64,000 nucleotides of DNA, taken from Sideroxydans sp. (lineage in GTDB: Bacteria > Pseudomonadota > Gammaproteobacteria > Burkholderiales > Gallionellaceae). The translations under genes were made by a program, and so were the position numbers. The stretch covers positions 117,659 through 181,658 of the forward strand of contig VMTA01000018.1 in the NCBI GenBank assembly GCA_013791855.1, written 5' to 3'. The notes beneath the pieces are model-generated. The model worked only from the letters and a program-made list of their open reading frames with translations. It did no database searches and was not told where the DNA came from. Positions 1 through 64,000 of this stretch are shown in pieces. How positions within the stretch are numbered: position 1 is the stretch's first letter; each line of letters begins with the position of its first letter.

Positions 1-3
1 TTA

Positions 4-510
4 TTGGCCATGCTGACCTTCTGGCCTGCTGTTAGCCACGCTGCCCCATGCAAACCACAATTCGAAGGCGCCTTCTGGGCGGAGAAGGATCTACGGATCG
101 TGGGGCTGGATGCGGTTTACAGTGCTTGTCCGAGCTGGTTCAGCGGGGTGCGCGTGGGCGCTTCGTATTTCGCGGATGAGCGGTTCGAATACAAGGGCGT
201 GACCAGCTCGGCGCGCTTGCAGGTCGGGGAACATATTTCGCCGTTCGTGGGGCTTGGGGTGCTGGTCGGCATGGCCAGCCATGAGGTGGATGCCTCGACA
301 GACAAGCTAGACAACGACCGCAACGGGCAGATAGACGAGCCGGGCGAGATGTATATGAAGCATGAGTTCAGTGCCGTGCTGTATCCGGAGATCGGAATCG
401 CCTGGTACACACGGGTGATCGGCATCACGCTTTCCGCGCGGCGTTATTACAGCTCCACCTTCTCCGGCAACATCATCTACAGCCTCGGCTTCAGTTATCC
501 GCTCGAATGA
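4..510 (+). CDS. Hypothetical exported/outer-membrane beta-stranded protein, 5' end probably cut by the window edge
   Basis: Signal-peptide-like end (LTFWPAVSHA), alternating beta-strand pattern, C-terminal LGFSYPLE, acidic DKLDNDRNGQIDE loop; frame open from base 1. Confidence 0.6.
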   Translation: MAMLTFWPAVSHAAPCKPQFEGAFWAEKDLRIVGLDAVYSACPSWFSGVRVGASYFADERFEYKGVTSSARLQVGEHISPFVGLGVLVGMASHEVDASTDKLDNDRNGQIDEPGEMYMKHEFSAVLYPEIGIAWYTRVIGITLSARRYYSSTFSGNIIYSLGFSYPLE

Positions 511-572
511 GTCGCTGCAGACTTGATCTGCTGACTCAACTGCCTTGGCTGCGCACGACCCCTTCCTATCCC

Positions 573-1004
573 TTACTTGCTAGCGATGCCGGAATGCCTG
601 CGTGATCTCTCGTATAGCAGGGTGCCGATGCCGACGCCCACGCACAACAGCCCGAAAGCGCCCAGCGCAAGACTGCCCAGCCACAGCTCGATGAATACAT
701 TGACCCGCGCATTGGCCGGGTCGCTGTCGTAGTAAAGCACCTGCACCGATTCCCCCTTAGCGAAGTCGCCGGCGCCGGATGTGGTGAAGCGGTGGATCTC
801 ACCCGAGGCGGTGACGAATTCGATCACGGGATAGTCTGTGCTGCCGCCCTTCGACGAACGTCGCTCGAAATCCACCACGGTGCCGGGAACCTTCACTGCG
901 CTGGAGATCAACTCGCGCGTGTCCACATACATGTATGCAGCCCCGGCGAGCAATGCGGCCCCAACGGTCAGCGACAGGGTCGCAGTGGTCTTGTGGCTAC
1001 TCAT
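573..1004 (-). CDS. DUF3592-like membrane protein
   Basis: TM - GTVVDF...YPVIEFVT..G...F...GESVQVLY..DP..ARV - TM pattern; start moved to ATG 1004 (MSSHK). Confidence 0.7.
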   Translation of the reverse strand: MSSHKTTATLSLTVGAALLAGAAYMYVDTRELISSAVKVPGTVVDFERRSSKGGSTDYPVIEFVTASGEIHRFTTSGAGDFAKGESVQVLYYDSDPANARVNVFIELWLGSLALGAFGLLCVGVGIGTLLYERSRRHSGIASK

Positions 1005-1093
1005 GGTTGACTCCGTGATTGCAGTTCGCAAATACAAACGGCTGTTGCGCTGAAGGTGTGTCCAAAGATACGCGGCGCAACAGTACACATAGG

Positions 1094-1846
1094 TCAGGCC
1101 TCGTTCTTACCCGCCCCGCAACACTTCTTGAATTTCCTGCCGCTGCCACAGGGGCAGGGTGCATTGCGGCTGATGTTCTTGGGCATGTCTTCAGCATCGC
1201 CATTGGCGTTATCCGCTGCGCGACGTTGCGGTGCCCAGTACTTGTAGATCGCGGCGACGCTGGCGGGGATGGTCTTCGATAGCGCTTCGCGTTGGGCGGG
1301 CGTTTCTATCAGTGCTTCTTCTTCCTCGGTGATGTCCGGCGAGCCGAGCAGGTAGAGGGGGCGCAATACTTCGGCGGCGTGTCGGGCTTCGAGCAACTTC
1401 TTCCAGTTGTTGCGCTGCAGGGCGATGCCGGTCATGTAGCCGTGTGCCCAGTTCTCGCCGTCCATGTATTCGTGCTCGTCGCCTTCGTAGACGTTCAGGT
1501 CGAAGATGGGCTCGAAGCTTTCCAGTTCCTGATTCATGCTCCACACGGTGGCGTTCAGGTGGCGCGTCAGCAGGTCGGTGATCGTTTCTTGCTGCGCGTC
1601 GTTGGAGAACTTGGGTGCGTCGCTTGCGCTGGGTCCCCACACGCGCGGCATCCATGCGTCCTGCTCAGGCAGTGATGGGCCGGAAGCGAGGGCGGTGAAG
1701 AAGCCGTCCAGTTGGTCGAGCATCATCACTTCGCTGCTGGTGGCGTCGGACATCAGGAAGTTGTCGAGCGCTTCCATCTCCTGCTCGGAGAGTGCGGGTT
1801 GGGCGGGGGTGGGTTCCTGTGCGGACATGAGGGCGCTTGCTTCCAT
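1094..1846 (-). CDS. yecA: UPF0149/YecA family protein with C-terminal SEC-C metal-binding motif
   Basis: LDQLDGFFTAL..GP, WAHGYM.G, C-terminal RNAPCPCGSGRKFKKCCG. Confidence 0.85.
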   Translation of the reverse strand: MEASALMSAQEPTPAQPALSEQEMEALDNFLMSDATSSEVMMLDQLDGFFTALASGPSLPEQDAWMPRVWGPSASDAPKFSNDAQQETITDLLTRHLNATVWSMNQELESFEPIFDLNVYEGDEHEYMDGENWAHGYMTGIALQRNNWKKLLEARHAAEVLRPLYLLGSPDITEEEEALIETPAQREALSKTIPASVAAIYKYWAPQRRAADNANGDAEDMPKNISRNAPCPCGSGRKFKKCCGAGKNEA

Positions 1847-1883
1847 TAGGTGTGTTGTGCGAGTTGAACAGCGGCGCGCCGTG

Positions 1884-2756
1884 TCAGGCGTAGTCGATGT
1901 CCTGCTCGCTGCCGATGTATTGGTCTTGCAGGGTGGTGAGCAGGGTCTTGGCCTTGGTCTTGCCGTACAGTTTCTTGACGATGGTGTCGCGCAGTTGCTC
2001 CATGCGCTCGCGCAGCAGGGGCTGGAATTCGGGCGGGATCTTTTTCAGGAAGGTGTTCCAGCTGGCATCGACATCGGGCTTGGTGTCGCGGATGTGGGCG
2101 ATGAGGTTCTCAAGTGGCCGTTGTGCGGTGCGCGCGACGATGCGTCCATCGCCGTACAGTGCGAACAGTACGGCCACGGTCATCGCGGCACTGGCATCCA
2201 TCTCGGAGTCGCGCACCACGCCGCCGGCGTTGTGCTTGCGCAGCCATTTGCCGCAGTCGATGTATTGCTGGTTGCGTTTCCGGTCCGCCAGCTCGTTCTG
2301 AAAGACGGCATCGCCCGACCAGCTCGATGCCGGATCGGCGCTGCATATCTCCATGAAGATCGCTTTCAGGTTGCGTTGCTGCACGAAGGGATCGTTGTCG
2401 AAATCGGAGACGTAGGCGGTGTAGGGCAGGGCGGACAGTTCCTTCATGTGGCGGAAGCCCATCTGGAACACGTATTCAGCGCCGTGTTGCAGCAGGAAGG
2501 AGAGTTTGGCCTCGCCGGTGTCGGCGATGTCCGCCTGACTGATCGCCAGCGAGATGCAACCCACCGTGAGATGGAACGCTTCGTGGATGCCTTCCGCGGT
2601 GCGGTCGTTGGTGAACTTCTTCGCGACCAGCACGTTGATACCGCACAGTTCGTCGAACAGGATGCTGGCTGCTTGCTGATTGTCCGCGCGCTGGCCGAGC
2701 GCTTCCAGTGCTTGCACAAGCTGGGGCGTGCGGGCGGTGTAGCTGGTGATGTTCAT
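1884..2756 (-). CDS. Conserved hypothetical protein, AtcC-like by position in the J-domain operon
   Basis: 290-aa ORF with host-like codon usage; 1-nt overlap with the upstream gene; fourth gene of the operon. The Atc label is positional inference. Confidence 0.55.
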   Translation of the reverse strand: MNITSYTARTPQLVQALEALGQRADNQQAASILFDELCGINVLVAKKFTNDRTAEGIHEAFHLTVGCISLAISQADIADTGEAKLSFLLQHGAEYVFQMGFRHMKELSALPYTAYVSDFDNDPFVQQRNLKAIFMEICSADPASSWSGDAVFQNELADRKRNQQYIDCGKWLRKHNAGGVVRDSEMDASAAMTVAVLFALYGDGRIVARTAQRPLENLIAHIRDTKPDVDASWNTFLKKIPPEFQPLLRERMEQLRDTIVKKLYGKTKAKTLLTTLQDQYIGSEQDIDYA

Positions 2757-3565
2757 CAGGAGAAGATGTCCTCGCCCAGACTCGGACGTGCGCCCGGTTT
2801 AGCTGGCGTGGTGGCTTTGCTCGGCACTTGTTTGCGCAGGCGCAGCAACAGTTCCTTGGTGCTGCGGCCCATGGCGAACTGGCTTTCGCGCGACTCTTCG
2901 TCTTCTTCTGGATCTTCGTCGCTCTCTTCGTCCGGGCTGGGGTGCAATTCGTTCTCGCCGGGGCGCCAGTCGGGGAAGATCTCGAACAGGATGTTGTCCC
3001 ACGCTTCCTGGTCGTTGCGGATGATCTCCAACGCCAGCGGGATCACATCATGGTCGGAGGTGGTGCTGCCACTGCGCGGGGCACCGAGATTCTGGATGTC
3101 GTTGGCGATCTCGATGATCTCGTCGATGGCGGTGGAGAACATCACGGCAAAGGCGGTCGTTCCCCAGTCGGTGGCGAGTGCCGCGTTGAGCAGCTCGGCA
3201 CGACGGTCTTCGTCTTCGGTGGCGTACAGCATGCCGTGGATGTGCGCGAACAGCGATTCGGTGAGCACTTCCGGTTCGTCTTCGATCCAGTCTTCATCCC
3301 AGGTGGCGGCGAAGTAGGCGAGACTCTCGGCCCAGGCTTTGGGCGAGATGAGCATGGTCGCCAGCGATAGCTTGCCGCCGTCGAAGGACGACAGGTGCAG
3401 CGAGGCGACATGCGCTTCCAGCGCGTTGAGCACTTCGACCACGGCGAGGTCGCCGAACTTCTCGGCGGTTTCGTTGATGGCTTCTTCTGCATGCTCGGGC
3501 GAGCCGGCCAGCACCAGTTCGGTGACTTGCAGGCTGATCGCTGGAAGCTGGGATCTGTCAGTCAT
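2756..3565 (-). CDS. Acidic hypothetical protein, AtcB-like by position
   Basis: Start at ATG 3565 (MTDRSQ), overlapping the upstream gene by 8 nt; acidic tract DEESDEDPEEDEE; third gene of the operon. Confidence 0.55.
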   Translation of the reverse strand: MTDRSQLPAISLQVTELVLAGSPEHAEEAINETAEKFGDLAVVEVLNALEAHVASLHLSSFDGGKLSLATMLISPKAWAESLAYFAATWDEDWIEDEPEVLTESLFAHIHGMLYATEDEDRRAELLNAALATDWGTTAFAVMFSTAIDEIIEIANDIQNLGAPRSGSTTSDHDVIPLALEIIRNDQEAWDNILFEIFPDWRPGENELHPSPDEESDEDPEEDEESRESQFAMGRSTKELLLRLRKQVPSKATTPAKPGARPSLGEDIFS

Positions 3566-4079
3566 TACCGTCTCCGCGTGTGTCGAACAGGTGTTCGATG
3601 TTCTCGCCGTGCGTGCCCTGCTCGTCGTCATCTTCCATGTCGTTCTCTTTGTCTTCCTCTTCCTGCAGGGCGTCGAGCGAATGATCTTCGTCCTTCCAGC
3701 CTTTCGGATGCTTGAACAGGTAGGCGGTGATGATCGCCTTGCGCGCCAGTTCCGGATCGGCTGCGAACACGGCGGCCAGCGCATCGCTCGATGAGGAATT
3801 GGCGCAAGACACCATCTGCATCACCTTGGCGGCATCGCCTTCTTCATAGTTTTTCGCTTCGGCTAGCAGCCCCGCTGTGTTGCCGAACACCAGATGGTCG
3901 ACCAGCGCGAAGCTCAACATGTTCACATCGTCGATCACCGTGCCATTGGCGTACTCGCCGATCAGGGAGGCGATGACACGCTCGTAGCGCTTGCGGTCGG
4001 GCGGCTCGCCCAGTGTGTCGCTGATCTGGTAGCCGAGTTCGCGGGTCTGGTAGTGGAATTCTGGATGGATACTTTTCAT
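3558..4079 (-). CDS. Acidic hypothetical protein, AtcA-like by position
   Basis: Start at ATG 4079 (MKSIHP); acidic C-terminal tail; second gene of the operon. Confidence 0.55.
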   Translation of the reverse strand: MKSIHPEFHYQTRELGYQISDTLGEPPDRKRYERVIASLIGEYANGTVIDDVNMLSFALVDHLVFGNTAGLLAEAKNYEEGDAAKVMQMVSCANSSSSDALAAVFAADPELARKAIITAYLFKHPKGWKDEDHSLDALQEEEDKENDMEDDDEQGTHGENIEHLFDTRGDGND

Positions 4080-4098
4080 GGTGGTCTTCTTAAGATGT

Positions 4099-4398
4099 TT
4101 AACGGTCGCTGCGCGGCTGTTCGATGCCGCAACGGGTGAATAGGGCGCCCCACAGGTTCTGTGCTTCCTGCGCGGGGTCGATGACGATGCGATTGTTCTG
4201 GCTGTAGTTGTACTCCGCGCGCTTCTGCGGGTCGGACAGCAGCTCGTACGCCTTCTTGATCGCGTCGAATCTGCGTTCAGCGCTGGCGTCTGGGTTGCGG
4301 TCCGGGTGATGGCGCATGGCAAGTGCGCGGTATGCCTTCTTGATGTCTTCTGTCGAAGCGGTCGGCGAGACGCCAAGAATGTTGTATGGATTTTCCAA
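4099..4398 (-). CDS. atcJ: Short J-domain co-chaperone, AtcJ-like
   Basis: NPYNILGV...[17 protein letters not shown]...[14 protein letters not shown]-domain with HPD; C-terminal P-AQEAQNL-W (PX7W); AGGAGG 5 nt before a TTG start at 4398. Confidence 0.75.
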
Positions 4399-4422
4399 TG
4401 AAGCCTCCTGCAAGGCGCGCGA

Positions 4423-4431
4423 TTTTACCAA
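4423..4431 (-). promoter_or_regulatory. Extended -10 promoter of the J-domain operon
   Basis: TGGTAAAAT (TGn + TAAAAT) on the minus strand, about 25 nt upstream of the TTG start. Confidence 0.5.
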
Positions 4432-4560
4432 GTTCCTTCAAGGACTGTTGAGGTTCCACTCGATGCGGCAGGAACGGGCTTTGAGCAGGAATCCGGCACC
4501 CAAAGTGAACAGCGGCCGCTGCTCGCGCAACGACCGCTGTGCTTTTGCGGGGAAATGTAC

Positions 4561-4827
4561 TTACTTTTTGGACTTCTTGTCTGCCATGGCCTTGAACTTG
4601 CCCGTTTCCTCGATATGGGTGTTCAGGGCTTTCATGTTCTTGCGCCATTCCTGCAGTTGTTCGTCTTCCACTTCAAGCTGGATGGCGAGCGCTTCTTCGC
4701 GGGTGAGTTTTTCCTTGTGCAGGCGTTTGGGTAATTTGCCGCTCATGCGTGAGAGCAGGCGTTCGGCTTCTTCTTCGCTGAGTGCGCGTGCTTTAGCTTC
4801 GTATTCCGGGCTGCTGATCTTTGCCAT
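4561..4827 (-). CDS. Small charged helical hypothetical protein (88 aa)
   Basis: AGGAGG RBS upstream (minus strand), host-like codon usage. Confidence 0.7.
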   Translation of the reverse strand: MAKISSPEYEAKARALSEEEAERLLSRMSGKLPKRLHKEKLTREEALAIQLEVEDEQLQEWRKNMKALNTHIEETGKFKAMADKKSKK

Positions 4828-4854
4828 TTGAGATTTCCTCCTGAGGGTTCTTTT

Positions 4855-5250
4855 TTATTTTGTCAGCAACACCAGACCCCACACCACGCAGACATTGAGC
4901 AGGCTCACCAGCACGGCAGAGCTGCCGATGTCTTTTGCGCGTTTGGCGAGGTCGTGGTTCTCCAGCGATATGCGATCCACGGTGGCTTCGATGGCGGAGT
5001 TGATGAGTTCGACGATGATGACCAGCAGCACGCTGCCTATCATCAGTGCCTTGGCGATCATCGTCACCGGCAGCCAAAGCGCGAGCGGGACGAGCACGAT
5101 GGCTAGCCACACTTCCTGGCGGAAGGCGTCTTCATGTTTGTAGGCGGCGCGGAAACCTGCGATGGAGTAGCCGAAGGCGTTCCACAGGCGTACGAGACCG
5201 GTCTTTCCTTTGTGGGGACTTTGCAAAGTTTGCTCCTGAAGCGTTGTCAT
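4855..5250 (-). CDS. dgkA: Diacylglycerol kinase
   Basis: KTGLVRLWNAFGYSIAG...E.AFRQE...VELINSAIEATVDRIS...LAKRAKDIGSSAV; start ATG 5250. Confidence 0.95.
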   Translation of the reverse strand: MTTLQEQTLQSPHKGKTGLVRLWNAFGYSIAGFRAAYKHEDAFRQEVWLAIVLVPLALWLPVTMIAKALMIGSVLLVIIVELINSAIEATVDRISLENHDLAKRAKDIGSSAVLVSLLNVCVVWGLVLLTK

Positions 5251-5281
5251 ATTGGGCCCGATTGGGTTCGAAACTATACAC

Positions 5282-5312
5282 AAAAAAGAACGCGCACCAG
5301 ACAGCGTGCGCG
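5282..5312 (-). terminator. Intrinsic terminator after the olsB-like gene
   Basis: CGCGCAC/GTGCGCG stem followed by TTCTTTTTT on the minus strand. Confidence 0.65.
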
Positions 5313-5339
5313 CAAGGGAGGAGAGAACATGCAGCGTGC

Positions 5340-6101
5340 TTATGCCGCCTTTCTGAGGAAGTGCTTGGCATAGCGCGCGTTCATGCGCGACACCGGCATC
5401 AGGATCAACAGGTCGGCACAGTTGAAGTCGGGGTCCCATGCCGGTTCGCCGGCGATGTAGGCACCGAGGCGCAGATAACCTTTGATCAGCGGCGGGATGG
5501 TGACTTCCAGATCCTGTTGCAGCGATTCCAGCGGCAGGCGGCAGTGCGGGAACACGGTGTATTCGGACGGTGCGGCGTGCAGCTTGTGCACCTTGTTGTA
5601 CACGCTGGCGGCGTAGTGGCCGCCGTCGGCCATGCTGATGCTGGCGCAGCCGATCAGGTATTCGTGGTTGTGTTTGCCGATGTAGTCGGCCAGGCCGCTC
5701 CACAGCTGGGTGATGGTGGCGCCGTCGCGATAGTCGGGGTGCACGCAGGAGCGGCCCACTTCCACCATGCGGTCGCGCAGGTTCTGCAGACGCGACAGGT
5801 CGAACTCGGTCTCGGAGTAATAACCGCCGGCATTGACGGCCTGCTCGGGCGGCAGGATGCGGTAGGTGCCGACGACTTTGTCGTTGCCGTGGTCGCGCAC
5901 CAGCAGGTGGTCGCAATATTCGTCGAATCGGTCGATGTCCAGACCGAGTTCGGCGCTGGGCAGGTTGGCGCCCATCTCTTCGCCGAATACCTTGAAGCGG
6001 ATGCGCTGTGCTTCGGCGATCTCGGCCACCGAGCGTGCCATGTTGAAAGTGAGGCGGCGCGTAGTTTCCTGTTTCTGCTGCTGACGGATCAGATCCAACA
6101 T
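5340..6101 (-). CDS. olsB: GNAT-family ornithine N-acyltransferase, OlsB-like
   Basis: AQRIRFKVFGEEMGA...DIDRFDEYCDHLLV...VVGTYR...YYSETEFDL...VEVGRSCVHPDYR...YLIGCAS...PPLIKGYLRLGA. Confidence 0.8.
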   Translation of the reverse strand: MLDLIRQQQKQETTRRLTFNMARSVAEIAEAQRIRFKVFGEEMGANLPSAELGLDIDRFDEYCDHLLVRDHGNDKVVGTYRILPPEQAVNAGGYYSETEFDLSRLQNLRDRMVEVGRSCVHPDYRDGATITQLWSGLADYIGKHNHEYLIGCASISMADGGHYAASVYNKVHKLHAAPSEYTVFPHCRLPLESLQQDLEVTIPPLIKGYLRLGAYIAGEPAWDPDFNCADLLILMPVSRMNARYAKHFLRKAA

Positions 6102-6111
6102 CGTCTTGCTC

Positions 6112-6918
6112 CTAAGTTGTCGATGGGAGCAGATTAGTGTCTGAATGTTGCGTGTCGGTTAACGCAATATGAAGCTTGTGTGACTCGGCTTGTTGCAGCG
6201 CGGCACTGATCGATTCATGCGCACGCCGGGCCAGTTCGCGGCGCTCGAAATCGGCAGCGTGCAGCGTGGGAGTGGGTATCAAGCGCACATGCAGCCTGGG
6301 TGTGTTGAGCAGCGTCCACATCGAAGCGCCGAAGGAGATGTTGTCGAAGTAGGCGGCGGCGGTGCTGCGTGCACCGCTTTCGTCCTGATAGCGGATGGCG
6401 ATGGGATGCAGCGCTACGCTTGCGTCGATGGCCGGTTGCAATAGAAAGGCGTGGAAGTGCGCGACCTGTGCCCCGTCGGTGCTGGTGCCTTCCGGGAAGA
6501 CGGCGAGGCATTCGCCTTGCTGCATCAAGTCGCCCAGTTGTTTATTGATACGGGCAGCGGCGCGTGCGTTGCCGCGCTCGATGAACAGCGTGTTGGCGCG
6601 CGCGCACAGCCAGCCGATGGCCGGCCAGCGCCGCACTTCGGATTTGGCGACGAAGCGCATCGGTACCACACTGTTCAATACGAACACGTCCAGCCAGGAG
6701 ATGTGGTTGCTGACGATGAGGCCGTTGCGCAATGCGCCCAGATCTACGGCTTGCAGCTTGACGTTGAAGATGTTGAGCAGATCGGCAGACCAGTTCTGCA
6801 GGATGGTGCGGCGCATGCCTGCAGGAAGTCGTGGATAGATCAAGGCCATGAGCAGGCCGTAGGCTATGTGCAACGCGAGGCGGAGCGCCCGGAACAGGGC
6901 GATGGATCTTTGCAGCAT
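6112..6918 (-). CDS. Lysophospholipid/lyso-ornithine lipid acyltransferase (PlsC/OlsA family)
   Basis: NHISWLD (HX4D), FVAKSEV, FIERG, VFPEGTS motifs; adjacent to the olsB-like gene. Confidence 0.85.
   Translation of the reverse strand: MLQRSIALFRALRLALHIAYGLLMALIYPRLPAGMRRTILQNWSADLLNIFNVKLQAVDLGALRNGLIVSNHISWLDVFVLNSVVPMRFVAKSEVRRWPAIGWLCARANTLFIERGNARAAARINKQLGDLMQQGECLAVFPEGTSTDGAQVAHFHAFLLQPAIDASVALHPIAIRYQDESGARSTAAAYFDNISFGASMWTLLNTPRLHVRLIPTPTLHAADFERRELARRAHESISAALQQAESHKLHIALTDTQHSDTNLLPSTT
6131..6184 (-). promoter_or_regulatory. PhoB-box-like array of four 11-bp-phased half sites plus a -10 box, upstream of olsB
   Basis: Minus strand GTCAC-N6-TTCAT-N6-TTAAC-N6-GCAAC-N10-TAATCT. 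Confidence 0.6.
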
Positions 6919-6924
6919 GCGTGC

Positions 6925-7059
6925 TCAGTCCAGCGAGAAGATGCACAGGGTGCAGAAGAAGGTGAGCGTGGCGTTGAAGCCTTTGGACATCAGCAGGCCG
7001 GGGATGCTGATGCGGCCATCTGCATGGTGGATGGATGCCTGGCGAGTGCTTCGCTTCAT
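6925..7059 (-). CDS. 44-aa microprotein MKRSTRQASIHHADGRISIPGLLMSKGFNATLTFFCTLCIFSLD
   Basis: AAGGA RBS, ATGA overlap with the upstream stop, ends 7 nt before the acyltransferase ATG. Confidence 0.55.
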   Translation of the reverse strand: MKRSTRQASIHHADGRISIPGLLMSKGFNATLTFFCTLCIFSLD

Positions 7060-8945
7060 ATCGTTTCCTTTGCGTAGGATGGATCGTAGTCGCGCTGTTC
7101 TACAAAGAGGCTGTTGCCCGGAATCTTCTTCGCCATCTTCTTGGCATCGGTCATGGCGGCGGAGACTTCGTGGTGTGACGAGAATTGGCCGGCCTCTATC
7201 CTGATCGCGCCGATGGACAGGCTGCTGAGGGGGTGGAACTTCACCGTGCCGTCGCGCCCTTCGCTGGTGTAACCGCCGGCGGCGATATGTTCTTCGCGGA
7301 ACATCAGCGAGGCGGCCTGCTCGAACGAGCGCAACGCTTGTTCGCAGCGTGATTGCCAGTCGCGGCTTTGCATCAGCAGGATGAAATCGTCTCCGCCGAT
7401 GTGGCCGAGGAAGTCGAGCTTGGGGTCGCATGTCCAGCTCAGCACGCGGCCGGTGAGCTGGATCATCTCGTCGCCCTTGCGGTAGCCGTAGGTGTCGTTG
7501 AATGGTTTGAAGTGATCAAGGTCGCAATAGCAGGCGACGAACGGGGTGTTCGCCTGCAGCAGGCGGCCGATGTGTTCGTTTATCGGCACGTTGCCGGGCA
7601 GCAGGGTGAGCGGGTTGGCATAGCGAGCGGCTTCCAACTGCATCTGCGTGAGCTCGCGCAACAGCGCCTGGCCCGAGGCGACGCCGATGTAGCGGCCGCG
7701 CTCGGTGATGATGAAGCCCTCGGCGAAATGGCGGTCTTCCGATTCGGCCAGGAAGTGGCTGAGCTCCTGCACCGGCATGTTCTTCTCCACCAGCAGCGGC
7801 GGATTCTGGATCAGTTCCATGCAAGATTTGCGACCGTGCAATTCGCGCTGGTAGGGTTTGGCGAAACGGTCGATGAAGCTGTAGCGGCTGATGAGCCCGA
7901 CCGGCGTGCCGTTGTTGACCACCGGGATGGCGCGCAGCGCAGGATCGGCGTTGAAGCGGTCGAATATGTTTTCGATCAGCGTGTTCGGGTGCACCGGCTC
8001 GATGTAGGTCAGCAGCTTTTGAGCCGTGGTCTGCGCGTTGGGCGGGCAGGCTGGGCACGAGGCATCCGGGAAGATGGAGATGCTCGAAGCGTTGAGGATG
8101 CGGCCGGTCTCGGTGGAGGCGAACAGCGGCGGCGTGGGGCTGGGGCGGGCGATGAAGTATCCCTGGCCGAGCGCGATGCCGAGTTCCTTCACCACTTTCA
8201 ATTCGGCCTCGGTCTCCACACCTTCGGCGATTACGTGTGTACCGCAGCTCTCGGCGATGCTCTGGATGGATTTGAGGAACTGCAATTTGATCGGGTCGCG
8301 GTCCACGCCCTGCACGAAATGCATGTCGATCTTGATGTATTCGGGGCGCAGTTCGGACCACAGGCGCAGGCTGGAGAACCCTTCGCCCAGATCGTCGATG
8401 GCGATCTTGAAGCCCATACCCCGGTAATGCAGCAGCGCGCTGCGCATGGCTTCGAAGTCGAAGGTGGGCTGGTTCTCGGTGATCTCGATCACCACGCGCG
8501 ACGGGTCGATATCCAGTTGCTCCAGAAAGGCCAGCGTCTGGCCGTTGCGGAAGCTGGGCTGGGTCAGCGTCTGCGGACTGACGTTGAGGAACAACTGGCC
8601 GGGCAGGTCTAGTCGGGCGAAAGCTTCGAGTACGGTGTGACGCGCGAGCATCTCGACTTCCAGCGCCAGGCCTTCGCGTTCGGCGGTCGCGAACAGATTG
8701 ACCGGCGAGTGTAATGGGCTGTTGGCGGGACCGCGGATCAAGCCTTCATAGCCGAGGAATTCGCCGCGCTTGAGGTCGATGATGGGCTGGAACAATGCGC
8801 TCAGGCTGCGTTCGGCAAGTATCTCTTCCAGCGGTGTCATGACTTGTTCCTTGTGTTCTTCGGCCTGCAGCAGGTTGGCCATGAATTGCGCGCGCGGCGC
8901 GCGCGCATAAGCGTGTTGCTGGGCAGGCGGCAGGACGGTGAACAT
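7056..8945 (-). CDS. EAL-CBS-CBS-GGDEF c-di-GMP turnover protein
   Basis: FQPI...YEGLIRGP, LFLNVSP, IEITE, DDLGEGFSSL, IKID, AEGVET; CBS pair; DLDHFKPFNDTYG...GDE...GHIGGDDF. Confidence 0.9.
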   Translation of the reverse strand: MFTVLPPAQQHAYARAPRAQFMANLLQAEEHKEQVMTPLEEILAERSLSALFQPIIDLKRGEFLGYEGLIRGPANSPLHSPVNLFATAEREGLALEVEMLARHTVLEAFARLDLPGQLFLNVSPQTLTQPSFRNGQTLAFLEQLDIDPSRVVIEITENQPTFDFEAMRSALLHYRGMGFKIAIDDLGEGFSSLRLWSELRPEYIKIDMHFVQGVDRDPIKLQFLKSIQSIAESCGTHVIAEGVETEAELKVVKELGIALGQGYFIARPSPTPPLFASTETGRILNASSISIFPDASCPACPPNAQTTAQKLLTYIEPVHPNTLIENIFDRFNADPALRAIPVVNNGTPVGLISRYSFIDRFAKPYQRELHGRKSCMELIQNPPLLVEKNMPVQELSHFLAESEDRHFAEGFIITERGRYIGVASGQALLRELTQMQLEAARYANPLTLLPGNVPINEHIGRLLQANTPFVACYCDLDHFKPFNDTYGYRKGDEMIQLTGRVLSWTCDPKLDFLGHIGGDDFILLMQSRDWQSRCEQALRSFEQAASLMFREEHIAAGGYTSEGRDGTVKFHPLSSLSIGAIRIEAGQFSSHHEVSAAMTDAKKMAKKIPGNSLFVEQRDYDPSYAKETI

Positions 8946-8977
8946 GGCGCACCTCTAATCTCTGGTTTCGGGCGCGC

Positions 8978-9009
8978 AGGTTAGCGCCGCAGTGTTACGG
9001 GCAGATGAC
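8978..9009 (-). promoter_or_regulatory. PhoB-box-like promoter upstream of the EAL-GGDEF operon
   Basis: Minus strand GTCAT-N6-GTAAC-N10-TAACCT, then AGAGGT RBS before ATG 8945. Confidence 0.45.
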
Positions 9010-9082
9010 GGCTTTCCCATCTGCGCAAGGCGGTTACAATGAGCCCCGTTTCGTCGTCGCCTACATTCCAGAGGGTTCGCGC

Positions 9083-11125
9083 ATGATCGTTCCGCAGTTG
9101 CTGCAAGACCTGTCCAAGCGTTTGAACAGCCGCGGTTTTTCCGTGCTGCTGTCGGCGCTATCCGTGTTGTTCGTGCTGACCCTGTATTACTCGCAGAACC
9201 CCTTTCTGGAGGCGTTCGAGGCACGCACCTACGATCTGCGCTTCCGTGAGATGCGCGGTGCCATCCCGCTGGAACCTTCCATCGCCATCATCGCCATCGA
9301 TGACAAGAGCATCGCCGAACTAGGACGCTACCCCTGGACGCGCAGCCAGTACGCGCGTTTGCTGGAGCGGCTGAAAGCGGCGCAGGCGAAGGCGGTGATG
9401 TTCGATGCCTTCTTCCCCGAGCGCGAGGATATGGTGAACGACCAGGCGTTCTCGGCGGCGATGCAGAAGTCGGGCAACGTCACACTGGCGCAACTGTTCG
9501 AGTACGGCCCGGACGGGCAGGTGAAAGGTGTCACGCGCTCGCTGCCGGAGTTCGAGCGGGCGGCGGTCTCATCAGGCCAGATCAATCTGTTCCCGGACGA
9601 GGACGGCGTGAACCGGCGCGTGCCGCTGTTGATCGAGGCGGACGGTAAATTGCATCCTTCGCTGGGCATGACGGCGGCGATGATCGCGCTGGGGGAAAAG
9701 GAATATTCGGCCGAAGCTTTCGATGTGGTGGTGGGCGAGCGCCATATCCCGGTAGACGAACAATATGCGATGTGGATCAACTACACCGGCCCGCCGGGCG
9801 GTTATCCGCGCTACTCCTTCACCGACGTGGTGCACGGGCGGGTGCCGGCCGAGGCGCTGAAGGGCAAGGTGCTGTTCATCGGTGCCACTGCGCTGGGGGT
9901 GTATGACATGCGCGTCACGCCTTTCCACGGCAATACGCCGGGGGTGGAGATCCACGCCACCGTGGCCGACAACATCATCAGCGACCGCTTCATCCGCCAG
10001 GGCGGGCTGGAGGCGCTGATGGACATGATGTTCATCGTGCTGCTGGGCACGCTGGCCTATTTCCTCACCACACGCCTGCGCCTGTACGGTGCTATCCCGG
10101 CCACGGTGCTGATGCTGTCCGCCTATATCTGGTTCGCCTATGACATGTTCGCGGCCGGGCACTGGATCAATATCATCTATCCGACCTTGTCGGCGATCCT
10201 GGCGCTGCTGACGGGCGGCAGCTTCCGCTATCTGGTGCTGGAGCGCAGTGCGCGCGAGATGCGTTCCATGTTCTCCAGCTATCTGTCACCCAAGCTGGTG
10301 GCGCGACTGGAGAAGGACCCCGACGCAGCCAAGATCGGCGGCGACACCAAGGATGTGACGGTGCTGTTCACCGACATCAAAGGCTTCACCTCCTTCAGCG
10401 AATCGCATCCGCCGCAAGTGGTGGTGGCGCGACTGAACGAATATCTGGGGGAGATGGTGAAGATCATCGAGCGGCACGATGGCACCATAGACAAGTTCAT
10501 CGGCGATGCGGTGATGGCTTACTGGGGTGCGCCGCTGGCGCAGCCCGACCATGCGCGGCTGGCGGTGGAATGTGTGGCGGCCATGGCGACGCGCATGGGG
10601 CAGTTGCGCAGCAAATGGGAGGCGGAAGGTGTGGTGCCGTTCTCGATACGCGGCGGCTTGCATTCCGGCGAGGTGGTGGCCGGCAATGTCGGTTTTGCGG
10701 GCAAGAAGATGGAGTACACCGTGATCGGTGATACGGTGAATCTGGCCTCGCGTCTGGAAGGCACTGCGAAATACTACGGCATCACCTATCTGGTGGGCGA
10801 ACAGACCCGTCAGCTGGCGCCGGATGTCTGTCCGTATCGGGAAATGGACAAGATTCGGGTGGTCGGCAAGCAATTACCCGTTACAATTTATGAGCCTCAG
10901 GTCGGCCCGGATGCTTTGAGCAGCGGCCAAATGGCACGCTTCCATGCGGGGCTGGCGCACTACAGGCAGCGTGATTGGGCTGCGGCGCAGTCCGAATTCG
11001 CGGCCGTACTGGAAGAAAGACCGGAAGACAGGCCAAGCCAGTTATACGTCGAACGTTGCACCTACTTTGCAGCCAATCCCCCGGCAGAAGACTGGGACGG
11101 CGTTTTCAACCGGGCAGAAAAATAA
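9083..11125 (+). CDS. CHASE2-domain class III adenylate cyclase
   Basis: IIAIDDKSIAELGRYPW.R CHASE2, TPGVEIHA, 3 TM helices, VTVLFTDIKGFT, IDKFIGDAVMA, EYTVIGDTVNLASRLEG; start ATG 9083 with GAGG RBS. Confidence 0.92.
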   Translation: MIVPQLLQDLSKRLNSRGFSVLLSALSVLFVLTLYYSQNPFLEAFEARTYDLRFREMRGAIPLEPSIAIIAIDDKSIAELGRYPWTRSQYARLLERLKAAQAKAVMFDAFFPEREDMVNDQAFSAAMQKSGNVTLAQLFEYGPDGQVKGVTRSLPEFERAAVSSGQINLFPDEDGVNRRVPLLIEADGKLHPSLGMTAAMIALGEKEYSAEAFDVVVGERHIPVDEQYAMWINYTGPPGGYPRYSFTDVVHGRVPAEALKGKVLFIGATALGVYDMRVTPFHGNTPGVEIHATVADNIISDRFIRQGGLEALMDMMFIVLLGTLAYFLTTRLRLYGAIPATVLMLSAYIWFAYDMFAAGHWINIIYPTLSAILALLTGGSFRYLVLERSAREMRSMFSSYLSPKLVARLEKDPDAAKIGGDTKDVTVLFTDIKGFTSFSESHPPQVVVARLNEYLGEMVKIIERHDGTIDKFIGDAVMAYWGAPLAQPDHARLAVECVAAMATRMGQLRSKWEAEGVVPFSIRGGLHSGEVVAGNVGFAGKKMEYTVIGDTVNLASRLEGTAKYYGITYLVGEQTRQLAPDVCPYREMDKIRVVGKQLPVTIYEPQVGPDALSSGQMARFHAGLAHYRQRDWAAAQSEFAAVLEERPEDRPSQLYVERCTYFAANPPAEDWDGVFNRAEK

Positions 11126-11177
11126 CGCGACCGTCAGTGTCGCGGATCACATCAACAGAATTTGGATAGGTGGATAC

Positions 11178-14100
11178 ATGCGTAACTTGCTGATTGCATC
11201 CCTGATAGGACTCATTTCCCTTAGCGCCCATGCGGGGCTGAACGGCAACGGACTTGCCAACGGCTTCATCAAGGCCGATTTCAAGCGCGAGATCGCTGCT
11301 GACAAGCTGGAAAAGTTGCTGGCAACCGGCGGCGGCCTGCTGTTCGTTGCGCGTAAAGGCGGTGAGGTCGTGGCGATGGATGCGGGCGGGAAAGTCGCCT
11401 TTACGCTAGCGGCCAAGTCCGGCGAAGTGGAGCTGCTGAAGCGCCCGGAAGGTGCCGCAGTCACCAAGGACACCTTGTATGTGGTGGATAGCGATACCGA
11501 CCAGGTAGTGATGTATACCTTGCCCGGCGGCAAGTACAAGGGGCGTTTTGGCGCTAAGGCGGGCGGCTTCTTCGGCGGTGACGATCAGGCGCTGGACGGC
11601 CCACGTGGTATCGCGGTGCACGAAGGCGTGGTCTATGTGGCGGACACCGGCAATAAACGCATCCAGATGTTCGGTGTGAACGGCGTGTTCATCCATACGC
11701 TGGACCTGCATGCGAAGGGTAAAGACGAGAGCGGCAGGGAATTGCCGTGGCCGTTGAAGAAGGCCGCGGATATCGCGCTGGATGAGGTTGGCCGCATCTA
11801 TGTGATGGATAGCGATGAGAGTCAGATCAAGGTCTACGACCCCAGCGGTCTGTATCTGAGCTCTTTCCAGGATGTCGGTTCGCCGGTCGCGCTGGCAGTG
11901 GCTGAAGACGGTGTCTACGTCGCGGATGGAAGTAAACAGGTGGTGTCCAAGTTCGACTTCGACGGCAAGCCGGCTTTTTCGTTCGGCTCCAAGGGCGAGG
12001 GGAAATCCCAGACCAAGCAACTCTCCGGCCTTGCGGTAGAAAAAGGTCAGCAGGTCTACATCGGCGATGCCGGCAAATCGTTGCTCAATCATTTCCAGAC
12101 CATCGCGGGTACGCGCATGGAGCCGGTGCCTAAGGCGGCCGGACGTTCTTCCGTCAAATGGCAGGGCAGCATCCCGGTCGAAGCGGTGCAGTTGGCCGGT
12201 GACGGCAAGGGGACGGTGTATGCCATCACCAAGCCGGGCAAGGATGGCAGTGCATTGCTCAAGCTCAAGGACGGCAAAGTGGCGGCTGAGATCAGGCCCG
12301 CCGATATGGAGTTGACCGCGGTCACTGTGGATGCGAGCGGCGGTCTCTGGGTGCTGGATAAAAAGAAGAAGCGCTGTGTGAAACTGGATGAGGCGGGCAA
12401 GGAACTGGCGACTTTCGGTAGCGGCGGCAGCGGCGCAGGACAGTTCAGCAATCCTGCTTCCGTGGCGGTCGCCAGCAGCGGTCTGGTGTTTGTGGCGGAT
12501 CGCGGCCATCGCTCGGTGCAGGTGTTCCGCGGCGACGGCGTGTATGTGGACAAGCTGGGCGGCAATATCAGCAATCCGTTGGCGATCGGTATAGACCCGC
12601 AGGACCGCTTGTTCGTGCTGGACGGCAGTCGCAGCAGCGTGCTGGTGTTCAAGCCCAGCGGCGAGTTGTCGCATGAATTCGCCAGACCCAAGGAAGGCAG
12701 TCTGTTCGCCAAGCCGCTGGATATGGCGGTCACCGCCGACGAAGTGCTGGTGCTGGACGGCAATCAGGTAAAGGCGTTCGATCACCAAGGCAAACTGTTG
12801 CGGGTGTTCGGTACCAAAGCGACCGGTACGGCCAATCTGGGCGATCCGGTGGCGCTGGCCAGCAGCGGCGGTAGCACGCTGTTCGTGGCGGATGGCGAAG
12901 GCAAGCGTGTCGAATCCCTGTCGGTGATGTACAAACCGCAGCAACCGGCCAATTTCACCGCACACGGACATGTGCATGCGGTGGACCTGAGCTGGGACAA
13001 GCCGGCGGCGTTCTACGTCAAGGCCTTCCACATCTATCGCTCCAAGAGCGAGAACGCCGGCTATGTGCAAGTCGGCACCAGCGAGACAAATGCCTATACC
13101 GATGCAGGGCTGGATGCGGATGTGCGCTACTTCTATCGCGTGGTGGCGGTCTCCGATTTCGGTTATGAGGGAGCGAGCAGCTCCGCTGCGAGCGCAACGA
13201 CAGAGAAATTCACACCACCCGCTTTGAGCGCGGTCACGGCCGAGATGACACCCTGGCAGGCGAACCTGAAATGGGAAGCTGTCGATCCGCAATACTTCGC
13301 GGCCTACCGCATCTATCAGCAGGAAGGCGATGCCATGCTGCAGGTGGGCGAGGTCACCATGCCGGAGTTCACCAAGGACGCCCTGCAGCCGGAAACCAAA
13401 TACACCTTCTATGTCAGCGTGCTGAGCACCGACCAGACCGAATCGGAAAAGCTGCCGGTGGAAGCGACGACGCTGGTGTTCAGCCGTCCGCCGCTGGATA
13501 TCGAAGTGGTCAAGCTGGAGAACGTGTTCTCGAACTCCTACAAGCTGTACGAGCGTGACGGTATCGGCACCATCCGCCTGACCAACAACACGGACAAGAA
13601 GATGGAGAAGATCCGGGTCAGCTTCCTGTTGAAGAACTTCATGGATTTCTCGACCGAGAACAAGATCCTCAAGTTGATGCCGGGATCGAGCGAGGAATTG
13701 CCGCTGAAGGCGGTGTTCAACAACAGCATCCTCACCATGACCGAAGACAGCTCGGTGCAGGCACTGATCGAGGCCAGCTACTTCGATAACGGCAAGAAGG
13801 TGACTTACAGCCATAACGCCACGGTCAACGTGTACGACAAACACCGCCTGACCTGGGACGAGCGCGGGCGCTTCGCCGCCTTCGTCACGCCGAAAGACCC
13901 GCCGGTGCTGAATCTGGCGCGCGGTATCGTGGGCGAGTACCGCGAGACCAAGGATGAGGCGCAACTGGCGGCGGCACTGTTCGACGCGCTGGGTCTGTTC
14001 GGTCTGACCTATATCCAGGATCCGAGTAATCCCTATCAGCTCACCTCGGGCAAGGAGCATACCGTCGACTACATCCAGTTCCCGCGCGAGACGCTGGAGC

Positions 14101-14927
14101 GCAAATCGGGCGATTGCGACGACCTGGTAGCGGTCTACAGCGCCGGGTTGGAGAGCATGGGCATCAATACGCGCGTGCTGGAAGTGCCGGGGCACATGCT
14201 GATGATGTTCGATACACGCATCCCGGCCGAAGGCGATGGCTATACGATGAACAATCTGTATGTGATCCACGAGGGCACGCTGTGGGTGCCTGTGGAGACC
14301 ACGCTGGTCGGTAATTCCTTCATCAGGGCCTGGGAGAAGGGCAGCGAGACCTACTACAAATACAAGGATGACGGCTTGACGGTGCTGGATGTGCATGCGT
14401 CATGGGACACCTTCAAGCCGGCCAGTCTGCCGGATTCGGACTGGAAGGCGAGTGGTTTGAATCGCGCCGCCATCGAGAAGAAGTTCCCGGGCGACATACT
14501 GTCGGTGTTGAAGATCAGCTCGCAGACCAAGACACGGCGTTATCTGGACATCATCAAGGACAAGCCGGGCGATGTGGATGCGCACTTGCAGGTCGGCATC
14601 ATCCTGGCCAAGATCGGTGATCGCAAGGAGGCGATGAAGTACTTTGAAAAGGTGCTGAGTCTGGATGCGAAGAACGCCTCCGCGCACAACAACCTCGGCA
14701 ATCTTTACATGATCGACGACAAGTATCAGGATGCGGTCAAAGCTTATGCCGCGGCTGCCAAGCTGAGCCCCAATGATGCGCATATCTTGGTCAATCTTGC
14801 CCGCGCCTATAAGCGGTTGGGCAACACCAAGAGTGCCAAGGCCACCTTCATCAAGGCCAAGAAGCTGGATAAGAACGTGCAGGTACAATACCGTGCGCTG
14901 GCGCTGGAACTATTGAACGCATTGTGA
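11178..14927 (+). CDS. Large exported NHL-repeat / FN3 / Ig-like / transglutaminase-like Cys domain / TPR protein
   Basis: Signal peptide MRNLLIASLIGLISLSAHA; repeated P.GIAV...VYVAD..N.RIQ.F; two FN3 repeats; GDCDD...PGH...WVPVET; three C-terminal TPRs. Confidence 0.85.
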   Translation: MRNLLIASLIGLISLSAHAGLNGNGLANGFIKADFKREIAADKLEKLLATGGGLLFVARKGGEVVAMDAGGKVAFTLAAKSGEVELLKRPEGAAVTKDTLYVVDSDTDQVVMYTLPGGKYKGRFGAKAGGFFGGDDQALDGPRGIAVHEGVVYVADTGNKRIQMFGVNGVFIHTLDLHAKGKDESGRELPWPLKKAADIALDEVGRIYVMDSDESQIKVYDPSGLYLSSFQDVGSPVALAVAEDGVYVADGSKQVVSKFDFDGKPAFSFGSKGEGKSQTKQLSGLAVEKGQQVYIGDAGKSLLNHFQTIAGTRMEPVPKAAGRSSVKWQGSIPVEAVQLAGDGKGTVYAITKPGKDGSALLKLKDGKVAAEIRPADMELTAVTVDASGGLWVLDKKKKRCVKLDEAGKELATFGSGGSGAGQFSNPASVAVASSGLVFVADRGHRSVQVFRGDGVYVDKLGGNISNPLAIGIDPQDRLFVLDGSRSSVLVFKPSGELSHEFARPKEGSLFAKPLDMAVTADEVLVLDGNQVKAFDHQGKLLRVFGTKATGTANLGDPVALASSGGSTLFVADGEGKRVESLSVMYKPQQPANFTAHGHVHAVDLSWDKPAAFYVKAFHIYRSKSENAGYVQVGTSETNAYTDAGLDADVRYFYRVVAVSDFGYEGASSSAASATTEKFTPPALSAVTAEMTPWQANLKWEAVDPQYFAAYRIYQQEGDAMLQVGEVTMPEFTKDALQPETKYTFYVSVLSTDQTESEKLPVEATTLVFSRPPLDIEVVKLENVFSNSYKLYERDGIGTIRLTNNTDKKMEKIRVSFLLKNFMDFSTENKILKLMPGSSEELPLKAVFNNSILTMTEDSSVQALIEASYFDNGKKVTYSHNATVNVYDKHRLTWDERGRFAAFVTPKDPPVLNLARGIVGEYRETKDEAQLAAALFDALGLFGLTYIQDPSNPYQLTSGKEHTVDYIQFPRETLERKSGDCDDLVAVYSAGLESMGINTRVLEVPGHMLMMFDTRIPAEGDGYTMNNLYVIHEGTLWVPVETTLVGNSFIRAWEKGSETYYKYKDDGLTVLDVHASWDTFKPASLPDSDWKASGLNRAAIEKKFPGDILSVLKISSQTKTRRYLDIIKDKPGDVDAHLQVGIILAKIGDRKEAMKYFEKVLSLDAKNASAHNNLGNLYMIDDKYQDAVKAYAAAAKLSPNDAHILVNLARAYKRLGNTKSAKATFIKAKKLDKNVQVQYRALALELLNAL

Positions 14928-14964
14928 GTCCGATGCCCGCAAGCATAATCAAGGAGATATGGCC

Positions 14965-15360
14965 ATGAAGAGATTGATTTCGTTGTTCGTGTTGCTGGGT
15001 ATCGTATTGGCAACGCCGATACAAGTGTCTGCCGCAGATCAGGAACTGTCACTGTGGGAGCGCCTGCGCAAGAAGATCGAGTTGCTGACGCCGAAGAAGA
15101 AATTGACCACCACGACGGCTGCCGGTGGTGTGCGCGGCTCGCTGGCGGACGCGGATGACGTCTACTGGAAGGGCGAGGCTGAGCAGGCGGCCATCGATGA
15201 AGAAGAGCTGACCGCATTCACCAAGGCTGTCGAGCTGGTCGATACCGGCAAGACGGATGATGCGAAGGCTGCGTTCGCCGGTTTCGTCAAACAATATCCG
15301 GATAGTTCATTGCGCCCCGACGCGGAAGCGGCACTGGCGCAGTTGACGCCGGCCCAGTAA
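14965..15360 (+). CDS. Small exported protein with a TPR-like C-terminal helix pair
   Basis: AAGGAG RBS, signal peptide (..QVSA), TTTTAAGGVRG motif, AKAAFAGFVKQYPDSSLRPDA. Confidence 0.75.
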   Translation: MKRLISLFVLLGIVLATPIQVSAADQELSLWERLRKKIELLTPKKKLTTTTAAGGVRGSLADADDVYWKGEAEQAAIDEEELTAFTKAVELVDTGKTDDAKAAFAGFVKQYPDSSLRPDAEAALAQLTPAQ

Positions 15361-15443
15361 GTCCACAAAAGGTAGGGGCGGCTGGCAGAAAGCCGCTCCA
15401 ACCACTATAATTCCGCCCCCGAACCTCCGGACAGCGGACATCC

Positions 15444-16697
15444 ATGCAGTTATTCAGCTTCGGCCTTAATCACCAGACCGCCCCGCTAGACGTGCGCGAG
15501 CAACTCTCGTTCAACGTCGAGACGATGGAGGACGCTTTGCGCGATCTGGTTGGCAACGGCGCTGCCAAGGAAGCCACCATCCTGTCCACCTGTAACCGTA
15601 CCGAGATCTATTGCAGCACCAGTTCGCCTGCGCAAACGGTCAACTGGCTGGCGGACTATCACAAGCTGCCGGCCAACGATGTCGAACCCTACATCTATCG
15701 TCTTCCGCAGGAGCAGGCGGTGAAGCACGCTTTCCGTGTCGCCAGCGGTCTGGACTCCATGGTTTTGGGCGAGCCGCAGATCCTCGGTCAGATGAAGCAG
15801 GCGGTGCGTCAGGCCGAGCAGGCGGGCACGATGGGTTTCCTGCTGCACAAGTTATTTCAGCGCACCTTCTCGGTCGCCAAGGATGTACGCACCCAGACCG
15901 AGATCGGCGCCAATCTGGTGTCGATGGCCGCTGCCGCGGTCAAACTGGCGGAGCGTATCTATCCCAGCATCTCGGAACAGAGTGTGCTGTTCATCGGCGC
16001 GGGCGAGATGATCGAGCTGAACGCCGTGCACTTTGCCGCGCGCAAGCCCAAGAAGATAACGGTCGCCAACCGCACGCTGGATCGCGCCCAGACGCTGGCC
16101 CGCCGGATAGACGGCCATGCCGTTACCCTGAACGAATTGTCCGAACAACTGGCGCACCACGACATCATCGTCACCTGTACCGCCAGCCAGTTGCCAATCC
16201 TGGGCAAGGGGCTGGTCGAGCGCGCACTCAAACAGCGCAAGCACCGCCCTTTGTTCATCGTCGATCTGGCCGTGCCGCGCGATGTGGAGCCGGAAGTGGC
16301 CGAACTGGACGATGTGTTCCTGTACACCGTGGACGACTTGGCTGAAGTGGTGCGCGACGGGCAGGATGCGCGTCAGGGTGCGGTGAAAGAGGCCGAAGTC
16401 ATCATCGATTCCGGCGTCAACGAATTCATCCACTGGATGGAATCGCGCGAAGTCGTGCCCACCATCCGCGCCTTGCGCGACCATACCGAACGCCAGCGCC
16501 GTCACGAGATGGACAAGGCGCTGAAGCAACTGGCCAAGGGCGATGCACCCGAGAAGGTGCTGGAAGCCCTGAGTGCTTCGCTCACCAATAAATTCCTGCA
16601 CGCCCCGACCCAGAGCCTGAATCAGGCACAGGATAGCGAGCGACAGACACTGCTCGACGCCGTCCACCGCATCTACCACCTGCACACCCCGGAATGA
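15444..16697 (+). CDS. hemA: Glutamyl-tRNA reductase
   Basis: [44 protein letters not shown]. Confidence 0.97.
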
Positions 16698-17776
16698 AAC
16701 CCAGTATCGCGGACAAACTCGCGCGTCTCGCCGAGCGTTTGGATGAGGTCACGCGCCTGCTAAGCAGCGAAGAAGCCACGCGTGATATGGACGCTTTCCG
16801 CAAACTCAATCGCGAGCGCGTGGAGATCGAACCGGTGGTCGAGCTGTTTCAGGCATACCAGTCGGCCCAAGCCGACATCGCTGCAGCGCAGGAGATGGCC
16901 GACGATCCGGCTATGCGCGAATTCGCCGATGAAGAGATCAAGGCCGGACAAGAGAAGCTGGCGCAGCTCGAGATCGAATTGCAGAAACAGTTGCTGCCGA
17001 AAGATCCAAACGACGAGCGCAACGTGTTCCTCGAAGTGCGTGCCGGTACCGGCGGCGATGAGGCGGCGCTGTTCGCGGGCGATCTGTTCCGCATGTATCT
17101 GCGTTTTGCAGAGCGCCGCCGCTGGCAGGTGGAGGTCATCTCGGAAAGTCCGGGCGAGGTCGGCGGCTACAAGGAAGTCATCGCGCGCATCATCGGCCAG
17201 GGCGCGTATTCCGTTCTGAAATTCGAATCGGGTGCTCATCGTGTGCAGCGTGTGCCTGCCACCGAGACTCAGGGTCGCATCCACACTTCCGCCTGCACGG
17301 TCGCCATCCTGCCGGAGGCGGACGAGGTGGGCGAAGTGGCACTGAATCCCGCCGATCTGCGCATCGATACCTTCCGCGCCTCGGGCGCGGGCGGCCAGCA
17401 CATCAACAAGACCGATTCCGCTGTGCGCATCACCCACCTGCCGACCGGCACCGTGGTCGAATGCCAGGACGGGCGCTCGCAACACCAGAACAAGGCACAG
17501 GCCATGCGCGTGCTGGCCGCGCGCATCAAGGACAAGGAAGAGCAGGCGGCGCACAGCAAGATCGCCGCCGAACGCAAATCGCTGGTGGGCAGCGGTGACC
17601 GTTCCGAGCGCATCCGCACCTACAACTTCCCGCAGGGGCGCGTCACCGACCATCGCATCAACCTCACCTTGTACAAGATGGACCAGATCATGGACGGCGA
17701 TATCACCGAACTCACCGATGCGCTGATGGCCGAGCATCAGGCCGAGCAGCTGGCCGCGCTGGGACAGGAAGGCTGA
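16694..17776 (+). CDS. prfA: Peptide chain release factor 1
   Basis: PATET (PxT), [28 protein letters not shown]. Confidence 0.97.
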
Positions 17777-17781
17777 TCGGC

Positions 17782-18639
17782 ATGCCTGGCATCCGCGAGC
17801 GGTTGGCGCAGGATGTCGCTGCGATACGCCAGACATTGGGGCTGGAGCAGGATGAGGCACGCAGCGAGGTGCAAGTTTTGCTGCAGACCGCGCTGGGTGT
17901 GAATCGCGCCTACCTGCTGGCGCATCCCGAGCGAGTGCTCACCGAGCAAGAACTTTCCCGCTACCAAGCATCGTTGCAGCGCCGTTTGCAGGGCGAGCCG
18001 CTGGCATACATCCTGGGCGAGCGGGAGTTCTTCGGTCTGAATTTCAAGGTCACACCCGCCACCTTGATCCCTCGACCCGATACCGAACTGCTGGTGGAAT
18101 TGGCATTGGCGCGGATCTCGTCTGCGGGCTGCCGTGTGCTCGATCTGGGCACGGGCAGCGGAGCCATCGCGCTGGCTATCGCGCACGCTCGTCCCGATGC
18201 CGAGGTGATGGCGGTGGATGCTTCAGAACCGGCGTTGTCGGTGGCGCTGGAGAACGCCAGACGTTTGCAGATTCGCAATACCAGCTTCGTTTCCAGTGAT
18301 TGGTTCTCCGCACTGGCGGGGCAGCGTTTTGACCTCATTGTCTCCAATCCACCCTATATCGCCGAAAACGACCGGCATCTGGCGCAGGGTGATCTGCGTT
18401 TCGAGCCGGCCACTGCTTTGGCGTCCGGTTCGGATGGTCTGCATGACATCCGTCGCATCATCAGCGAAGCAGGTGCTCACCTTGCGGCAGGCGGCTGGCT
18501 GATGTTGGAGCACGGTTATGACCAGGCCGAGCAGGTGCGCGCACTGCTGCTAAAGGCTGGTTTCAAAAATGTCCGGTCAGACAAGGACTTGGCAGGGATA
18601 GAGCGCGTCAGCGGCGGGCAGTACGCCGGGGGTATATAG
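17782..18639 (+). CDS. prmC: Release factor glutamine methyltransferase
   Basis: LIPRPDTE, LDLGTGSGAIA, NPPY, LEHG. Confidence 0.96.
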   Translation: MPGIRERLAQDVAAIRQTLGLEQDEARSEVQVLLQTALGVNRAYLLAHPERVLTEQELSRYQASLQRRLQGEPLAYILGEREFFGLNFKVTPATLIPRPDTELLVELALARISSAGCRVLDLGTGSGAIALAIAHARPDAEVMAVDASEPALSVALENARRLQIRNTSFVSSDWFSALAGQRFDLIVSNPPYIAENDRHLAQGDLRFEPATALASGSDGLHDIRRIISEAGAHLAAGGWLMLEHGYDQAEQVRALLLKAGFKNVRSDKDLAGIERVSGGQYAGGI

Positions 18640-18685
18640 CTCTTTTGGGGTGGTATATAGGCCGATATATAGGCCAAACGGCATA

Positions 18686-18714
18686 TAGGCAAGGCGGCAG
18701 TGGCTACCTACAAT
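18686..18714 (+). promoter_or_regulatory. Putative sigma70 promoter of the intergenic sRNA
   Basis: TAGGCA-N17-TACAAT. Confidence 0.45.
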
Positions 18715-18720
18715 CCGCCC

Positions 18721-18807
18721 CGAGTTGTGAGCTTTGAGTTGTTATCAACTCGATCTTTCATACTCTCCTCCTATTCTGGGCCATCGCAAGGTGGCCCGTT
18801 TTTTTTT
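18721..18807 (+). ncRNA. Candidate small RNA with anti-Shine-Dalgarno motif
   Basis: Upstream promoter, 5' hairpin GAGTTG/CAACTC, single-stranded CTCTCCTCCT, GCAA-tetraloop terminator with T9. Confidence 0.5.
18778..18807 (+). terminator. Intrinsic terminator
   Basis: GGGCCATC-GCAA-GGTGGCCC followed by nine T. Confidence 0.9.
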
Positions 18808-18830
18808 GCCCGCGATACGCGCGGGCAAAA

Positions 18831-20219
18831 TCAGGAGAGCAGTTTGCGCGCGCGCGCGATGGCGGCTTCGACTTGCTGCGGGGCCGTGCCGCCGGTGTGA
18901 TTGCGTGCGGCGAGTGAGCCTTCCAGTGTCAGCACGGCATAGATGTCGTCGCCTATCAGAGTCGAGAACTGCAGCAGTTCATCCAGCTTGAGGTCGGCCA
19001 GATCGCAGCCCTTGCGCTCGGCATAACGCACCGCCAGCGCGACGGCCTCGTGCGCATCGCGGAAGGGCAAGCCCTTCTTCACCAGATAATCCGCCAGATC
19101 GGTGGCTGTGGCATAGCCTTGCAAGGCTGCGGCGCGCATCGCTTCAGGTTTGACGGTTATGCCGGCGATCATGTCGGCGTAGATGCGCAGTGTCTGGGTG
19201 AGCGTGTCCACTGTGTCGAACAGCGGCTCTTTGTCTTCCTGATTGTCCTTGTTGTAAGCCAGTGGCTGGCCTTTCATCAAAGTCAGCAGGGCGACCAGAT
19301 GGCCGTTCACGCGTCCGGTCTTGCCGCGCACCAGTTCCGGCACGTCGGGGTTCTTCTTCTGCGGCATGATGGACGAGCCGGTGCAGAAACGGTCGGCGAT
19401 GTCGATGAAGCCGAAACGCGGGCTCATCCACAGGATCAGCTCTTCCGACAAACGCGACAGATGGGTCATCACCAGCGCGGCGGCGGCGGTGAATTCGATG
19501 GCGAAGTCGCGGTCGGATACGGCGTCCAAAGAGTTCTGGCAAACGGCTTCGAAGCCCAGCAATTCAGCCACGCGCTCGCGCTTGATCGGATAGCTGGTGC
19601 CGGCCAGCGCGGCCGCGCCCAAGGGCAGGCGGTTCACGCGACGACGCGCATCGATGAAACGTTCCGTATCGCGCTGGCACATCTCGAAATAGGCCAGCAG
19701 GTGATGAGCGAAGCTGACCGGCTGCGCGACTTGCAGATGCGTGAAGCCGGGCATCACGGTATGCGTGTGGTGTTGCGCCAAATCGAGCAGCGCAGATTGC
19801 AGATTCTTCAGCAAACCGACGATGGTGTCGATCTCGCTGCGCAGATAGAGACGGATGTCGGTGGCGACCTGGTCGTTGCGTGAGCGGCCTGTGTGCAGGC
19901 GCTTGCCGGCGTCGCCGACCAAGGTGGTGAGGCGCTTTTCAATGTTGAGGTGCACATCTTCCAGATCGAGAGACCACAGGAAGTCACCGGCGACGACCTC
20001 GTTCTCGATCTGCGCCAGACCGCGGCGAATGTCCTGCAGGTCCTGCTCGCTGATGATCTTGTTCTCGGCCAGCATCTGCGCATGGGCGAGAGAGCCCTGT
20101 ATATCGACCAGCGCCAGACGCTGATCGAAATCCACGGAGGCGGTATAGCGCTTCACCAGTTCTGCTACCGGTTCGTTGAAGCGTCCTGACCAGGTCTGAT
20201 TGTCTTGCATCGTTGCCAT
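18831..20219 (-). CDS. argH: Argininosuccinate lyase
   Basis: [34 protein letters not shown]; start at 20219 or 20210. Confidence 0.97.
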
Positions 20220-20255
20220 GTCTTGTCCAGAATGAGCGGCACTCACGGGGGATCC

Positions 20256-21287
20256 ATGCCGAGGACGCGCAGTATAAATCAAAACATTCCACACCGACTG
20301 TTACCGGACTTCCGCAATCTGGGCACGGTGCTGCGCATCGTGCTGCTGGCGAACGCATTCGCGCTGGTCTGCGCAGTCGCCCAAGTCTCTACAGTCGGCG
20401 AACTGTGGCAACGCATGCTGCTGGACTCGGCGTTGTTGCAGCCGGTGTTGCTGAGTGTGATGCTGGCCTTGTATGCGCTGAATGACGTGTTGCCGCGCTA
20501 CACATACTGGCGGTCTGTGGCCGGCATTCTGGTGTTGGCGGCATGCATCACACTGTTCTTCTCGCAGCTCGGCGGTGAATTGTTCGCCGAGGCCAACGAG
20601 TCTGCGGTCTTCCTCGATCTTCGGCGCATGTTGCTGGCTGCACTGCTCACATTCGTGTTGCTGACCTATTTCCGCTGGCGCGCCATGGCGATGTCGCCGG
20701 CATTGCAGGAGGCCCGTTTGCAGGCGCTGCAGGCGCGCATCCGTCCCCATTTTCTGTTCAATAGCATCAATGCGGTGTTGGCCATCGTGCGTGCGGAACC
20801 CAAGCGCGCAGAAGCCGCGTTGGAGGACATGGCCGATCTGTTCCGCATGGCGATGAGCGATGCGCACGATCTGGTCGCATTGAAGGATGAGGTGGCACTG
20901 GCGCAGCGTTATCTGGCGCTGGAACAACTGCGCATGGGCGAGCGCTTACAGGTGCGCTGGCAGACCGAGCACATGCCGCAGCAGGCATTGATACCGCCGC
21001 TGGTGCTGCAGCCGCTGCTGGAGAATGCGGTGTATCACGGTATAGAACCTCTGGCCGCAGGCGGCATCATCAATATCGATATCCACGAAAAGAACGGCCA
21101 GTTGCATCTGTCGGTGAACAATCCACTGCCGGGCAGGACGGTGCAGTCCGATGGCAATCGGTTGGCACTGTCGAACATCCGCGAGCGGCTGTCGCTGCTT
21201 TTCGATGTGGAAGCCGAGTACCGTGTGGAACGCAACGATGACAGTTATCATGTGCACATCGTGATCCCGCTGCGCGAACTGCCATGA
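20256..21287 (+). CDS. algZ: LytS-type sensor histidine kinase, FimS/AlgZ-like
   Basis: [32 protein letters not shown]; argH-adjacent as in the argH-algZ-algR synteny. Confidence 0.85.
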
Positions 21288-22066
21288 ACGATACCGTGAT
21301 CCTGCCGCTGACCGTATTCATCGTGGACGATGAGCCGCTAGCACGCAGCCGTCTGAAAGACCTGCTGCTCGATTGCGGTGCGCAGATCGAGTTGCAGTTG
21401 GTGGGCGAGGCGGGCAACGGGCAGGAGGCGCTGGACAAGCTCAATGAGACCCCTGCCGAAGTGGTGTTGATGGACATCCGCATGCCGCAGATGGACGGGC
21501 TGGAGCTGGCGCTGCACCTGAACAAGCTGGAGCACCCGCCTGTCATCATCTTCACCACGGCCTATGATGCCTATGCCATCCAGGCATTCGAGCTGCGCGC
21601 CATCGACTATCTGCTCAAACCTATCCGCCTCGGTCGCCTGTTCGAGGCGATATCGCGTGCGCGCGATGCAGTGCCCCTGCGTACCGAAGTGTTGCGCGAG
21701 CTGATCCCGGAAGCGCGTACCCATCTGTCGGCGCACGAGCGCGGCAGGGTCATCCTCATCCCGATCGAGGACGTGATCTACCTGCGAGCCGAGATGAAAT
21801 ATGTCACGGTGCGCACCGCGACGCATGAATACCTGATCGAAGAATCGCTTACCGCTTTGGAAAAGGAATATGCTGCGCGCTTCGTGCGTATACACCGCAG
21901 CTGTCTGGTGGCGAAGTCCGCCATCGCCGGTTTCGAGAAAGGCGGCGAAGAGGGTGAGAGCGGCTGGCAGGTGAAGCTGCATGGATTGGATGAGCGGCTG
22001 CCGATCAGCCGCCGCCAATGGAGCAGCGTCAAGTCGCTGGGCGACGCGCAGGATCAGGGAGAGTAA
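21284..22066 (+). CDS. algR: LytTR response regulator, AlgR-like
   Basis: IVDDEPLAR, MDIRMP, FTTAY, YLLKP, RIHRS LytTR domain. Confidence 0.88.
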   Translation: MNDTVILPLTVFIVDDEPLARSRLKDLLLDCGAQIELQLVGEAGNGQEALDKLNETPAEVVLMDIRMPQMDGLELALHLNKLEHPPVIIFTTAYDAYAIQAFELRAIDYLLKPIRLGRLFEAISRARDAVPLRTEVLRELIPEARTHLSAHERGRVILIPIEDVIYLRAEMKYVTVRTATHEYLIEESLTALEKEYAARFVRIHRSCLVAKSAIAGFEKGGEEGESGWQVKLHGLDERLPISRRQWSSVKSLGDAQDQGE

Positions 22067-22067
22067 G

Positions 22068-22850
22068 TTGCTGACCATATTGGTGATCAATTCAAAGGGC
22101 GGCTCGGGCAAGACCACACTGACGACCAATCTGGCCGCTTATTACGCCAGCAGGAACTTTCGCACTGCCATCATCGATTACGATCCGCAGAGTTCCAGTC
22201 TGCATTGGCTGCAGGCCCGTCCGGCGACGCTGCCTGCCATCCATGCGGCCAACGGTGCGCCTGCCAAAGGCAATGCGCACCTGTCCAGTCGTCAGGGCTG
22301 GGTGCCGCTGGATACCGAAGTGCTGATCGTCGATGCGCCGGCAGGCGCCAGTGGCCTGCTGCTCAAAGATCTGGTGCGCAAGGCCAACTTCATTGTGATC
22401 CCGGTCGCGCCATCCCCCATCGACATCCGTGCCACGGCCGACTTCATCAAGGACCTTTTTCTGGTGGGCGGCGCGCGTACCAGCAATGCGCGCATGGCAG
22501 TCGTCGCCAACCGTGTGCGCAATCGCGGCAGTTCGATCTATGCTGCCCTCGAGCGTTTCCTTGCCTCACTGAAGATGCCCTTCCTCACCTCGTTGTCGGA
22601 TAGCGAGGTGTATCTGCAATCGGCCGGGGAGGGGGTGGGTATCTTTGAACTGGACGAGCTGGTGAGCGGGCGGGAGCGGCAGGAGTTCATGCCCATCGTG
22701 CGTTGGCTGGACGGGCATTTCCCCAACCGCTTCGGGGTTCGCTCAGAAGACAAGCAAGCCATCCTGGAAGGTTCGCGCAAATGGGCAGCGTTCCGTTCTG
22801 GGAGTGCCACGGGTCGATTTCCCGCATTCCAGCCATCCGTTGGCAAATGA
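22068..22850 (+). CDS. ParA/MinD-family ATPase (stand-alone)
   Basis: Deviant Walker A KGGSGKTT, DYDPQ, IVDAP, IPVAPSPID; TTG start right after the algR stop. Confidence 0.85.
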   Translation: MLTILVINSKGGSGKTTLTTNLAAYYASRNFRTAIIDYDPQSSSLHWLQARPATLPAIHAANGAPAKGNAHLSSRQGWVPLDTEVLIVDAPAGASGLLLKDLVRKANFIVIPVAPSPIDIRATADFIKDLFLVGGARTSNARMAVVANRVRNRGSSIYAALERFLASLKMPFLTSLSDSEVYLQSAGEGVGIFELDELVSGRERQEFMPIVRWLDGHFPNRFGVRSEDKQAILEGSRKWAAFRSGSATGRFPAFQPSVGK

Positions 22851-23482
22851 TGCGCGGGCTGGCGAAGTTCTTCATCCTGGCAGTGGGCCTGGCGGTGCTG
22901 GGTGGTTATCAATTGTCGCAGCTGTTCCTTGAGGTCGATGTCTCTTCCGCCAAGCGCAGCGTGCAACTGCTTGAGATCGAAGAATATCTGGACGATGCCG
23001 CCATTGGTCTGGGGCGACAGGTGCAGGAATGGAAAGACATGCTGCTGCGCATGCACAACAGTGTGCAGCATGCGCAGCATCAGCAGGGATTCAAGGAAGC
23101 CAGCATCGCGGTGCAGCATGCTCTGCTGGAAGCCAGGACCAACATGCTGGATATCGGCATGGATACGACGGATATCGATGGGCTGATCGCGGAACACAAA
23201 TCCCTGTTGAGCGAATATCTGCAAGCCTATTCCGGGTTGAGATCGTCTGAGGCCGGTAGCGGCTCCAGAGTCGACAAGCGGGTGCTGGGCGTGGATCGCA
23301 ACCTGCAAACACGCATCGTTCAGGTCAAATCGGCGATCTCGGAATATGCCAAGCTGCAACTGGCACGCGCGCCGCAGACACAGGGCAGCCGCAATCTCAT
23401 GGTCGGGCTGCTCGGAACGGTCTCCCTGTTAATGATGGCAGTGTTGGGTTTCGTGTACGCCCGGCGTATGCGTGCTGGCTGA
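22847..23482 (+). CDS. Membrane protein TM-4-helix chemoreceptor-like sensor-TM, no signalling domain
   Basis: QVQEWKDMLLR ... VLGVDRNL, two TM helices, stop right after TM2; ATGA overlap with the parA-like gene. Confidence 0.7.
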   Translation: MMRGLAKFFILAVGLAVLGGYQLSQLFLEVDVSSAKRSVQLLEIEEYLDDAAIGLGRQVQEWKDMLLRMHNSVQHAQHQQGFKEASIAVQHALLEARTNMLDIGMDTTDIDGLIAEHKSLLSEYLQAYSGLRSSEAGSGSRVDKRVLGVDRNLQTRIVQVKSAISEYAKLQLARAPQTQGSRNLMVGLLGTVSLLMMAVLGFVYARRMRAG

Positions 23483-23597
23483 GCGGACAGATTGCCGGAG
23501 CAATATCGCGATATCTCCCATGGAACTTTTATGGGTTTGCGGGCTCAATCCGCGCGGTGAAGACGTATGTGCCGAAAACTAACAAAAGGGATTTGAA

Positions 23598-24227
23598 ATG
23601 GTATCTACAGAGTTCGAGGCACGCCGACGTTCGATATTCTCATGGGGGGCGCTGGCCAAGCTGGGCCTGACGGCAGCATTCTTCTTGTGGTTCTACTTGA
23701 TATGGACCAGTACCGATGAATTGGATAAACGTTTGAATGCCGCCGAGGATCCGTTCGCAGTGGCACACGCTTTGCAGGCGGAATACAAGATGGAAGTGCA
23801 GGAATGGAAGAACCTGTTGTTGCGCAGCGCGGACCGTCCCAGTCTGGACAAGAACTGGCGCGCCTATGAGCAACAGTATCGCAAGGTCGCCGAGGCGGCA
23901 GAAGCGGGTCTGAAGCAGAGCGATGTCCGGGCGGTCAATGTGAAGCTGCAGTCTTTCATCGATGCGCATCAGGAGAACTATCTGCAGTACAAGAAGGAAA
24001 AGGAATCGTATGCACAGTCCGGTTACGATCCGCGCAAGGCCGATTCGGAAGTGCGTGGGATAGACCGTCCGCTCATGGAGGTGCTCGAAGCCGCCGATGA
24101 GGAGATGCAGCATGAGAAAAAACTCATCAACGGGCGCATGATCGCGCAGGCGCGCAACCAGATCGAACAGAGTCTGATGGCTTTGATCTTGATGGTATTG
24201 GTTGTGGTCTGGCGAGCGAAGTTCTAG
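23598..24227 (+). CDS. Second TM-4-helix chemoreceptor-like sensor-TM protein, no signalling domain
   Basis: EVQEWKNLLLR ... DAH ... ADSEVRGIDRPL, two TM helices, stop right after TM2. Confidence 0.75.
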   Translation: MVSTEFEARRRSIFSWGALAKLGLTAAFFLWFYLIWTSTDELDKRLNAAEDPFAVAHALQAEYKMEVQEWKNLLLRSADRPSLDKNWRAYEQQYRKVAEAAEAGLKQSDVRAVNVKLQSFIDAHQENYLQYKKEKESYAQSGYDPRKADSEVRGIDRPLMEVLEAADEEMQHEKKLINGRMIAQARNQIEQSLMALILMVLVVVWRAKF

Positions 24228-24244
24228 CGCGTTTGCCCAGCAGT

Positions 24245-24280
24245 AAAAACAAAGCCCGCGATCCGCGGGCTTTGTTGTTT
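24245..24280. terminator. Bidirectional intrinsic terminator
   Basis: AAAAACAAAGCCCGCG-ATC-CGCGGGCTTTGTTGTTT between convergent genes. Confidence 0.85.
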
Positions 24281-27051
24281 TAACCGCTGTTGCGCAGTCC
24301 GGCGGCGATGCCGTTGATGGTGAGGTGGATGGCGCGCTTCACCTTCTCGTCGTCGTCGCCGTTGCGGTGGCGATGCAGCAGTGATACCTGCAGGTGATTG
24401 AGCGGATCGATGTAGGGCGTGCGCGTGGTCAGGCTGCGCGCGAAGGTCGGGTTGTCTTCCAGCAAGTGCGTGGCACCGGTGATCTTGAACAGCATGTCCA
24501 CCGTGTCTCGCCATTCCTGCTCGATCATGCCGAAAATCTTTTCGCGCAGTGCTTCATCCGGCACCAGTTCCGCATAACGCGAGGCGATACCCATGTCGGT
24601 CTTGGAAAGTACCATGTCCATGTTGGACAGCAGGCCGCTGAAGAACGCCCAATCCTTGTGCATCGCGCGCAGCTGATTCAAGCCGTCTTGGCCTTCACGT
24701 TCGACGAACTTCTTGACCGCGCTGCCGAAACCGAACCAGCCCGGCAATAGCATGCGTGTGAGACCCCAGCTGAACACCCATGGGATGGCGCGCAGGTCTT
24801 CGATGCGGGCCATCGCCTTGCGTGAAGACGGGCGGCTGCCGATGTTGAGTTCGGCGATCTCGCGGATAGGCGTTGCGGCGAAGAAGAACTCGGTGAAACC
24901 CGGTGTCTCGTATACCAGCTTGCGATAGGCAGCGATGGCATCCAGGCTCATGGCTTCCATGATGCGCATGAACTCGGGATTGCCGTCCGCATTGTGCGGA
25001 TAGTCCATCAGTGTGGCTTCCATGGTCGCCGCCACCAGGATCTCCAGATTGCGACGGCCGATCTCCGGGTCGGAGTATTTGCTGGAGATGACTTCGCCCT
25101 GTTCGGTGATGCGGATCTGCGCGTTCACACTGCCCGGCGGTTGCGCCAGGATGGCTTGGTAGCTGGGGCCGCCGCCGCGTCCGACGGTGCCGCCGCGTCC
25201 GTGGAACAGGCGCAGCTCGACATCGTGTTTGTTGAACACCTCGACCAGATCCAACTCTGCCTTGTACAACTCCCAGTTAGCGGTCAGATAGCCGCCGTCC
25301 TTGTTGCTGTCGGAGTAACCGAGCATGACTTCCTGGGTGTTGTTGCGGCTGTTCTTGAGCAGTTCGCGATACCAGGGCAGTGAGAACAGCGCATCCATGA
25401 TGGCGCCGCCGCCGCGCAGGTCGTCAATGGTCTCGAACAGCGGGATGATGTTGATTTGCAGCTCGCCGTCTTTCAGCAGGCCGCTCTGCTGCAGCATCAG
25501 CGCGACCTCAAGTACGTCGCTCACCGCATCCGCTTTGGAGATGATGTAGTTGGGCAGTGCATTGCAGCCGAAGCGGTTGTGGATGTCGGCGGCGGCTTGC
25601 ATCAGTTGCAGTTCGCCGCGTACCGTGGGCGAGAACCCATCCAGTTCGGCGGAAAGTTGCTTGCCTGCCTGCAGGGCCGCAAGCAGGCTGGCGCGACGGG
25701 CTGCTTCGTCCTGTTGGGCGTAATCGGTGATGCCGGCCTTGGCCAGTAACTCGCTCACGACTTGCTCATGTACGGCGCTGTGCTGGCGCATGTCCAGCGG
25801 CGCCAGATGGAAGCCGAACACTTCTGCGGCCCGGCGCAGTTCGCCCATGCGGCCGCGCGACAGGTAGAACGCGCCATGCCGCTCCAGCGACTGGATGACG
25901 ATGTCGAGTTCGGCGATGAATTCTTCCGCCTTGGCGTACGGCTGCACCGTCTTGGCGACAGGATGCAGGTGGTGCACACGATGTCCGAGGTGTTCGGTGG
26001 TGGCGACCAGACGTGCATAGATGGCGAGCAGGGCGCGACGATAGGGCTCATCCTCGCGGCTCTCCGCCTGGTCAGGCGAGCGTTCGGCAAAGGCGGCCAG
26101 TTCCGGGCTGATGTCGACCAAGCGATCGGAAAGACTCAGGCGTGCGCTGAGCAGATTGGTTTCGGACAGATAGTATTCGAGCGCGGTGGCGGAATGGCGC
26201 TGTGCCGCATCCAGCATCACTTCGTGCGTGACGAAGGGATTGCCGTCGCGGTCGCCGCCGATCCAGCTACCCACGCGCAGGAAAGGCGGCAGATCGAAGC
26301 GCTGACCGAAGCTTTTCTCCAGCTGCTTCTCCATGTTGCCGTACAGTTTTGGGATCTCGCGCAGGAAGGTGTAGTCGTAGAACGACAGGCCGTTGTTGAC
26401 TTCGTCCTCGACCTTCAGCTTGGTGGTGCGCAGCATGCGCGTGCTCCACAGGATGAGCACGAAACGATGCAGGGTCTCTTCGTTCTCGTCGAGCTCTTCC
26501 GGTGTCATGTCCAGGCGGTCACGTTCAGCCAGCAATTTGGAGATGACGAGTTGGCAATTCAGGATGCTCTTGCGCTGCACCTCGGTGGGGTGGGCGGTCA
26601 ACACCGGCGAGATCACTGCTTTGTCGAAGAAAGCGCGTACAGCATCCGCATCCAGCTTCTTCTCGTGGGCGTGATTCAGCACCAGCTGCATGCTGCCTTC
26701 CTGCGGACGCGAGCCGGCTTTCTGGTGGGCGCGGCGGCGGCGGTTGTGGTGCAGGTCTTCGGCGATGTTGGAAAGCTGCGAGAAATAACTGAAGGCGCGT
26801 ACCACCAGCAGTGTATCTACCGGGGAAAGCTCATCCAGCATCTGCTCCAGTTTCTCGCCGTCGCGCTCATCCTGCGTCTTGCGGAAGGTCACGGCGGCGC
26901 GGCGTATGCTTTCAATAAGCTCGTACGTCTTGTCGCCTTCCTGTTCGCGCAAAGTGTCGCCGAGCACGCGCCCGAGTAAGCGGATATCTTCGCGCAAAGG
27001 TGCGTCTTTGCTGGAGATGCTGGTGGATGCTGCGATCAGATTTGTCTTCAT
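24280..27051 (-). CDS. ppc: Phosphoenolpyruvate carboxylase
   Basis: VLTAHPTEV, WIGGDRDGNPFVT, MLGYSDSNKDGG, FHGRGGTVGRGGGP, RAIPWVF. Confidence 0.97.
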   Translation of the reverse strand: MKTNLIAASTSISSKDAPLREDIRLLGRVLGDTLREQEGDKTYELIESIRRAAVTFRKTQDERDGEKLEQMLDELSPVDTLLVVRAFSYFSQLSNIAEDLHHNRRRRAHQKAGSRPQEGSMQLVLNHAHEKKLDADAVRAFFDKAVISPVLTAHPTEVQRKSILNCQLVISKLLAERDRLDMTPEELDENEETLHRFVLILWSTRMLRTTKLKVEDEVNNGLSFYDYTFLREIPKLYGNMEKQLEKSFGQRFDLPPFLRVGSWIGGDRDGNPFVTHEVMLDAAQRHSATALEYYLSETNLLSARLSLSDRLVDISPELAAFAERSPDQAESREDEPYRRALLAIYARLVATTEHLGHRVHHLHPVAKTVQPYAKAEEFIAELDIVIQSLERHGAFYLSRGRMGELRRAAEVFGFHLAPLDMRQHSAVHEQVVSELLAKAGITDYAQQDEAARRASLLAALQAGKQLSAELDGFSPTVRGELQLMQAAADIHNRFGCNALPNYIISKADAVSDVLEVALMLQQSGLLKDGELQINIIPLFETIDDLRGGGAIMDALFSLPWYRELLKNSRNNTQEVMLGYSDSNKDGGYLTANWELYKAELDLVEVFNKHDVELRLFHGRGGTVGRGGGPSYQAILAQPPGSVNAQIRITEQGEVISSKYSDPEIGRRNLEILVAATMEATLMDYPHNADGNPEFMRIMEAMSLDAIAAYRKLVYETPGFTEFFFAATPIREIAELNIGSRPSSRKAMARIEDLRAIPWVFSWGLTRMLLPGWFGFGSAVKKFVEREGQDGLNQLRAMHKDWAFFSGLLSNMDMVLSKTDMGIASRYAELVPDEALREKIFGMIEQEWRDTVDMLFKITGATHLLEDNPTFARSLTTRTPYIDPLNHLQVSLLHRHRNGDDDEKVKRAIHLTINGIAAGLRNSG

Positions 27052-27134
27052 CTTTTAATGTCGTCGGCGCAAAAGCGCGGCGCTCCTGATAGAATGCGCC
27101 GCGCTCATGAACTAAATAAATGCAAGGAAAACCA

Positions 27135-28079
27135 ATGATTCAGGCTACGTTCACTCCTCCATCCCGTCTGGTGATCGCCTCGCGCGAAAGCGCGCTGGCC
27201 ATGTGGCAGGCTGAACATATACGGGACAGACTGCGCGCATTATACCCGCAAACCACTGTCGAGATTCTCGGCATGACCACGCAGGGCGACCAGATCCTGG
27301 ACGTCACCTTGTCAAAGATCGGCGGCAAGGGCTTGTTTGTGAAGGAATTAGAGACGGCGCTTGAGAACGGCAGCGCCGACATCGCGGTGCATTCGCTGAA
27401 GGATGTGCCGATGAACCTGCCGCAAGGCTTTGCGCTGGCCTGCATCGGCGAGCGTGAAGATCCGCGCGACGCATTCGTTTCCAACGATTTCGACAGCCTG
27501 CAATCCCTGCCGCCCGGCAGCGTGGTCGGTACCTCCAGCCTGCGCCGCGAAAGCCAGTTGCGCGCGCGCTTTCCGCACCTGAAGATCGAGCCGCTACGCG
27601 GCAACGTGCAGACCCGCTTGCGCAAGCTGGACGAGGGCCAATATGCCGCCATCATCCTGGCCGCCGCCGGTCTCAAGCGTCTGGGCCTGGGCGCGCGTAT
27701 CCGCAACGAGATATCCAGCGAAGACAGTCTGCCCGCTGTGGGGCAGGGAGCTCTCGGCATCGAGACCCGCGCCGACCGCGCCGACCTGAAAGCAGTCCTC
27801 GCTCCGCTGCATCATGCCGACACCGCCGCCTGCGTGTTTGCCGAACGCGCCATGAGTCGCGCCCTGGCAGGCAGCTGCTCCGTGCCACTGGGCGGCTTTG
27901 CCGAAGTACGGGACGGCAAGCTGCGCATGCGCGGCTTCGTCGCCACACCGGATGGTTCGCGACTGCTGCGTGCCGAACACATCGGTGACATCGCCCAACC
28001 CGAAGCGCTGGGTGATCTCGTGGCGCAAGACCTGCTCAAGCAGGGTGCGGGCGAGATCCTTGCCGCCCTGAATGGCTGA
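27135..28079 (+). CDS. hemC: Porphobilinogen deaminase
   Basis: [48 protein letters not shown]. Confidence 0.97.
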
Positions 28080-28830
28080 CAGGCCTCTCGCCGGATTGAC
28101 CATCGTCGTCACGCGCCCGCGTGATCAGGCGCACGGATTGGCGGCAAGTCTTCAGGCGCTCGGCGCCGATCCGCTCATGCTGCCCCTGCTGGAGATCGCA
28201 CCGGCACCAGACCTGGCAGCGCTGCAGGCTTTCGTGCAACGCGCTGCCGGCTATCAACTACTCATCTTCATCAGCCCGAACGCTGTTAGTTATGGCATGG
28301 CTGCGCTGCATTGCATCCCGGCGGGGGTGCGTGTCGCCGCCGTAGGCCAGGGAACAGCCAAGGCTTTGCGCAAACAGCAAGTCGAACAAGTGATCGTGCC
28401 GGGCGAGCGTTTTGATAGTGAAGGCTTGCTGGCCTTGCCCGAATTGCAACAGGTGAAAGGCTGGCGTATCGCCATCATGCGTGGCGACGGCGGACGCGAA
28501 CTGCTGGGCGAGACGCTTGCATCGCGCGGCGCACAGGTCGAGTATGTGACCTGCTATCAGCGCCGCAAGGCCGAGCTGGATGCTGAAGTCTGGCTGGCCG
28601 CACAGCCCGATGTCATCACCGTGACCAGCAGTGAAGCACTGGCGCACCTGTGGCAGGGGCTGGGCGAGACTGCATCCACGCTGGCGCGGACTGCGACCTT
28701 GTTCGTGGCGCACCCGCGTATCGCCGAGATCGCACAATCGCAAGGCTGGCGGCAAGTGGTCACAGCGGCAGCCGGAGATGACGGGATGTGCGCGGGTTTG
28801 GTAGCATGGGCCGCACAGCACAGAAAGTGA
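28072..28830 (+). CDS. hemD: Uroporphyrinogen-III synthase
   Basis: [36 protein letters not shown]. Confidence 0.93.
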
Positions 28831-28837
28831 GTCGAGC

Positions 28838-29923
28838 ATGAGCGAAGAGACAGCATCCAATACGACCCCCACCCCGCAAGATAAAGGGATAGAGCCTCCT
28901 CGCGCCGCGCATGAGAGTCGTGTGACTTCGGTGGTGTCGCGCATGTCGCTCACCCAGCTCACGCTGGTGGCGCTGGCGGCGATCTTTATCTGGCAATGGC
29001 TGGATGCGCATAACCGCATCAATCAGCTGCAGGAGGTGGTCGCGCAGCGCTTGACTGAAGTGTCGGGCAGCAATCAGGCGAACCAGACCCTGCTGGCGCA
29101 AAGTCAGGAACAGGTGCGCGACCTCGGCGGCAAACTGAGTCTGCTGGAGAATCGCTTTGCCGAGACACAGGCACAGCGTGCGGTGCTCGATGCGCTCTAT
29201 CAGGACCTCTCCAGCAATCGCGATGTCGGCGTGCTGGCGGATGTCGAACAGGCGCTGCTGGTGGCGGACCAGCAGTTGCAGCTATCCACCAATGTTAAAG
29301 CGGCATTGATCGCCATGCAGAATGCGGAAAGCCGTTTGCAGCGTCTGGACAGGCCGGGTCTGTCCGAGCTGCGCAAGCGTATCTTGCGCGACGTCGAACA
29401 GCTGCGCGCGCTGCCGGAGGTCGACCTGCCGGAATTGAACAAGCAACTGGAAGGCATCATCATCGCGGTGGACAAATTGCCGCTGGCGCAGGATGTGCGC
29501 CCGCCTGCCAAGGCGAAAGCGGTCGCGGCTGAGCCGGTGGAGGGGAATATGTGGCAACGTTTCTGGCATGAGTTGTGGCAGGAGTTGCGCCAGCTCATAC
29601 GCATCGAAGATACCCGCCAGCAGGAATTGCCGCTGCTGTCACCCGAGCAGTCCTTCTTCATGCGCGAGAACGTGAAGCTGCGTTTGCTGACGGCCAAACT
29701 GGCCATGATGACGCACGATCAGAACGGCTTCCGTCGCGAGCTGAAGACCGTGCAAGTGTGGGTGAACCGCTATTGCGATAACACGGCGCGCAGCACGCAA
29801 CAGGTGCTGGAAGGTGTGCAGAAACTGTCTGCCGCTACTATCGCCGTCGACGTGCCGGATATCAGCCCCACGCTGGATGCCGTGCGCAACTATCGCGCCG
29901 CACAGGAGCGGAGCGCGAAATGA
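28838..29923 (+). CDS. hemX: HemX family membrane protein
   Basis: Single TM plus coiled coil, LLSPEQSFFMRENVKLRL; position in hemCDXY. Confidence 0.88.
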   Translation: MSEETASNTTPTPQDKGIEPPRAAHESRVTSVVSRMSLTQLTLVALAAIFIWQWLDAHNRINQLQEVVAQRLTEVSGSNQANQTLLAQSQEQVRDLGGKLSLLENRFAETQAQRAVLDALYQDLSSNRDVGVLADVEQALLVADQQLQLSTNVKAALIAMQNAESRLQRLDRPGLSELRKRILRDVEQLRALPEVDLPELNKQLEGIIIAVDKLPLAQDVRPPAKAKAVAAEPVEGNMWQRFWHELWQELRQLIRIEDTRQQELPLLSPEQSFFMRENVKLRLLTAKLAMMTHDQNGFRRELKTVQVWVNRYCDNTARSTQQVLEGVQKLSAATIAVDVPDISPTLDAVRNYRAAQERSAK

Positions 29924-31113
29924 GATTCCTCTTCTGGTTGCTGGCATTGTTTGCGGTGGCGGCCGGATTCGCTGTGTTCGCCCGCAATCCCGGCTATGTG
30001 TTGCTGGTCTACGCCCCCTGGCGCATAGAGCTTTCGCTCACCATGTTCATACTGGCGCAACTGCTATTACTGGTGGGCGCATATATGTCATTGCGCCTGC
30101 TGCTCGGTGCACTGACCTTGCCGGACTTTGTGCGCCGCTTCCGTGCCGAACGCGCGCAGAAGAATGGGCGTGAAGCCATGCTGGCAGCATTGACCGCCTA
30201 TTTCGAGGGACGTTTCGCCGTGGCGGAAAAAGAAGCGGAGCGCGCGATAGCACTCGGCGAGAGTACCTCGCTCAACGCCATCCTGGCGGCGCGTGCCGCG
30301 AACGAATTACGCCAGTTCGACAAACGGGATGCGCACTTGCGTTCGGCCCAGGGCAAGTCGCCCGGCGACGATACGCTGCGGCTGATGGCGCAGGCGCAGT
30401 TCGATCTGGAGCAGCGCCAGCCGCAAAAAGCGCTCGGCGCCCTGAAGGCTTTGCCGGGCAACGCACAACGCAAACATGTCGGTGCGCTGACACTGGAACT
30501 GAAAGCGCAACAACAGGCGCGCAACTGGGATGCGGTGCTGGAAGTCGCCAACCAACTTGAGAAACGCAACGACTCGCATCGCCCTATGGCCGAGCAGATG
30601 CGGCAGCAGGCCTGGCTGGAGAAGCTGCGCGCCTGTGCGGAAGACGGCAAATCGCTGCGCGCGGTGTGGAAGAGTATGCCGGGCGAATACAAGCATCTAC
30701 CGCGCATCGCTGCCGAAGCGGCACGTACCTTCATGCGTCTGGGTGAATGCGCGATGTCGCGCAAATTACTGGCCGAGACACTGAACGCGGAATGGGATAG
30801 CGGGCTGGTCGCGCTATACGGGGATTGCCGCGAAGGCAGTGTGGTCGCGCAGATTGAGCAGGCCGAGGAATGGTTGAAAGAACACCACGACGATGCAGGT
30901 CTGATGCTGACACTGGGCAAGCTGTGCCTGCATCAGGAGCTATGGGGCAAGGCGCAAAGCTATCTGGATGCCAGCATCAGTCTGCAACCCAGCCGCGATG
31001 CCTACACGGCTCTGGCGCATCTGGCGGAAAAACAGAAAAAGCCGGATGACGCCTTCAAGTACTACCAGCTGGCTACGCAGCTGGCGGAGCCGGGCTCTTC
31101 GGCGCGAAAGTGA
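29920..31113 (+). CDS. hemY: HemY family TPR membrane protein
   Basis: GYVLLVYAPWRIELSL N-terminus, TPR-like repeats; position. Confidence 0.88.
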   Translation: MRFLFWLLALFAVAAGFAVFARNPGYVLLVYAPWRIELSLTMFILAQLLLLVGAYMSLRLLLGALTLPDFVRRFRAERAQKNGREAMLAALTAYFEGRFAVAEKEAERAIALGESTSLNAILAARAANELRQFDKRDAHLRSAQGKSPGDDTLRLMAQAQFDLEQRQPQKALGALKALPGNAQRKHVGALTLELKAQQQARNWDAVLEVANQLEKRNDSHRPMAEQMRQQAWLEKLRACAEDGKSLRAVWKSMPGEYKHLPRIAAEAARTFMRLGECAMSRKLLAETLNAEWDSGLVALYGDCREGSVVAQIEQAEEWLKEHHDDAGLMLTLGKLCLHQELWGKAQSYLDASISLQPSRDAYTALAHLAEKQKKPDDAFKYYQLATQLAEPGSSARK

Positions 31114-32092
31114 ACGCGTCGGAATAGAAGGCACTGTTCGGCAGACCGCGCTGCGCAGTGAAATCGCGGTGGGCCGCTTCCACCACCACCGGCGCACCGC
31201 AGGCATACACATCGTAGCCGGACAGATCGGCGAAATCCTCCAGTACCGCCTGATGCACGAAGCCGCCACGTCCTTCCCAGGCTTCATCGGAAACCACCGC
31301 CGTGAACTTGATGCCATGCGCTTCCCATGCACGGATCTTGTCCAGCATGTACAGGTCGGCGGCTTTGCGCACGCCCCAGTACAGATGCATCTCGCGCTTG
31401 AAGCCGATCTTGATCGCATGTTCGACGATGGCTTTCACCGGCGCGAAACCCGTGCCGCTGGCCACGAACAGAATCGGTTTCTCTGAATCCTCGCGCAGGA
31501 AGAAGGTGCCGAGCGGGCCCTTGATGCGCAGGATGTCGCGCTCCTTCATGGTTTTGAACACATGCTCGGTGAATGTGCCGCCGGGAATGTAGCGCACGTG
31601 CAGTTCCAGCAGGCCGTCGTCATGCGGCGCATTGGCCAGCGAGAAGCTGCGCGGCTTGTCGTCTTTCTGCAGGATGTCGATGTATTGGCCGGCGAGGAAC
31701 TGCAAGCGCTCATTGGCAGGCAGCTTGAGGAAGATCGCCATCACATCGTCGGCCAGTTTCTCCATCTTCTCCACGCGGCACGGCAGCATCTTCACCGGGA
31801 TGTCCTGCGCGCGCGTCACCTCGTGACTTTCTATCACCACGTCGGACAAAGGTTTGGCGCAGCAGAACAGCGCCATGCCCTCGGCCTTCTCTTCATCGGT
31901 AAGTGCGTAAGACTGATGGTCACCGAAATCGACTTTTCCTTCCAAAACCTTGCCTTTGCAAACGCCGCATGCACCGTTGCGACAGCTATACGGCAGCACC
32001 AAGCCATGCTCCAGTGCAGCCTCCAGGATGGTCTCGCCTTCCGCAACGGGAAAGGTGTGCTGGCTGGGTTGTATCGTGGTCTTGAAGCTCAT
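31073..32092 (-). CDS. 2Fe-2S ferredoxin/FAD/NAD(P)H oxidoreductase (CDP-6-deoxy-delta-3,4-glucoseen reductase-like)
   Basis: CRNGACGVC..C 2Fe-2S motif, RSFSLAN, GPLGTF, ASGTGFAP, YACG. Confidence 0.9.
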   Translation of the reverse strand: MSFKTTIQPSQHTFPVAEGETILEAALEHGLVLPYSCRNGACGVCKGKVLEGKVDFGDHQSYALTDEEKAEGMALFCCAKPLSDVVIESHEVTRAQDIPVKMLPCRVEKMEKLADDVMAIFLKLPANERLQFLAGQYIDILQKDDKPRSFSLANAPHDDGLLELHVRYIPGGTFTEHVFKTMKERDILRIKGPLGTFFLREDSEKPILFVASGTGFAPVKAIVEHAIKIGFKREMHLYWGVRKAADLYMLDKIRAWEAHGIKFTAVVSDEAWEGRGGFVHQAVLEDFADLSGYDVYACGAPVVVEAAHRDFTAQRGLPNSAFYSDAFTFAPKSPAPPAA

Positions 32093-32144
32093 GGGGCGCA
32101 TTCCGGTTTGAATAAAGGGCGCGATTTTAACGCATAATCACCCA

Positions 32145-33002
32145 ATGACTAATCTGCTCCTTGTTGGAAGCGGGGATATCGCGCGGCGTCTGTTGCCTTT
32201 GCTGCGCGGCCACTACCGCCTCTACGCGCTTTTTCGTGACCCAAAGAAAATCGCCGACTGGCGGTCGGCTGGTGTGACACCACTGCTTGCCGATCTCGAC
32301 GATAGGCCAAGTCTGGCGCGTATCGGCGGTTTGGCGGATATCGTGATCCATCTTGCCCCGCCGCTGCCGGGCGGCAGTCGCGACACGCGCACCACGCATT
32401 TGCTGGCAGCCTTGTCGCAAGGAAGATCGCCGCAGCGCTTCATCTATATCAGCACCAGCGGCGTGTATGGCGATTGCGGTGGGGGGGCAGTAGACGAGAC
32501 GCGCCGCCTTGCGCCACAGAGTGCGCGGGCAGCTTTGCGTGTGAACGCCGAGCAGCAAGTGCGCAACTGGGCACGCCGCAACGGCGTGCGCGCCAGCATC
32601 CTGCGTGTGCCCGGCATCTATGCAAGTGAACGCCTGCCGCTAGAAAGATTGCGCTCGGGGGCGCCCTCGATCATTGCCGCAGAAGACAGCTACTCCAACC
32701 ACATCCACGCCGACGATCTGGCGCGCATCATCGCCGCCGCATTGCGCTACGGCAAAAGCAATCGCGTGTATCACGCGGTGGATGACGACGAGATGAAGAT
32801 GGGGGATTATTTTGACCGGGTGGCAGATGCTTACGGTCTGCCGCGGCCGCCACGGATGGCACGAGACGAAGTGCAGCGAATGGTGTCGCCGGGGATGTGG
32901 TCGTTCATGGCGGAGTCCAGGCGGCTGAGCAACGACAGGTTGAAGCGGGAGTTGAAGGTGAAGTTGTTGTATCCGACGGTTGGGGATGCGCTGGAAAAAT
33001 AA
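32145..33002 (+). CDS. NAD-dependent epimerase/dehydratase (extended SDR)
   Basis: GSGDIA, YISTSGVYGDCGG, LRVPGIY, NHIHADDLA. Confidence 0.88.
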   Translation: MTNLLLVGSGDIARRLLPLLRGHYRLYALFRDPKKIADWRSAGVTPLLADLDDRPSLARIGGLADIVIHLAPPLPGGSRDTRTTHLLAALSQGRSPQRFIYISTSGVYGDCGGGAVDETRRLAPQSARAALRVNAEQQVRNWARRNGVRASILRVPGIYASERLPLERLRSGAPSIIAAEDSYSNHIHADDLARIIAAALRYGKSNRVYHAVDDDEMKMGDYFDRVADAYGLPRPPRMARDEVQRMVSPGMWSFMAESRRLSNDRLKRELKVKLLYPTVGDALEK

Positions 33003-33020
33003 TTTAAGCACAAGGAGTGC

Positions 33021-33620
33021 TTACTCGCCCCACTTCTCCATCAAAGTCTGTTCCACCCCCAGATGATCCAGTATCCGCGCCACCACGAAATCGACCATCG
33101 CCTGCACGTTCTGCGGATGATGATAGAAACCGGGATTGGGCGGCATGATCACCGCACCGGCATGCGCCAGTTTGAGCATGTTCTCCAGATGGATGACGGA
33201 GAAGGGCATCTCTCTGGGAGCGAGGATGAGGGTGCGTTTTTCTTTGAGCATCACATCGGCCGCGCGGCAGATGAGGTCGTCGCTGATGCCGCTGGCGATC
33301 TTGCCCAGCGTACCCATGGTGCAGGGACAGACCACCATGCCGTCGCCGGGGTTGGAACCGGAAGCCATGGGGGCGTACCAGTCCTGGATACCGAATACTT
33401 TTAGCTCGCCGCTGAATGTGCCCAAGCGTTCCTTGAGCATCTGCTCGGCATCCTGCGGACGGCTGGGCAGGGTGAAGTCCAGTTCCTGTTTGGCGACGAT
33501 CTGTGCGGCTTGTGAGTAAACGAGGTGCACGCGCTGTCCACCTTGCAGCAGGCATTCGAGCAGACGCATGCCATAGGGCAGGCCGGAGGCGCCGGTAAAG
33601 GCGAGGGTGATGGTCTTCAT
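33021..33620 (-). CDS. ubiX: Flavin prenyltransferase
   Basis: TGASG..YG, ASGS, PCTMGTL, RAADVMLKE.R, PREMP. Confidence 0.93.
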   Translation of the reverse strand: MKTITLAFTGASGLPYGMRLLECLLQGGQRVHLVYSQAAQIVAKQELDFTLPSRPQDAEQMLKERLGTFSGELKVFGIQDWYAPMASGSNPGDGMVVCPCTMGTLGKIASGISDDLICRAADVMLKEKRTLILAPREMPFSVIHLENMLKLAHAGAVIMPPNPGFYHHPQNVQAMVDFVVARILDHLGVEQTLMEKWGE

Positions 33621-34195
33621 GACTGGCTTCCTGATACTTGTTTGCCATCATTATCCATGAATCGCGCCGCGACCAATCCGTTCACAGTACCGAACACCAG
33701 TGCCGCGGTGGCGAAGATGGGGATGAGGTAGGCGATGCCGCTGTGTGGGATGAGCCACAGGTAGACCACCGTCATCTGTCCGATGATGTGTGCGAAGGAG
33801 GCGAGCACACTATGGGTGACGGGGCCGAACAAGCGTTGCGGCAGGTGCATGGCGAGGGCGAGTACGGTCAGGCTGCACAGTGCGCCGCTCAAACTCAGAA
33901 AGAATCCGGGCGCAAGGAAGTTGCCGAACAGCAGGCTGCCGGCGACTACGCGCAGCAACGATACCCAGACCGCCGCACGCCAGCCGAATCGGGCCAGCAC
34001 GATGAGGGTGATAATGTTGGCCAGCCCCGGTTTGACGCCGGGCAAGGGCGAGGGGATGGCGTTCTCCAGCACGGTGAGTCCGAGCGCGACCGCAGCCATC
34101 TTGGCGAGGTGGTGGTCATCGACGGTGGTGTTCAGCAGGATTCTGGAATTCCGCTGCTCCCCTGAATCCTGCTTGTCAGTAGTTGAGGCTGTCAT
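33617..34195 (-). CDS. Gx transporter / heptaprenyl diphosphate synthase component I family membrane protein
   Basis: ENAIPSPLPGVKPGLANIITL...SLLRV...F.LSLSG...S...H..GQ. Confidence 0.85.
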   Translation of the reverse strand: MTASTTDKQDSGEQRNSRILLNTTVDDHHLAKMAAVALGLTVLENAIPSPLPGVKPGLANIITLIVLARFGWRAAVWVSLLRVVAGSLLFGNFLAPGFFLSLSGALCSLTVLALAMHLPQRLFGPVTHSVLASFAHIIGQMTVVYLWLIPHSGIAYLIPIFATAALVFGTVNGLVAARFMDNDGKQVSGSQS

Positions 34196-34571
34196 ATTTC
34201 TTCTGCCCGCCCGTCAGTTCCACGCTGACCTCGTTCGGCAGGCATATCGCTATCTCTCCAGATCGCTCCAGCCAACCCTGACGCACGCAATACTGTCTTG
34301 GGCTGGGGTCGCTGCTGATGCGCGCTTTGCCTTTTTCGATGGTGATGATGCTGGTGCCGAGCGGGCCGGGCACTCCGATATGCTGGTCGCGCGAGAGCGG
34401 GACTGCGCTGAATATCTTGCCGCCGCTACGGATGACGGCGGTGTCGGCGAGGCCGCCGTTCCAGACTTGGTTGCTGAGCAGGATGATGCAGAGTCCGCCA
34501 GCCAGCAGGGTGAGCCAGTCGCCCGGTCTCAGATCACGCAGGAAGGCGGCGGGCGGCTCATGAGAGTTCAC
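34176..34571 (-). CDS. NusG domain II (DUF1312-like) membrane-anchored protein
   Basis: GD...TM...GPLG...I.I..GKARI...[12 protein letters not shown]...GE.AICLPN.V; GTG start approximate. Confidence 0.8.
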
Positions 34572-35394
34572 GGTGGCGCACCAACACCTGCTGCTGTGAG
34601 TGGAAGTGGCGGGCAAGGCGCTCGGACAGATAAACCGAGCGGTGTTGTCCGCCGGTGCAGCCGATGGCGACGGTCAGATAACTGCGGTTGTCGGCGATGT
34701 AGTTGGGCAACCAGTCCTCTACGAAGTGGCGGATGTCGTCATACATCTTGTCGACCATAGCCGTGTTCTGCAGGAACTCGATCACCGGCGCATCGCGTCC
34801 GGTCAACGGGCGCAGCACGGGGTCGTAGTGCGGGTTGGGCAAGCAACGTACGTCGAACACCAGGTCGGCATCCAGCGGGATACCGTGCTTGAAGCCGAAC
34901 GACTGGAACAGCAAAGTGAGGCGCGCGCGGTCGAGCCGGATGAATTGCTTGACCCAGGCGCGCAGGGCATTGGCCCCCAGTTCGCTGGTGTCGATGCGAT
35001 GGCCTATGCTGGCGATGCGGGTCAACAGTTCGCGTTCGTAGGCTACACATTCCGGCAGCGTGCGCACACCATCATTTAGCGGGTGCAGGCGACGTGTTTC
35101 GGAGAATCGTTTTACAAGTGTGTCGGTCTGCGCATCGAGGAACAGCAGGTGCACATCCAGCCCTTGCGATTTGAGCGAATCGATGTGTTGCGGCAACGAC
35201 TGCACGCTGCCGCCGCTGCGCACGTCAACGCTGACGCCGACGCGGGTGTTGCCGCTGTCGCGCAGATTCAGTATCAGGGCTGGCAGCAATTCGGCGGGCA
35301 GGTTGTCCACGCAATAGAAGCCGGCATCTTCGAGGGTCTTGAGTGCGACGCTCTTGCCCGAGCCGGACAGGCCGCTGATCAGAATAAGCTGCAT
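34558..35394 (-). CDS. rapZ: RNase adapter protein
   Basis: [54 protein letters not shown]. Confidence 0.95.
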
Positions 35395-35397
35395 GGC

Positions 35398-36330
35398 TCA
35401 GTCTCCGGAGAGTTGCTGTTCCTGTCGCGAGATGAATTCCTGCATGGTGTCGATACCGCGCTGTTGCAACACGAAGTTGCGCGCGGCGGCTTCGACCAGT
35501 ACGGCGAGGTTGCGTCCGGCCAGCACCGGGATCTCCACCTTGCTGATGGTGACGCCGAGTATGTCTTCCTGGCCGGACTGGGGGAGTCGATCAAGTTTTG
35601 ACAGGTCGTCATGGGGCGGGCGATACAGATGCACGATGAGTTTGAGGCTCTTTTTGCGGCGCACGGCCGTCTCGCCGAACATGGTGCGGATATTCAGTAT
35701 GCCCAGCCCGCGCACTTCAAGCAGGTCGCGCAGCAGGTCGGGGCAGCGGCCTTCCAGTGCCTCGGGTGAGATGCGGAACAGGTCGACGATGTCATCGGCG
35801 ACCAGACCGTTGCCACGGGTGATCAGTTCCAGTGCCAGTTCGCTCTTGCCCACACCGCTGTCGCCCGTGATCATCACGCCGACGCCAAGAACGTCCAGGA
35901 ACACGCCGTGGCGCGAAGCGGAATCGGCCAGAGCCTTGACCATGTAGTGGCGCACCATCCACATCAGATGCACGCTGCCCAGTGGTGAATGGAACAGTGG
36001 TGTCTCGGTACGGTTGGCGAACTCGATCAGACCTTTGGGGATCTCGGTCTCGCCGGCGACGATCAGGCACGAAGGTTTCTGCCGGTCCAGTGCGGCGAGC
36101 GAGGTTGCCAGATCGGCAGGGGAGAGGTCATGCAGGTAATCCAGTTCGGTGTTGCTCAACACCTGTATCCAGTTCGGATGGACCAGGTTCAGGTGGCCGA
36201 TCAGCCCCCAGTTGGAGGCGCTGACGGCTTCACTCTCGAGTGTGCGTTCAGAGCCGTCACCGGCGACCCAGGTGAGCCCGAGGCGTTCCTGTTTGTCGCG
36301 GAACAGCTGACGGATATTGACCTGGGCCAC
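35398..36330 (-). CDS. hprK: HPr kinase/phosphorylase
   Basis: HGVFLDVLGVGVMITGDSGVGKSELALELI.RG..LVADD, LEVRGLG; GTG start. Confidence 0.95.
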   Translation of the reverse strand: MAQVNIRQLFRDKQERLGLTWVAGDGSERTLESEAVSASNWGLIGHLNLVHPNWIQVLSNTELDYLHDLSPADLATSLAALDRQKPSCLIVAGETEIPKGLIEFANRTETPLFHSPLGSVHLMWMVRHYMVKALADSASRHGVFLDVLGVGVMITGDSGVGKSELALELITRGNGLVADDIVDLFRISPEALEGRCPDLLRDLLEVRGLGILNIRTMFGETAVRRKKSLKLIVHLYRPPHDDLSKLDRLPQSGQEDILGVTISKVEIPVLAGRNLAVLVEAAARNFVLQQRGIDTMQEFISRQEQQLSGD

Positions 36331-36336
36331 GGCGGA

Positions 36337-36792
36337 TCAGGCGTTCCAGTCGTTGAACAACTGATGCATCTCGGTCGGGTCGTCGGTCGCTTCCAGACGA
36401 TCACGGAACGATTGTTCGCTGAACATCTGGGCCAATTCGCCCAGTATCTGCAGGTGCAGGTCAGTGGCGCGCTCGGGCACCAGCAACACGAAGATGAATT
36501 TAACCGGTAGACCATCCGGTGCATCGAACGGGATGGGGGTTTGCATCTTGACGAAGGCGGCTGCCGCGTCGCGTAGGCCCTTGACGCGACCATGCGGGAT
36601 CGCCACGCCTTGCCCCAGTCCGGTGGAGCCCAGTTTCTCGCGGGCGAACAGGCTGTCGAACACCTGACTGCGCGCGATGCCCAGCGTATTCTCGAACAGG
36701 ATGCCCACGTGTTCGAAGACGCGTTTCTTGCTGGCGGACTCGCTGTCCAGCATCACGCAGTCGGGGGCCAAAATCTTGCTGATTAGACTCAT
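36337..36792 (-). CDS. ptsN: PTS IIA(Ntr)
   Basis: REKLGSTGLGQGVAIPHGR. Confidence 0.93.
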   Translation of the reverse strand: MSLISKILAPDCVMLDSESASKKRVFEHVGILFENTLGIARSQVFDSLFAREKLGSTGLGQGVAIPHGRVKGLRDAAAAFVKMQTPIPFDAPDGLPVKFIFVLLVPERATDLHLQILGELAQMFSEQSFRDRLEATDDPTEMHQLFNDWNA

Positions 36793-36843
36793 GCTGATTC
36801 ACCAAATTAAAACGAGGCAGCGTTTGTCGCTGCCCCGTTCGGT

Positions 36844-37167
36844 TTACTCTGCTGCTTGATGTTTGCCCGAATCGTCATGGCGACGTGCTTCGAACTTCTC
36901 CTTGTGCTTCAGTACCTGACGATCCAGTGAATCGATCAGGGCGTCGATAGCGACGTACAGGTTGCCGTCTTCGGACTCTGCAAATAGCGTCTTGCCGCTG
37001 ATGTTGAGCGTGGCTTCGGCTTTCTGCTGCAGTTTTTCGACGGAGAGGATGACGTTCACGTCGATCACATTGTCGAAATGGCGTTTGACCTTGTCCAGTT
37101 TGCCGATCACATGTTCGCGGATCGCAGGAGTGATCTCCATGTGGCGTCCTGTGAGATTGAGGTTCAT
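36844..37167 (-). CDS. hpf: Ribosome hibernation promoting factor
   Basis: MNLNLTGRHMEITPAIRE...LYVAID..ID.LDRQV.KHK. Confidence 0.93.
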   Translation of the reverse strand: MNLNLTGRHMEITPAIREHVIGKLDKVKRHFDNVIDVNVILSVEKLQQKAEATLNISGKTLFAESEDGNLYVAIDALIDSLDRQVLKHKEKFEARRHDDSGKHQAAE

Positions 37168-37184
37168 AGCCTGCTCCTTTATGG

Positions 37185-38609
37185 TTAGAGTGATTTACGA
37201 AGGTTGACCGGGAGTATGTTCATGGATTCCCGGTATTTTGCCACGGTACGGCGGGCGACGATAATGCCCTGCTGTGCCAGGATTTCTGACATGCGGCTAT
37301 CAGACAGCGGCTGGCGAGTATCTTCTTCGCTCACCATCTGTTTGATAAGTGCCCGGATGGCGGTGGAGGAACAAGCCCCCCCCGCATCGGTAGCCAGGCC
37401 GCTGCCAAAGAAATACTTGAATTCGTAGATGCCGCGCGGTGTGAGCATGAACTTCTGCGTGGTCACGCGCGAGATGGTGGATTCGTGCAGTTCCAGCTGT
37501 TCGGCGATCTCACGCAGCACCAGCGGCCGCATGGCGATGTCGCCGTGTTCGAAGAACTGGCGCTGACGCTGCGCGATGGCCTGCGCTACGCGCAGGATGG
37601 TCTCGAAACGCTGCTGCAGGTTCTTGATGAACCAGCGCGCTTCCTGCAATTGGGTCGCCATGCCCTGCGCGCTGGCATCGCCGCGCTGCTGCAGGATGTT
37701 GGCATAGACCTGATTGATGCGCAGGCGCGGCATAGCTTCCGGATTCAATCGGGCTTTCCAGATACCGCCGACCTTTTCCACCAGCACATCGGGCACCACA
37801 TAGTCGGCCGCGCGATGCTCGAACGCCATACCGGGCTTCGGTTGCAGATGCACGATCAGATCCTGTGCGGTGCGCAAGGCATCGTCATCGCAGCGCAACA
37901 GGCGTTTCAGCTTGGCAAAGTCGCGTGCGGCCAGCAAGTCCAGATGCTCGCCGACGATGCGCAACGCCATATCCCGTCCCGGAACATCCTCCGGGATGGC
38001 TTGCAGCTGCAGCGTCAGGCATTCGCGCAGATCGCGTGCCCCGATGCCGGGGGCGTCCAGATGTTGCAACTGCACCAGCGCGGTCTCCAGATCGTCCAGC
38101 GTGATATCCAGCTCGGCGGGGAAGATCTCGACGATCTCTTCCAGCGGCTGGGACAGATAAGCGTTCTCATCCAAAGCGTCGATGAGAAGACCGATGATCT
38201 TCTTGTCACGCGCGTCAAGCAGGCACATGTTCAATTGCCACAGCAGATGCTCGCGCAAGTTGGGGCGTTCGGAAGCGACTTCCTGATAGCCGTCGTCCTC
38301 ATCATCCGGACTGGCACTACTGGCGTGACTGAAGTTGGCTTCGCCCCATTCGGGCGGGCTGTCTTGGGTGGTGTTTTCGGATGTGGCGGACTCAGGACTC
38401 TCCTGTGCAGGTGCCTGGGCATCGCTGCTGCCGCTATAGGTCTGGTTGGCGTTATCGTCTATCCGTTCCAGCAACGGGTTCTCGTCCAGCAAACGCGCAG
38501 CTTCTTGATTGATCTCCAACGTCGAAAGCTGCAGCAGCTTGATGGCTTGCTGCAACTGCGGCGTGAGCAGGAGCTGTTGGGATTGGCGGAGTTGGAGAGC
38601 GGGTTTCAT
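37185..38609 (-). CDS. rpoN: RNA polymerase sigma-54 factor
   Basis: LTPQLQQAIKLLQLS, HESTISR, RpoN box ARRTVAKYRE. Confidence 0.97.
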   Translation of the reverse strand: MKPALQLRQSQQLLLTPQLQQAIKLLQLSTLEINQEAARLLDENPLLERIDDNANQTYSGSSDAQAPAQESPESATSENTTQDSPPEWGEANFSHASSASPDDEDDGYQEVASERPNLREHLLWQLNMCLLDARDKKIIGLLIDALDENAYLSQPLEEIVEIFPAELDITLDDLETALVQLQHLDAPGIGARDLRECLTLQLQAIPEDVPGRDMALRIVGEHLDLLAARDFAKLKRLLRCDDDALRTAQDLIVHLQPKPGMAFEHRAADYVVPDVLVEKVGGIWKARLNPEAMPRLRINQVYANILQQRGDASAQGMATQLQEARWFIKNLQQRFETILRVAQAIAQRQRQFFEHGDIAMRPLVLREIAEQLELHESTISRVTTQKFMLTPRGIYEFKYFFGSGLATDAGGACSSTAIRALIKQMVSEEDTRQPLSDSRMSEILAQQGIIVARRTVAKYRESMNILPVNLRKSL

Positions 38610-38638
38610 CTTGGGTGTTTGGTGTCGGACGGCGCTTC

Positions 38639-39361
38639 TTATAGCTTGAAGTTCTCGCCCAGATACACCTTCCTCACGCCTTCATTATAGATGATTTCCT
38701 CGGGTGTGCCTTCAGCCATCACCGATCCGGCATTGATGATGTAGGCGCGGTCGCAGATGCCCAGTGTCTCGCGCACGTTGTGGTCGGTGATCAGCACGCC
38801 GATGTTGCGTTCCTTGAGGAAGCGGACGATCTTCTGTATGTCCAGCACGGCGATGGGGTCTACGCCGGCAAAAGGCTCGTCCAGCAGGATGAAGCGCGGG
38901 TCGGTGGCCAGCGCGCGCGCGATCTCGACGCGACGACGTTCGCCGCCGGACAGGCTGATCGCCGGATTGTTGCGGATGTGGGTGATGTGCAGATCGTTCA
39001 GCAGGGCTTCAAGACGCTGCGCTTGATCTTCCGGCGAATAATCATGCAACTCGAGTACGGCCTCGATGTTCTGGCTGACCGTCATGCGGCGGAAGATGGA
39101 GGCTTCCTGCGGCAGATAGGCCAGCCCCAGTCGTGCGCGTCGATGGATGGGCAGATGGGTGACCTTTTCGCCGTCTATGGTGATCTCTCCGCCGTCGGCA
39201 GCGACCAGGCCGACGATCATGTAGAAGGTGGTGGTCTTGCCCGCGCCGTTCGGCCCCAGCAGGCCGACCACTTCGCCACTGCTCACATGCAGCGATGCAT
39301 CCTGCACCACAGTACGGGAACGGTAGGTCTTTTTCAGGGATTCGGTACGGAGTTCGCTCAT
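38639..39361 (-). CDS. lptB: LPS export ABC ATPase
   Basis: [29 protein letters not shown]. Confidence 0.96.
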
Positions 39362-39362
39362 A

Positions 39363-39959
39363 TCATTGTCTTTGCGTGGCTGGAGGCGACAAGGTCTCGC
39401 TGGGCTGTATGGTCAGCGTGCTTGTCGGCTTGGGTGTTTCCGTGGGCTTGTCGCGCTTGGGTTGCAATACGGCCCGTACCCGGTCGTTGCCGGTCTTTTG
39501 CGAAGCATCATCCCCGCGCGCTCTGAACACTTCCGTCTTGGTGCTGTAGGTGATGTGCGCGCCCTGGACTTCGTCCTGCCCGCGCTTGACGCGGGCCCGG
39601 TCGTAAAAGTCCACTGTTTCAGCGCGTGTGTCGTATTCGATCCGTTCGCCATAGCCTTCAGCATACTCTTCGCTACCTTCATAGCGCTGGCGGAATTTGG
39701 CCGGATGCCCGGTGGCGGTGAGATGCTGATAGCCATCCTTGTCCTCGCGGACTTCGATGCGATCGGCGTGGATGTTCAAAGTGCCCTGGATCAAATGCAC
39801 GCGGCCCTCAAAGCTTTTGAATTGGCGCGCGTCGTCTATCAGCACTTGGTTGGCTTCCAGATGTACCGGTTTGTCACGGTCTGCCTGTTCCGCCAGCGCG
39901 TTGTGGGCGCAGAGCAATAGCGGTATGAGCAGTAGCAGGGGCTTAGTCTGATTTTTCAT
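39363..39959 (-). CDS. lptA: LPS transport periplasmic protein
   Basis: Signal peptide, DRDKPV.LEA, jellyroll pattern, RVRAVLQP; position. Confidence 0.9.
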
Positions 39960-40527
39960 GGACTGCTCTCACTTGTTGCAGGAATTTCACGGTGCGTGCT
40001 TCGTTATTCAGCTCCATGCCGACGGCATTGATGTTGTTATACCGGTCGAACATCAATACCGGAAAATCCGTCTCTGCCCAGCCATCGTCCGGCAGCACGC
40101 GCAGATAGTCGGTATTGAAGTGTTGATCCTGCGTCGGCAATTTCCCCGGCCGAAATATGCGGACATCATCGTGCAGATGGATCTCTTCGCCCTTGCTGCT
40201 GAGCATGCCGCTTTGCGCATCGATCCTGGTGGGGGGCTGATCCTTAAAGAAGCTGGTCAGGGTCGGGTTTTGCAGGTGTGTGGTGTCATCGTCCGGGTAG
40301 TGCCACATCTTCTCGGTGATCAGCGTGAAGCGAGCCTGCCCTTCCGTATTCAAGGCGGTCGAGCGCAAGCCATACACCACGAAATCGACATCGTGCCGCT
40401 GGGCGCCGGTGGAGGGTTCTATGGGTTTGACTTGCAGGTTCAGCCAGTAACTGCCGAACAGCAGGCCCAGAACGGGCAGTAATGGCAGCCAGGCCCGCAA
40501 GCGATTGACGAAGGAGAGGCGACTCAT
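39943..40527 (-). CDS. lptC: LPS export protein LptC
   Basis: N-terminal TM, HYPDDDTT.L..P; position between kdsC and lptA. Confidence 0.88.
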   Translation of the reverse strand: MSRLSFVNRLRAWLPLLPVLGLLFGSYWLNLQVKPIEPSTGAQRHDVDFVVYGLRSTALNTEGQARFTLITEKMWHYPDDDTTHLQNPTLTSFFKDQPPTRIDAQSGMLSSKGEEIHLHDDVRIFRPGKLPTQDQHFNTDYLRVLPDDGWAETDFPVLMFDRYNNINAVGMELNNEARTVKFLQQVRAVHEKSD

Positions 40528-41048
40528 CGCTTCAGATAAGGGGCGAGTTGCGCCTCAAGCGAACCCTGTGCCGACATGATCAACTCGCAAACCTCACGCA
40601 CGGCACCGTTACCACCGGCACGCTGGCTTACATAATCGGCACGATCGCGCACGCATTGCGGCGCATCGGGGACGCTGAACGAGACGCCGACACGGAGCAT
40701 CACCGGCAGGTCGATCACGTCGTCTCCCATGAAAGCGGTGGATTCGGGTGGGAGATTCAGGTCGGACAGCAGTGATTGCATCGCCGCATATTTGTTTTCC
40801 ACACCCTGATAGAGCCGCGTGATGCCCAGGTTCTTGGCGCGCAGTTCGACACAGCGCGAGGTCCGGCCGGTGATGATCGCGAGTTCCACGCCGCTTGCCT
40901 TGAGCATCTTCAGGCCGTGCCCGTCCAAGGAGTTGAAGCGTTTGAACTCTTCGCCGGAATCGGAAAGGTACAGCCCACCGTCGGTCAGCACCCCGTCCAC
41001 ATCGAAGGCGATCAGGCGCAGCGGTTTGATTCTCTCTGTCAGCGACAT
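40524..41048 (-). CDS. kdsC: KDO 8-phosphate phosphatase
   Basis: FDVDGVLTDG, K.FNSLDG.G, GDDVIDLP, GG.GAVRE. Confidence 0.95.
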   Translation of the reverse strand: MSLTERIKPLRLIAFDVDGVLTDGGLYLSDSGEEFKRFNSLDGHGLKMLKASGVELAIITGRTSRCVELRAKNLGITRLYQGVENKYAAMQSLLSDLNLPPESTAFMGDDVIDLPVMLRVGVSFSVPDAPQCVRDRADYVSQRAGGNGAVREVCELIMSAQGSLEAQLAPYLKR

Positions 41049-42034
41049 CAGATGACTTTCGCTTTCAGCAAGTCATGCATATTCAGCGCGCCGAGCACCT
41101 TCTTGTTCGCATCGACCACCAGCAACTGGGTGATGTTGTACTGCTCCATCATCTGCACGGCTTCGACCGCAAGCGCATCGGGGCTCACCGTGCGCGGTGT
41201 TTTCGACATGACCGTGCTGACCGGTGTGGTGTTGAAGTCCAGCTTCTTCTCCAGTGTGCGGCGCAGGTCGCCGTCGGTGTAGATGCCCAGCAGTTTATGG
41301 TGCTCGTCCACGATGCCGGTCATGCCCAAGCCCTTACGTGAGATCTCCAGCACGGCCTGGGCCAGAGTCGCGTCTTCGCGCACCATGGGGATGCTGGCAT
41401 GGCTATGCATGATGTCGCGCACATGGGTGAGCAGGCGTCGTCCGAGACTGCCGCCCGGATGCGAACGGGCGAAATCCGCTTCGCCGAAACCTTTGGCATC
41501 CAGCAAGGCGACGGCGAGCGCATCGCCCAAGGCCAAGGCGGCTGTGGTGCTGGCTGTTGGCGCCAGGCCCATAGGGCAGGCTTCTTGCGCGACTGCGCCA
41601 TTCAGATGCACATCCGCTTCGAGTGCAAGGCTGGAGCGGGGATTGCCGGTCAGGCTGATGAGTTTTGCGCCTTGGCGCTTCAATACCGGCACGATGGTCA
41701 GCAACTCTTCGCTTTCGCCCGAGTAGGAGATGCCGATGAACACGTCATCCTGCGTCACCATGCCGAGATCGCCGTGGCTGGCCTCGCCCGGATGGACGAA
41801 ATAGGCCGGTGTGCCGGTGCTGGAGAAGGTGGCCGCGATCTTGCGTGCGATATGCCCGGACTTGCCCATGCCGCTCACGATCACCCTGCCCTTGCAGGCG
41901 AGGATCAGGTTAATGGCGTTGAGAAAGTTCGAGTCGATACGATCGACCAGCGCTCTGACGGCGTCGGCTTCTATGGTCAGGACGCGGCGCGCAAGTTCGA
42001 GCGCGTGCGGGGCGGCGGGAGCGGGTTTGTTCAT
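41048..42034 (-). CDS. kdsD: Arabinose 5-phosphate isomerase (SIS + CBS)
   Basis: GMGKSGHIARKIAATFSSTGTP, HGDLG, HPGG.LG; start MNKPAP at 42034. Confidence 0.95.
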   Translation of the reverse strand: MNKPAPAAPHALELARRVLTIEADAVRALVDRIDSNFLNAINLILACKGRVIVSGMGKSGHIARKIAATFSSTGTPAYFVHPGEASHGDLGMVTQDDVFIGISYSGESEELLTIVPVLKRQGAKLISLTGNPRSSLALEADVHLNGAVAQEACPMGLAPTASTTAALALGDALAVALLDAKGFGEADFARSHPGGSLGRRLLTHVRDIMHSHASIPMVREDATLAQAVLEISRKGLGMTGIVDEHHKLLGIYTDGDLRRTLEKKLDFNTTPVSTVMSKTPRTVSPDALAVEAVQMMEQYNITQLLVVDANKKVLGALNMHDLLKAKVI

Positions 42035-42130
42035 GGCGTGAATTATAGGTGAACAACCCAGTCGTGTCTTTGCCGCATCCATGCTGCGAACGATTTTGAA
42101 ACTTGCAAGAGTTAGGGCATCATCAGACGC

Positions 42131-44101
42131 ATGAACGATTCGTTACAACTCCTGCTCATTTTGCTCGCCGTTGCCGTGCTGGTGGTGGTGCTGTTCCGTT
42201 CGCTGCATCTGCCCGCCATGCTGGGCTATCTCATCGTCGGCGTGCTGATCGGCCCGCATGCGTTGGGCTGGATACCCGATGCACCCGAGACCAGGCATCT
42301 GGCCGAGTTCGGCGTGGTGTTCCTGATGTTCAGTATCGGTCTCGAATTCAGTCTGGCCCGCTTGCGGTCGATGCAGCGTCTGGTGTTCGGCTTGGGCACG
42401 GCGCAAGTGGTCGCCACCATGTTGCTGGTCATGCTGACTTCCACCTTCTTCGATCTTGGCTGGGCGGCCGGGCTGGCGCTGGGCGGCATCATGGCCATGT
42501 CCTCGACGGCTATCGTCAGCAAGATGCTGGTTGAGCGCGCCGAACTCAACACGCCGCACGGCCAGAAGATCATGGGCGTGCTGCTGTTCCAGGATCTGGC
42601 CGTGGTGCCGCTCATCATCCTGATCCCGGCCTTGGCGTCGCAGGACGGCAATCTCTCTTCCACACTGGCCTATGCGGCATTGAAGGCGATCCTGGTGCTG
42701 ACCGTGCTGCTCACCTTTGGGCAGCGCTTGCTGCGACCATGGTTCCATCTGGTCGCGCGCCAGAAATCCTCCGAACTGTTCATGCTGAACGTGTTGCTGT
42801 TCACGCTCGGCTTGGCCTGGATCACCGAGTTGAGTGGTCTGTCCATGGCGCTGGGCGCCTTCGTGGCGGGCATGCTGATATCCGAGACCGAATACCGTTA
42901 TCAGGTGGAAGAAGACATCAAACCGTTCAGAGATGTGTTGCTCGGTCTGTTCTTCGTCACCATCGGCATGATGCTGGATATGCAAGCGCTGATAGAAGGT
43001 TGGGGTTGGATATTGCTGTTGCTGCTCATTCTGGTGCCGTTCAAGGCGCTGGTGGTTGCGCTGCTGGTGCGTTCGTTCTCGGGGGATTGGGGGCCGGCGT
43101 TGCGCACCGGTCTCGGCTTGGCGCAAGCGGGCGAATTCGGCTTCGTGTTGCTGACGCTCACCGGCGGGGCCAATCTTCTGCCGCATGACGTGATGCAGAA
43201 CGTGTTGGCCGCCATGCTGGTCTCCATGATGATCGCCCCCTTCCTGATCCAGCATGCCGAAGCCATCGTGCGCCGCATCTCGCCGGAAGAATGGATGAAC
43301 AGCGCCATGCAGATGCATCAGATCGCTGTCCAGAGCATGAGCACCAACCAGCATGTCATTATTTGCGGGTACGGACGCAGCGGGCAGGCGTTGGCGGCGT
43401 TCCTGAAGAACGAAAAGGTGAGCTTCATCGCGCTCGACCTGGATTCGCGCCGTGTGCACGAGGCCAGTTCATCGGGAGAACGCGTCGTGTACGGTGACGC
43501 CGCCAAGCATGAAGTGTTGCAGGCGGCGGGGCTGATGCGTGCCAAGGCTTTGGTCATCACTTACGACGACAAACATTCTGCGCTGAGGATATTGCGCCAT
43601 ATCCAGCAAGGCCGTCCTGATCTGCCGGTCATCGTGCGCACGTCCGATGACAGTAATGTCGAGATCCTCAAGAAGGCCGGTGCCACGGAAGTGGTGGCGG
43701 AGGTGCTGGAAGGCAGCGTCATGCTCGCCTCGCAGGCGTTGTTGATGGCCGGTATCCCGCTCAGTCGCGTAGTGCGACGTGTACAAGAGGCGCGTGCCAA
43801 GCGCTACAGTATGTTCAGCGGTTATCTGCGCGGCAATCGCGATGAGATCGGTGAAGAAACAGACAGCATCCAGCCGCGCTTCCAGAGTGTCATGCTGCAC
43901 GAGCAAGACAAGGCGGTCGGCATGCGCTTGGGCGACCTGAAGCTTTCTGAATTCAACATCGAAGTCAACGGCGTGCGCCGTCACAACCTGCTGGGCGGTG
44001 AGCCTTCAGATGATATGTTGCTGCGGGCGGGTGATGTGTTGATGCTGCTGGGGCAGCCGATGATGCTGGAGGCTGCGGAGAAAAGATTGCGGCAGGGGTG
44101 A
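42131..44101 (+). CDS. CPA2-family K+/H+ antiporter (KefB/KefC-like) with TrkA_N and TrkA_C domains
   Basis: LAEFGVVFLMFSIGLEFS, LSSTA-like motif, LFQDLAVVP, GYGRSG, YGDA. Confidence 0.9.
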   Translation: MNDSLQLLLILLAVAVLVVVLFRSLHLPAMLGYLIVGVLIGPHALGWIPDAPETRHLAEFGVVFLMFSIGLEFSLARLRSMQRLVFGLGTAQVVATMLLVMLTSTFFDLGWAAGLALGGIMAMSSTAIVSKMLVERAELNTPHGQKIMGVLLFQDLAVVPLIILIPALASQDGNLSSTLAYAALKAILVLTVLLTFGQRLLRPWFHLVARQKSSELFMLNVLLFTLGLAWITELSGLSMALGAFVAGMLISETEYRYQVEEDIKPFRDVLLGLFFVTIGMMLDMQALIEGWGWILLLLLILVPFKALVVALLVRSFSGDWGPALRTGLGLAQAGEFGFVLLTLTGGANLLPHDVMQNVLAAMLVSMMIAPFLIQHAEAIVRRISPEEWMNSAMQMHQIAVQSMSTNQHVIICGYGRSGQALAAFLKNEKVSFIALDLDSRRVHEASSSGERVVYGDAAKHEVLQAAGLMRAKALVITYDDKHSALRILRHIQQGRPDLPVIVRTSDDSNVEILKKAGATEVVAEVLEGSVMLASQALLMAGIPLSRVVRRVQEARAKRYSMFSGYLRGNRDEIGEETDSIQPRFQSVMLHEQDKAVGMRLGDLKLSEFNIEVNGVRRHNLLGGEPSDDMLLRAGDVLMLLGQPMMLEAAEKRLRQG

Positions 44102-44129
44102 TGCGTGCAAGGTTTTCTGAGCCGAGCCT

Positions 44130-44762
44130 TCAGACGCTCAGGCAAGCCAGATAGAAATCGCGTTCGATGATGTTGCCTGACGCGATCGGCTCGCCACCGC
44201 TGTTCGCATGAGAGACCAACATCGAACCTTTGGCTGTATAGCCATCGTCCAGCATCATGTCCAATTGCTTCACCAGGCGTCCCGAGATGTTGTCGGAGCA
44301 GATGATGTATCCGCCGCCCATGCCGCTGATGGGCGCGTTGCTGATGTCGGTGACGCCCAGACTTCCTCCCGACGTGTTGAGCGGCACATAGCCGCTCGCC
44401 TCGGCGTTCGCCACCCCCTGCAAAAATCCCGCCAAGCGAACATGTTGCCAGAGGAAGAACGATTCGCTCAGATAGGTATTCAGATCGCCCTCGATACGCA
44501 GATTGCCGTTGCCGTTCTGTATGGATATAGAGGTCGGCGACAGGTTCGCGGATGCTGCGGAGTCATCACCCGGCAAAGCGCGGAAGCGATCCTGATAGCC
44601 AAACAGTGCCACTTGAATGTCGCGGAAGTCGTTGGCGAGGCTCTTTGCGCGTGAGTTATCCACCAGCTCCCTGCCTTTGATCGTCAATGTGATGAGCAGT
44701 CCGATGATTGCCATGACGATGGCGATCTCTATCAAAGTGAAGCCGGATTGTTTGTGTCGCAT
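44130..44762 (-). CDS. Type IV prepilin/pseudopilin (paralog 2)
   Basis: QSG/FTLIE cleavage-methylation motif, GYQDRFRALPGDD, C-terminal Cys pair. Confidence 0.9.
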   Translation of the reverse strand: MRHKQSGFTLIEIAIVMAIIGLLITLTIKGRELVDNSRAKSLANDFRDIQVALFGYQDRFRALPGDDSAASANLSPTSISIQNGNGNLRIEGDLNTYLSESFFLWQHVRLAGFLQGVANAEASGYVPLNTSGGSLGVTDISNAPISGMGGGYIICSDNISGRLVKQLDMMLDDGYTAKGSMLVSHANSGGEPIASGNIIERDFYLACLSV

Positions 44763-44802
44763 GAATCGAATAGCCTGAGTGGTTAACGGTACGGTAGTTA
44801 TT

Positions 44803-44818
44803 AGCAGTAACCATGCCA
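44803..44818 (-). promoter_or_regulatory. sigma54 -24/-12 promoter of pilin paralog 2
   Basis: TGGCATGGTTACTGCT (GG-N10-GC). Confidence 0.55.
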
Positions 44819-44944
44819 GTCAGATGGTCATATACAGCTGCGCTGAACTATCGAATCAGCTGGTGTCCTGGGATTTTGGCGACGGAGTGTCGACAAGTGG
44901 TGACGAGAAACGGGCAGATGGAATTGGTTATTAATTACCACAAA

Positions 44945-44977
44945 ATAAAACGCCCCAACACAGTTGGGGCGTTTTAT
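44945..44977. terminator. Intrinsic terminator between the pilin paralogs
   Basis: ATAAAACGCCCCAAC-ACA-GTTGGGGCGTTTTAT, 15-bp stem. Confidence 0.85.
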
Positions 44978-45033
44978 CGACTAGCGTTGACTAGATAAAG
45001 CTCAACAGAGACCGCAAATATTCGTTAGGAATA

Positions 45034-45750
45034 TTAGATTCCCATACAGACTGTATAGGTGTCTGCATCGCCCAGCGAGGCTACTGCAGTCATTGCCGTA
45101 CCGGTGGCAGTGGCTACGCCCGCCATCATGGAGCCGCTTGCTGTATTGCCATCGTCCATTTGCGTGTCGAGCTGCTTGGCAAACTTGCCTAAGATTCCCG
45201 CTGAGCAGATGACATAAGAACCTCTAATCGCAACACCACCACCCGTAATTGGCGTGTTGGTTGTGTTGCTAGTGCCGCCTTGAATGCCGATTTCTCCACC
45301 AACGGCATTTACGGGCATGTAACCTTCAACTCCGGGAGTCGTTGCTCCTGGAGCCAAGCCTGCCAAACGTACATGCTGCCAAAACAAAACAGACTCATCG
45401 GTCACGGTAGTAGAGTTCCAGAAGCCGTCTAGAACTCCATTGGCGACGCAGCCTGCGTTCCCGGCGCCCGGGACGCAGGCGGTGCCATTGAGTCCGGTAG
45501 TAGGGGTGCTAGCTTCGGTTGCGCCAGTCACATGGCTAGCTGCCAGACCGTCATCGCCCGGGATGGAGCGAAATTTATCCTGATAGCCATAGATAAAGAC
45601 GGGGATATTCTTGAAGTCCGTCGCCAGATTCTTAACCTTGGCACTATTGATCAGCTCCTGACCCTTCAGCACGCCGCCGAGCAGCAGGCCGATAATCACC
45701 AGAACGATGGCGATTTCAATTAGAGTAAAGCCGGATTGTTTTTGCTTCAT
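45034..45750 (-). CDS. Type IV prepilin/pseudopilin (paralog 1, probable major subunit)
   Basis: QSG/FTLIEIAIVLVIIGLLLGGVLKGQELI, GYQDKFRSIPGDD; GGAGG RBS; own terminator. Confidence 0.92.
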   Translation of the reverse strand: MKQKQSGFTLIEIAIVLVIIGLLLGGVLKGQELINSAKVKNLATDFKNIPVFIYGYQDKFRSIPGDDGLAASHVTGATEASTPTTGLNGTACVPGAGNAGCVANGVLDGFWNSTTVTDESVLFWQHVRLAGLAPGATTPGVEGYMPVNAVGGEIGIQGGTSNTTNTPITGGGVAIRGSYVICSAGILGKFAKQLDTQMDDGNTASGSMMAGVATATGTAMTAVASLGDADTYTVCMGI

Positions 45751-45848
45751 TGTGTTTCCTCCAGTGGGTGATAGTTGGGTTCACGTTGCGCTAGACTGCG
45801 CGTATTCGAAACCCTGATAGCAATAGCTATCGCCTGCATAACTGATAC

Positions 45849-45864
45849 AGCAAATAGCATGCCA
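45849..45864 (-). promoter_or_regulatory. sigma54 -24/-12 promoter of pilin paralog 1
   Basis: TGGCATGCTATTTGCT, near-consensus. Confidence 0.75.
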
Positions 45865-45999
45865 TCGTTCCGGCGTATGCGATTTAGTGTGCTTTATATA
45901 TAAAAAACAATTCAGTGGCAAATATATTTCATCAATTAGGTGAGCGATGAAGCAAGTTCCGAAGATCGGCCGTCGAGGAATCGACGCAATGGTGACGAG

Positions 46000-47682
46000 A
46001 TGACGACATTCAGCCCTGCGCACTGGGCGCGTTCAAGCCGCTGGCTATCGCTGCTTATGCTGGTGATGTTGCATGCGGCCTTGTGGTTAGGTATCGACAA
46101 CATCTGGGCGCGCCCGCTATTGCTGGCCCATCTGGGCGTGTTTCTCGTTTGGCAGCCGTTGTGGCGCAGCGAAACGCGCTTGAGTTGGGGGAATTCGCTG
46201 TTCATCCTCGGGGTGAGCTTGGCCGCGCTCACATGGTTGAATTGGTGGATATTGGCATTTTGGGTCGGCGGGCTGTTCGCTTTGGTGGGTGCGCGGGCTT
46301 TCTCTTTCTATGCGCGCTGGCAGCGCATCTATCATCTGTTGGTCATGGCGTATCTGCTGGCGGTGCTGCTTCTGTATATCACGCCGCATCTGTTCGATCT
46401 TCCTGCCTTCGATGAGGTGACGCGTAATCTGATGACTGTCGCGCTGCCCTTGATGTTGGCTGTGATGGCGCTCATTCCAGTCGAGCGCGAAAAGCCGAAT
46501 GCGGTGCAGGCTATCGACTTCTTCTACGTGCTGCTGCTGTTCACCTTGCTTACGGTGCTGGTGCTGGGCACGCTGGCTTTCATGACGCTGAACCAGGTCG
46601 GATATCTGGATGCGTTGTTGCGAACTTTGTTTGTGATTGCGGTCGCGTTATTCGTTCTGGGCGCTCTTTGGCATATGGACTTTGGACCATTCGGATTGCA
46701 GAGCAGCTTTTCCCGATACGTGCTTTCCATCGGCACACCGTTGGAAGTGTGGCTTAAACAATTGGCGGCGGATGCGCAGCGGGATAGCGGTCCGCGCGAG
46801 TTCCTTGAAAGTGCAACCGAACATATGATCGAGATGCCCTGGATGCTCGGGATGGCATGGGTATCGGCAGAAGGACATGGCACTTTGGGCAATGCCAGTC
46901 CGCACCGGGTCGAGCTGGCTGATGAAGATTTGAACATCACCCTGTTCACCAGGCAGGCTGTCGCGCCGACCGTGTTGCTGCATATGCGGCTGCTGGTACA
47001 AGTGCTGGGCTATTTCTATCAGGCCAAGCGGCGCGAACAGCGTCTACGCGAAATGACCCGGCAACAGGCTATCTACGAAACGGGTGCGCGCCTGACGCAT
47101 GATCTAAAGAATATGCTGCAATCGCTGTTCGCCCTTGCATCCATTGCGCAAAGCGAACCGGCAAGGGCGCAGCCCATCTTGCAGCAGCAGTTGCCAGTGC
47201 TGTCGCAGCGCATCGAGGCATTGCTGGGAAAACTCAAAGCTCCAACGCCGGAGTCCGAATCCCGAGAGATCGAGTTGATGACATGGTGGGAAGAGTTGTG
47301 TCAGCGCTATGCGCATCGCGATATCGAGTGGAAGCTCGAGCATGAGGGCGAACGACCTGCCTTAAGGATACCTGCGGAGATGTTCGACTGCGTGGCGGAC
47401 AACCTGATCGAAAATACGCTGAACAAACGTTTGCGTGAGCCTGCGCTGCATGTCCGGGTCAGTCTGGATGTCAGATCGCCGTCGTTGCGTGTGAGCGATG
47501 ACGGCAGTGCGATACCTTCAGGATATGCACAAAAGTTGTTGCGAACGGTGGTGCCATCAGAGGATGGCTTGGGGGTGGGCTTATATCAAGCATCAAGATG
47601 GGCGCGGCAGAACCATTACAAAATGCAGCTGAAGGAAAATGAACCGGGCAAAGTGACCTTCGAGCTATCGCCCGATGCTTAA
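46000..47682 (+). CDS. Multi-TM sensor histidine kinase (orphan)
   Basis: Many N-terminal TM helices, LTHDLKN H-box, NLIENT, DDG, GLGVGLY; start 46000 or GTG 45940. Confidence 0.85.
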   Translation: MTTFSPAHWARSSRWLSLLMLVMLHAALWLGIDNIWARPLLLAHLGVFLVWQPLWRSETRLSWGNSLFILGVSLAALTWLNWWILAFWVGGLFALVGARAFSFYARWQRIYHLLVMAYLLAVLLLYITPHLFDLPAFDEVTRNLMTVALPLMLAVMALIPVEREKPNAVQAIDFFYVLLLFTLLTVLVLGTLAFMTLNQVGYLDALLRTLFVIAVALFVLGALWHMDFGPFGLQSSFSRYVLSIGTPLEVWLKQLAADAQRDSGPREFLESATEHMIEMPWMLGMAWVSAEGHGTLGNASPHRVELADEDLNITLFTRQAVAPTVLLHMRLLVQVLGYFYQAKRREQRLREMTRQQAIYETGARLTHDLKNMLQSLFALASIAQSEPARAQPILQQQLPVLSQRIEALLGKLKAPTPESESREIELMTWWEELCQRYAHRDIEWKLEHEGERPALRIPAEMFDCVADNLIENTLNKRLREPALHVRVSLDVRSPSLRVSDDGSAIPSGYAQKLLRTVVPSEDGLGVGLYQASRWARQNHYKMQLKENEPGKVTFELSPDA

Positions 47683-47698
47683 GGGGTTGGTAAAGGAT

Positions 47699-47716
47699 TG
47701 TTGCAATATTGCAACA
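47699..47716. promoter_or_regulatory. Perfect 18-bp palindromic operator upstream of cyc2
   Basis: TGTTGCAATATTGCAACA. Confidence 0.7.
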
Positions 47717-47731
47717 CATGCCAACAAAGCT

Positions 47732-47761
47732 TTGACACCGTCTTCACGTTTTCTTTATTGT
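47732..47761 (+). promoter_or_regulatory. sigma70 promoter of cyc2
   Basis: TTGACA-N18-TATTGT. Confidence 0.65.
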
Positions 47762-47839
47762 GCGTCCCCATGGTTGCGAGGGTATGAAACCTTCCGGCCA
47801 TCTAAAGGGTAATTTCCAAATCAACGAGGAGAAACATCA

Positions 47840-49066
47840 ATGAAGAAAATCGCTCTCTCTCTGGCAAGCGTTCTGGCTGCTACAGCCTTCGCACCAGAAG
47901 CATCCGCCATCCCCGCGTTCGCGCGTCAAACTGGTATGGCTTGCTCCGCTTGCCACGCACAACACTTCCCCGTTCTGAACGGTTTCGGTCGTGCATTCAA
48001 GTCCGCTGGCTTCACCATGATGGGTTCGCAAGAGAAAATTGAAGGCGATCACCTGTCTCTGCCGGCCACTCTGAACTTCGGCCAGTTGCTGAAGGTGCGT
48101 TACCAGAAGACTTCCGGCCCAGCCGGCACGCCTTCCGGTGTTGATACAAACGGCGGTCAGTGGCAGTTCCCTGACGAATACGCCCTATTCGTTGGTGGCC
48201 GTCTGTTTGACAACGGCACAGTGAAAGGTGGCGTGATGGCTGAGAACGCACTGGGCGGTACTAATGTTGGCATCGTCGCCGGTCTGCGCGTACCTGTGGT
48301 TGTGGAACTCGACGCAGCCAAGCTGTCTGTGATTCCATTCACCACCGACTCTCTGGGGCCTTTCTACGGCTATACAGAGTCCAGTCAAGGCATCAACCGT
48401 GCAATCCGTTGGGCTGAGCACCGCATGGAGACAAGTTCATTCCAGTACGTCACAAACACCAAGGTTACTCAAAGTGGTGGCGAAGCAACGGGCTTGGCTA
48501 TGCTAGTGCATACCGACATGGGTTACATCAACGTGACTCGTTTTGCTCCGACATTTGCTGAAGCGGTTCAAATGTCTTCCACTGCAGTTGAAATCGCAGC
48601 GACACCGACGATTGCAGATATGGCGACAATCTTCAGTGTGAACATTCTGTCTGGCGATAGCTACCTGACTGGTGGTGCAACCAAGATTTCGACCAAAGCA
48701 ACAGCATTCAGTGCTCAAGCACATGGTGAATTGGCTGGTATGGAAGCTGGTCTGTATGCACAGTATGCTAAGGGTGACTCTGCAGCAGCTAGCGACTTTG
48801 GTGACCGCAAGTCTGTAACGGTTGGTGCTGACTTCACAGTGATTCCGCACACTTTGTCCGTTGGTGCAGCTGTTCGTAGTGCGACAAATTCTGTGAATGA
48901 AAAGGATAATGCTACTACTTTCACAGCAGTGTATGACTTGGCCCAAAACGTGGCTCTGGTGGGCAACTACACCAAGTACGGCAAAGTTCAGTACAAGAAC
49001 GAAGACCCAACTAACCTGAATCTGGGCGACTCGCTGGTTACCTTCATGCTGGAAGCAGCTTGGTAA
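47840..49066 (+). CDS. cyc2: Cyc2 fused monoheme cytochrome c-porin (putative Fe(II) oxidase)
   Basis: Signal peptide then IPAFARQTGMACSACH...LNGFGRAFK..G (CXXCH), beta-barrel body, C-terminal EAAW; GAGGAG RBS. Confidence 0.9.
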   Translation: MKKIALSLASVLAATAFAPEASAIPAFARQTGMACSACHAQHFPVLNGFGRAFKSAGFTMMGSQEKIEGDHLSLPATLNFGQLLKVRYQKTSGPAGTPSGVDTNGGQWQFPDEYALFVGGRLFDNGTVKGGVMAENALGGTNVGIVAGLRVPVVVELDAAKLSVIPFTTDSLGPFYGYTESSQGINRAIRWAEHRMETSSFQYVTNTKVTQSGGEATGLAMLVHTDMGYINVTRFAPTFAEAVQMSSTAVEIAATPTIADMATIFSVNILSGDSYLTGGATKISTKATAFSAQAHGELAGMEAGLYAQYAKGDSAAASDFGDRKSVTVGADFTVIPHTLSVGAAVRSATNSVNEKDNATTFTAVYDLAQNVALVGNYTKYGKVQYKNEDPTNLNLGDSLVTFMLEAAW

Positions 49067-49082
49067 GTTTGAGCTGACGTAA

Positions 49083-49159
49083 GGATTCCGGTTCGCCGGG
49101 ATCCAAACCAAGCACAAGCACCAATGAAACAGGGGAGACTTCGGTCTCCCTTGTTTTTT
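49083..49159 (+). terminator. Two UUCG hairpins after cyc2; the second is an intrinsic terminator
   Basis: GGATTCCGG-TTCG-CCGGGATCC and GGGAGAC-TTCG-GTCTCCC-TTGTTTTTT. Confidence 0.85.
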
Positions 49160-49225
49160 GCCTGTCATTCACGCAAAGCGAGTATCCAGTTATACTGGCC
49201 TCACAATAATTTCAAGGAGCGATTG

Positions 49226-49459
49226 ATGAAATCTCTGTTTGTTCGTGCTGAATGGGACGATGAAGCAAAAGTATGGGTTGCTACTAGCGACGATGTGCCG
49301 GGATTGGTTGCGGAAGCGGATACAGAAGAGGCATTGCTTGCCAAACTTCACGTGTTGATTCCTGAACTGCTTGATGCGAACGGCTACCCTGATGGGGGGG
49401 AGGTTCCTTTCGAGCTATTTTCCAGACGTTTCGACGTGGCTCATCGGAAAGTGGCCTGA
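49226..49459 (+). CDS. DUF1902 / HicB-like antitoxin
   Basis: WDDEAKVWVATSDDVPGLVAEADT; AAGGAG RBS; coupled to the hicA-like gene. Confidence 0.8.
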   Translation: MKSLFVRAEWDDEAKVWVATSDDVPGLVAEADTEEALLAKLHVLIPELLDANGYPDGGEVPFELFSRRFDVAHRKVA

Positions 49460-49656
49460 TGGTCGCGAGTTTCACGGCGCAGTTGAAGGAAATTCTCAGC
49501 AAGGCGGGATGCCGATTCGAGAGGCAGGGGAAGGGTGATCATGAGATATGGTTCAGCCCCATTACTGAAATCAGATTTCCCGTGGACAGTAAAATCAAAT
49601 CTCGTCATACCGCAAATGCGGTTCTAAAGCAGGCTGGGTTGCCGAAGAAGTTCTAG
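49459..49656 (+). CDS. hicA: HicA-family toxin
   Basis: ILSKAGC.FERQGKGDHEIW.SP...HTANAVLKQAGL. Confidence 0.85.
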   Translation: MVASFTAQLKEILSKAGCRFERQGKGDHEIWFSPITEIRFPVDSKIKSRHTANAVLKQAGLPKKF

Positions 49657-49670
49657 AAATCTGTGCAGTT

Positions 49671-50396
49671 TTATTGTGGGCTGTACCAGCTGATTCCTTC
49701 GCGGTCGGCGCGCAACGCGTTAGTCCGTGTATCCCAGTCACCCAGCACCCAGCGTTCGCAGGTGTGGCCATCCACATGATGCAGATGTTTCGCTGGTCGG
49801 TGGGTGTGGCCGTGGATGAGGCGCGGATAGTCGTGGTGGCGTAACAATGTATGCACGGCTTCGTTGCTCACGTCCATGATCTCCATGGCTTTCTCGCGTT
49901 TGGAGTGTTCGCTCTGCGTACGCAGTTGTTCGATCTGTGCCTTGCGCTGACTCAAGGATTGTGCGAGGAATTGAGATTTCCAATCTGATGCGCGTACCGT
50001 GGTTCGGAATTGTTGGTAAGCACTATCTCCTGTGCAAAGGATGTCGCCGTGGGTTAGCAGAGTGGATTGGCCGTAAAGGTCGATGGATGTCGGATCGTTC
50101 AGTAGTTGTGCATTGCAGGCGGCGGCGAGCGCCTCATCCATGAGGAAGTCACGGTTGCCATGCATGATGAATATGCGTGTGCCGCCAATGGCGAGTTCGG
50201 AGAGCGCGCCGCATATCTGGCGATGGAATGGGGTGTCCAGGTCGTCGTCGCCTGCCCAGTATTCGAACAGGTCGCCCAGTATGTAGAGTGCTTCGGCCTT
50301 GGGCGCGACTTCATGCGCGAACCGCAGGAACTGCGCTGCCGTGTGCGGATGGGATTCGCTGAGGTGCAGGTCGGAAATGAAAAGGGTATGGGGCAT
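49671..50396 (-). CDS. lpxH: UDP-2,3-diacylglucosamine hydrolase
   Basis: FISDLHL, ILGDLFEYWAGDD, HGNRDFL, HGD.LC, IHGHTHRP, LGDW. Confidence 0.95.
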   Translation of the reverse strand: MPHTLFISDLHLSESHPHTAAQFLRFAHEVAPKAEALYILGDLFEYWAGDDDLDTPFHRQICGALSELAIGGTRIFIMHGNRDFLMDEALAAACNAQLLNDPTSIDLYGQSTLLTHGDILCTGDSAYQQFRTTVRASDWKSQFLAQSLSQRKAQIEQLRTQSEHSKREKAMEIMDVSNEAVHTLLRHHDYPRLIHGHTHRPAKHLHHVDGHTCERWVLGDWDTRTNALRADREGISWYSPQ

Positions 50397-50406
50397 ATCT
50401 AATTAA

Positions 50407-50520
50407 CCGTCACACCGGCGGAGGCCGGTGTCCAGTGAAAATAATGATGCAGTGCAACGCACTGACATAACGGCATTATTAAATTGAAGCACTGGATTCC
50501 GGCCTTCGCCGGAATGACGG
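50407..50520. repeat. Two inverted REP-like palindromes forming a ~114-bp hairpin element
   Basis: CCGTCACACCGGCGGAGGCCGGTGTCCAGTG (50407-50437) and an inverted CCGTCATTCCGGCGAAGGCCGGAATCCAGTG (50490-50520). Confidence 0.85.
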
Positions 50521-50587
50521 AATCTAGATTTATAGAGGTGCCAATAACTTGAGATTCCATAATGCTTGAATCTCGGTTTTCCAACGT

Positions 50588-51169
50588 TTACTGAACCACT
50601 TCAGCCTTGATGATGACGACGTCTTCTTTCGGCACGTCCTGGTGGAAGCCGCTGCTGCCGGTCTTGACCTTGGCGATTGCATCGATCACGTCCATGCCTT
50701 CGACTACTTTACCGAACACGCAATAGCCCCAGCCGTCTTGCCCGGGATAGTCGAGGAAGCTGTTGTTCTTGGTGTTGATGAAGAACTGGGAGCTGGCGGA
50801 GTGCGGGTCGCCGGTGCGTGCCATGGCGATGGTGTACTTGTCGTTCTTCAGGCCGTTGGCGGCTTCGTTTTTGATCGGATCGTTGGTCTTCTTCTGCTTC
50901 ATGCCGGGTTCAAAGCCGCCGCCCTGGATCATGAAGTTTGGGATGACACGGTGGAACACGACGTTGCTGTAGAAGCCGCTGTTCACATAGTCGAGGAAGT
51001 TCTGGGTGGTGATCGGCGCTTTTTCAGCGTCCAGTTGCAGGGTGAAGGTGCCGTGGTTGGTTTCGAATTTGACCATTTTCAATTTTCCTTTGGTTAGAGA
51101 TGCGGCTTGCGCGGGCAGGATGCAGAGTCCTACCAGCAGTGAGGCGAGGATGATGCGTACGAATTTCAT
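50588..51169 (-). CDS. ppiB: Cyclophilin-type peptidyl-prolyl isomerase; signal-peptide start 51169 and internal start 51076
   Basis: [39 protein letters not shown]. Confidence 0.93.
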
Positions 51170-51171
51170 TA

Positions 51172-52338
51172 TCAGGCGGCTCCTTCATAGACGATCTGCC
51201 AACGGCCATCGCGCTTTTGCCAATACTGGCGCTTGTGCATGCGATTGCTCAGGTTGTTGCTGTCGTATTGCTGCTCGAAATCCACCACGACCAGATCCTG
51301 CTGGGTCGGGTACGGGAACAGACTGAGGTTCTCGATCTTCACCTTGATCCAGGACTTTCCGCTATTGACCAGACGCTTGTGCGCGGCAAAGTCAGAGAGC
51401 GTGGTGATGCCGGCATTGAAATCATCCGCATAGTGGGAAAGATAACGGTCGGTGTCGCGGCTCTCCCAGTCGTTGCGCCATTGTTCGATGGATTTCATCA
51501 AGGCAGCGCGCTCCTGATCGTCCGACTCGCCCAGCCAGTCGATGCCATTGGTGATGATGACCGGCGTGGTGCCGACCTGGATGTCGCGTCCCAGCCGACT
51601 CAGGTCGGCATTCGACAGCACGACACAGCCGTTGCTGGCGCGCGGCGGGCGGCTATAGGTGTCGGACGGTGTGCCATGCAGCCAGATGCCGTGACCTTTG
51701 CGCCCTTGGCGTTGATCCCATTCGTTCGGGTAGCTGATCGGGAATGCGCCTGAGCCATACAAGTCGGCCAGCTTGTGGCGGGGGATATAGCTGTCCACGA
51801 AGTAGACGCCGAGCGGGGTCTTTTGGTCTCCCTCGACGACTTTGTCCGGCCCCTTTTTCCCCATGCTGATGTAGAAATCGGCGACGTAGCGTGGCTCGCC
51901 ATCTACGTTCTCGTAAAGATAGAGTGTGGATTTGCTGGTATCCACCACCACCGCGTGCTGTTGCTTGGGGTTGAGGCGCCATAGATAACGCGGCACGGCG
52001 ACGGGCTGCTGTTGCTGCGCGCGCTGCAAACGCACTTGTGCCTCTTCCCGCAGGTCTTGCACAAGGTCACGCGGGGCGTTCGGGGCATCACCGAATTCGC
52101 TGATGGAACGCGAGCGGGCCAGCAAGAGATCGCCCTTTACCAGTTGTGCGAGTTTGAAGTTCGGATTGAGTCTGAGCAGGGAATCGACTTCATTTAGCGC
52201 GACATCGAGCCGATTATCACTGACTGCCTGCAAGCTTCTGGCCAGCTGCTGTTCCATGTCGCGCGAATCCGGCTCCGCATGGGCGCTGAGCCCGAAGCAG
52301 GACAAGAGCAACAGAAGGGGATTGAGCCGTGTCTTCAT
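51172..52338 (-). CDS. YkuD-family L,D-peptidase with C-terminal NTF2-like domain (Csd6/Pgp2-like)
   Basis: [24 protein letters not shown]...SNGCVVL; C-terminal W...WES.D...YLSHY...F.Q.Y.S..L.....KRQYW. Confidence 0.85.
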
Positions 52339-52341
52339 CTA

Positions 52342-53451
52342 TTAGTTGTCGCTGCGCTCATCCGCGATCTGCCAGCCGGCGGCCGTTTTGACCCAGTGCA
52401 GCGTCTTGTTGTTGATGCTCTTGAAGTGGCTGGCGTTGTAGGTCTGGCGGAAGCTGATGCGCGCATGGCTGTCGTCGATGACCTCGACTTTGGCATTGTC
52501 GATGCCGACCTTGATGGACTTGGGCTTGCTAACGCGATCATTGCGCATCTGTTCCCAAGCTTTGCGTGCTTCACCATTGGGCGTCTTGAATTCGGCCGCA
52601 TAGAAGCCCAGATAGCGCTTCACATTCTTGGCAGCCCAGGCGGCGGCCCAATCGCGCGTCGCTTGCATGACCTCCGCGCTTGCATCGGTTGCTGCTGCAA
52701 CCGGCTTAGCCGCAGGGATTGCCTTGGCAGGTGGTGCGACTGCCACGACAGGTGCTGTGGCCACGACTGGCGGTGCAGCAACGGCTGTTGCGGCTGGTTC
52801 TGTCTTGGCTGGCGTCGGTGCTGCCACGATCGGCTGAGCAGGTGCGGGCTTCGCGGCCACAACGGGCTTCGCCGGTGCGGCAGGTTGGGCCGCGGCCGCG
52901 ACTGCCAGAGCGGGTGTCGTTGGTGTCGCGTTCTGAGTACCCTTGCCGAACAGATCGCGGATCAGGGCGAGCTTGGTCTTGGTGCCGGTGTTGTTCTTGT
53001 CCAGTTGCAGCGCGCGGTCGTAGGCCTGGCTGGCCATCTTGGCGTAGATGTCGCCAAGGTTCTCGTGCGCGGTGGCATAGCTCGGGTGGGTGCGGATCGC
53101 CATCTCCAGTGCGACTTTGGCTTTTTCGTATTGCCCTTGTCCGGCATACAGCACGGCGAGGTTGTTATAGGGCTCCGGCAATTCTGGATAGTCGTTGGTC
53201 AATTCGGTGAAGATGGCGATGGCCCCCACTGCGTCACCCTGCTCATTGACGATGAGGCCTTTGAGGAAGCGCGCCTGTGCGTCCTTGGGCTTGTTCGCCA
53301 GATAGCTGTTCACCTTGTCCAGTGCCTGCGTCAGCTGCCCCTGTTTGAAGAGCTTGTTGGCGTCCTGGATCTCGTCGGCATGGCTGCCGAGGCTGAATGT
53401 CAGTAGCGCGCATAGTGCGACACCAGTTGCGAATCTTTTCAATGTATCCAT
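52342..53451 (-). CDS. Exported TPR protein with Pro/Ala linker and C-terminal NTF2-like domain
   Basis: YPELPEPYNNLAVLYA TPRs; WAAAWAAKNVKRYLGFY...FRQTY...KTL.W; start MDTLKR at 53451. Confidence 0.85.
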   Translation of the reverse strand: MDTLKRFATGVALCALLTFSLGSHADEIQDANKLFKQGQLTQALDKVNSYLANKPKDAQARFLKGLIVNEQGDAVGAIAIFTELTNDYPELPEPYNNLAVLYAGQGQYEKAKVALEMAIRTHPSYATAHENLGDIYAKMASQAYDRALQLDKNNTGTKTKLALIRDLFGKGTQNATPTTPALAVAAAAQPAAPAKPVVAAKPAPAQPIVAAPTPAKTEPAATAVAAPPVVATAPVVAVAPPAKAIPAAKPVAAATDASAEVMQATRDWAAAWAAKNVKRYLGFYAAEFKTPNGEARKAWEQMRNDRVSKPKSIKVGIDNAKVEVIDDSHARISFRQTYNASHFKSINNKTLHWVKTAAGWQIADERSDN

Positions 53452-53626
53452 TTTGGTCTTTTTCTTGATAGGGTTATGTTGCCGGCCGAGTGCGCCAAAC
53501 GCACGCGATTCTACCAAAGAAGCGACTCTCATACACTGATTGCCTGCGCGAGGAAGTGTGGGGCGGCCATCTGCCGGTTTCGGGTAGAATCACGCATCTT
53601 CATAGCAACGCATCATTGGCATAGAC

Positions 53627-55303
53627 ATGAGCAGCAACACACCCGCCCCGACCCCTGTTTCGAACTTCATCCGCACGATCATCGATGCCGACCTGGCAAG
53701 CGGCAAACACACGAGCATCGTCACGCGCTTCCCGCCCGAGCCGAACGGCTATCTGCATGTCGGGCATGCCAAGTCGATCTGTCTCAACTTCGGTCTTGCC
53801 AAGGATTACAACGGCCTGTGCAACCTGCGTTTCGACGACACCAATCCGGAGAAAGAGAGCGAGGAATATGCACTGTCCATTCAGGATGACGTGCGCTGGC
53901 TCGGTTTTGAATGGAACGGAGAGGTGCGCTGGGCGTCGGATTACTTCGATGCGCTGCACGACTTCGCCGTCGAGCTGATCAATAAAGGCTTGGCGTATGT
54001 GGACGATCTGACGCCGGAGCAGATGCGCGAATATCGCGGCACGCTGACCCAGCCGGGCAAGAACAGCCCCAACCGCGATCGCAGTGTGGCAGAGAACCTC
54101 GACCTGTTCGCGCGCATGAAGGCCGGTGAGTTCGCCGATGGCGCCATGGTGCTGCGCGCCAAGATCGACATGGCTTCGCCCAACATGAATATGCGCGATC
54201 CGGCGATCTACCGCATCCGCCGTGCGCACCATATCCGTACCGGCGACAAGTGGTGCATCTACCCGATGTACGACTATACCCACTGCATCTCCGACGCACT
54301 GGAAGGCATCACCCATTCTATCTGTACGTTGGAGTTCGAGGATCATCGCCCGCTGTACGACTGGGTGCTGGACAACATCACCATCCCTTGCCATCCGCGC
54401 CAGTACGAGTTCTCGCGCCTGGAACTGCACTACACCATCACCAGCAAGCGCAAGCTGCTGCAACTGGTGAACGAGAAAAAAGTCAGCGGTTGGGACGACC
54501 CGCGCATGCCCACCATCAGCGGTATGCGCCGTCGCGGTTACACGCCGGAAGGCATCCGCGAGTTCGCCAAGCGCATCGGCGTCTCCAAAAGTGAGAACAG
54601 CGTCGACATGGCAATCATGGAAGGCGCGATCCGCGAAGATCTGGAGTTGCGCGTGCCGCGCGTGATGGCCATCATCAATCCGTTGAAAGTGACCATAACC
54701 AATGCCGAGGGCGCACTGACACGCGAAGCGGATTTCCATCCCAACGTGCCGGAACTGGGCAAGCGTGAAGTGCCGTTCGGTAAAGATTTGCTGATCGAAG
54801 CAGACGACTTCGCCGAAGTGCCGCCACCCGGCTGGAAGCGCCTCACCTTGGGCGGCGAGATCCGCCTGCGCCACAGCTACGTGATGCGTTGCGACGAGGC
54901 GGTTAAGGATGCATCCGGCAAGGTGATCGAACTCAAGTGCAGCATCGACCACGACACGCTGGGCAAGAATCCCGAAGGCCGTAAGGTCAAGGGCGTGATC
55001 CACTTCCTGTCGCGCGAACATGCGCTGCCAGCCGAGATCCGCCTGTACGACCGTCTGTTCAACGTGCCGGAACCGGATGGCGACCGCGAGGTGGAATTCC
55101 TGTCGCATCTCAACCCGCATTCGCTGGAAGTGGTGCAAGGCTGGGTGGAAGCCTGCGCAAAGGATGCTGTGCCGGAAACGCGCTACCAGTTCGAGCGCCT
55201 TGGCTATTTTGTGACCGACCGCCGCGACCATCAGCCGGGTGGCAAGCTGGTATTCAACCGCACCGTGACGCTGAAGGACTCTTGGGTAAAAGAGCAGAAA
55301 TAA
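53627..55303 (+). CDS. glnS: Glutamine--tRNA ligase
   Basis: [40 protein letters not shown]. Confidence 0.97.
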
Positions 55304-55304
55304 C

Positions 55305-56684
55305 ATGCTGAAGATCCACAACACCCTCGCCCGTGATAAGCAGGAATTCAAGTCAATTGAAGCGAACAAAGTGCGCATGTACGTGTGCGGCATGACCGTA
55401 TACGACTACTGCCACTTGGGGCATGCGCGCGTGATGGTTGTGTTCGATATGGTCTACCGCTGGCTCAAGGCATCCGGTTACGACGTGACCTACGTGCGCA
55501 ACATCACCGACATCGACGACAAGATCATCAAGCGCGCGTCAGAGAACAAAGAATCCATCCATACCCTGACACAGCGCTTCATCGACGCGATGCACGAAGA
55601 CGCCGATGCATTGGGCGTGCAACGTCCAGATCACGAGCCGCGCGCGACGCAGTACATCCCGCAGATGTTGCAGATGGTCGAGCAGCTGGAACAGAACGGT
55701 CTCGCTTACAAAGCGGCGGACGGCGATGTGAATTACGCCGTGCGCAAGTTCGACGGTTACGGAAAGCTGTCCGGCAAGTCGCTGGAAGACCTGCGCGCCG
55801 GTGAGCGTGTGGAAGTGGCTTCAGACAAGAACGATCCGCTCGACTTCGTGCTGTGGAAGCATGCCAAAGCAGGCGAGGCGGAAGAGGTGCAGTGGGAGTC
55901 CAAGTGGGGCAAGGGCCGGCCCGGGTGGCATTTGGAATGTTCCGCAATGGGTTCCGAATTGCTCGGCAATCACTTCGACATCCACGGCGGCGGTGCCGAC
56001 CTGCAGTTCCCGCACCACGAGAACGAGATCGCGCAGAGCGAAGGTGCGCATGGCTGCCAGTATGTGAACTACTGGATGCACAACGGCTTCGTGCGCGTGG
56101 ACAACGAGAAGATGTCCAAGAGTTTGGGCAACTTCTTCACCATTCGTGAAGTGCTGAAGAAATACGACGCCGAAGTGGTGCGCTTCTTCATCCTGCGTGC
56201 GCACTACCGTAGCCCGCTGAATTACTCAGATCATCATCTGGACGATGCCAAGGGCGCGCTGACAAGGCTTTATACGGCATTGAAATCAGTGCCGGCGGAA
56301 GTGAGTGAATTAGACTGGAACGAACCTCACTCCCAGCGCTTCAAGGCCGCCATGGACGACGACTTCAACACCCCGGAAGCCGTCGCCGTGTTGTTCGACC
56401 TCGCCAACGAGGCGAACCGGAGCCGATCCGCAGAAGCGGTAGCACAACTCAAGGCGCTGGCTGGCGTACTCGGCCTGCTACAAAGAGATGCGCAAGAATT
56501 CCTGCAAGGCAGCACGACGACTGGTGGATTGGACGATGCCGCGATCAATGCGCAGATCGAAGCCCGCATCGCCGCCAAGAAAGCCAAGGACTTCGCCGAG
56601 GCGGACCGTATCCGGAAAGCGTTGCTGGAGGCTGGTGTTGTGCTGGAAGATACCGCGCAGGGGACGAGCTGGCGCAGGGCTTAA
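55305..56684 (+). CDS. cysS: Cysteine--tRNA ligase
   Basis: [41 protein letters not shown]. Confidence 0.97.
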
Positions 56685-57448
56685 GGAAGTTTTCCCGCAT
56701 TCACCATGCGGCTGATCAGTACTTGATTCGATATCCAGATCACCATGTCGTCGAATTCCCCATTCGCCGAGGAACTGGCAGTTGGCGTGTGAGATACGAA
56801 GGTTCGATTGTTGTTGGCGTTCGTGCCATCCAGATTCGCGGCCTCATCAATGCCGAGTCCGCCTTGAGCGCCGTTTTTGCCTGTGGAGAACAACACCACA
56901 GGCACTCCAGGTAGCGCCGTCAATCTACTGGCATTGTCTACGCAGTCGGTTGTCGTGATGCTGGTGGCTGTCGTGCAAACCACAAGATTCGGATCAAGGT
57001 TCTCCAATCCTGTGCTGGCCATACCATTTGCGGTGGTGTAGGCGTTGCTGTCGGATGATGTGACCGCGTATCTGATCGGGTTGTCCCAAGCATCCAGTAC
57101 TTCACCGTTCTCGTTCAGCGAATTGAGTCCCAGAGTGACGCCGGGTACAACGCCGTTATAAGAATTGTTGCAAGCCCCACCTGTTGGGCTTTCCGTGCCA
57201 CTGCCTTGCGGGGCAGGGCAGGGCAACCTCCCATTGATGATGGCAAAGCCGATCAAGGCTTGCTGAATCTCGTTCAGCTGTCTTTTCGTTTCCGTCATGC
57301 GCTGTTGCTCGATCTGGCCGGAAATGGTGGGGACCAAGCCGGTCAGCAGTAAAGCGACGATGGCGAGCACCATGGCCATTTCGACCAGCGTGAAGCCTTT
57401 CTCATATGCGGAGTTTTCTGCAAAAGTCGTCATTCGAATCATGGGCAA
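56681..57448 (-). CDS. Minor prepilin/pseudopilin
   Basis: [31 protein letters not shown]; start 57448 or 57442. Confidence 0.85.
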
Positions 57449-59148
57449 TTGTTCTTTCCATCAATACACAAAACCGTATCGTTGACGGCGTTGTAGCTTG
57501 CATCAGAAATACGATAGGTTTCATAGCTGGTTGTGGTGGGGATAGCGGCTTTCCCGGTTGCGTTAGCACCTTCCAGAAAATCCGAAACGCTGTCGATTGT
57601 GCTACGGTTCTGCCCGGACATTAACTTGGCGGCGACCCCCACCACTGCATGGTAACTGCCGGAGCCACCGTTGGTGTGCCCCGAACCCGTGACAGTCAAA
57701 CAGGTTGAGCCCGTCGTGCAGCTGCCTGCGCCGCCTGGCTGGTACCCATCCGCAATCTGTATAAATACCCAGTCCCGCCATGCTGACCATGATGGCGAAC
57801 TGATGAATTGGCAGGAAGGAATGCTGCTCCAGCTAGCGGACATGGTGCTGTCGGTGCTGCCGCCGCTACCTGTGCAGTCGGTGATCTCGGTAAAGGCTGC
57901 GTTCAGATAGGTTTGAATTGTCGAGGTGTTGCATGCATCGCCGCTATCGCAATTGTTATCCACGTACCAGCCTGCATAACGAATCGAATCACCAATGATT
58001 AGGCTGTAAGGAGGGTCTTTTGCAAGATCCCACAGATTGTCTCCCTTATTTTCTAAGTTGCTTTTATTAGTGGGAGTGGGATCGCTTACGTATGTATCCA
58101 GTGCATCCTGCACCTGTTGGATGTAGTCATTGAGTGTGGATATCTGCGCAGCTGTCAGGTGGCTAAGCGGACTGGACGTGCTCGAACAGGCACCACTACC
58201 ACCTGCTGTGCTGATGTTCGGGACGTCAGGGAATCTTCCAAACCTGACATTCTGCGTGCCTGTTCTGGTCGGTGAGGCTGTTGCGTCACTGAGTTGTACG
58301 GCCCATGGGTATTTGTGATCGGTATTCTGAACGAGAACGCCGGCCGCATAATCGTCCAGACATTTTTTCGCCTGACGCGCGATGCGTTTCTGTACACCGT
58401 TCCAGATGTCCTGACGCGTGATGAAGACAATCTGGTCGTTGGTGGAGACTGTGCTGGAATCTTCATGCGGTAGGATGAATTTCCCCTGCAAAATATTCGA
58501 GTTGTTAATGCCATGGACTGTATCGTTGTCCAGATAGGCGGCGGCAGTGTAGTTGCCGCCACAGGTTGGCGCAGAACTGCCGGCGCGGTCAGAATTGCTG
58601 CTGAGCGGGGCGCCAGGGGCAATTACGGCCGCTACGATCTCGTCGGAGCTGCTGATCGGATTGCCATTGCTGTCGTAATCCTGCAAATGTCCCAGAGTGT
58701 CCCAGTTGATCGTGGAAGAAGATTGCGTGTTCTTGTATTTTCCCGAGACTGCATACCACAGGCACTCTCCGGCTCCATCAAACAAAGGCGGGAGATCAAG
58801 CGTGCGCCATGGCAATCTGCCTAGTACATCAACATCCGTAGAGCCGCAGCTCTCGGATGAACCTTCTGTATTTGCGCCCGCTGAACCATCGCTGTCCGGG
58901 CAAGGCAGGAAACCATGTGATTTTGCTGGGTTGGTGTCACCATAAGTGACTGCATATCCCACCAGAGCTTCTTTTGCCCTTGCCAAGGCTTCTGCGCTGG
59001 AGTGGTTGCGTCGGTTCTGAAGGGCGGTGCCGCTCAGTGAGGTGACGAACACGGTCGTGATGCCCATCACCAGAATAACCAGCATGACCAGCAGAGCGCC
59101 GCCATGTTGATTGTTGCCGACAGGGATCGGTGGACGAAAGGATGCCAT
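57439..59148 (-). CDS. Large PilX-like pilus-associated protein / putative tip adhesin
   Basis: QHG/GALLVMLVILV atypical prepilin start, LPCPD, GRLPWRTL.L...D..GECLWYAVS, many Cys pairs; start MASF at 59148. Confidence 0.75.
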   Translation of the reverse strand: MASFRPPIPVGNNQHGGALLVMLVILVMGITTVFVTSLSGTALQNRRNHSSAEALARAKEALVGYAVTYGDTNPAKSHGFLPCPDSDGSAGANTEGSSESCGSTDVDVLGRLPWRTLDLPPLFDGAGECLWYAVSGKYKNTQSSSTINWDTLGHLQDYDSNGNPISSSDEIVAAVIAPGAPLSSNSDRAGSSAPTCGGNYTAAAYLDNDTVHGINNSNILQGKFILPHEDSSTVSTNDQIVFITRQDIWNGVQKRIARQAKKCLDDYAAGVLVQNTDHKYPWAVQLSDATASPTRTGTQNVRFGRFPDVPNISTAGGSGACSSTSSPLSHLTAAQISTLNDYIQQVQDALDTYVSDPTPTNKSNLENKGDNLWDLAKDPPYSLIIGDSIRYAGWYVDNNCDSGDACNTSTIQTYLNAAFTEITDCTGSGGSTDSTMSASWSSIPSCQFISSPSWSAWRDWVFIQIADGYQPGGAGSCTTGSTCLTVTGSGHTNGGSGSYHAVVGVAAKLMSGQNRSTIDSVSDFLEGANATGKAAIPTTTSYETYRISDASYNAVNDTVLCIDGKNNCP

Positions 59149-59159
59149 ATTGCGCACCT

Positions 59160-59513
59160 TCACTCTTTGGGTGCGGCCTCGGGTGAGTCCAGCATCAGCC
59201 GCTGTCCGACCTTTACCTTCACCGATTCGGTCTTGCCCGGAAGGATCACCGGTACGCTGGCTGGCGTGCGGGCATCGGCAGGGCTGGCAGGTTGCTGTTC
59301 GCCGTTGATCCATATGATGCGCTTCCCGCCGTCGCGTTGGATCACGCCGTTGACGATGAGAGAGTGGCTGTCGTTGCCGGGTTCGTCGGCACTGAGCACA
59401 TGCTGTCGTTCCAGTTGCGCACGTTCATTCTGGGTAAAGAACAAACGACCCAACTCGGCCGCTTGCGCGGTCGTGGTGAGCGTTATCAGAGCGATGGCTA
59501 ACTGGATTCTCAT
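59160..59513 (-). CDS. Small exported PilP-like pilus assembly protein
   Basis: Signal peptide, LGRLFFT..ER..L, VNGVIQRDGG..IIWING; ATGA coupling. Confidence 0.7.
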   Translation of the reverse strand: MRIQLAIALITLTTTAQAAELGRLFFTQNERAQLERQHVLSADEPGNDSHSLIVNGVIQRDGGKRIIWINGEQQPASPADARTPASVPVILPGKTESVKVKVGQRLMLDSPEAAPKE

Positions 59514-60109
59514 GGCGCGTTCCGGTTCTTCATGGTGAACCAGCCTCCTGTGCATGCTGCTTTCAGCATCACGCCCGCGGTTTGTGTGCTGTCGACACGG
59601 GAGAGGGCGCACTTGTCGAGCAGGAACCAACCGGGCATCTGGCGACTCAGCGCTTCAAAGAAGCTCAGGAGCTGGCCTTCATGCAGCAGGTCAAGTTCCA
59701 TGGACATGGGGCTGATGCTGAGCGCGAAGTTGCCTGCGTTCAGCGGTGGGTTGGGGGTGTACGCACTTTGCGGGGCGATCGAATATTTGAAGTCGGGCGT
59801 CAGGTTCTGTCGGCGCAACTTTTCCAGGCCTTCGATCCAGTCCAGACGCTGTTCGCTGCCTATGACTTTTTGCGTGACCAATGCGTCATATTCCATCTGG
59901 TATGAGGCCATGTTCTCCTGATCGCTCTGTGCGGTGAGGAGTTGGTCGCGCGCTGTGTTGAGTTGGCGCTGCGCCTGCTGAAGATCTTTAAGGGATCGCT
60001 GCTGGATGGTGGCGCTGTAATTGATCAGTCCCACTGCAATGCCGGCACTGAGCAGGCACGTCAGCAAACTCCATTTGATCTCGCCGAGGTCGTCTGTCGA
60101 GAAGCTCAT
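59510..60109 (-). CDS. PilO/GspM-like inner-membrane assembly protein
   Basis: TM, coiled coil, E.RLDWIE, LLHEGQLL..F, C...W; position. Confidence 0.7.
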   Translation of the reverse strand: MSFSTDDLGEIKWSLLTCLLSAGIAVGLINYSATIQQRSLKDLQQAQRQLNTARDQLLTAQSDQENMASYQMEYDALVTQKVIGSEQRLDWIEGLEKLRRQNLTPDFKYSIAPQSAYTPNPPLNAGNFALSISPMSMELDLLHEGQLLSFFEALSRQMPGWFLLDKCALSRVDSTQTAGVMLKAACTGGWFTMKNRNAP

Positions 60110-61581
60110 GACGGTGCCCTCCATATGATCTTGAGTGTGAACTGCCCTTGCGATGCTTCTGCGCTTTGACCGCTGATGCTGCCTTTCGAGGTGATGTCCA
60201 GCGGTAGTGCGGTGGCGCTGACGGCATAGCCGCGCTGGATCAGGGCTTGTTCAAACTGTTCGAGATAAGCCAGCGCGCCACGGTGGTCTCTGCCGAATCC
60301 GCTCAGGGTGCCGTCGAAGGTGATGACTTGGGCGGGGTATGGCGAAGGGGCCGCATCTTCCGGGCTGGCTTTCCATGAGAGCTCGTTCAGGGTAACGCGC
60401 GGGAAGGATTCGAGCACTGCGCTCAGCTCATAGATGATCTCTTGAGGCGGGTGCGAATACTGGTTCAGGCTGCGTGCCAACAGCACCGCTGTCTTCATGT
60501 CGGCAGCTGGCACGGAGGTGTTGGCGAAGTTGTGTTGAATACCTTGCGCCTGCGTTTGCAGGCGTGCTGTTTGCTGCTTCAGCGGGGCCGTCTCCGAGGA
60601 GAACTGCTCGCTTTGCCAGAAGGCCATGCCGCTCCACAGCAGGCCAAGCAGCAGGATGACGATAGCCAATCCGAACAGGACGAAACGCAATTGCCACAAC
60701 ATGAAGAAGTGGGTGTGCTGCGAACCGGCGTAGTGTGCGCGGGGCGGTTTGGTGGCGAGCAGGTTGAGGAACAGCGGCGTGCTGTCCGAATCTTCAAGTG
60801 CCTGTTTGCACTTGTGGTGGCGTGCGAATTCGGTGATGTCCAGATAGTTATAATGCAGGTCGCCATTGCTGGAGAGCTGGGTGCTCAGCTGCGCGATCTC
60901 GTTCGCGTGGCACAGGATATAGACTTCCAGCACTTCTCCGGGCGGTGGCAGTGAAAGGCTCTTCAGATATTGCTGCGTGCGCGGTGTCTCGGAGATGGCC
61001 GCATCTATCAGCGTACCGCTCTCGTTGATCGGGATCAGGCGGGAGAAATGCAGCCGCTTGTTGTGGAAATAGGTCTGGCGCAAGCCGGCGTTGCGCTCCC
61101 AAGTCAACAGCAGGATGTGCTCGGATTGGATGTCTTTGAGCAGCGGTGCGCTGATGTTGGGGATGGAGTAGATGCCCGCCAGCGGCACATGGTTCTCCAG
61201 CAATGCATCCAGCCAGGGCGTGATGCGCTGCGGATTGGTCAGGGCCGAGAACAGATACTCGTCATCGCGCCGACCTTCCTCCTGCCGCTTGAGCAGGGTC
61301 GCCTGACGGAAAGGGGTGCTGCGGTAGTACTGCTCGAACTTGCGGCCGATGAGCGCTTTGCGGTTGGGGCCGATCAGATGCGGGATGGTCTCTAGGTGAA
61401 AGTCTTCCTCGATGATGTCGACCAGCAGATAGGTCGGGTTGCGATGCTGTTCGACGAAGGCGGAGAACTGTTCGCGACCGTCCGCATCATTGCTGAACTC
61501 ATGCGCGAAGCTCAGGCCGTTGCCGTTCCAGAGGTAGGCTTGGAAGTTTTCTGCGCTAAGGAATAACAGGGTGCGTGCCAT
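60106..61581 (-). CDS. PilM/PilN (GspL-like) fused assembly protein
   Basis: Cytoplasmic actin-like region, single TM, periplasmic ferredoxin-like tail; position after pilC/gspF. Confidence 0.7.
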   Translation of the reverse strand: MARTLLFLSAENFQAYLWNGNGLSFAHEFSNDADGREQFSAFVEQHRNPTYLLVDIIEEDFHLETIPHLIGPNRKALIGRKFEQYYRSTPFRQATLLKRQEEGRRDDEYLFSALTNPQRITPWLDALLENHVPLAGIYSIPNISAPLLKDIQSEHILLLTWERNAGLRQTYFHNKRLHFSRLIPINESGTLIDAAISETPRTQQYLKSLSLPPPGEVLEVYILCHANEIAQLSTQLSSNGDLHYNYLDITEFARHHKCKQALEDSDSTPLFLNLLATKPPRAHYAGSQHTHFFMLWQLRFVLFGLAIVILLLGLLWSGMAFWQSEQFSSETAPLKQQTARLQTQAQGIQHNFANTSVPAADMKTAVLLARSLNQYSHPPQEIIYELSAVLESFPRVTLNELSWKASPEDAAPSPYPAQVITFDGTLSGFGRDHRGALAYLEQFEQALIQRGYAVSATALPLDITSKGSISGQSAEASQGQFTLKIIWRAPS

Positions 61582-61583
61582 AG

Positions 61584-62786
61584 TCAGAGCTGTACTTTGC
61601 CGATGAGGTCGTAGATGGGCGAGAGGACGGATAGCATCACCCAGCCGAGTAGTGCGCCAAGGATCAGTGTCATGGCTGGTTCGATCATGACCTGCACCTT
61701 TTTGATCGCATCCTTCACGTCGCGATCATAAAAATAACTGACGTTGAGCAGTGCCTGGTCGAGCTGGCCGGTAGCCTCGCCGACCTTCAGCATGCGCACG
61801 ACCAGAGGCGGGAAGATGCCCGTCTTCTGGAAGCTCTGTGTCAGATTCTTGCCGGCTTCGATCTCGCTCATGACATTCTGCAGGCTCTGCGCGATGACCT
61901 GATTGTCCACCAGATCGCGCGAATTGGCGATGCAGTCCAGGATGGTGATGCCGGAACTGTACATCATGGCGAAGGTGTTGGCGAAGCGGGCCAGAATGAT
62001 CTTGCGCAGGATAGGGCCGGTGGGCCATATGTTCAGCTTGAGGTTGTCCACGTGGTATTGCAGCTTGGGATTGACCATCAGTGCCAGTTTGAAGCTGCCG
62101 AACAAGACGAACGGGGTGAGCAGGATCACATACCAATAGTTCACGAAGATATCGGATGTGGCCAGCAGGATGCGCGTCTGGATGGGGATCTCCTGCCCCA
62201 TGCCCTTGATGAATCCCACCAGTTGCGGCACCAGATAGATCATCAGGAAAAAGGTGATGGCCAGCACGATGGTGCCGACGAAGGCCGGGTAGATCATCAT
62301 GGTCTTGGTCTGCGAAGCCATCTCGTCCTGCCACTTCAGCGATTCCATGAGGTGCTTGAACACATCCACCAGTCTGCCGCTGTCCTCGCCGGCCTTGGTC
62401 AGGTTGGAGGTGATCTTGTCGAACGCATTGGGATGCTCTGCCATCGCCTGCGATAACTTCTTTCCGCTCTCGATGGATTCCACCATGCTGGCGATGATCT
62501 CGCGGAAGGAAGGTTCTTCCATGGTGTCGCGCAGATCGGCCAGACATTCCAGCAGTGGTACGCCGGCGCGCGAAAGTTGCTCAAGATTGAAAAAGAATGT
62601 GATGAGGTCGACGCGTTTGACTCTGGTTGAGCCGAAGGAGGCGGCATGGTCTTCTTCTTTTGCGCTGATCAGATCCAGACCACCGCGCTTGAGGCGCATC
62701 TCAAGGTCGATCAGATTGGCGGCGTCCTGCAGTCCTTTGGCGCTCTTGCCGTCGCTGTCGATCGCCTTGTAGAGATAGAGGGCCAT
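61584..62786 (-). CDS. T2SS/T4P platform protein (GspF/PilC family)
   Basis: AGVPLLECL, GE.SG.L, YPAFV, MLKVGEATGQLD, IEP. Confidence 0.93.
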   Translation of the reverse strand: MALYLYKAIDSDGKSAKGLQDAANLIDLEMRLKRGGLDLISAKEEDHAASFGSTRVKRVDLITFFFNLEQLSRAGVPLLECLADLRDTMEEPSFREIIASMVESIESGKKLSQAMAEHPNAFDKITSNLTKAGEDSGRLVDVFKHLMESLKWQDEMASQTKTMMIYPAFVGTIVLAITFFLMIYLVPQLVGFIKGMGQEIPIQTRILLATSDIFVNYWYVILLTPFVLFGSFKLALMVNPKLQYHVDNLKLNIWPTGPILRKIILARFANTFAMMYSSGITILDCIANSRDLVDNQVIAQSLQNVMSEIEAGKNLTQSFQKTGIFPPLVVRMLKVGEATGQLDQALLNVSYFYDRDVKDAIKKVQVMIEPAMTLILGALLGWVMLSVLSPIYDLIGKVQL

Positions 62787-62792
62787 GTGATG

Positions 62793-64000
62793 CTAGCGCC
62801 GATCCGTGAGGTCGACCACGCGTGAGACTTCAGACACTGAAGTGACGCCTTGCAGGATACGTCTTATGCCATCTTGTGCGAGCGGACGGAAACCGGCGTC
62901 CAACGCGGCATGCTTGATGTCACGGATGCTGGCACGCCGCGCGACCAGATCGTCCATCTCGGAGTCCATCTTGAGTATCTCCATGATGGCCTGTCGTCCG
63001 CTGTAGCCTTGGTGGCGGCAGATATCGCAACCGGCCGCGCGGTAGAGCGTGACTTCCTCGTTGTGGTGCAGGCCGAGCAGTTTGCGTTCAGCCAAGTCAG
63101 GCTGATACGGATATTTGCAATGGCGGCACAGGATACGGATCAGTCGCTGTGCCACGATACCGATGATGTTGCCGGCCAGGATGTCGGGCAGGATGCCGAT
63201 GTCCAGCAAGCGCGGTATCGCACCCACGGCGGAGTTGGTGTGCAGGGTCGAATACACCTGGTGGCCGGTCATCGCGGCGCGGAACGCCATCTCGGCGGTC
63301 GGATGGTCACGCACCTCACCGACCAGGATGATGTCCGGGTCCTGGCGCATCAGGGAGCGGATGCCGCTTACGAAATCGAGTTTGGCTGCTTCGTTCACCG
63401 AGCTTTGGCGGATCAGCGGGATCGGATATTCCACCGGATCTTCCAAAGTCATGATGTTCACCGATTCGGTGTTCACATGATTGAGGATGGAATAGAGCGT
63501 GGTGGTTTTGCCGGAGCCGGTCGGGCCGGTGACCAGCACGATGCCTTCCGGTTTGGAGATGATGGAAAGCAGTGTAGAAAGCGCGGTGTCGTCCAGCCCG
63601 AGCTGGTTGATCGGCACGATGCCTTTCTGGCGGTCCAGAATGCGCAGCACCAGATTCTCGCCATACTGGGTGGGGTGCGAAGCGACACGGAAATCAATGG
63701 GGCGGCCGGACAGTCGCAGCGAGATGCGTCCGTCCTGCGGCGCGCGTGTCTCGGCGATATTCATGCCGCTCATCACCTTCAGGCGCACCACCATGGCCGG
63801 CCAGAAGCTCTTGTGCAGACTGCGTACCTGACGCAGCACGCCATCCACGCGATAGCGGATGCGCAGGAAGCTGTTCTCGGGCTCGAAGTGGATGTCGGAA
63901 GCATTCTGTTGCACGGCTTCGGTTAGCAGCGCGTCGATCAGACGCACCACCGGCTGGCTGAATTCGTTGACACCTTGCTGCAGGCCCTGGTGTTCCAGTT
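62793..64000 (-). CDS. T2SS/T4P assembly ATPase (GspE/PilB family), 5' part beyond the window
   Basis: ASDIHFEP, GPTGSGKTTTLY, EDPVEY, RQDPDIILVGEVRD, GHQVYSTLHTN, tetracysteine motif; frame open to the window edge. Confidence 0.95.
   Translation of the reverse strand, partial: LEHQGLQQGVNEFSQPVVRLIDALLTEAVQQNASDIHFEPENSFLRIRYRVDGVLRQVRSLHKSFWPAMVVRLKVMSGMNIAETRAPQDGRISLRLSGRPIDFRVASHPTQYGENLVLRILDRQKGIVPINQLGLDDTALSTLLSIISKPEGIVLVTGPTGSGKTTTLYSILNHVNTESVNIMTLEDPVEYPIPLIRQSSVNEAAKLDFVSGIRSLMRQDPDIILVGEVRDHPTAEMAFRAAMTGHQVYSTLHTNSAVGAIPRLLDIGILPDILAGNIIGIVAQRLIRILCRHCKYPYQPDLAERKLLGLHHNEEVTLYRAAGCDICRHQGYSGRQAIMEILKMDSEMDDLVARRASIRDIKHAALDAGFRPLAQDGIRRILQGVTSVSEVSRVVDLTDRR

Follow-up and report, generated by a model that had tools for sequence, protein, structure and literature searches.

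The rapA-type gene, a small gene, olsA and olsB of an iron-oxidising Sideroxydans-type bacterium probably constitute one phosphate-starvation operon activated by PhoB, as judged from the 64,000-nucleotide stretch of DNA analysed here (the window). A sequence-only reading of the window had proposed a phosphate-starvation operon in which a Pho-box-like promoter precedes genes for an EAL-CBS-GGDEF protein, a microprotein, an acyltransferase and OlsB. Reading of the minus strand together with Pfam and NCBIfam searches confirmed this layout, and the prediction of phosphate control is backed by a promoter architecture shared with pho genes, by conservation in congeners, by orthology to RapA and by published precedents. 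The span originally given, 6112-9009, runs from the promoter to olsA and omits olsB (5340-6101) and the terminator hairpin (5290-5313). The features of the locus are as follows.

9083..11125, plus strand: divergent CHASE2-adenylate/guanylate cyclase gene (Pfam), outside the operon
8978..9011, minus strand: P1, predicted PhoB-type promoter with two half-sites and a -10 box
7056-8945, minus strand: EAL-CBS-GGDEF gene of the RapA/PA3258 family (Pfam), product P0001 of 629 aa
6925-7059, minus strand: small-protein ORF of 44 aa, conserved in the genus
6112-6918, minus strand: olsA-like gene, predicted lyso-ornithine-lipid O-acyltransferase of the PlsC family with an NHISWLD motif
6131..6184, minus strand: P2, Pho-like array in the olsA 3' end, ~30 nt before the olsB ATG
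5340-6101, minus strand: olsB, predicted ornithine N-acyltransferase (GNAT, Acetyltransf_5)
5280..5313, minus strand: predicted intrinsic terminator between olsB and dgkA
4855..5250, minus strand: dgkA, diacylglycerol kinase (Pfam DAGK_prokar, 1.1e-34)

P1 contains the half-sites CCGTCAT (9011-9005) and CCGTAAC (9000-8994), which lie 11 bp apart (CCGTCAT-N4-CCGTAAC). On the minus strand its core reads GTCAT (9009-9005), GTAAC (8998-8994), exactly 10 nt and TAACCT (8983-8978). P1 thus has at least two TGTCA-like direct half-sites with the 11-bp periodicity that PhoB-dependent promoters need. Classical Pho promoters of the E. coli pstS/phoB type likewise carry two CTGTCAT-related 7-mers with 11-bp spacing, whereas the spacers of P1 are G+C-rich. 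In comparison with the phoB and pstS promoters of the same genome, the half-sites of P1 are hybrid, GTCAT matching phoB and GTAACA matching pstS. The box stands in for a -35 element, and the same 10-nt spacing to the -10 box is present at the phoB, pstS and phoU promoters of the genome and, identically, in 49 congener promoters. Phylogenetic footprinting showed that all 16 congeners examined retain the motif GTCAT-N6-GTAAC-N10-TAACCT. The start of the divergent cyclase gene is likelier at 9083, since, in the congener alignment, the ATG at 9005 that the ORF finder gave overlaps the Pho box.

A scan of the whole 2.55-Mb genome with the composite pattern GT[CA]A[TC]-N6-GT[CA]A[TC]-N10-TAnnnT, which was derived from P1 itself and the E. 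coli consensus, showed that the motif is restricted, apart from P1, to pho genes. Its five matches are the phoB, phoU and pstSCAB promoters, a phnL/M site inside the phn operon and within coding region, and P1. In six sequences of equal size simulated with a first-order Markov model, the match counts were 0, 0, 0, 0, 1 and 0. The repeat GT[CA]A[TC]-N6-GT[CA]A[TC] by itself is not enriched genome-wide (32 observed vs. ~43 expected from simulation); as the bare repeat is not rare, only the geometry of repeat plus -10 box is informative. Among the congeners, the composite pattern was found upstream of pstS in 23 of 24 and upstream of phoB in 26 of 26. A position weight matrix (PWM) was also trained solely on the congener pstS and phoB promoters, with P1 excluded from training. 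At full width it ranked P1 22nd among 5.1 million positions, with a moderate score of 9.3 bits vs. 45-47 bits for phoB and pstS; among its best-scoring positions are those of phoB, pstS, ppk, phoU and an MCP gene next to phn. From these sites a preliminary outline of the genus's Pho regulon emerges, consisting of phoB, pstSCAB, phoU, phn, ppk, the MCP gene and the putative rapA-ols operon. In this assembly the end of contig C5 cuts phoB off after its promoter and 13 codons; the congeners have a full PhoB scoring over the NCBIfam cut-off.

The genes behind P1 are closely packed, and the gaps of 10 nt or less described in the sequence-only reading were found as such. The rapA-type gene starts at the ATG at 8945, preceded by an AGAGG ribosome-binding site (8956-8952), and shares a 4-nt overlap with the 44-aa ORF (ATGA, the ATG lying over the upstream TGA). 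The gaps from this ORF to olsA and from olsA to olsB are 6 nt and 10 nt, respectively. No internal terminator was found in the window sequence between the rapA-type gene and olsB, and a search of 4500-9500 for known RNA elements returned none, the sole match being a sub-threshold BjrC68 outside the operon. Behind olsB, the terminator has a G+C-rich stem of 8 bp that runs into TTCTTTTTTGT, and its fold energy is -15.3 kcal/mol. Of 16 congeners, 15 have an equivalent hairpin and T-run behind olsB, and the stems vary, for example GCGCGCAC/GTGCGCGT and ACGCGCAT/ATGCGCGT. Synteny showed dgkA to be a conserved neighbour of olsB. It was rejected as a fifth operon gene because this strong, genus-conserved terminator lies between the two, and it is thus probably transcribed separately. 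A hairpin hiding the ribosome-binding site of olsB (GCTCC...GGAGC) was also rejected, since RNAalifold gave no consensus and the pair counts were no better than those of shuffles.

The second Pho-like element, P2, reads GTCAC-N6-TTCAT-N6-TTAAC-N6-GCAAC-N10-TAATCT. It is conserved in all 21 aligned loci and is intergenic in the five where olsA ends upstream of the array; TTCAT/TTCAC half-sites are also present in the promoters of ppk and of the MCP gene next to phn. With the pstS/phoB PWM, P2 scores below zero, and it is therefore regarded as conserved, Pho-like in geometry and only a candidate for Pho control. P2 probably provides olsB, the gene of the committing enzyme, with a promoter of its own as well, and given its conservation olsB need not rely on P1. 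An arrangement could be envisaged in which P1 mainly serves the rapA-type and small genes while the lipid genes, above all olsB, are expressed from P2 or other promoters, the adjacency of the genes then reflecting a common regulon and not one mRNA. The conservation of P2 even where it is intergenic favours such a division. Four relatives (L030, L032, L047 and L048) have inserts with terminator-like hairpins between the small gene and olsA, so co-transcription is not universal in the genus, and in Acinetobacter baumannii only olsB has a Pho box and a phosphate response (PMC11419095). However, the overlap and short gaps of the present locus contain no terminator, P2 is not recognized by the local Pho PWM, and olsA would be left without a promoter of its own. 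We consider this arrangement unlikely, and a single PhoB-activated operon is preferred.

In Pseudomonas fluorescens, the RapA enzyme frees cells from surfaces. P0001 has the same domain order, EAL-CBS-GGDEF, as RapA of P. fluorescens Pf0-1 and PA3258 of P. aeruginosa, with an EAL domain at residues 43-268 (Pfam, 1.3e-50), two CBS stretches within 281-445 and a GGDEF domain at 446-541 (4e-13). Sequence comparisons with Pseudomonas proteins, including that of Pseudomonas antarctica and with the Pf0-1 RapA sequence outside the set, showed 41-43% identity over residues 36-615. P0001 and the P. antarctica protein are reciprocal best matches (E 6.6e-143), the next of 23 EAL genes having an E value of 2.4e-27. 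By these comparisons, P0001 is an ortholog of Pseudomonas RapA/PA3258. The EAL residues E67, R71, N121, E154, E157, D184, D185, K205, E241 and Q261 are invariant in the alignment (A1); we take their catalytic roles to be those assigned in the RocR/TBD1265 literature. P0001 is a predicted c-di-GMP phosphodiesterase. As the motif of the GGDEF domain is invariably GGDDF, the net c-di-GMP turnover suggested in the sequence-only reading probably amounts to degradation. The CBS stretches may, as that reading proposed, respond to adenine nucleotides, which CBS pairs typically bind, or to energy charge. The EAL-CBS-GGDEF architecture of PA3258 and its link to RapA have been described (PMC12900916). 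Low phosphate leads to expression of RapA, which depletes c-di-GMP (PMC3032545), and the induction of RapA by low phosphate is also reported in PMC12900916. A Pho-box repeat lies upstream of the rapA-type gene here as in Pseudomonas; such repeats precede 28 of 76 rapA orthologs vs. none of 76 in-gene control regions, and Pho boxes occur before rapA-family genes in many genera of Beta- and Gammaproteobacteria. Pseudomonas rapA has no downstream lipid genes, whereas the gene here lies ahead of olsA and olsB. The output of Pseudomonas RapA passes through LapD, LapG and LapA, whereas the present genome has no match to LapG (PF06035). A LapG-type output was thus rejected, and the output of the phosphodiesterase may differ from the Pseudomonas model.

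Direct repeats with 10-11-bp spacing are common across the OmpR/PhoB family, which would also suit a reading of the P1 repeat as the site of another member of this family responding to a different envelope or nutrient stress. The genome has at least five PhoB-like response regulators (143-197 bits against the PhoB model), and one of them, on contig C37, has its own upstream TGTCA repeat. However, the geometry and half-sites of P1 recur under the strict pattern at phoB, pstS and phoU, besides the phn match, and the Pseudomonas rapA orthologs, for which Pho control is published, carry the same type of box. Recognition by such a regulator instead of PhoB is consequently regarded as very unlikely.

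The operon, whose conservation the sequence-only reading had left to be checked, shows the same gene order across the whole genus, and three other Gallionellaceae genera share it. All of the first 15 congeners retrieved have this order, as do L047, L048, L134, L135 and, from a second genus, L131; L134 is Sideroxydans lithotrophicus ES-1, and its operon is the same. Among the 80 loci retrieved, close linkage of the rapA-type gene to olsA/olsB occurs only in Gallionellaceae. Synteny also showed that the cyclase gene adjoins the rapA-type gene only in the window and L021-L023, the four closest genomes. That the linkage arose by chance and lacks regulatory meaning, with the motif serving only the divergent or upstream neighbour, finds some favour in the rapA orthologs of five other families of the order and ~70 other genera, which are not beside olsAB, but is scarcely credible against the order kept across four genera and a distance and orientation of P1 to the rapA-type gene that stay constant across congeners although the upstream neighbour changes.

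The product of olsA matches Pfam Acyltransferase (7.5e-23), and its top NCBIfam matches, with 134 and 113 bits, are the two OlsA equivalogs, whose 300-bit cut-offs it does not reach. The product of olsB matches PF13444 (Acetyltransf_5, 5.5e-39) and, best among NCBIfam models, the OlsB equivalogs, whose cut-offs of 320 and 350 bits lie above its scores of 190 and 184. These models were built on Brucella and Rhodobacter clades; the ornithine specificity is thus a prediction from the genes, and the lipid could carry a different amino acid as its head group. The olsB gene is the only strong copy genome-wide, and the N-acyl and O-acyl transferase genes, adjacent here, are conserved as a pair in all Sideroxydans-type loci. 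As in the olsBA systems of Sinorhizobium meliloti, P. aeruginosa and A. baumannii, a GNAT N-acyltransferase is combined with a PlsC-type O-acyltransferase, and the predicted logic, replacement of phospholipid under phosphate limitation, is the same (PMC11419095, PMC12971839). PhoB/PhoR control of ornithine-lipid genes in other bacteria is described in the same two papers. Unlike in the known olsBA systems, olsA here precedes olsB, both genes follow the phosphodiesterase and small-protein genes, there are two Pho-like elements, and the lipid is predicted from genes alone with scores under the clade-specific cut-offs. In one genome (L132), rapA is absent and the small gene, olsA and olsB come immediately after a Pho box; Pho control thus belongs to the lipid genes too. 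A literature search found no report on ornithine lipids in Sideroxydans, and a paper on the low-phosphate proteome of P. aeruginosa mentions neither PA3258 nor Ols.

We infer PhoB binding, induction, co-transcription, phosphodiesterase activity and the lipid product from the sequence features of the locus. When phosphate is scarce, phosphorylated PhoB would bind the two 11-bp-spaced half-sites at 8994-9011, which replace the -35 box, and would bring RNA polymerase to the -10 box TAACCT. One transcript ending at the hairpin would then encode four products. The RapA-type phosphodiesterase would lower c-di-GMP, OlsA and OlsB would synthesize a phosphorus-free ornithine lipid that replaces phospholipid, and the helical 44-aa protein would be the remaining product. 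The coupling of c-di-GMP to ornithine lipids suggested earlier stands in this model as predicted common regulation and not as a mechanistic link. Lowering of c-di-GMP by RapA and sparing of phosphorus by ornithine lipids are textbook responses to phosphate starvation. Each is known to be phosphate-controlled elsewhere and has been studied separately; here they are united in one predicted PhoB-controlled operon, which overturns nothing known. In neutrophilic iron oxidisers, the Fe(III) oxides that the cells themselves produce bind phosphate. Joint phosphate control of the two responses is a simple prediction that is testable in the culturable S. lithotrophicus ES-1.

The operon also provides a candidate functional context for the 44-aa protein, which, on the conservation of its sequence, is a real, selected and unnamed Gallionellaceae family. 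The protein has a variable basic N-terminus and a conserved core, LLxxxGFxxTLxxxCTxxVFS, with a dN/dS of ~0.31 and serine codon switches (TCN/AGC). Its ORF is intact in all 18 Sideroxydans-type loci examined, and the protein is present in 30 of 31 genomes of the genus and, in two other genera, in 4 of 17 and 2 of 31 genomes. Searches of Pfam and NCBIfam gave no match and the Protein Atlas no usable one; the family comprises 166 protein clusters, none of them named. The gene accompanies olsA-olsB even without rapA. It is conceivable, albeit doubtful, that the protein is a hitherto unrecognised partner in the synthesis of aminolipid, perhaps regulating OlsA/OlsB or anchoring them to the membrane, and that in iron oxidisers the fusion with a RapA-type phosphodiesterase lets one phosphate signal both release cells from phosphate-scavenging Fe(III) oxide crusts and replace phospholipid by aminolipid. 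AlphaFold2 predicted a single helix at residues 19-43 of the protein, with a pLDDT of 64.

Four closely packed genes on the minus strand occupy 5340-8945 of the window. The sequence-only reading had proposed them as a Pho-box operon, and comparative evidence, namely the occurrence of the pattern of promoter P1 at pho genes, the conservation of gene order and the orthology to RapA, supports that proposal. The operon would join two phosphate-starvation modules, each already known, in a combination specific to this lineage, with predicted induction by phosphate starvation and binding of PhoB. A small protein without a name and a further promoter-like element (P2) also belong to it. The linkage of a RapA-type gene to olsA and olsB, rather than Pho control, is what is distinctive here, and the predicted fusion operon is directly testable in a cultured strain. 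The features are as follows.

7056-8945, minus strand: RapA-type gene, 629 aa, with Pfam EAL, CBS and GGDEF domains
6925-7059, minus strand: small ORF, 44 aa, its own ATG overlapping the stop of the RapA-type gene (ATGA)
6112-6918, minus strand: olsA-like gene, 268 aa, after a 6-nt gap; PlsC-type acyltransferase, best named matches OlsA equivalogs
6131-6184, minus strand: P2, with GTCAC, TTCAT, TTAAC and GCAAC at 11-bp spacing, ten bases and TAATCT, inside the 3' end of olsA
5340-6101, minus strand: olsB-like gene, 253 aa, after a 10-nt gap; GNAT protein (Acetyltransf_5), top matches OlsB equivalogs
5290-5313, minus strand: terminator-like hairpin 3' of olsB and ahead of dgkA, an 8-bp G+C-rich stem with a T-run
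4855-5250, minus strand: dgkA, beyond the hairpin and T-run

The hairpin and T-run between olsB and dgkA have a counterpart in 15/16 congeners (related Sideroxydans-type genomes), with stems altered yet still pairing. Thus, the unit ends after olsB, as originally placed. Upstream lies a CHASE2-cyclase gene in the opposite direction; only the four closest genomes have it at this place. The ORF finder begins this gene at 9005, with an ATG that is the Pho-box GTCAT read on the other strand; conservation suggests the ATG at 9083 as its true start, which would take 9005-9082 out of the gene.

P1 consists of GTCAT (9009-9005), GTAAC (8998-8994), ten bases and TAACCT (8983-8978), just as first described. 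Alignment of 16 congeners showed a conspicuous cCGTCAT-N6-GTAACA-N9-TAnnnT block in otherwise unalignable upstream sequence, kept though the upstream gene differs in 12 of these genomes. Searched over the 2.55-Mb genome, a loosened pattern (GT[CA]A[TC]-N6-GT[CA]A[TC]-N10-TAnnnT), shaped partly from P1 itself, gave 5 matches vs. 0 or 1 per simulated genome (n=6); for this reason, and since the repeat minus the -10 element showed no enrichment in the genome, the identity of the other matches outweighs their count. These are the promoters of phoB, phoU and pstSCAB and the end of phnL immediately ahead of phnM. The phoB gene is truncated by the contig end after 13 codons, and its promoter is identical to that of the full PhoB gene in one congener. 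Across the congeners the loosened pattern lies upstream of pstS in 23/24 and of phoB in 26/26. A PWM trained solely on congener pstS and phoB sites, with P1 not in the training, ranked P1 22nd of 5.1 million genome positions, below sites that include those of phoB, pstS, ppk, phoU and a phn-adjacent chemoreceptor gene. Taken together, conservation, genome matches, genus occurrence and the PWM make a predicted PhoB-type promoter the best reading of P1. The genome has 23 EAL-domain genes, and the strict Pho promoter pattern occurs only at the RapA-type one.

The RapA-type family comprises at least 596 loci in Beta- and Gammaproteobacteria (scan with one genome per species). Pseudomonas proteins are 41-43% identical to the RapA-type protein over nearly the whole length, and a reverse search with one of them recovered the RapA-type gene at E 6.6e-143, with 2.4e-27 for the next best among the 23 EAL genes. 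A relaxed Pfam scan showed two CBS stretches; that such a pair reads adenine nucleotides, as initially suggested, is reasonable for CBS domains in general, and the function is putative here. In an alignment that spans six of the order's families, the residues that we take to be the EAL catalytic set are invariant, an unusual GGDDF likewise invariantly replaces GGDEF, and no RxxD site was found. These features fit an enzyme predicted to degrade c-di-GMP, whose cyclase domain would be regulatory or weakly active. P. fluorescens RapA is a phosphodiesterase that is produced when phosphate is low (PMC12900916, PMC3032545), and its P. aeruginosa homolog PA3258 is an EAL-CBS-GGDEF protein (2026 paper; PMC12900916). 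No match to LapG was found in the genome. A strict Pho-box repeat precedes 28/76 RapA-type orthologs, nearly all Pseudomonas among them, and occurs in 0/76 same-sized in-gene control regions, so that Pho control looks like an old family trait, not one peculiar to the window. One in-frame stop interrupts the RapA-type gene in two related genomes (TAG in G014, loci L004/L023; TGA in G008, locus L020), which could reflect a pseudogene or a sequencing error.

Among 80 loci retrieved, olsA/olsB lie 3' of the RapA-type gene only in Gallionellaceae, namely the Sideroxydans-type genus, a Gallionella MAG and Ferrigenium (olsA only); in five loci from other families of the order the orthologs are unlinked to them. 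Conservation of the operon was borne out: the gene order is intact in all 15 congeners first fetched, in L047, L048, L135 and the Sideroxydans lithotrophicus ES-1 locus (L134), and likewise in L131, a locus of a second Gallionellaceae genus. The OlsA-like and OlsB-like scores in family searches fall under the clade-specific equivalog cut-offs, and for this reason the ornithine head group is inferred. In a locus without rapA (L132) a Pho box stands directly ahead of the small gene, olsA and olsB; thus, the lipid genes are Pho-linked in their own right. Ornithine-lipid formation is under PhoB/PhoR control in S. meliloti, V. cholerae and A. baumannii, and a Pho box precedes olsB in Acinetobacter (PMC12971839, PMC11419095); no paper tying Sideroxydans to ornithine lipids was found in the literature. 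Inserts with terminator-like hairpins separate the small gene from olsA in four related genomes and are absent from the window's genome, so that a single long transcript is not guaranteed across the genus. These inserts (L030, L032, L047, L048) are 67-113 nt long and REP-like in look, with long inverted repeats and a hairpin and T-run.

All Sideroxydans-type loci examined have an unbroken small ORF of 36-65 codons at the same position. The N-terminus is variable and the core, LLxxxGFxxTLxxxCTxxVFS, is conserved; dN/dS for this core is ~0.31, with the caveat that the core was picked by its motif. Its last serine alternates between TCN and AGC codons. A profile search found one copy in 30/31 genus genomes, 4/17 genomes of a second genus and 2/31 of a third. 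The copies in this second genus stand alone, and homologs of the 44-aa protein in another Gallionellaceae genus (L130, 4989-5123; L133, 4957-5091) have no ols or rapA genes nearby. L130 and L133 share an AT-rich upstream block with repeated TTTCAC. In Gallionella and Ferrigenium loci the small gene is missing and olsA directly follows the RapA-type gene. A large protein collection holds 166 unnamed clusters of this small protein, including S. lithotrophicus and Sideroxyarcus emersonii entries, with no Pfam match. On sequence grounds, the small protein is a real conserved gene product. AlphaFold2 predicted one helix (residues 19-43) with modest confidence, and the gene company suggests a putative membrane-associated helper of the lipid enzymes.

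The P2 block is conserved in 21/21 loci aligned, including five in which olsA stops upstream and P2 is intergenic, which argues that it is a cis element and not a coding by-product. Most of its half-sites are without the GT that marks the local Pho boxes, and its PWM score is below zero; TTCAT/TTCAC half-sites are present at the ppk and chemoreceptor promoters. P2 is a probable internal promoter for olsB and possibly a weak PhoB site. A hairpin masking the olsB ribosome-binding site was dropped, as covariation gave no support. Downstream, an Rfam match to the BjrC68 sRNA (4503-4566, minus strand; 23.3 bits vs. a gathering score of 39, E 0.008) is probably due to chance.

The sixth-ranked PWM site, a Pho-type promoter (TTCAT-N6-GTAAC-N10-TAATAT), lies 44 nt ahead of the polyphosphate kinase gene ppk (contig C14, ~9237-11659, locus L193). 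The third-best precedes a HAMP-MCP chemoreceptor gene adjoining the phnKLMNP operon, ~6.5 kb before the window (C38 109482-111163; L042 5483-7164), whose product could be a phosphate-regulated chemoreceptor. Two congeners (G012, contig C10; G001, contig C127) have their main pstS ortholog at most ~3 kb from the operon, which suggests a local clustering of Pho genes.

Follow-up and report, generated by a model that had tools for sequence, protein, structure and literature searches.

We describe a triad of genes in Sideroxydans sp. that encodes a membrane-bound CHASE2 adenylate cyclase (g1), a large exported multidomain protein with a transglutaminase-like core (g2) and a small exported partner (g3). 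The triad is a mobile unit rather than an instance of local synteny. We consider the chances even that g1, g2 and g3 make up a single operon-like module, which would couple an older exported pair to cAMP synthesis and translate an envelope event into cAMP.

Results

Gene order, spacers and transcription

The window, a stretch of 64 kb from Sideroxydans sp., holds the three co-oriented ORFs on the plus strand: g1 at 9083..11125 (680 aa), g2 at 11178..14927 (1249 aa) and g3 at 14965..15360 (131 aa). These coordinates agree with the initial annotation of three co-oriented genes with gaps of 52 and 37 nt. In the cultured strain Sideroxydans lithotrophicus ES-1, genes called independently encode proteins of 680, 1251 and 131 aa. 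For g1, a longer ORF starting at 9005 is also present. The 52-nt spacer between g1 and g2 (11126..11177, plus strand) contains a short hairpin without a T-run and a ribosome-binding site (GGTGGA), and the 37-nt spacer between g2 and g3 (14928..14964, plus strand) contains the ribosome-binding site AAGGAG; both sites are Shine-Dalgarno-like. Median spacer lengths were 68 nt for g1-g2 (range 26–222, 55 loci) and 45 nt for g2-g3 (range -4 to 316, 67 loci). No terminator-like site with a T-run was found between the triad genes. A scan for promoters and terminators was uninformative, as its counts were the same as in shuffled sequences. Metatranscriptome contigs map to g1 and g2, and one of them (run X23, on 11039-11534) bridges the junction of the two genes; g3 was covered by no metatranscriptome contig. 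Within the 64-kb window we found no tRNA or Rfam element, no second cyclase and neither a CRP-like cAMP receptor gene nor a CRP homolog.

g1 is a CHASE2 protein with a class IIIb cyclase domain

The CHASE2 domain of g1 (aa 30–322; E 2e-63, 214.6 bits against a Pfam cut-off of 26.3) is periplasmic; an N-terminal TM helix (TM1, about aa 14–36) precedes it and three TM helices follow as a block (hydrophobic segments at about aa 311–381). A hydropathy threshold recovered two segments only, and the remainder of this TM layout was read off the sequence. The C-terminal part consists of a class IIIb cyclase domain (aa 422–596, 10346..10870 on the plus strand), recognized by Pfam (Guanylate_cyc, E 5e-26, 92 bits against a gathering score of 21.9) and by alignment to Pseudomonas aeruginosa CyaB, and of an 80-aa tail. 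The metal-binding aspartates D431 and D475, the substrate-binding residues K471 and T546 and the transition-state residues N553 and R557 are invariant across 67 g1 orthologs and match CyaB (3r5g) residue by residue. A Lys/Thr pair in which Thr replaces Asp is the mark of subclass IIIb. The best solved relatives of g1 are the class IIIb adenylate cyclases CyaB (3r5g, E 6e-35), 2w01 and 1wc0, and its PDB sequence matches range from E 6e-35 to 7e-26. The two domains and the catalytic aspartates with an ATP-type K/T pair, all of which had been read from the DNA initially, are thus borne out. By these criteria g1 resides in the inner membrane, with CHASE2 on the periplasmic side and an intact class IIIb cyclase domain of ATP type in the cytoplasm. 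All of its catalytic residues, the Lys/Thr pair among them, recur in CyaB and in cyanobacterial Cya1/CyaC (2w01, 1wc0). These enzymes carry N-terminal sensor modules other than that of g1, and we know of no transglutaminase-like partners of theirs.

g2 carries a conserved transglutaminase-like core

g2 starts with a signal peptide (aa 1–19) and an NHL-repeat region with at least 8 blade motifs (aa ~30–575), followed by two FN3 domains (aa ~576–765), a beta-sandwich (~773–886), a transglutaminase-like domain (~895–1076) and TPRs (~1126–1249). Pfam detected the NHL repeats, both fn3 domains and the TPRs in g2 itself. Full-length identity among Gallionellaceae homologs is 50–92%. The most conserved part is the core formed by the beta-sandwich and the transglutaminase-like domain (13473..14432, plus strand; supported by alignments, Pfam, AlphaFold and Foldseek), with a mean identity of 72–75% against 54% for the NHL/FN3 part. 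Alignments of the core revealed a putative residue triad of C980 (14115-14117), H1006 (14193-14195) and E1040 (14295-14297, all plus strand) that is invariant in 73 g2 orthologs and nearly so in 47 distant family members. C980 lies in the motif D979-C-D-D, and D-C-D-D is likewise invariant in the orthologs.

The Transglut_core model scores 17.9–20.3 bits on g2 of the window, below the Pfam cut-off of 23. Of 14 diverse orthologs, 13 match Transglut_core (best E 2e-6) and 12 match DUF553. An AlphaFold model of aa 765–1131 built with 46 distant family members reached a pLDDT of 93.3 and a pTM of 0.90; it supersedes an earlier run on aa 765–1249 with close homologs only, in which the enzyme domain had a pLDDT <50. 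Foldseek matched the core model to yeast PNGase (3esw, E 4e-4, prob 0.99), transglutaminase 2 (3s3p, E 5e-4) and the putative protease 3kd4. On the strength of this model the core is assigned to the transglutaminase-like superfamily as a distant member, with Foldseek TM-scores that are low (about 0.2), and no close solved relative was found by PDB profile search or Foldseek. A PDB sequence search with the C-terminal half of g2 returned TPR proteins only. The profile search with the transglutaminase-like domain gave nothing significant; its sole match (4u65_E, E 0.39, 41 residues) is LapG in the LapD complex, and this non-significant alignment falls exactly on the Cys motif of g2. Peptidase_C93, the BTLCP/LapG family, matched neither g2 nor its orthologs, and LapG was missing from the 50 best Foldseek matches to the core. 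The description of g2 as an exported 1249-aa protein of NHL, FN3, transglutaminase-like and TPR domains thus held up, with fold and orthologs providing the confirmation for the transglutaminase-like part.

g3 is a small exported protein with an invariant motif

Encoded at 14965..15360, g3 consists of a signal peptide (aa 1–23), a conserved helix-Pro-KK segment, the invariant motif TTA[A/V]GGVRG (aa 50–58, nt 15112-15138), the sequence DVYWKGE and a TPR hairpin. It had been annotated as an exported TPR protein of 131 aa; the signal peptide is confirmed and the TPR part amounts to one weak CpoB/YbgF-like hairpin. Among 79 g3 orthologs, 28 read TAAGG and about 50 read TAVGG in the motif; g3 relatives from loci without a cyclase carry T-x-[V/I]-A-G. 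Pfam identified no beta-barrel porin domain in g2 or g3.

The triad is kept together across four lineages

A neighbourhood survey, suggested along with the initial annotation, covered the best 80 of 191 genomic relatives, and the rule obtained from it applies within the clade whose identity to g2 is about 40% or higher. The triad co-occurs at every checkable locus of this set: g1 lies upstream of g2 in 72/72 informative loci and g3 directly downstream of g2 in 79/79. The refuting outcome named with the initial annotation, a lack of co-occurrence in other genomes, was thus not observed. Most of the loci come from Gallionellaceae; the others belong to Comamonadaceae (Curvibacter, Hylemonella), Thiohalomonadaceae and one Desulfobacterales MAG. 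Gene order and strand are unchanged across these four lineages and the flanking genes differ, so the triad is a real mobile unit and not local synteny. Apart from the triad, no gene is common to all loci examined. The genes hemA-prfA lie 3' of the triad in part of the Gallionellaceae only, and a LemA gene was rejected as a member, being near the triad in gammaproteobacterial loci only. An EAL-CBS-GGDEF gene is located divergently upstream in the relatives closest to the window. Cultured carriers are S. lithotrophicus ES-1 (region CP001965.1, 244552-260307), Sideroxydans sp. CL21, Ferrigenium sp. UT4 and Curvibacter sp. PAE-UM.

A wider family without cyclases

Proteins with the core of beta-sandwich, transglutaminase-like domain and TPR make up a large exported family, so far uncharacterised, with about 2400 clusters at 50% identity. 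Its signature is GDCDD...PGH...PVExT, and the GDCDD motif is present in 132 of the 150 best family representatives. A CHASE2 gene was found at 0/80 metagenomic loci of this wider family. There, genes for exported Ig-like/PKD/cadherin-like and propeller or Lcl_C proteins come after the transglutaminase-TPR gene, and some relatives of g2 are located near c-di-GMP enzymes. Propeller and FN3/Ig modules are thus either fused to the g2-type core or encoded just downstream, a pattern that points to a common envelope function. In Nitrospirota/NC10, a pair of g2-like and g3-like genes occurs without any neighbouring cyclase. Judged from these pairs, the g1 cyclase is a later addition to an older g2-g3 pair, and g2 and g3 have a job of their own for which the pair does not need the cyclase.

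Discussion

Many cyclases, kinases and c-di-GMP enzymes use CHASE2 as their periplasmic sensor domain. To our knowledge, its inputs are essentially unknown. We found no description of the composition of the triad in the searchable literature, including searches for CHASE2 together with transglutaminase and for Sideroxydans cyclases. The initial annotation had proposed an undescribed system; this stands for the composition but not for the general theme, as CHASE2 sensors with co-encoded exported partners have been published (PMC9239204, PMC5192318, PMC7529298). Clusters in Campylobacterota, of unknown function, combine a CHASE2 cyclase with a cAMP phosphodiesterase, an outer-membrane protein with a FecR domain and a TPR protein (PMC9239204). 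Like the triad, they thus join a CHASE2 class III cyclase to exported partners, one of them a TPR protein, and seem to have been transferred between phyla as a unit (PMC9239204). Unlike them, the triad has neither a FecR protein nor a phosphodiesterase, in the window as well as at diverse loci, and its large partner has the NHL-FN3-transglutaminase-like-TPR architecture. The BiofilmReg operon of Burkholderia, which comprises a response regulator, a periplasmic LysM-FecR protein and a CHASE2 histidine kinase (PMC5192318), also co-encodes a CHASE2 sensor with an exported accessory protein in an arrangement kept across families, but its output is a histidine kinase instead of a cyclase and the accessory protein is unrelated. 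In Sinorhizobium meliloti, inner-membrane CHASE2 adenylate cyclases (CyaK, CyaD1/D2) rely on a separate envelope protein, NsrA (PMC7529298, PMC5498481), as g1 may on g2 and g3. NsrA is set apart by its description as an outer-membrane beta-barrel receptor, whereas g2 and g3 are of soluble type with an enzyme-like domain.

The LapD-LapG and DvhD-DvhG pairs (PMC3032545, PMC13090378) resemble the triad in another respect: a periplasmic enzyme of transglutaminase fold, with acidic residues beside the catalytic Cys, has as its genetic partner a second-messenger protein that spans the membrane and extends a domain into the periplasm. However, Lap signalling runs inside-out, with a c-di-GMP receptor controlling a protease, whereas outside-in signalling would be expected for the triad with its cAMP synthase. 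In addition, g2 falls outside BTLCP by Pfam and fold ranking, its residue triad is C-H-E and the di-alanine of g3 is not conserved.

Regarding a mechanism, we infer, as a plausible route, that signalling runs from g2 and g3 through CHASE2 to cAMP; any proteolytic step along it would be pure inference. g2 and g3 would act either in the periplasm or on the outer membrane; g2 may bind a macromolecular target through its propellers and FN3 domains, and its transglutaminase-like domain may act on a protein substrate, possibly on g3 at A-[A/V]-G-G-V-R-G. CHASE2 would read the state of the g2-g3 pair by direct contact with the TPR part or core of g2 or with g3, and this contact would lift or impose CHASE2 autoinhibition of the cyclase, whereby an envelope event would change the cAMP level. 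The cAMP receptor would be encoded elsewhere. In favour of the module are the domain content and catalytic residues, the export signals, the conserved order with short spacers, the lack of T-run terminators between the genes, the contig that bridges g1 and g2 and the invariant catalytic set in the most constrained part of g2. Against it stand the cyclase-less pairs of Nitrospirota/NC10, the 80 wider-family loci devoid of CHASE2 genes, the Transglut_core score of g2 below threshold with no close solved relative, the missing CRP-like gene in the window and the lack of metatranscriptome contigs over g3. S. meliloti offers two precedents: CyaD1 without CHASE2 produces cAMP constitutively (PMC5498481), and the CHASE2 cyclases CyaK/CyaD perceive a proteinaceous signal only with the help of NsrA, an envelope protein (PMC7529298). 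The Campylobacterota clusters of CHASE2 cyclases with FecR and TPR proteins are a third (PMC9239204). In its most specific form, to which we attach only a small probability, the proposal is that the CHASE2 "ligand" would be the catalytic or binding state of periplasmic g2 acting on g3 or on an envelope polymer.

Other explanations have to be weighed against such a module. CHASE2 could sense an unrelated cue, small or macromolecular, and g2 and g3 could be a regulated pair of envelope-remodelling or adhesion-type enzymes, co-transcribed with the cyclase, whose amount or, through cAMP, activity or partners follow the signal. We regard this as possible but doubtful. The stand-alone g2-g3 pairs of Nitrospirota/NC10 imply an autonomous function, the downstream partners in the wider family look like surface or adhesin proteins and c-di-GMP enzymes occur near some relatives; the closest ones have the EAL-CBS-GGDEF gene divergently upstream. 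Still, one promoter puts g2 and g3 downstream of g1 without a separate cAMP-controlled promoter, periplasmic proteins are beyond the direct reach of a cytoplasmic second messenger, and physically interacting partners are more likely to stay strictly adjacent when genes move between classes. It is rather unlikely, in our estimate, that g2 is a LapG-like cysteine protease that turns the cyclase on by an irreversible cut of g3 or CHASE2. Such a cut would fit the activation of CyaD1 upon removal of CHASE2 (PMC5498481) and the resemblance of the invariant C980/H1006/E1040 and D-C-D-D to the D-C-E calcium site beside the catalytic Cys of LapG/DvhG (PMC13090378), and LapG in complex with LapD was the sole, though non-significant, PDB profile match (E 0.39). 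In g3 of the window, T-A-A-G follows a helix and a Pro as in the [T/A/P]AAG site of LapG (PMC13090378), but about 50/79 orthologs have T-A-V-G-G and the cyclase-less relatives T-x-[V/I]-A-G, and with this variation TAAG was rejected as a conserved LapG-like site. The missing Peptidase_C93 match, the position of LapG outside the 50 best structural matches and a Glu instead of an Asp as third residue speak against a LapG-like protease as well, and g2 could just as well be a transamidase or a plain binding protein.

That the genes have no functional link and are adjacent by synteny inherited among related bacteria is very improbable. Gallionellaceae dominate the loci and hemA-prfA also stays beside the triad there, but in Comamonadaceae, Thiohalomonadaceae and the Desulfobacterales MAG the triad alone is kept amid unrelated flanks, and the spacers are short throughout. 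We give next to no credence to anti-phage signalling with g1 as a Pycsar-type cyclase and g2 as a relative of the anti-phage protein ProA. The PADLOC PycC models do match the cyclase domain of g1 (best E 5e-31), but this reflects the shared class III fold, and the K/T pair of g1 is of ATP type and its sensor periplasmic. NCBIfam ProA matches g2 at aa 796–1082 (E 5e-10) with 37 bits, far under the cut-off of 1500 bits, and g2 and g3 are exported. No gene for a cNMP-binding effector adjoins the triad in the window or at diverse loci, and the locus sits among housekeeping genes. A literature search on ProA gave nothing, and the defence reading from PADLOC and ProA was rejected.

Overall, the conservation of the triad suggests an undescribed route from a cell-envelope event to a cAMP signal. 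Exported transglutaminase-like/TPR proteins emerge from the analysis as a large family yet to be characterised, and the triad provides a concrete, testable set of partners for one CHASE2 cyclase, across classes and in cultured strains. If the state of g2 were indeed the CHASE2 "ligand", CHASE2 sensors would gain their first input of a defined mechanism, and the beta-sandwich/transglutaminase-like/TPR family of ~2400 clusters, otherwise paired with surface Ig-like/propeller proteins, would gain envelope surveillance as its first function.

Results

The three genes are co-oriented on the forward strand and encode a CHASE2/class IIIb adenylate cyclase (g1, 9083..11125, 680 aa), a giant exported protein (g2, 11178..14927, 1249 aa) and a small exported protein (g3, 14965..15360, 131 aa). 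Their ORF coordinates confirm the spacers of 52 nt (g1-g2) and 37 nt (g2-g3) reported in the initial annotation, and a Shine-Dalgarno-like sequence lies ahead of both g2 and g3. Alternative longer ORFs begin at 9005 and 10944, but the shorter starts are preferred because orthologs align from them and because the genes called independently in the complete S. lithotrophicus ES-1 genome (680, 1251 and 131 aa) agree. Judging from its closest relatives, the window derives from a Sideroxydans-like bacterium of the Gallionellaceae that occurs in groundwater metagenomes. The G+C content of the window is about 60%; G+C-rich coding DNA often shows long antisense ORFs, and a 996-aa ORF runs antisense to g2 (11406-14396, minus strand).

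Scanning a single genome from each species yielded 191 relatives of g2, and the best 80 of the 191 loci were analysed. Among these, a g1 ortholog was found directly upstream of g2 on the same strand in 72/72 loci with upstream DNA, and a g3 ortholog followed g2 in all 79 loci extending beyond it, with median spacers of 68 nt (g1-g2) and 45 nt (g2-g3). The best 80 loci place the triad in Gallionellaceae (Sideroxydans, Sideroxyarcus, Ferrigenium, Gallionella), Comamonadaceae (Curvibacter sp. PAE-UM, Hylemonella), Thiohalomonadaceae and one Desulfobacterales MAG, whose proteins share 51% (g1), 40% (g2) and 39% (g3) identity with those of the window. Clustering of the neighbours of 14 diverse loci revealed no further gene common to all. 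hemA-prfA follows the triad in only part of the Gallionellaceae, and only the closest relatives (L001-L005, L056) retain the upstream EAL-CBS-GGDEF gene, which thus falls outside the unit. Since adjacency is constant while the flanks differ, the unit is exactly g1-g2-g3, and it has stayed intact in different genomic settings and across bacterial classes. In a groundwater metatranscriptome, most of g1 and g2 is covered by contigs of 90-99% identity, one of which bridges the g1-g2 junction, and g3 is covered by none; because such libraries can contain DNA, the support for co-transcription is weak.

Several features surround the triad. In the window, the EAL-CBS-GGDEF gene is divergent, upstream of g1 (7056-8945, minus strand); in its place, S. 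lithotrophicus ES-1 has phage-type genes for a Com zinc ribbon, a D12-class adenine methyltransferase and DUF4376 (L161 2241-3189, CP001965.1). A LemA-family gene adjoins the triad in gammaproteobacterial loci only (L072 12207-12794, L074 12218-12805, L071 5122-5697). Downstream lie hemA-prfA-prmC (15444-18639), the same neighbours as in most Gallionellaceae. In E. coli, the gene next to hemA-prfA-prmC is ychA/sirB1, which encodes a cytoplasmic transglutaminase-like/TPR protein; this curious parallel is probably a coincidence. Farther away, a stretch of lower G+C (44000-50400; 0.52-0.55 vs about 0.60) carries two genes for pilin-like proteins that bear N-terminal methylation motifs (44130-44762 and 45034-45750, both minus strand), a 580-aa ORF without a Pfam match (45940-47682), a gene with weak similarity to porins (47840-49066) and a gene for a calcineurin-like phosphoesterase (49671-50396, minus strand) that could be a cyclic-nucleotide phosphodiesterase.

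Pfam assigns CHASE2 to aa 30-322 of g1 (E 2e-63) and a class III cyclase domain to aa 422-596 (E 5e-26). CHASE2 is preceded by a single hydrophobic helix at the N-terminus and followed by a cluster of hydrophobic segments (about aa 311-381), from which we infer that it is periplasmic and that the cyclase domain is in the cytoplasm. The nearest solved relatives of the catalytic domain are class IIIb adenylate cyclases, namely P. aeruginosa CyaB (3r5g, E 6e-35), then 2w01 and 1wc0. Six catalytic residues of g1 are invariant in 67 orthologs: D431 and D475 are the metal-binding Asp residues, K471 and T546 form the Lys/Thr substrate pair, and N553 and R557 are the transition-state Asn and Arg. g1 is best read as a probably active, ATP-using cyclase.

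g2 begins with a signal peptide (cleavage between ...SAHA and G) and NHL repeats of about 545 residues, whose at least 8 blade motifs suffice for two propellers; two FN3 domains, a stretch of about 360 residues and three to four terminal TPR follow. This stretch is a distant member of the transglutaminase-like superfamily, as judged from ortholog profiles, model, fold comparison and invariant residues. Transglut_core matched the window's g2 only below threshold; 13/14 diverse orthologs matched it (best E 2e-6) and 12/14 matched DUF553. A confident AlphaFold model built with 46 distant relatives (pLDDT 93.3, pTM 0.90) has an Ig-like beta-sandwich and then an alpha/beta domain. In Foldseek, the enzyme part resembled three structures, those of yeast PNGase, transglutaminase 2 and a putative protease, with E about 4e-4 to 3e-3 and low TM-scores. 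Across 73 orthologs, C980 (in D-C-D-D), H1006 (in P-G-H) and E1040 (in P-V-E-T-T) do not vary. The beta-sandwich/transglutaminase-like part is the most conserved region of g2 (mean identity 72-75% vs 54% for NHL and FN3), and PDB sequence and profile searches and Foldseek found no close solved relative of its transglutaminase-like part. The C-terminal end (...ALELLNAL, 14889-14924) is invariant or nearly so in aligned orthologs, not in the wider family, and could be a docking tail. Residues 796-1082 (13563-14423) weakly match positions 12-312 of 1903 of the NCBIfam 'anti-phage protein ProA' (E 5e-10, far under the cut-off); ProA seems to share the beta-sandwich and transglutaminase-like module, and a literature search for it found nothing.

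The signal peptide of g3 (cleavage between ...VSA and AD) is followed by a predicted helix, LWERLRKKIELL, an invariant Pro with a Lys-rich turn, T-T-A-[A/V]-G-G-V-R-G as a further invariant motif, then D-V-Y-W-K-G-E and one CpoB/YbgF-like TPR hairpin.

With g2 aa 765-1131 as query, a search of 1.84 billion representative proteins gave a large family of 2402 clusters at E <= 1e-3 (1206 at E <= 1e-30), with a GDCDD motif in 132/150 best representatives. All sampled members end in TPR, and their N-terminal part may be absent or consist of FN3, NHL, a beta-helix or long arrays of TPR. In the loci examined (L088, L097, L098, L100, L104, L116, L117, L121, L137, L145, L150), short forms (~700 aa) have a downstream gene whose start overlaps their stop and that encodes an exported protein with Ig-like/PKD/FN3/cadherin-like domains plus propeller (FG-GAP, DUF5122, RCC1) or Lcl_C domains. 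The propeller and FN3 module is an N-terminal fusion in g2 and a separate downstream gene beside short forms; by a fusion-type argument, the enzyme-TPR core probably works together with such modules. A CHASE2 gene occurred in 0 of 80 metagenomic loci of short forms, the sole cyclase there being an unrelated HAMP-cyclase 4 kb off. PAS-GGDEF-EAL and GAF-GGDEF genes lie near short-form members in L084, L096, L100 and L111.

The long NHL form stands with a g3-like gene and no cyclase in 3/3 informative metagenomic loci, and also in two long Nitrospirota contigs, with an MFS transporter next. Such Nitrospirota/NC10 pairs, with g2-like proteins of about 1265 aa, are L122, L135, L156, L163 (7001-11386) and L164 (7001-11471); the MFS gene follows in L122, L163 and L164. 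The helix and the Pro-Lys turn persist in their g3-like proteins, as do an A-G-[V/I/L]-R-G motif, Y-W-K/R-G and the TPR hairpin. As pairs occur without the cyclase, we conclude that the g2-g3 pair is older than the triad and more widespread, and that the CHASE2 cyclase was acquired in one clade.

Discussion

Domain content, intact catalytic residues, export signals, strict adjacency and the pattern of conservation are what the analysis shows. Going beyond these, we propose that g2 and g3 would act on a macromolecular target, either periplasmic or at the outer membrane, and that CHASE2 of g1 would read their state by direct contact, whereupon cAMP synthesis would change. This mechanism is reasonable because of three published CHASE2 precedents. 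In S. meliloti CyaD1, CHASE2 exerts autoinhibition (PMC5498481); to perceive a proteinaceous signal, the CHASE2 cyclases CyaK/CyaD depend on NsrA, an envelope protein (PMC7529298); FecR and TPR proteins cluster with CHASE2 cyclases in Campylobacterota (PMC9239204), and a LysM-FecR protein with CHASE2 kinases (PMC5192318).

The leading alternative is that g2 and g3 constitute the function under regulation rather than the input. More specifically, g2 might be a LapG-like protease cutting g3 or CHASE2, as its D-C-D-D motif, a non-significant LapG match over that motif in a profile search (PMC13090378) and TAAG in the window's g3 would suggest; however, the di-alanine of g3 is not conserved, and g2 lies outside BTLCP by profile and by fold. 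That the triad reflects inherited synteny without function is unlikely, as is an anti-phage role.

That CHASE2 sensors can be encoded together with exported partners is an already published theme; for the composition of the triad, our literature searches found no description. The g2-g3 pair seems to function without the cyclase elsewhere, and the triad itself is a solid, conserved finding that is directly testable in cultured strains.
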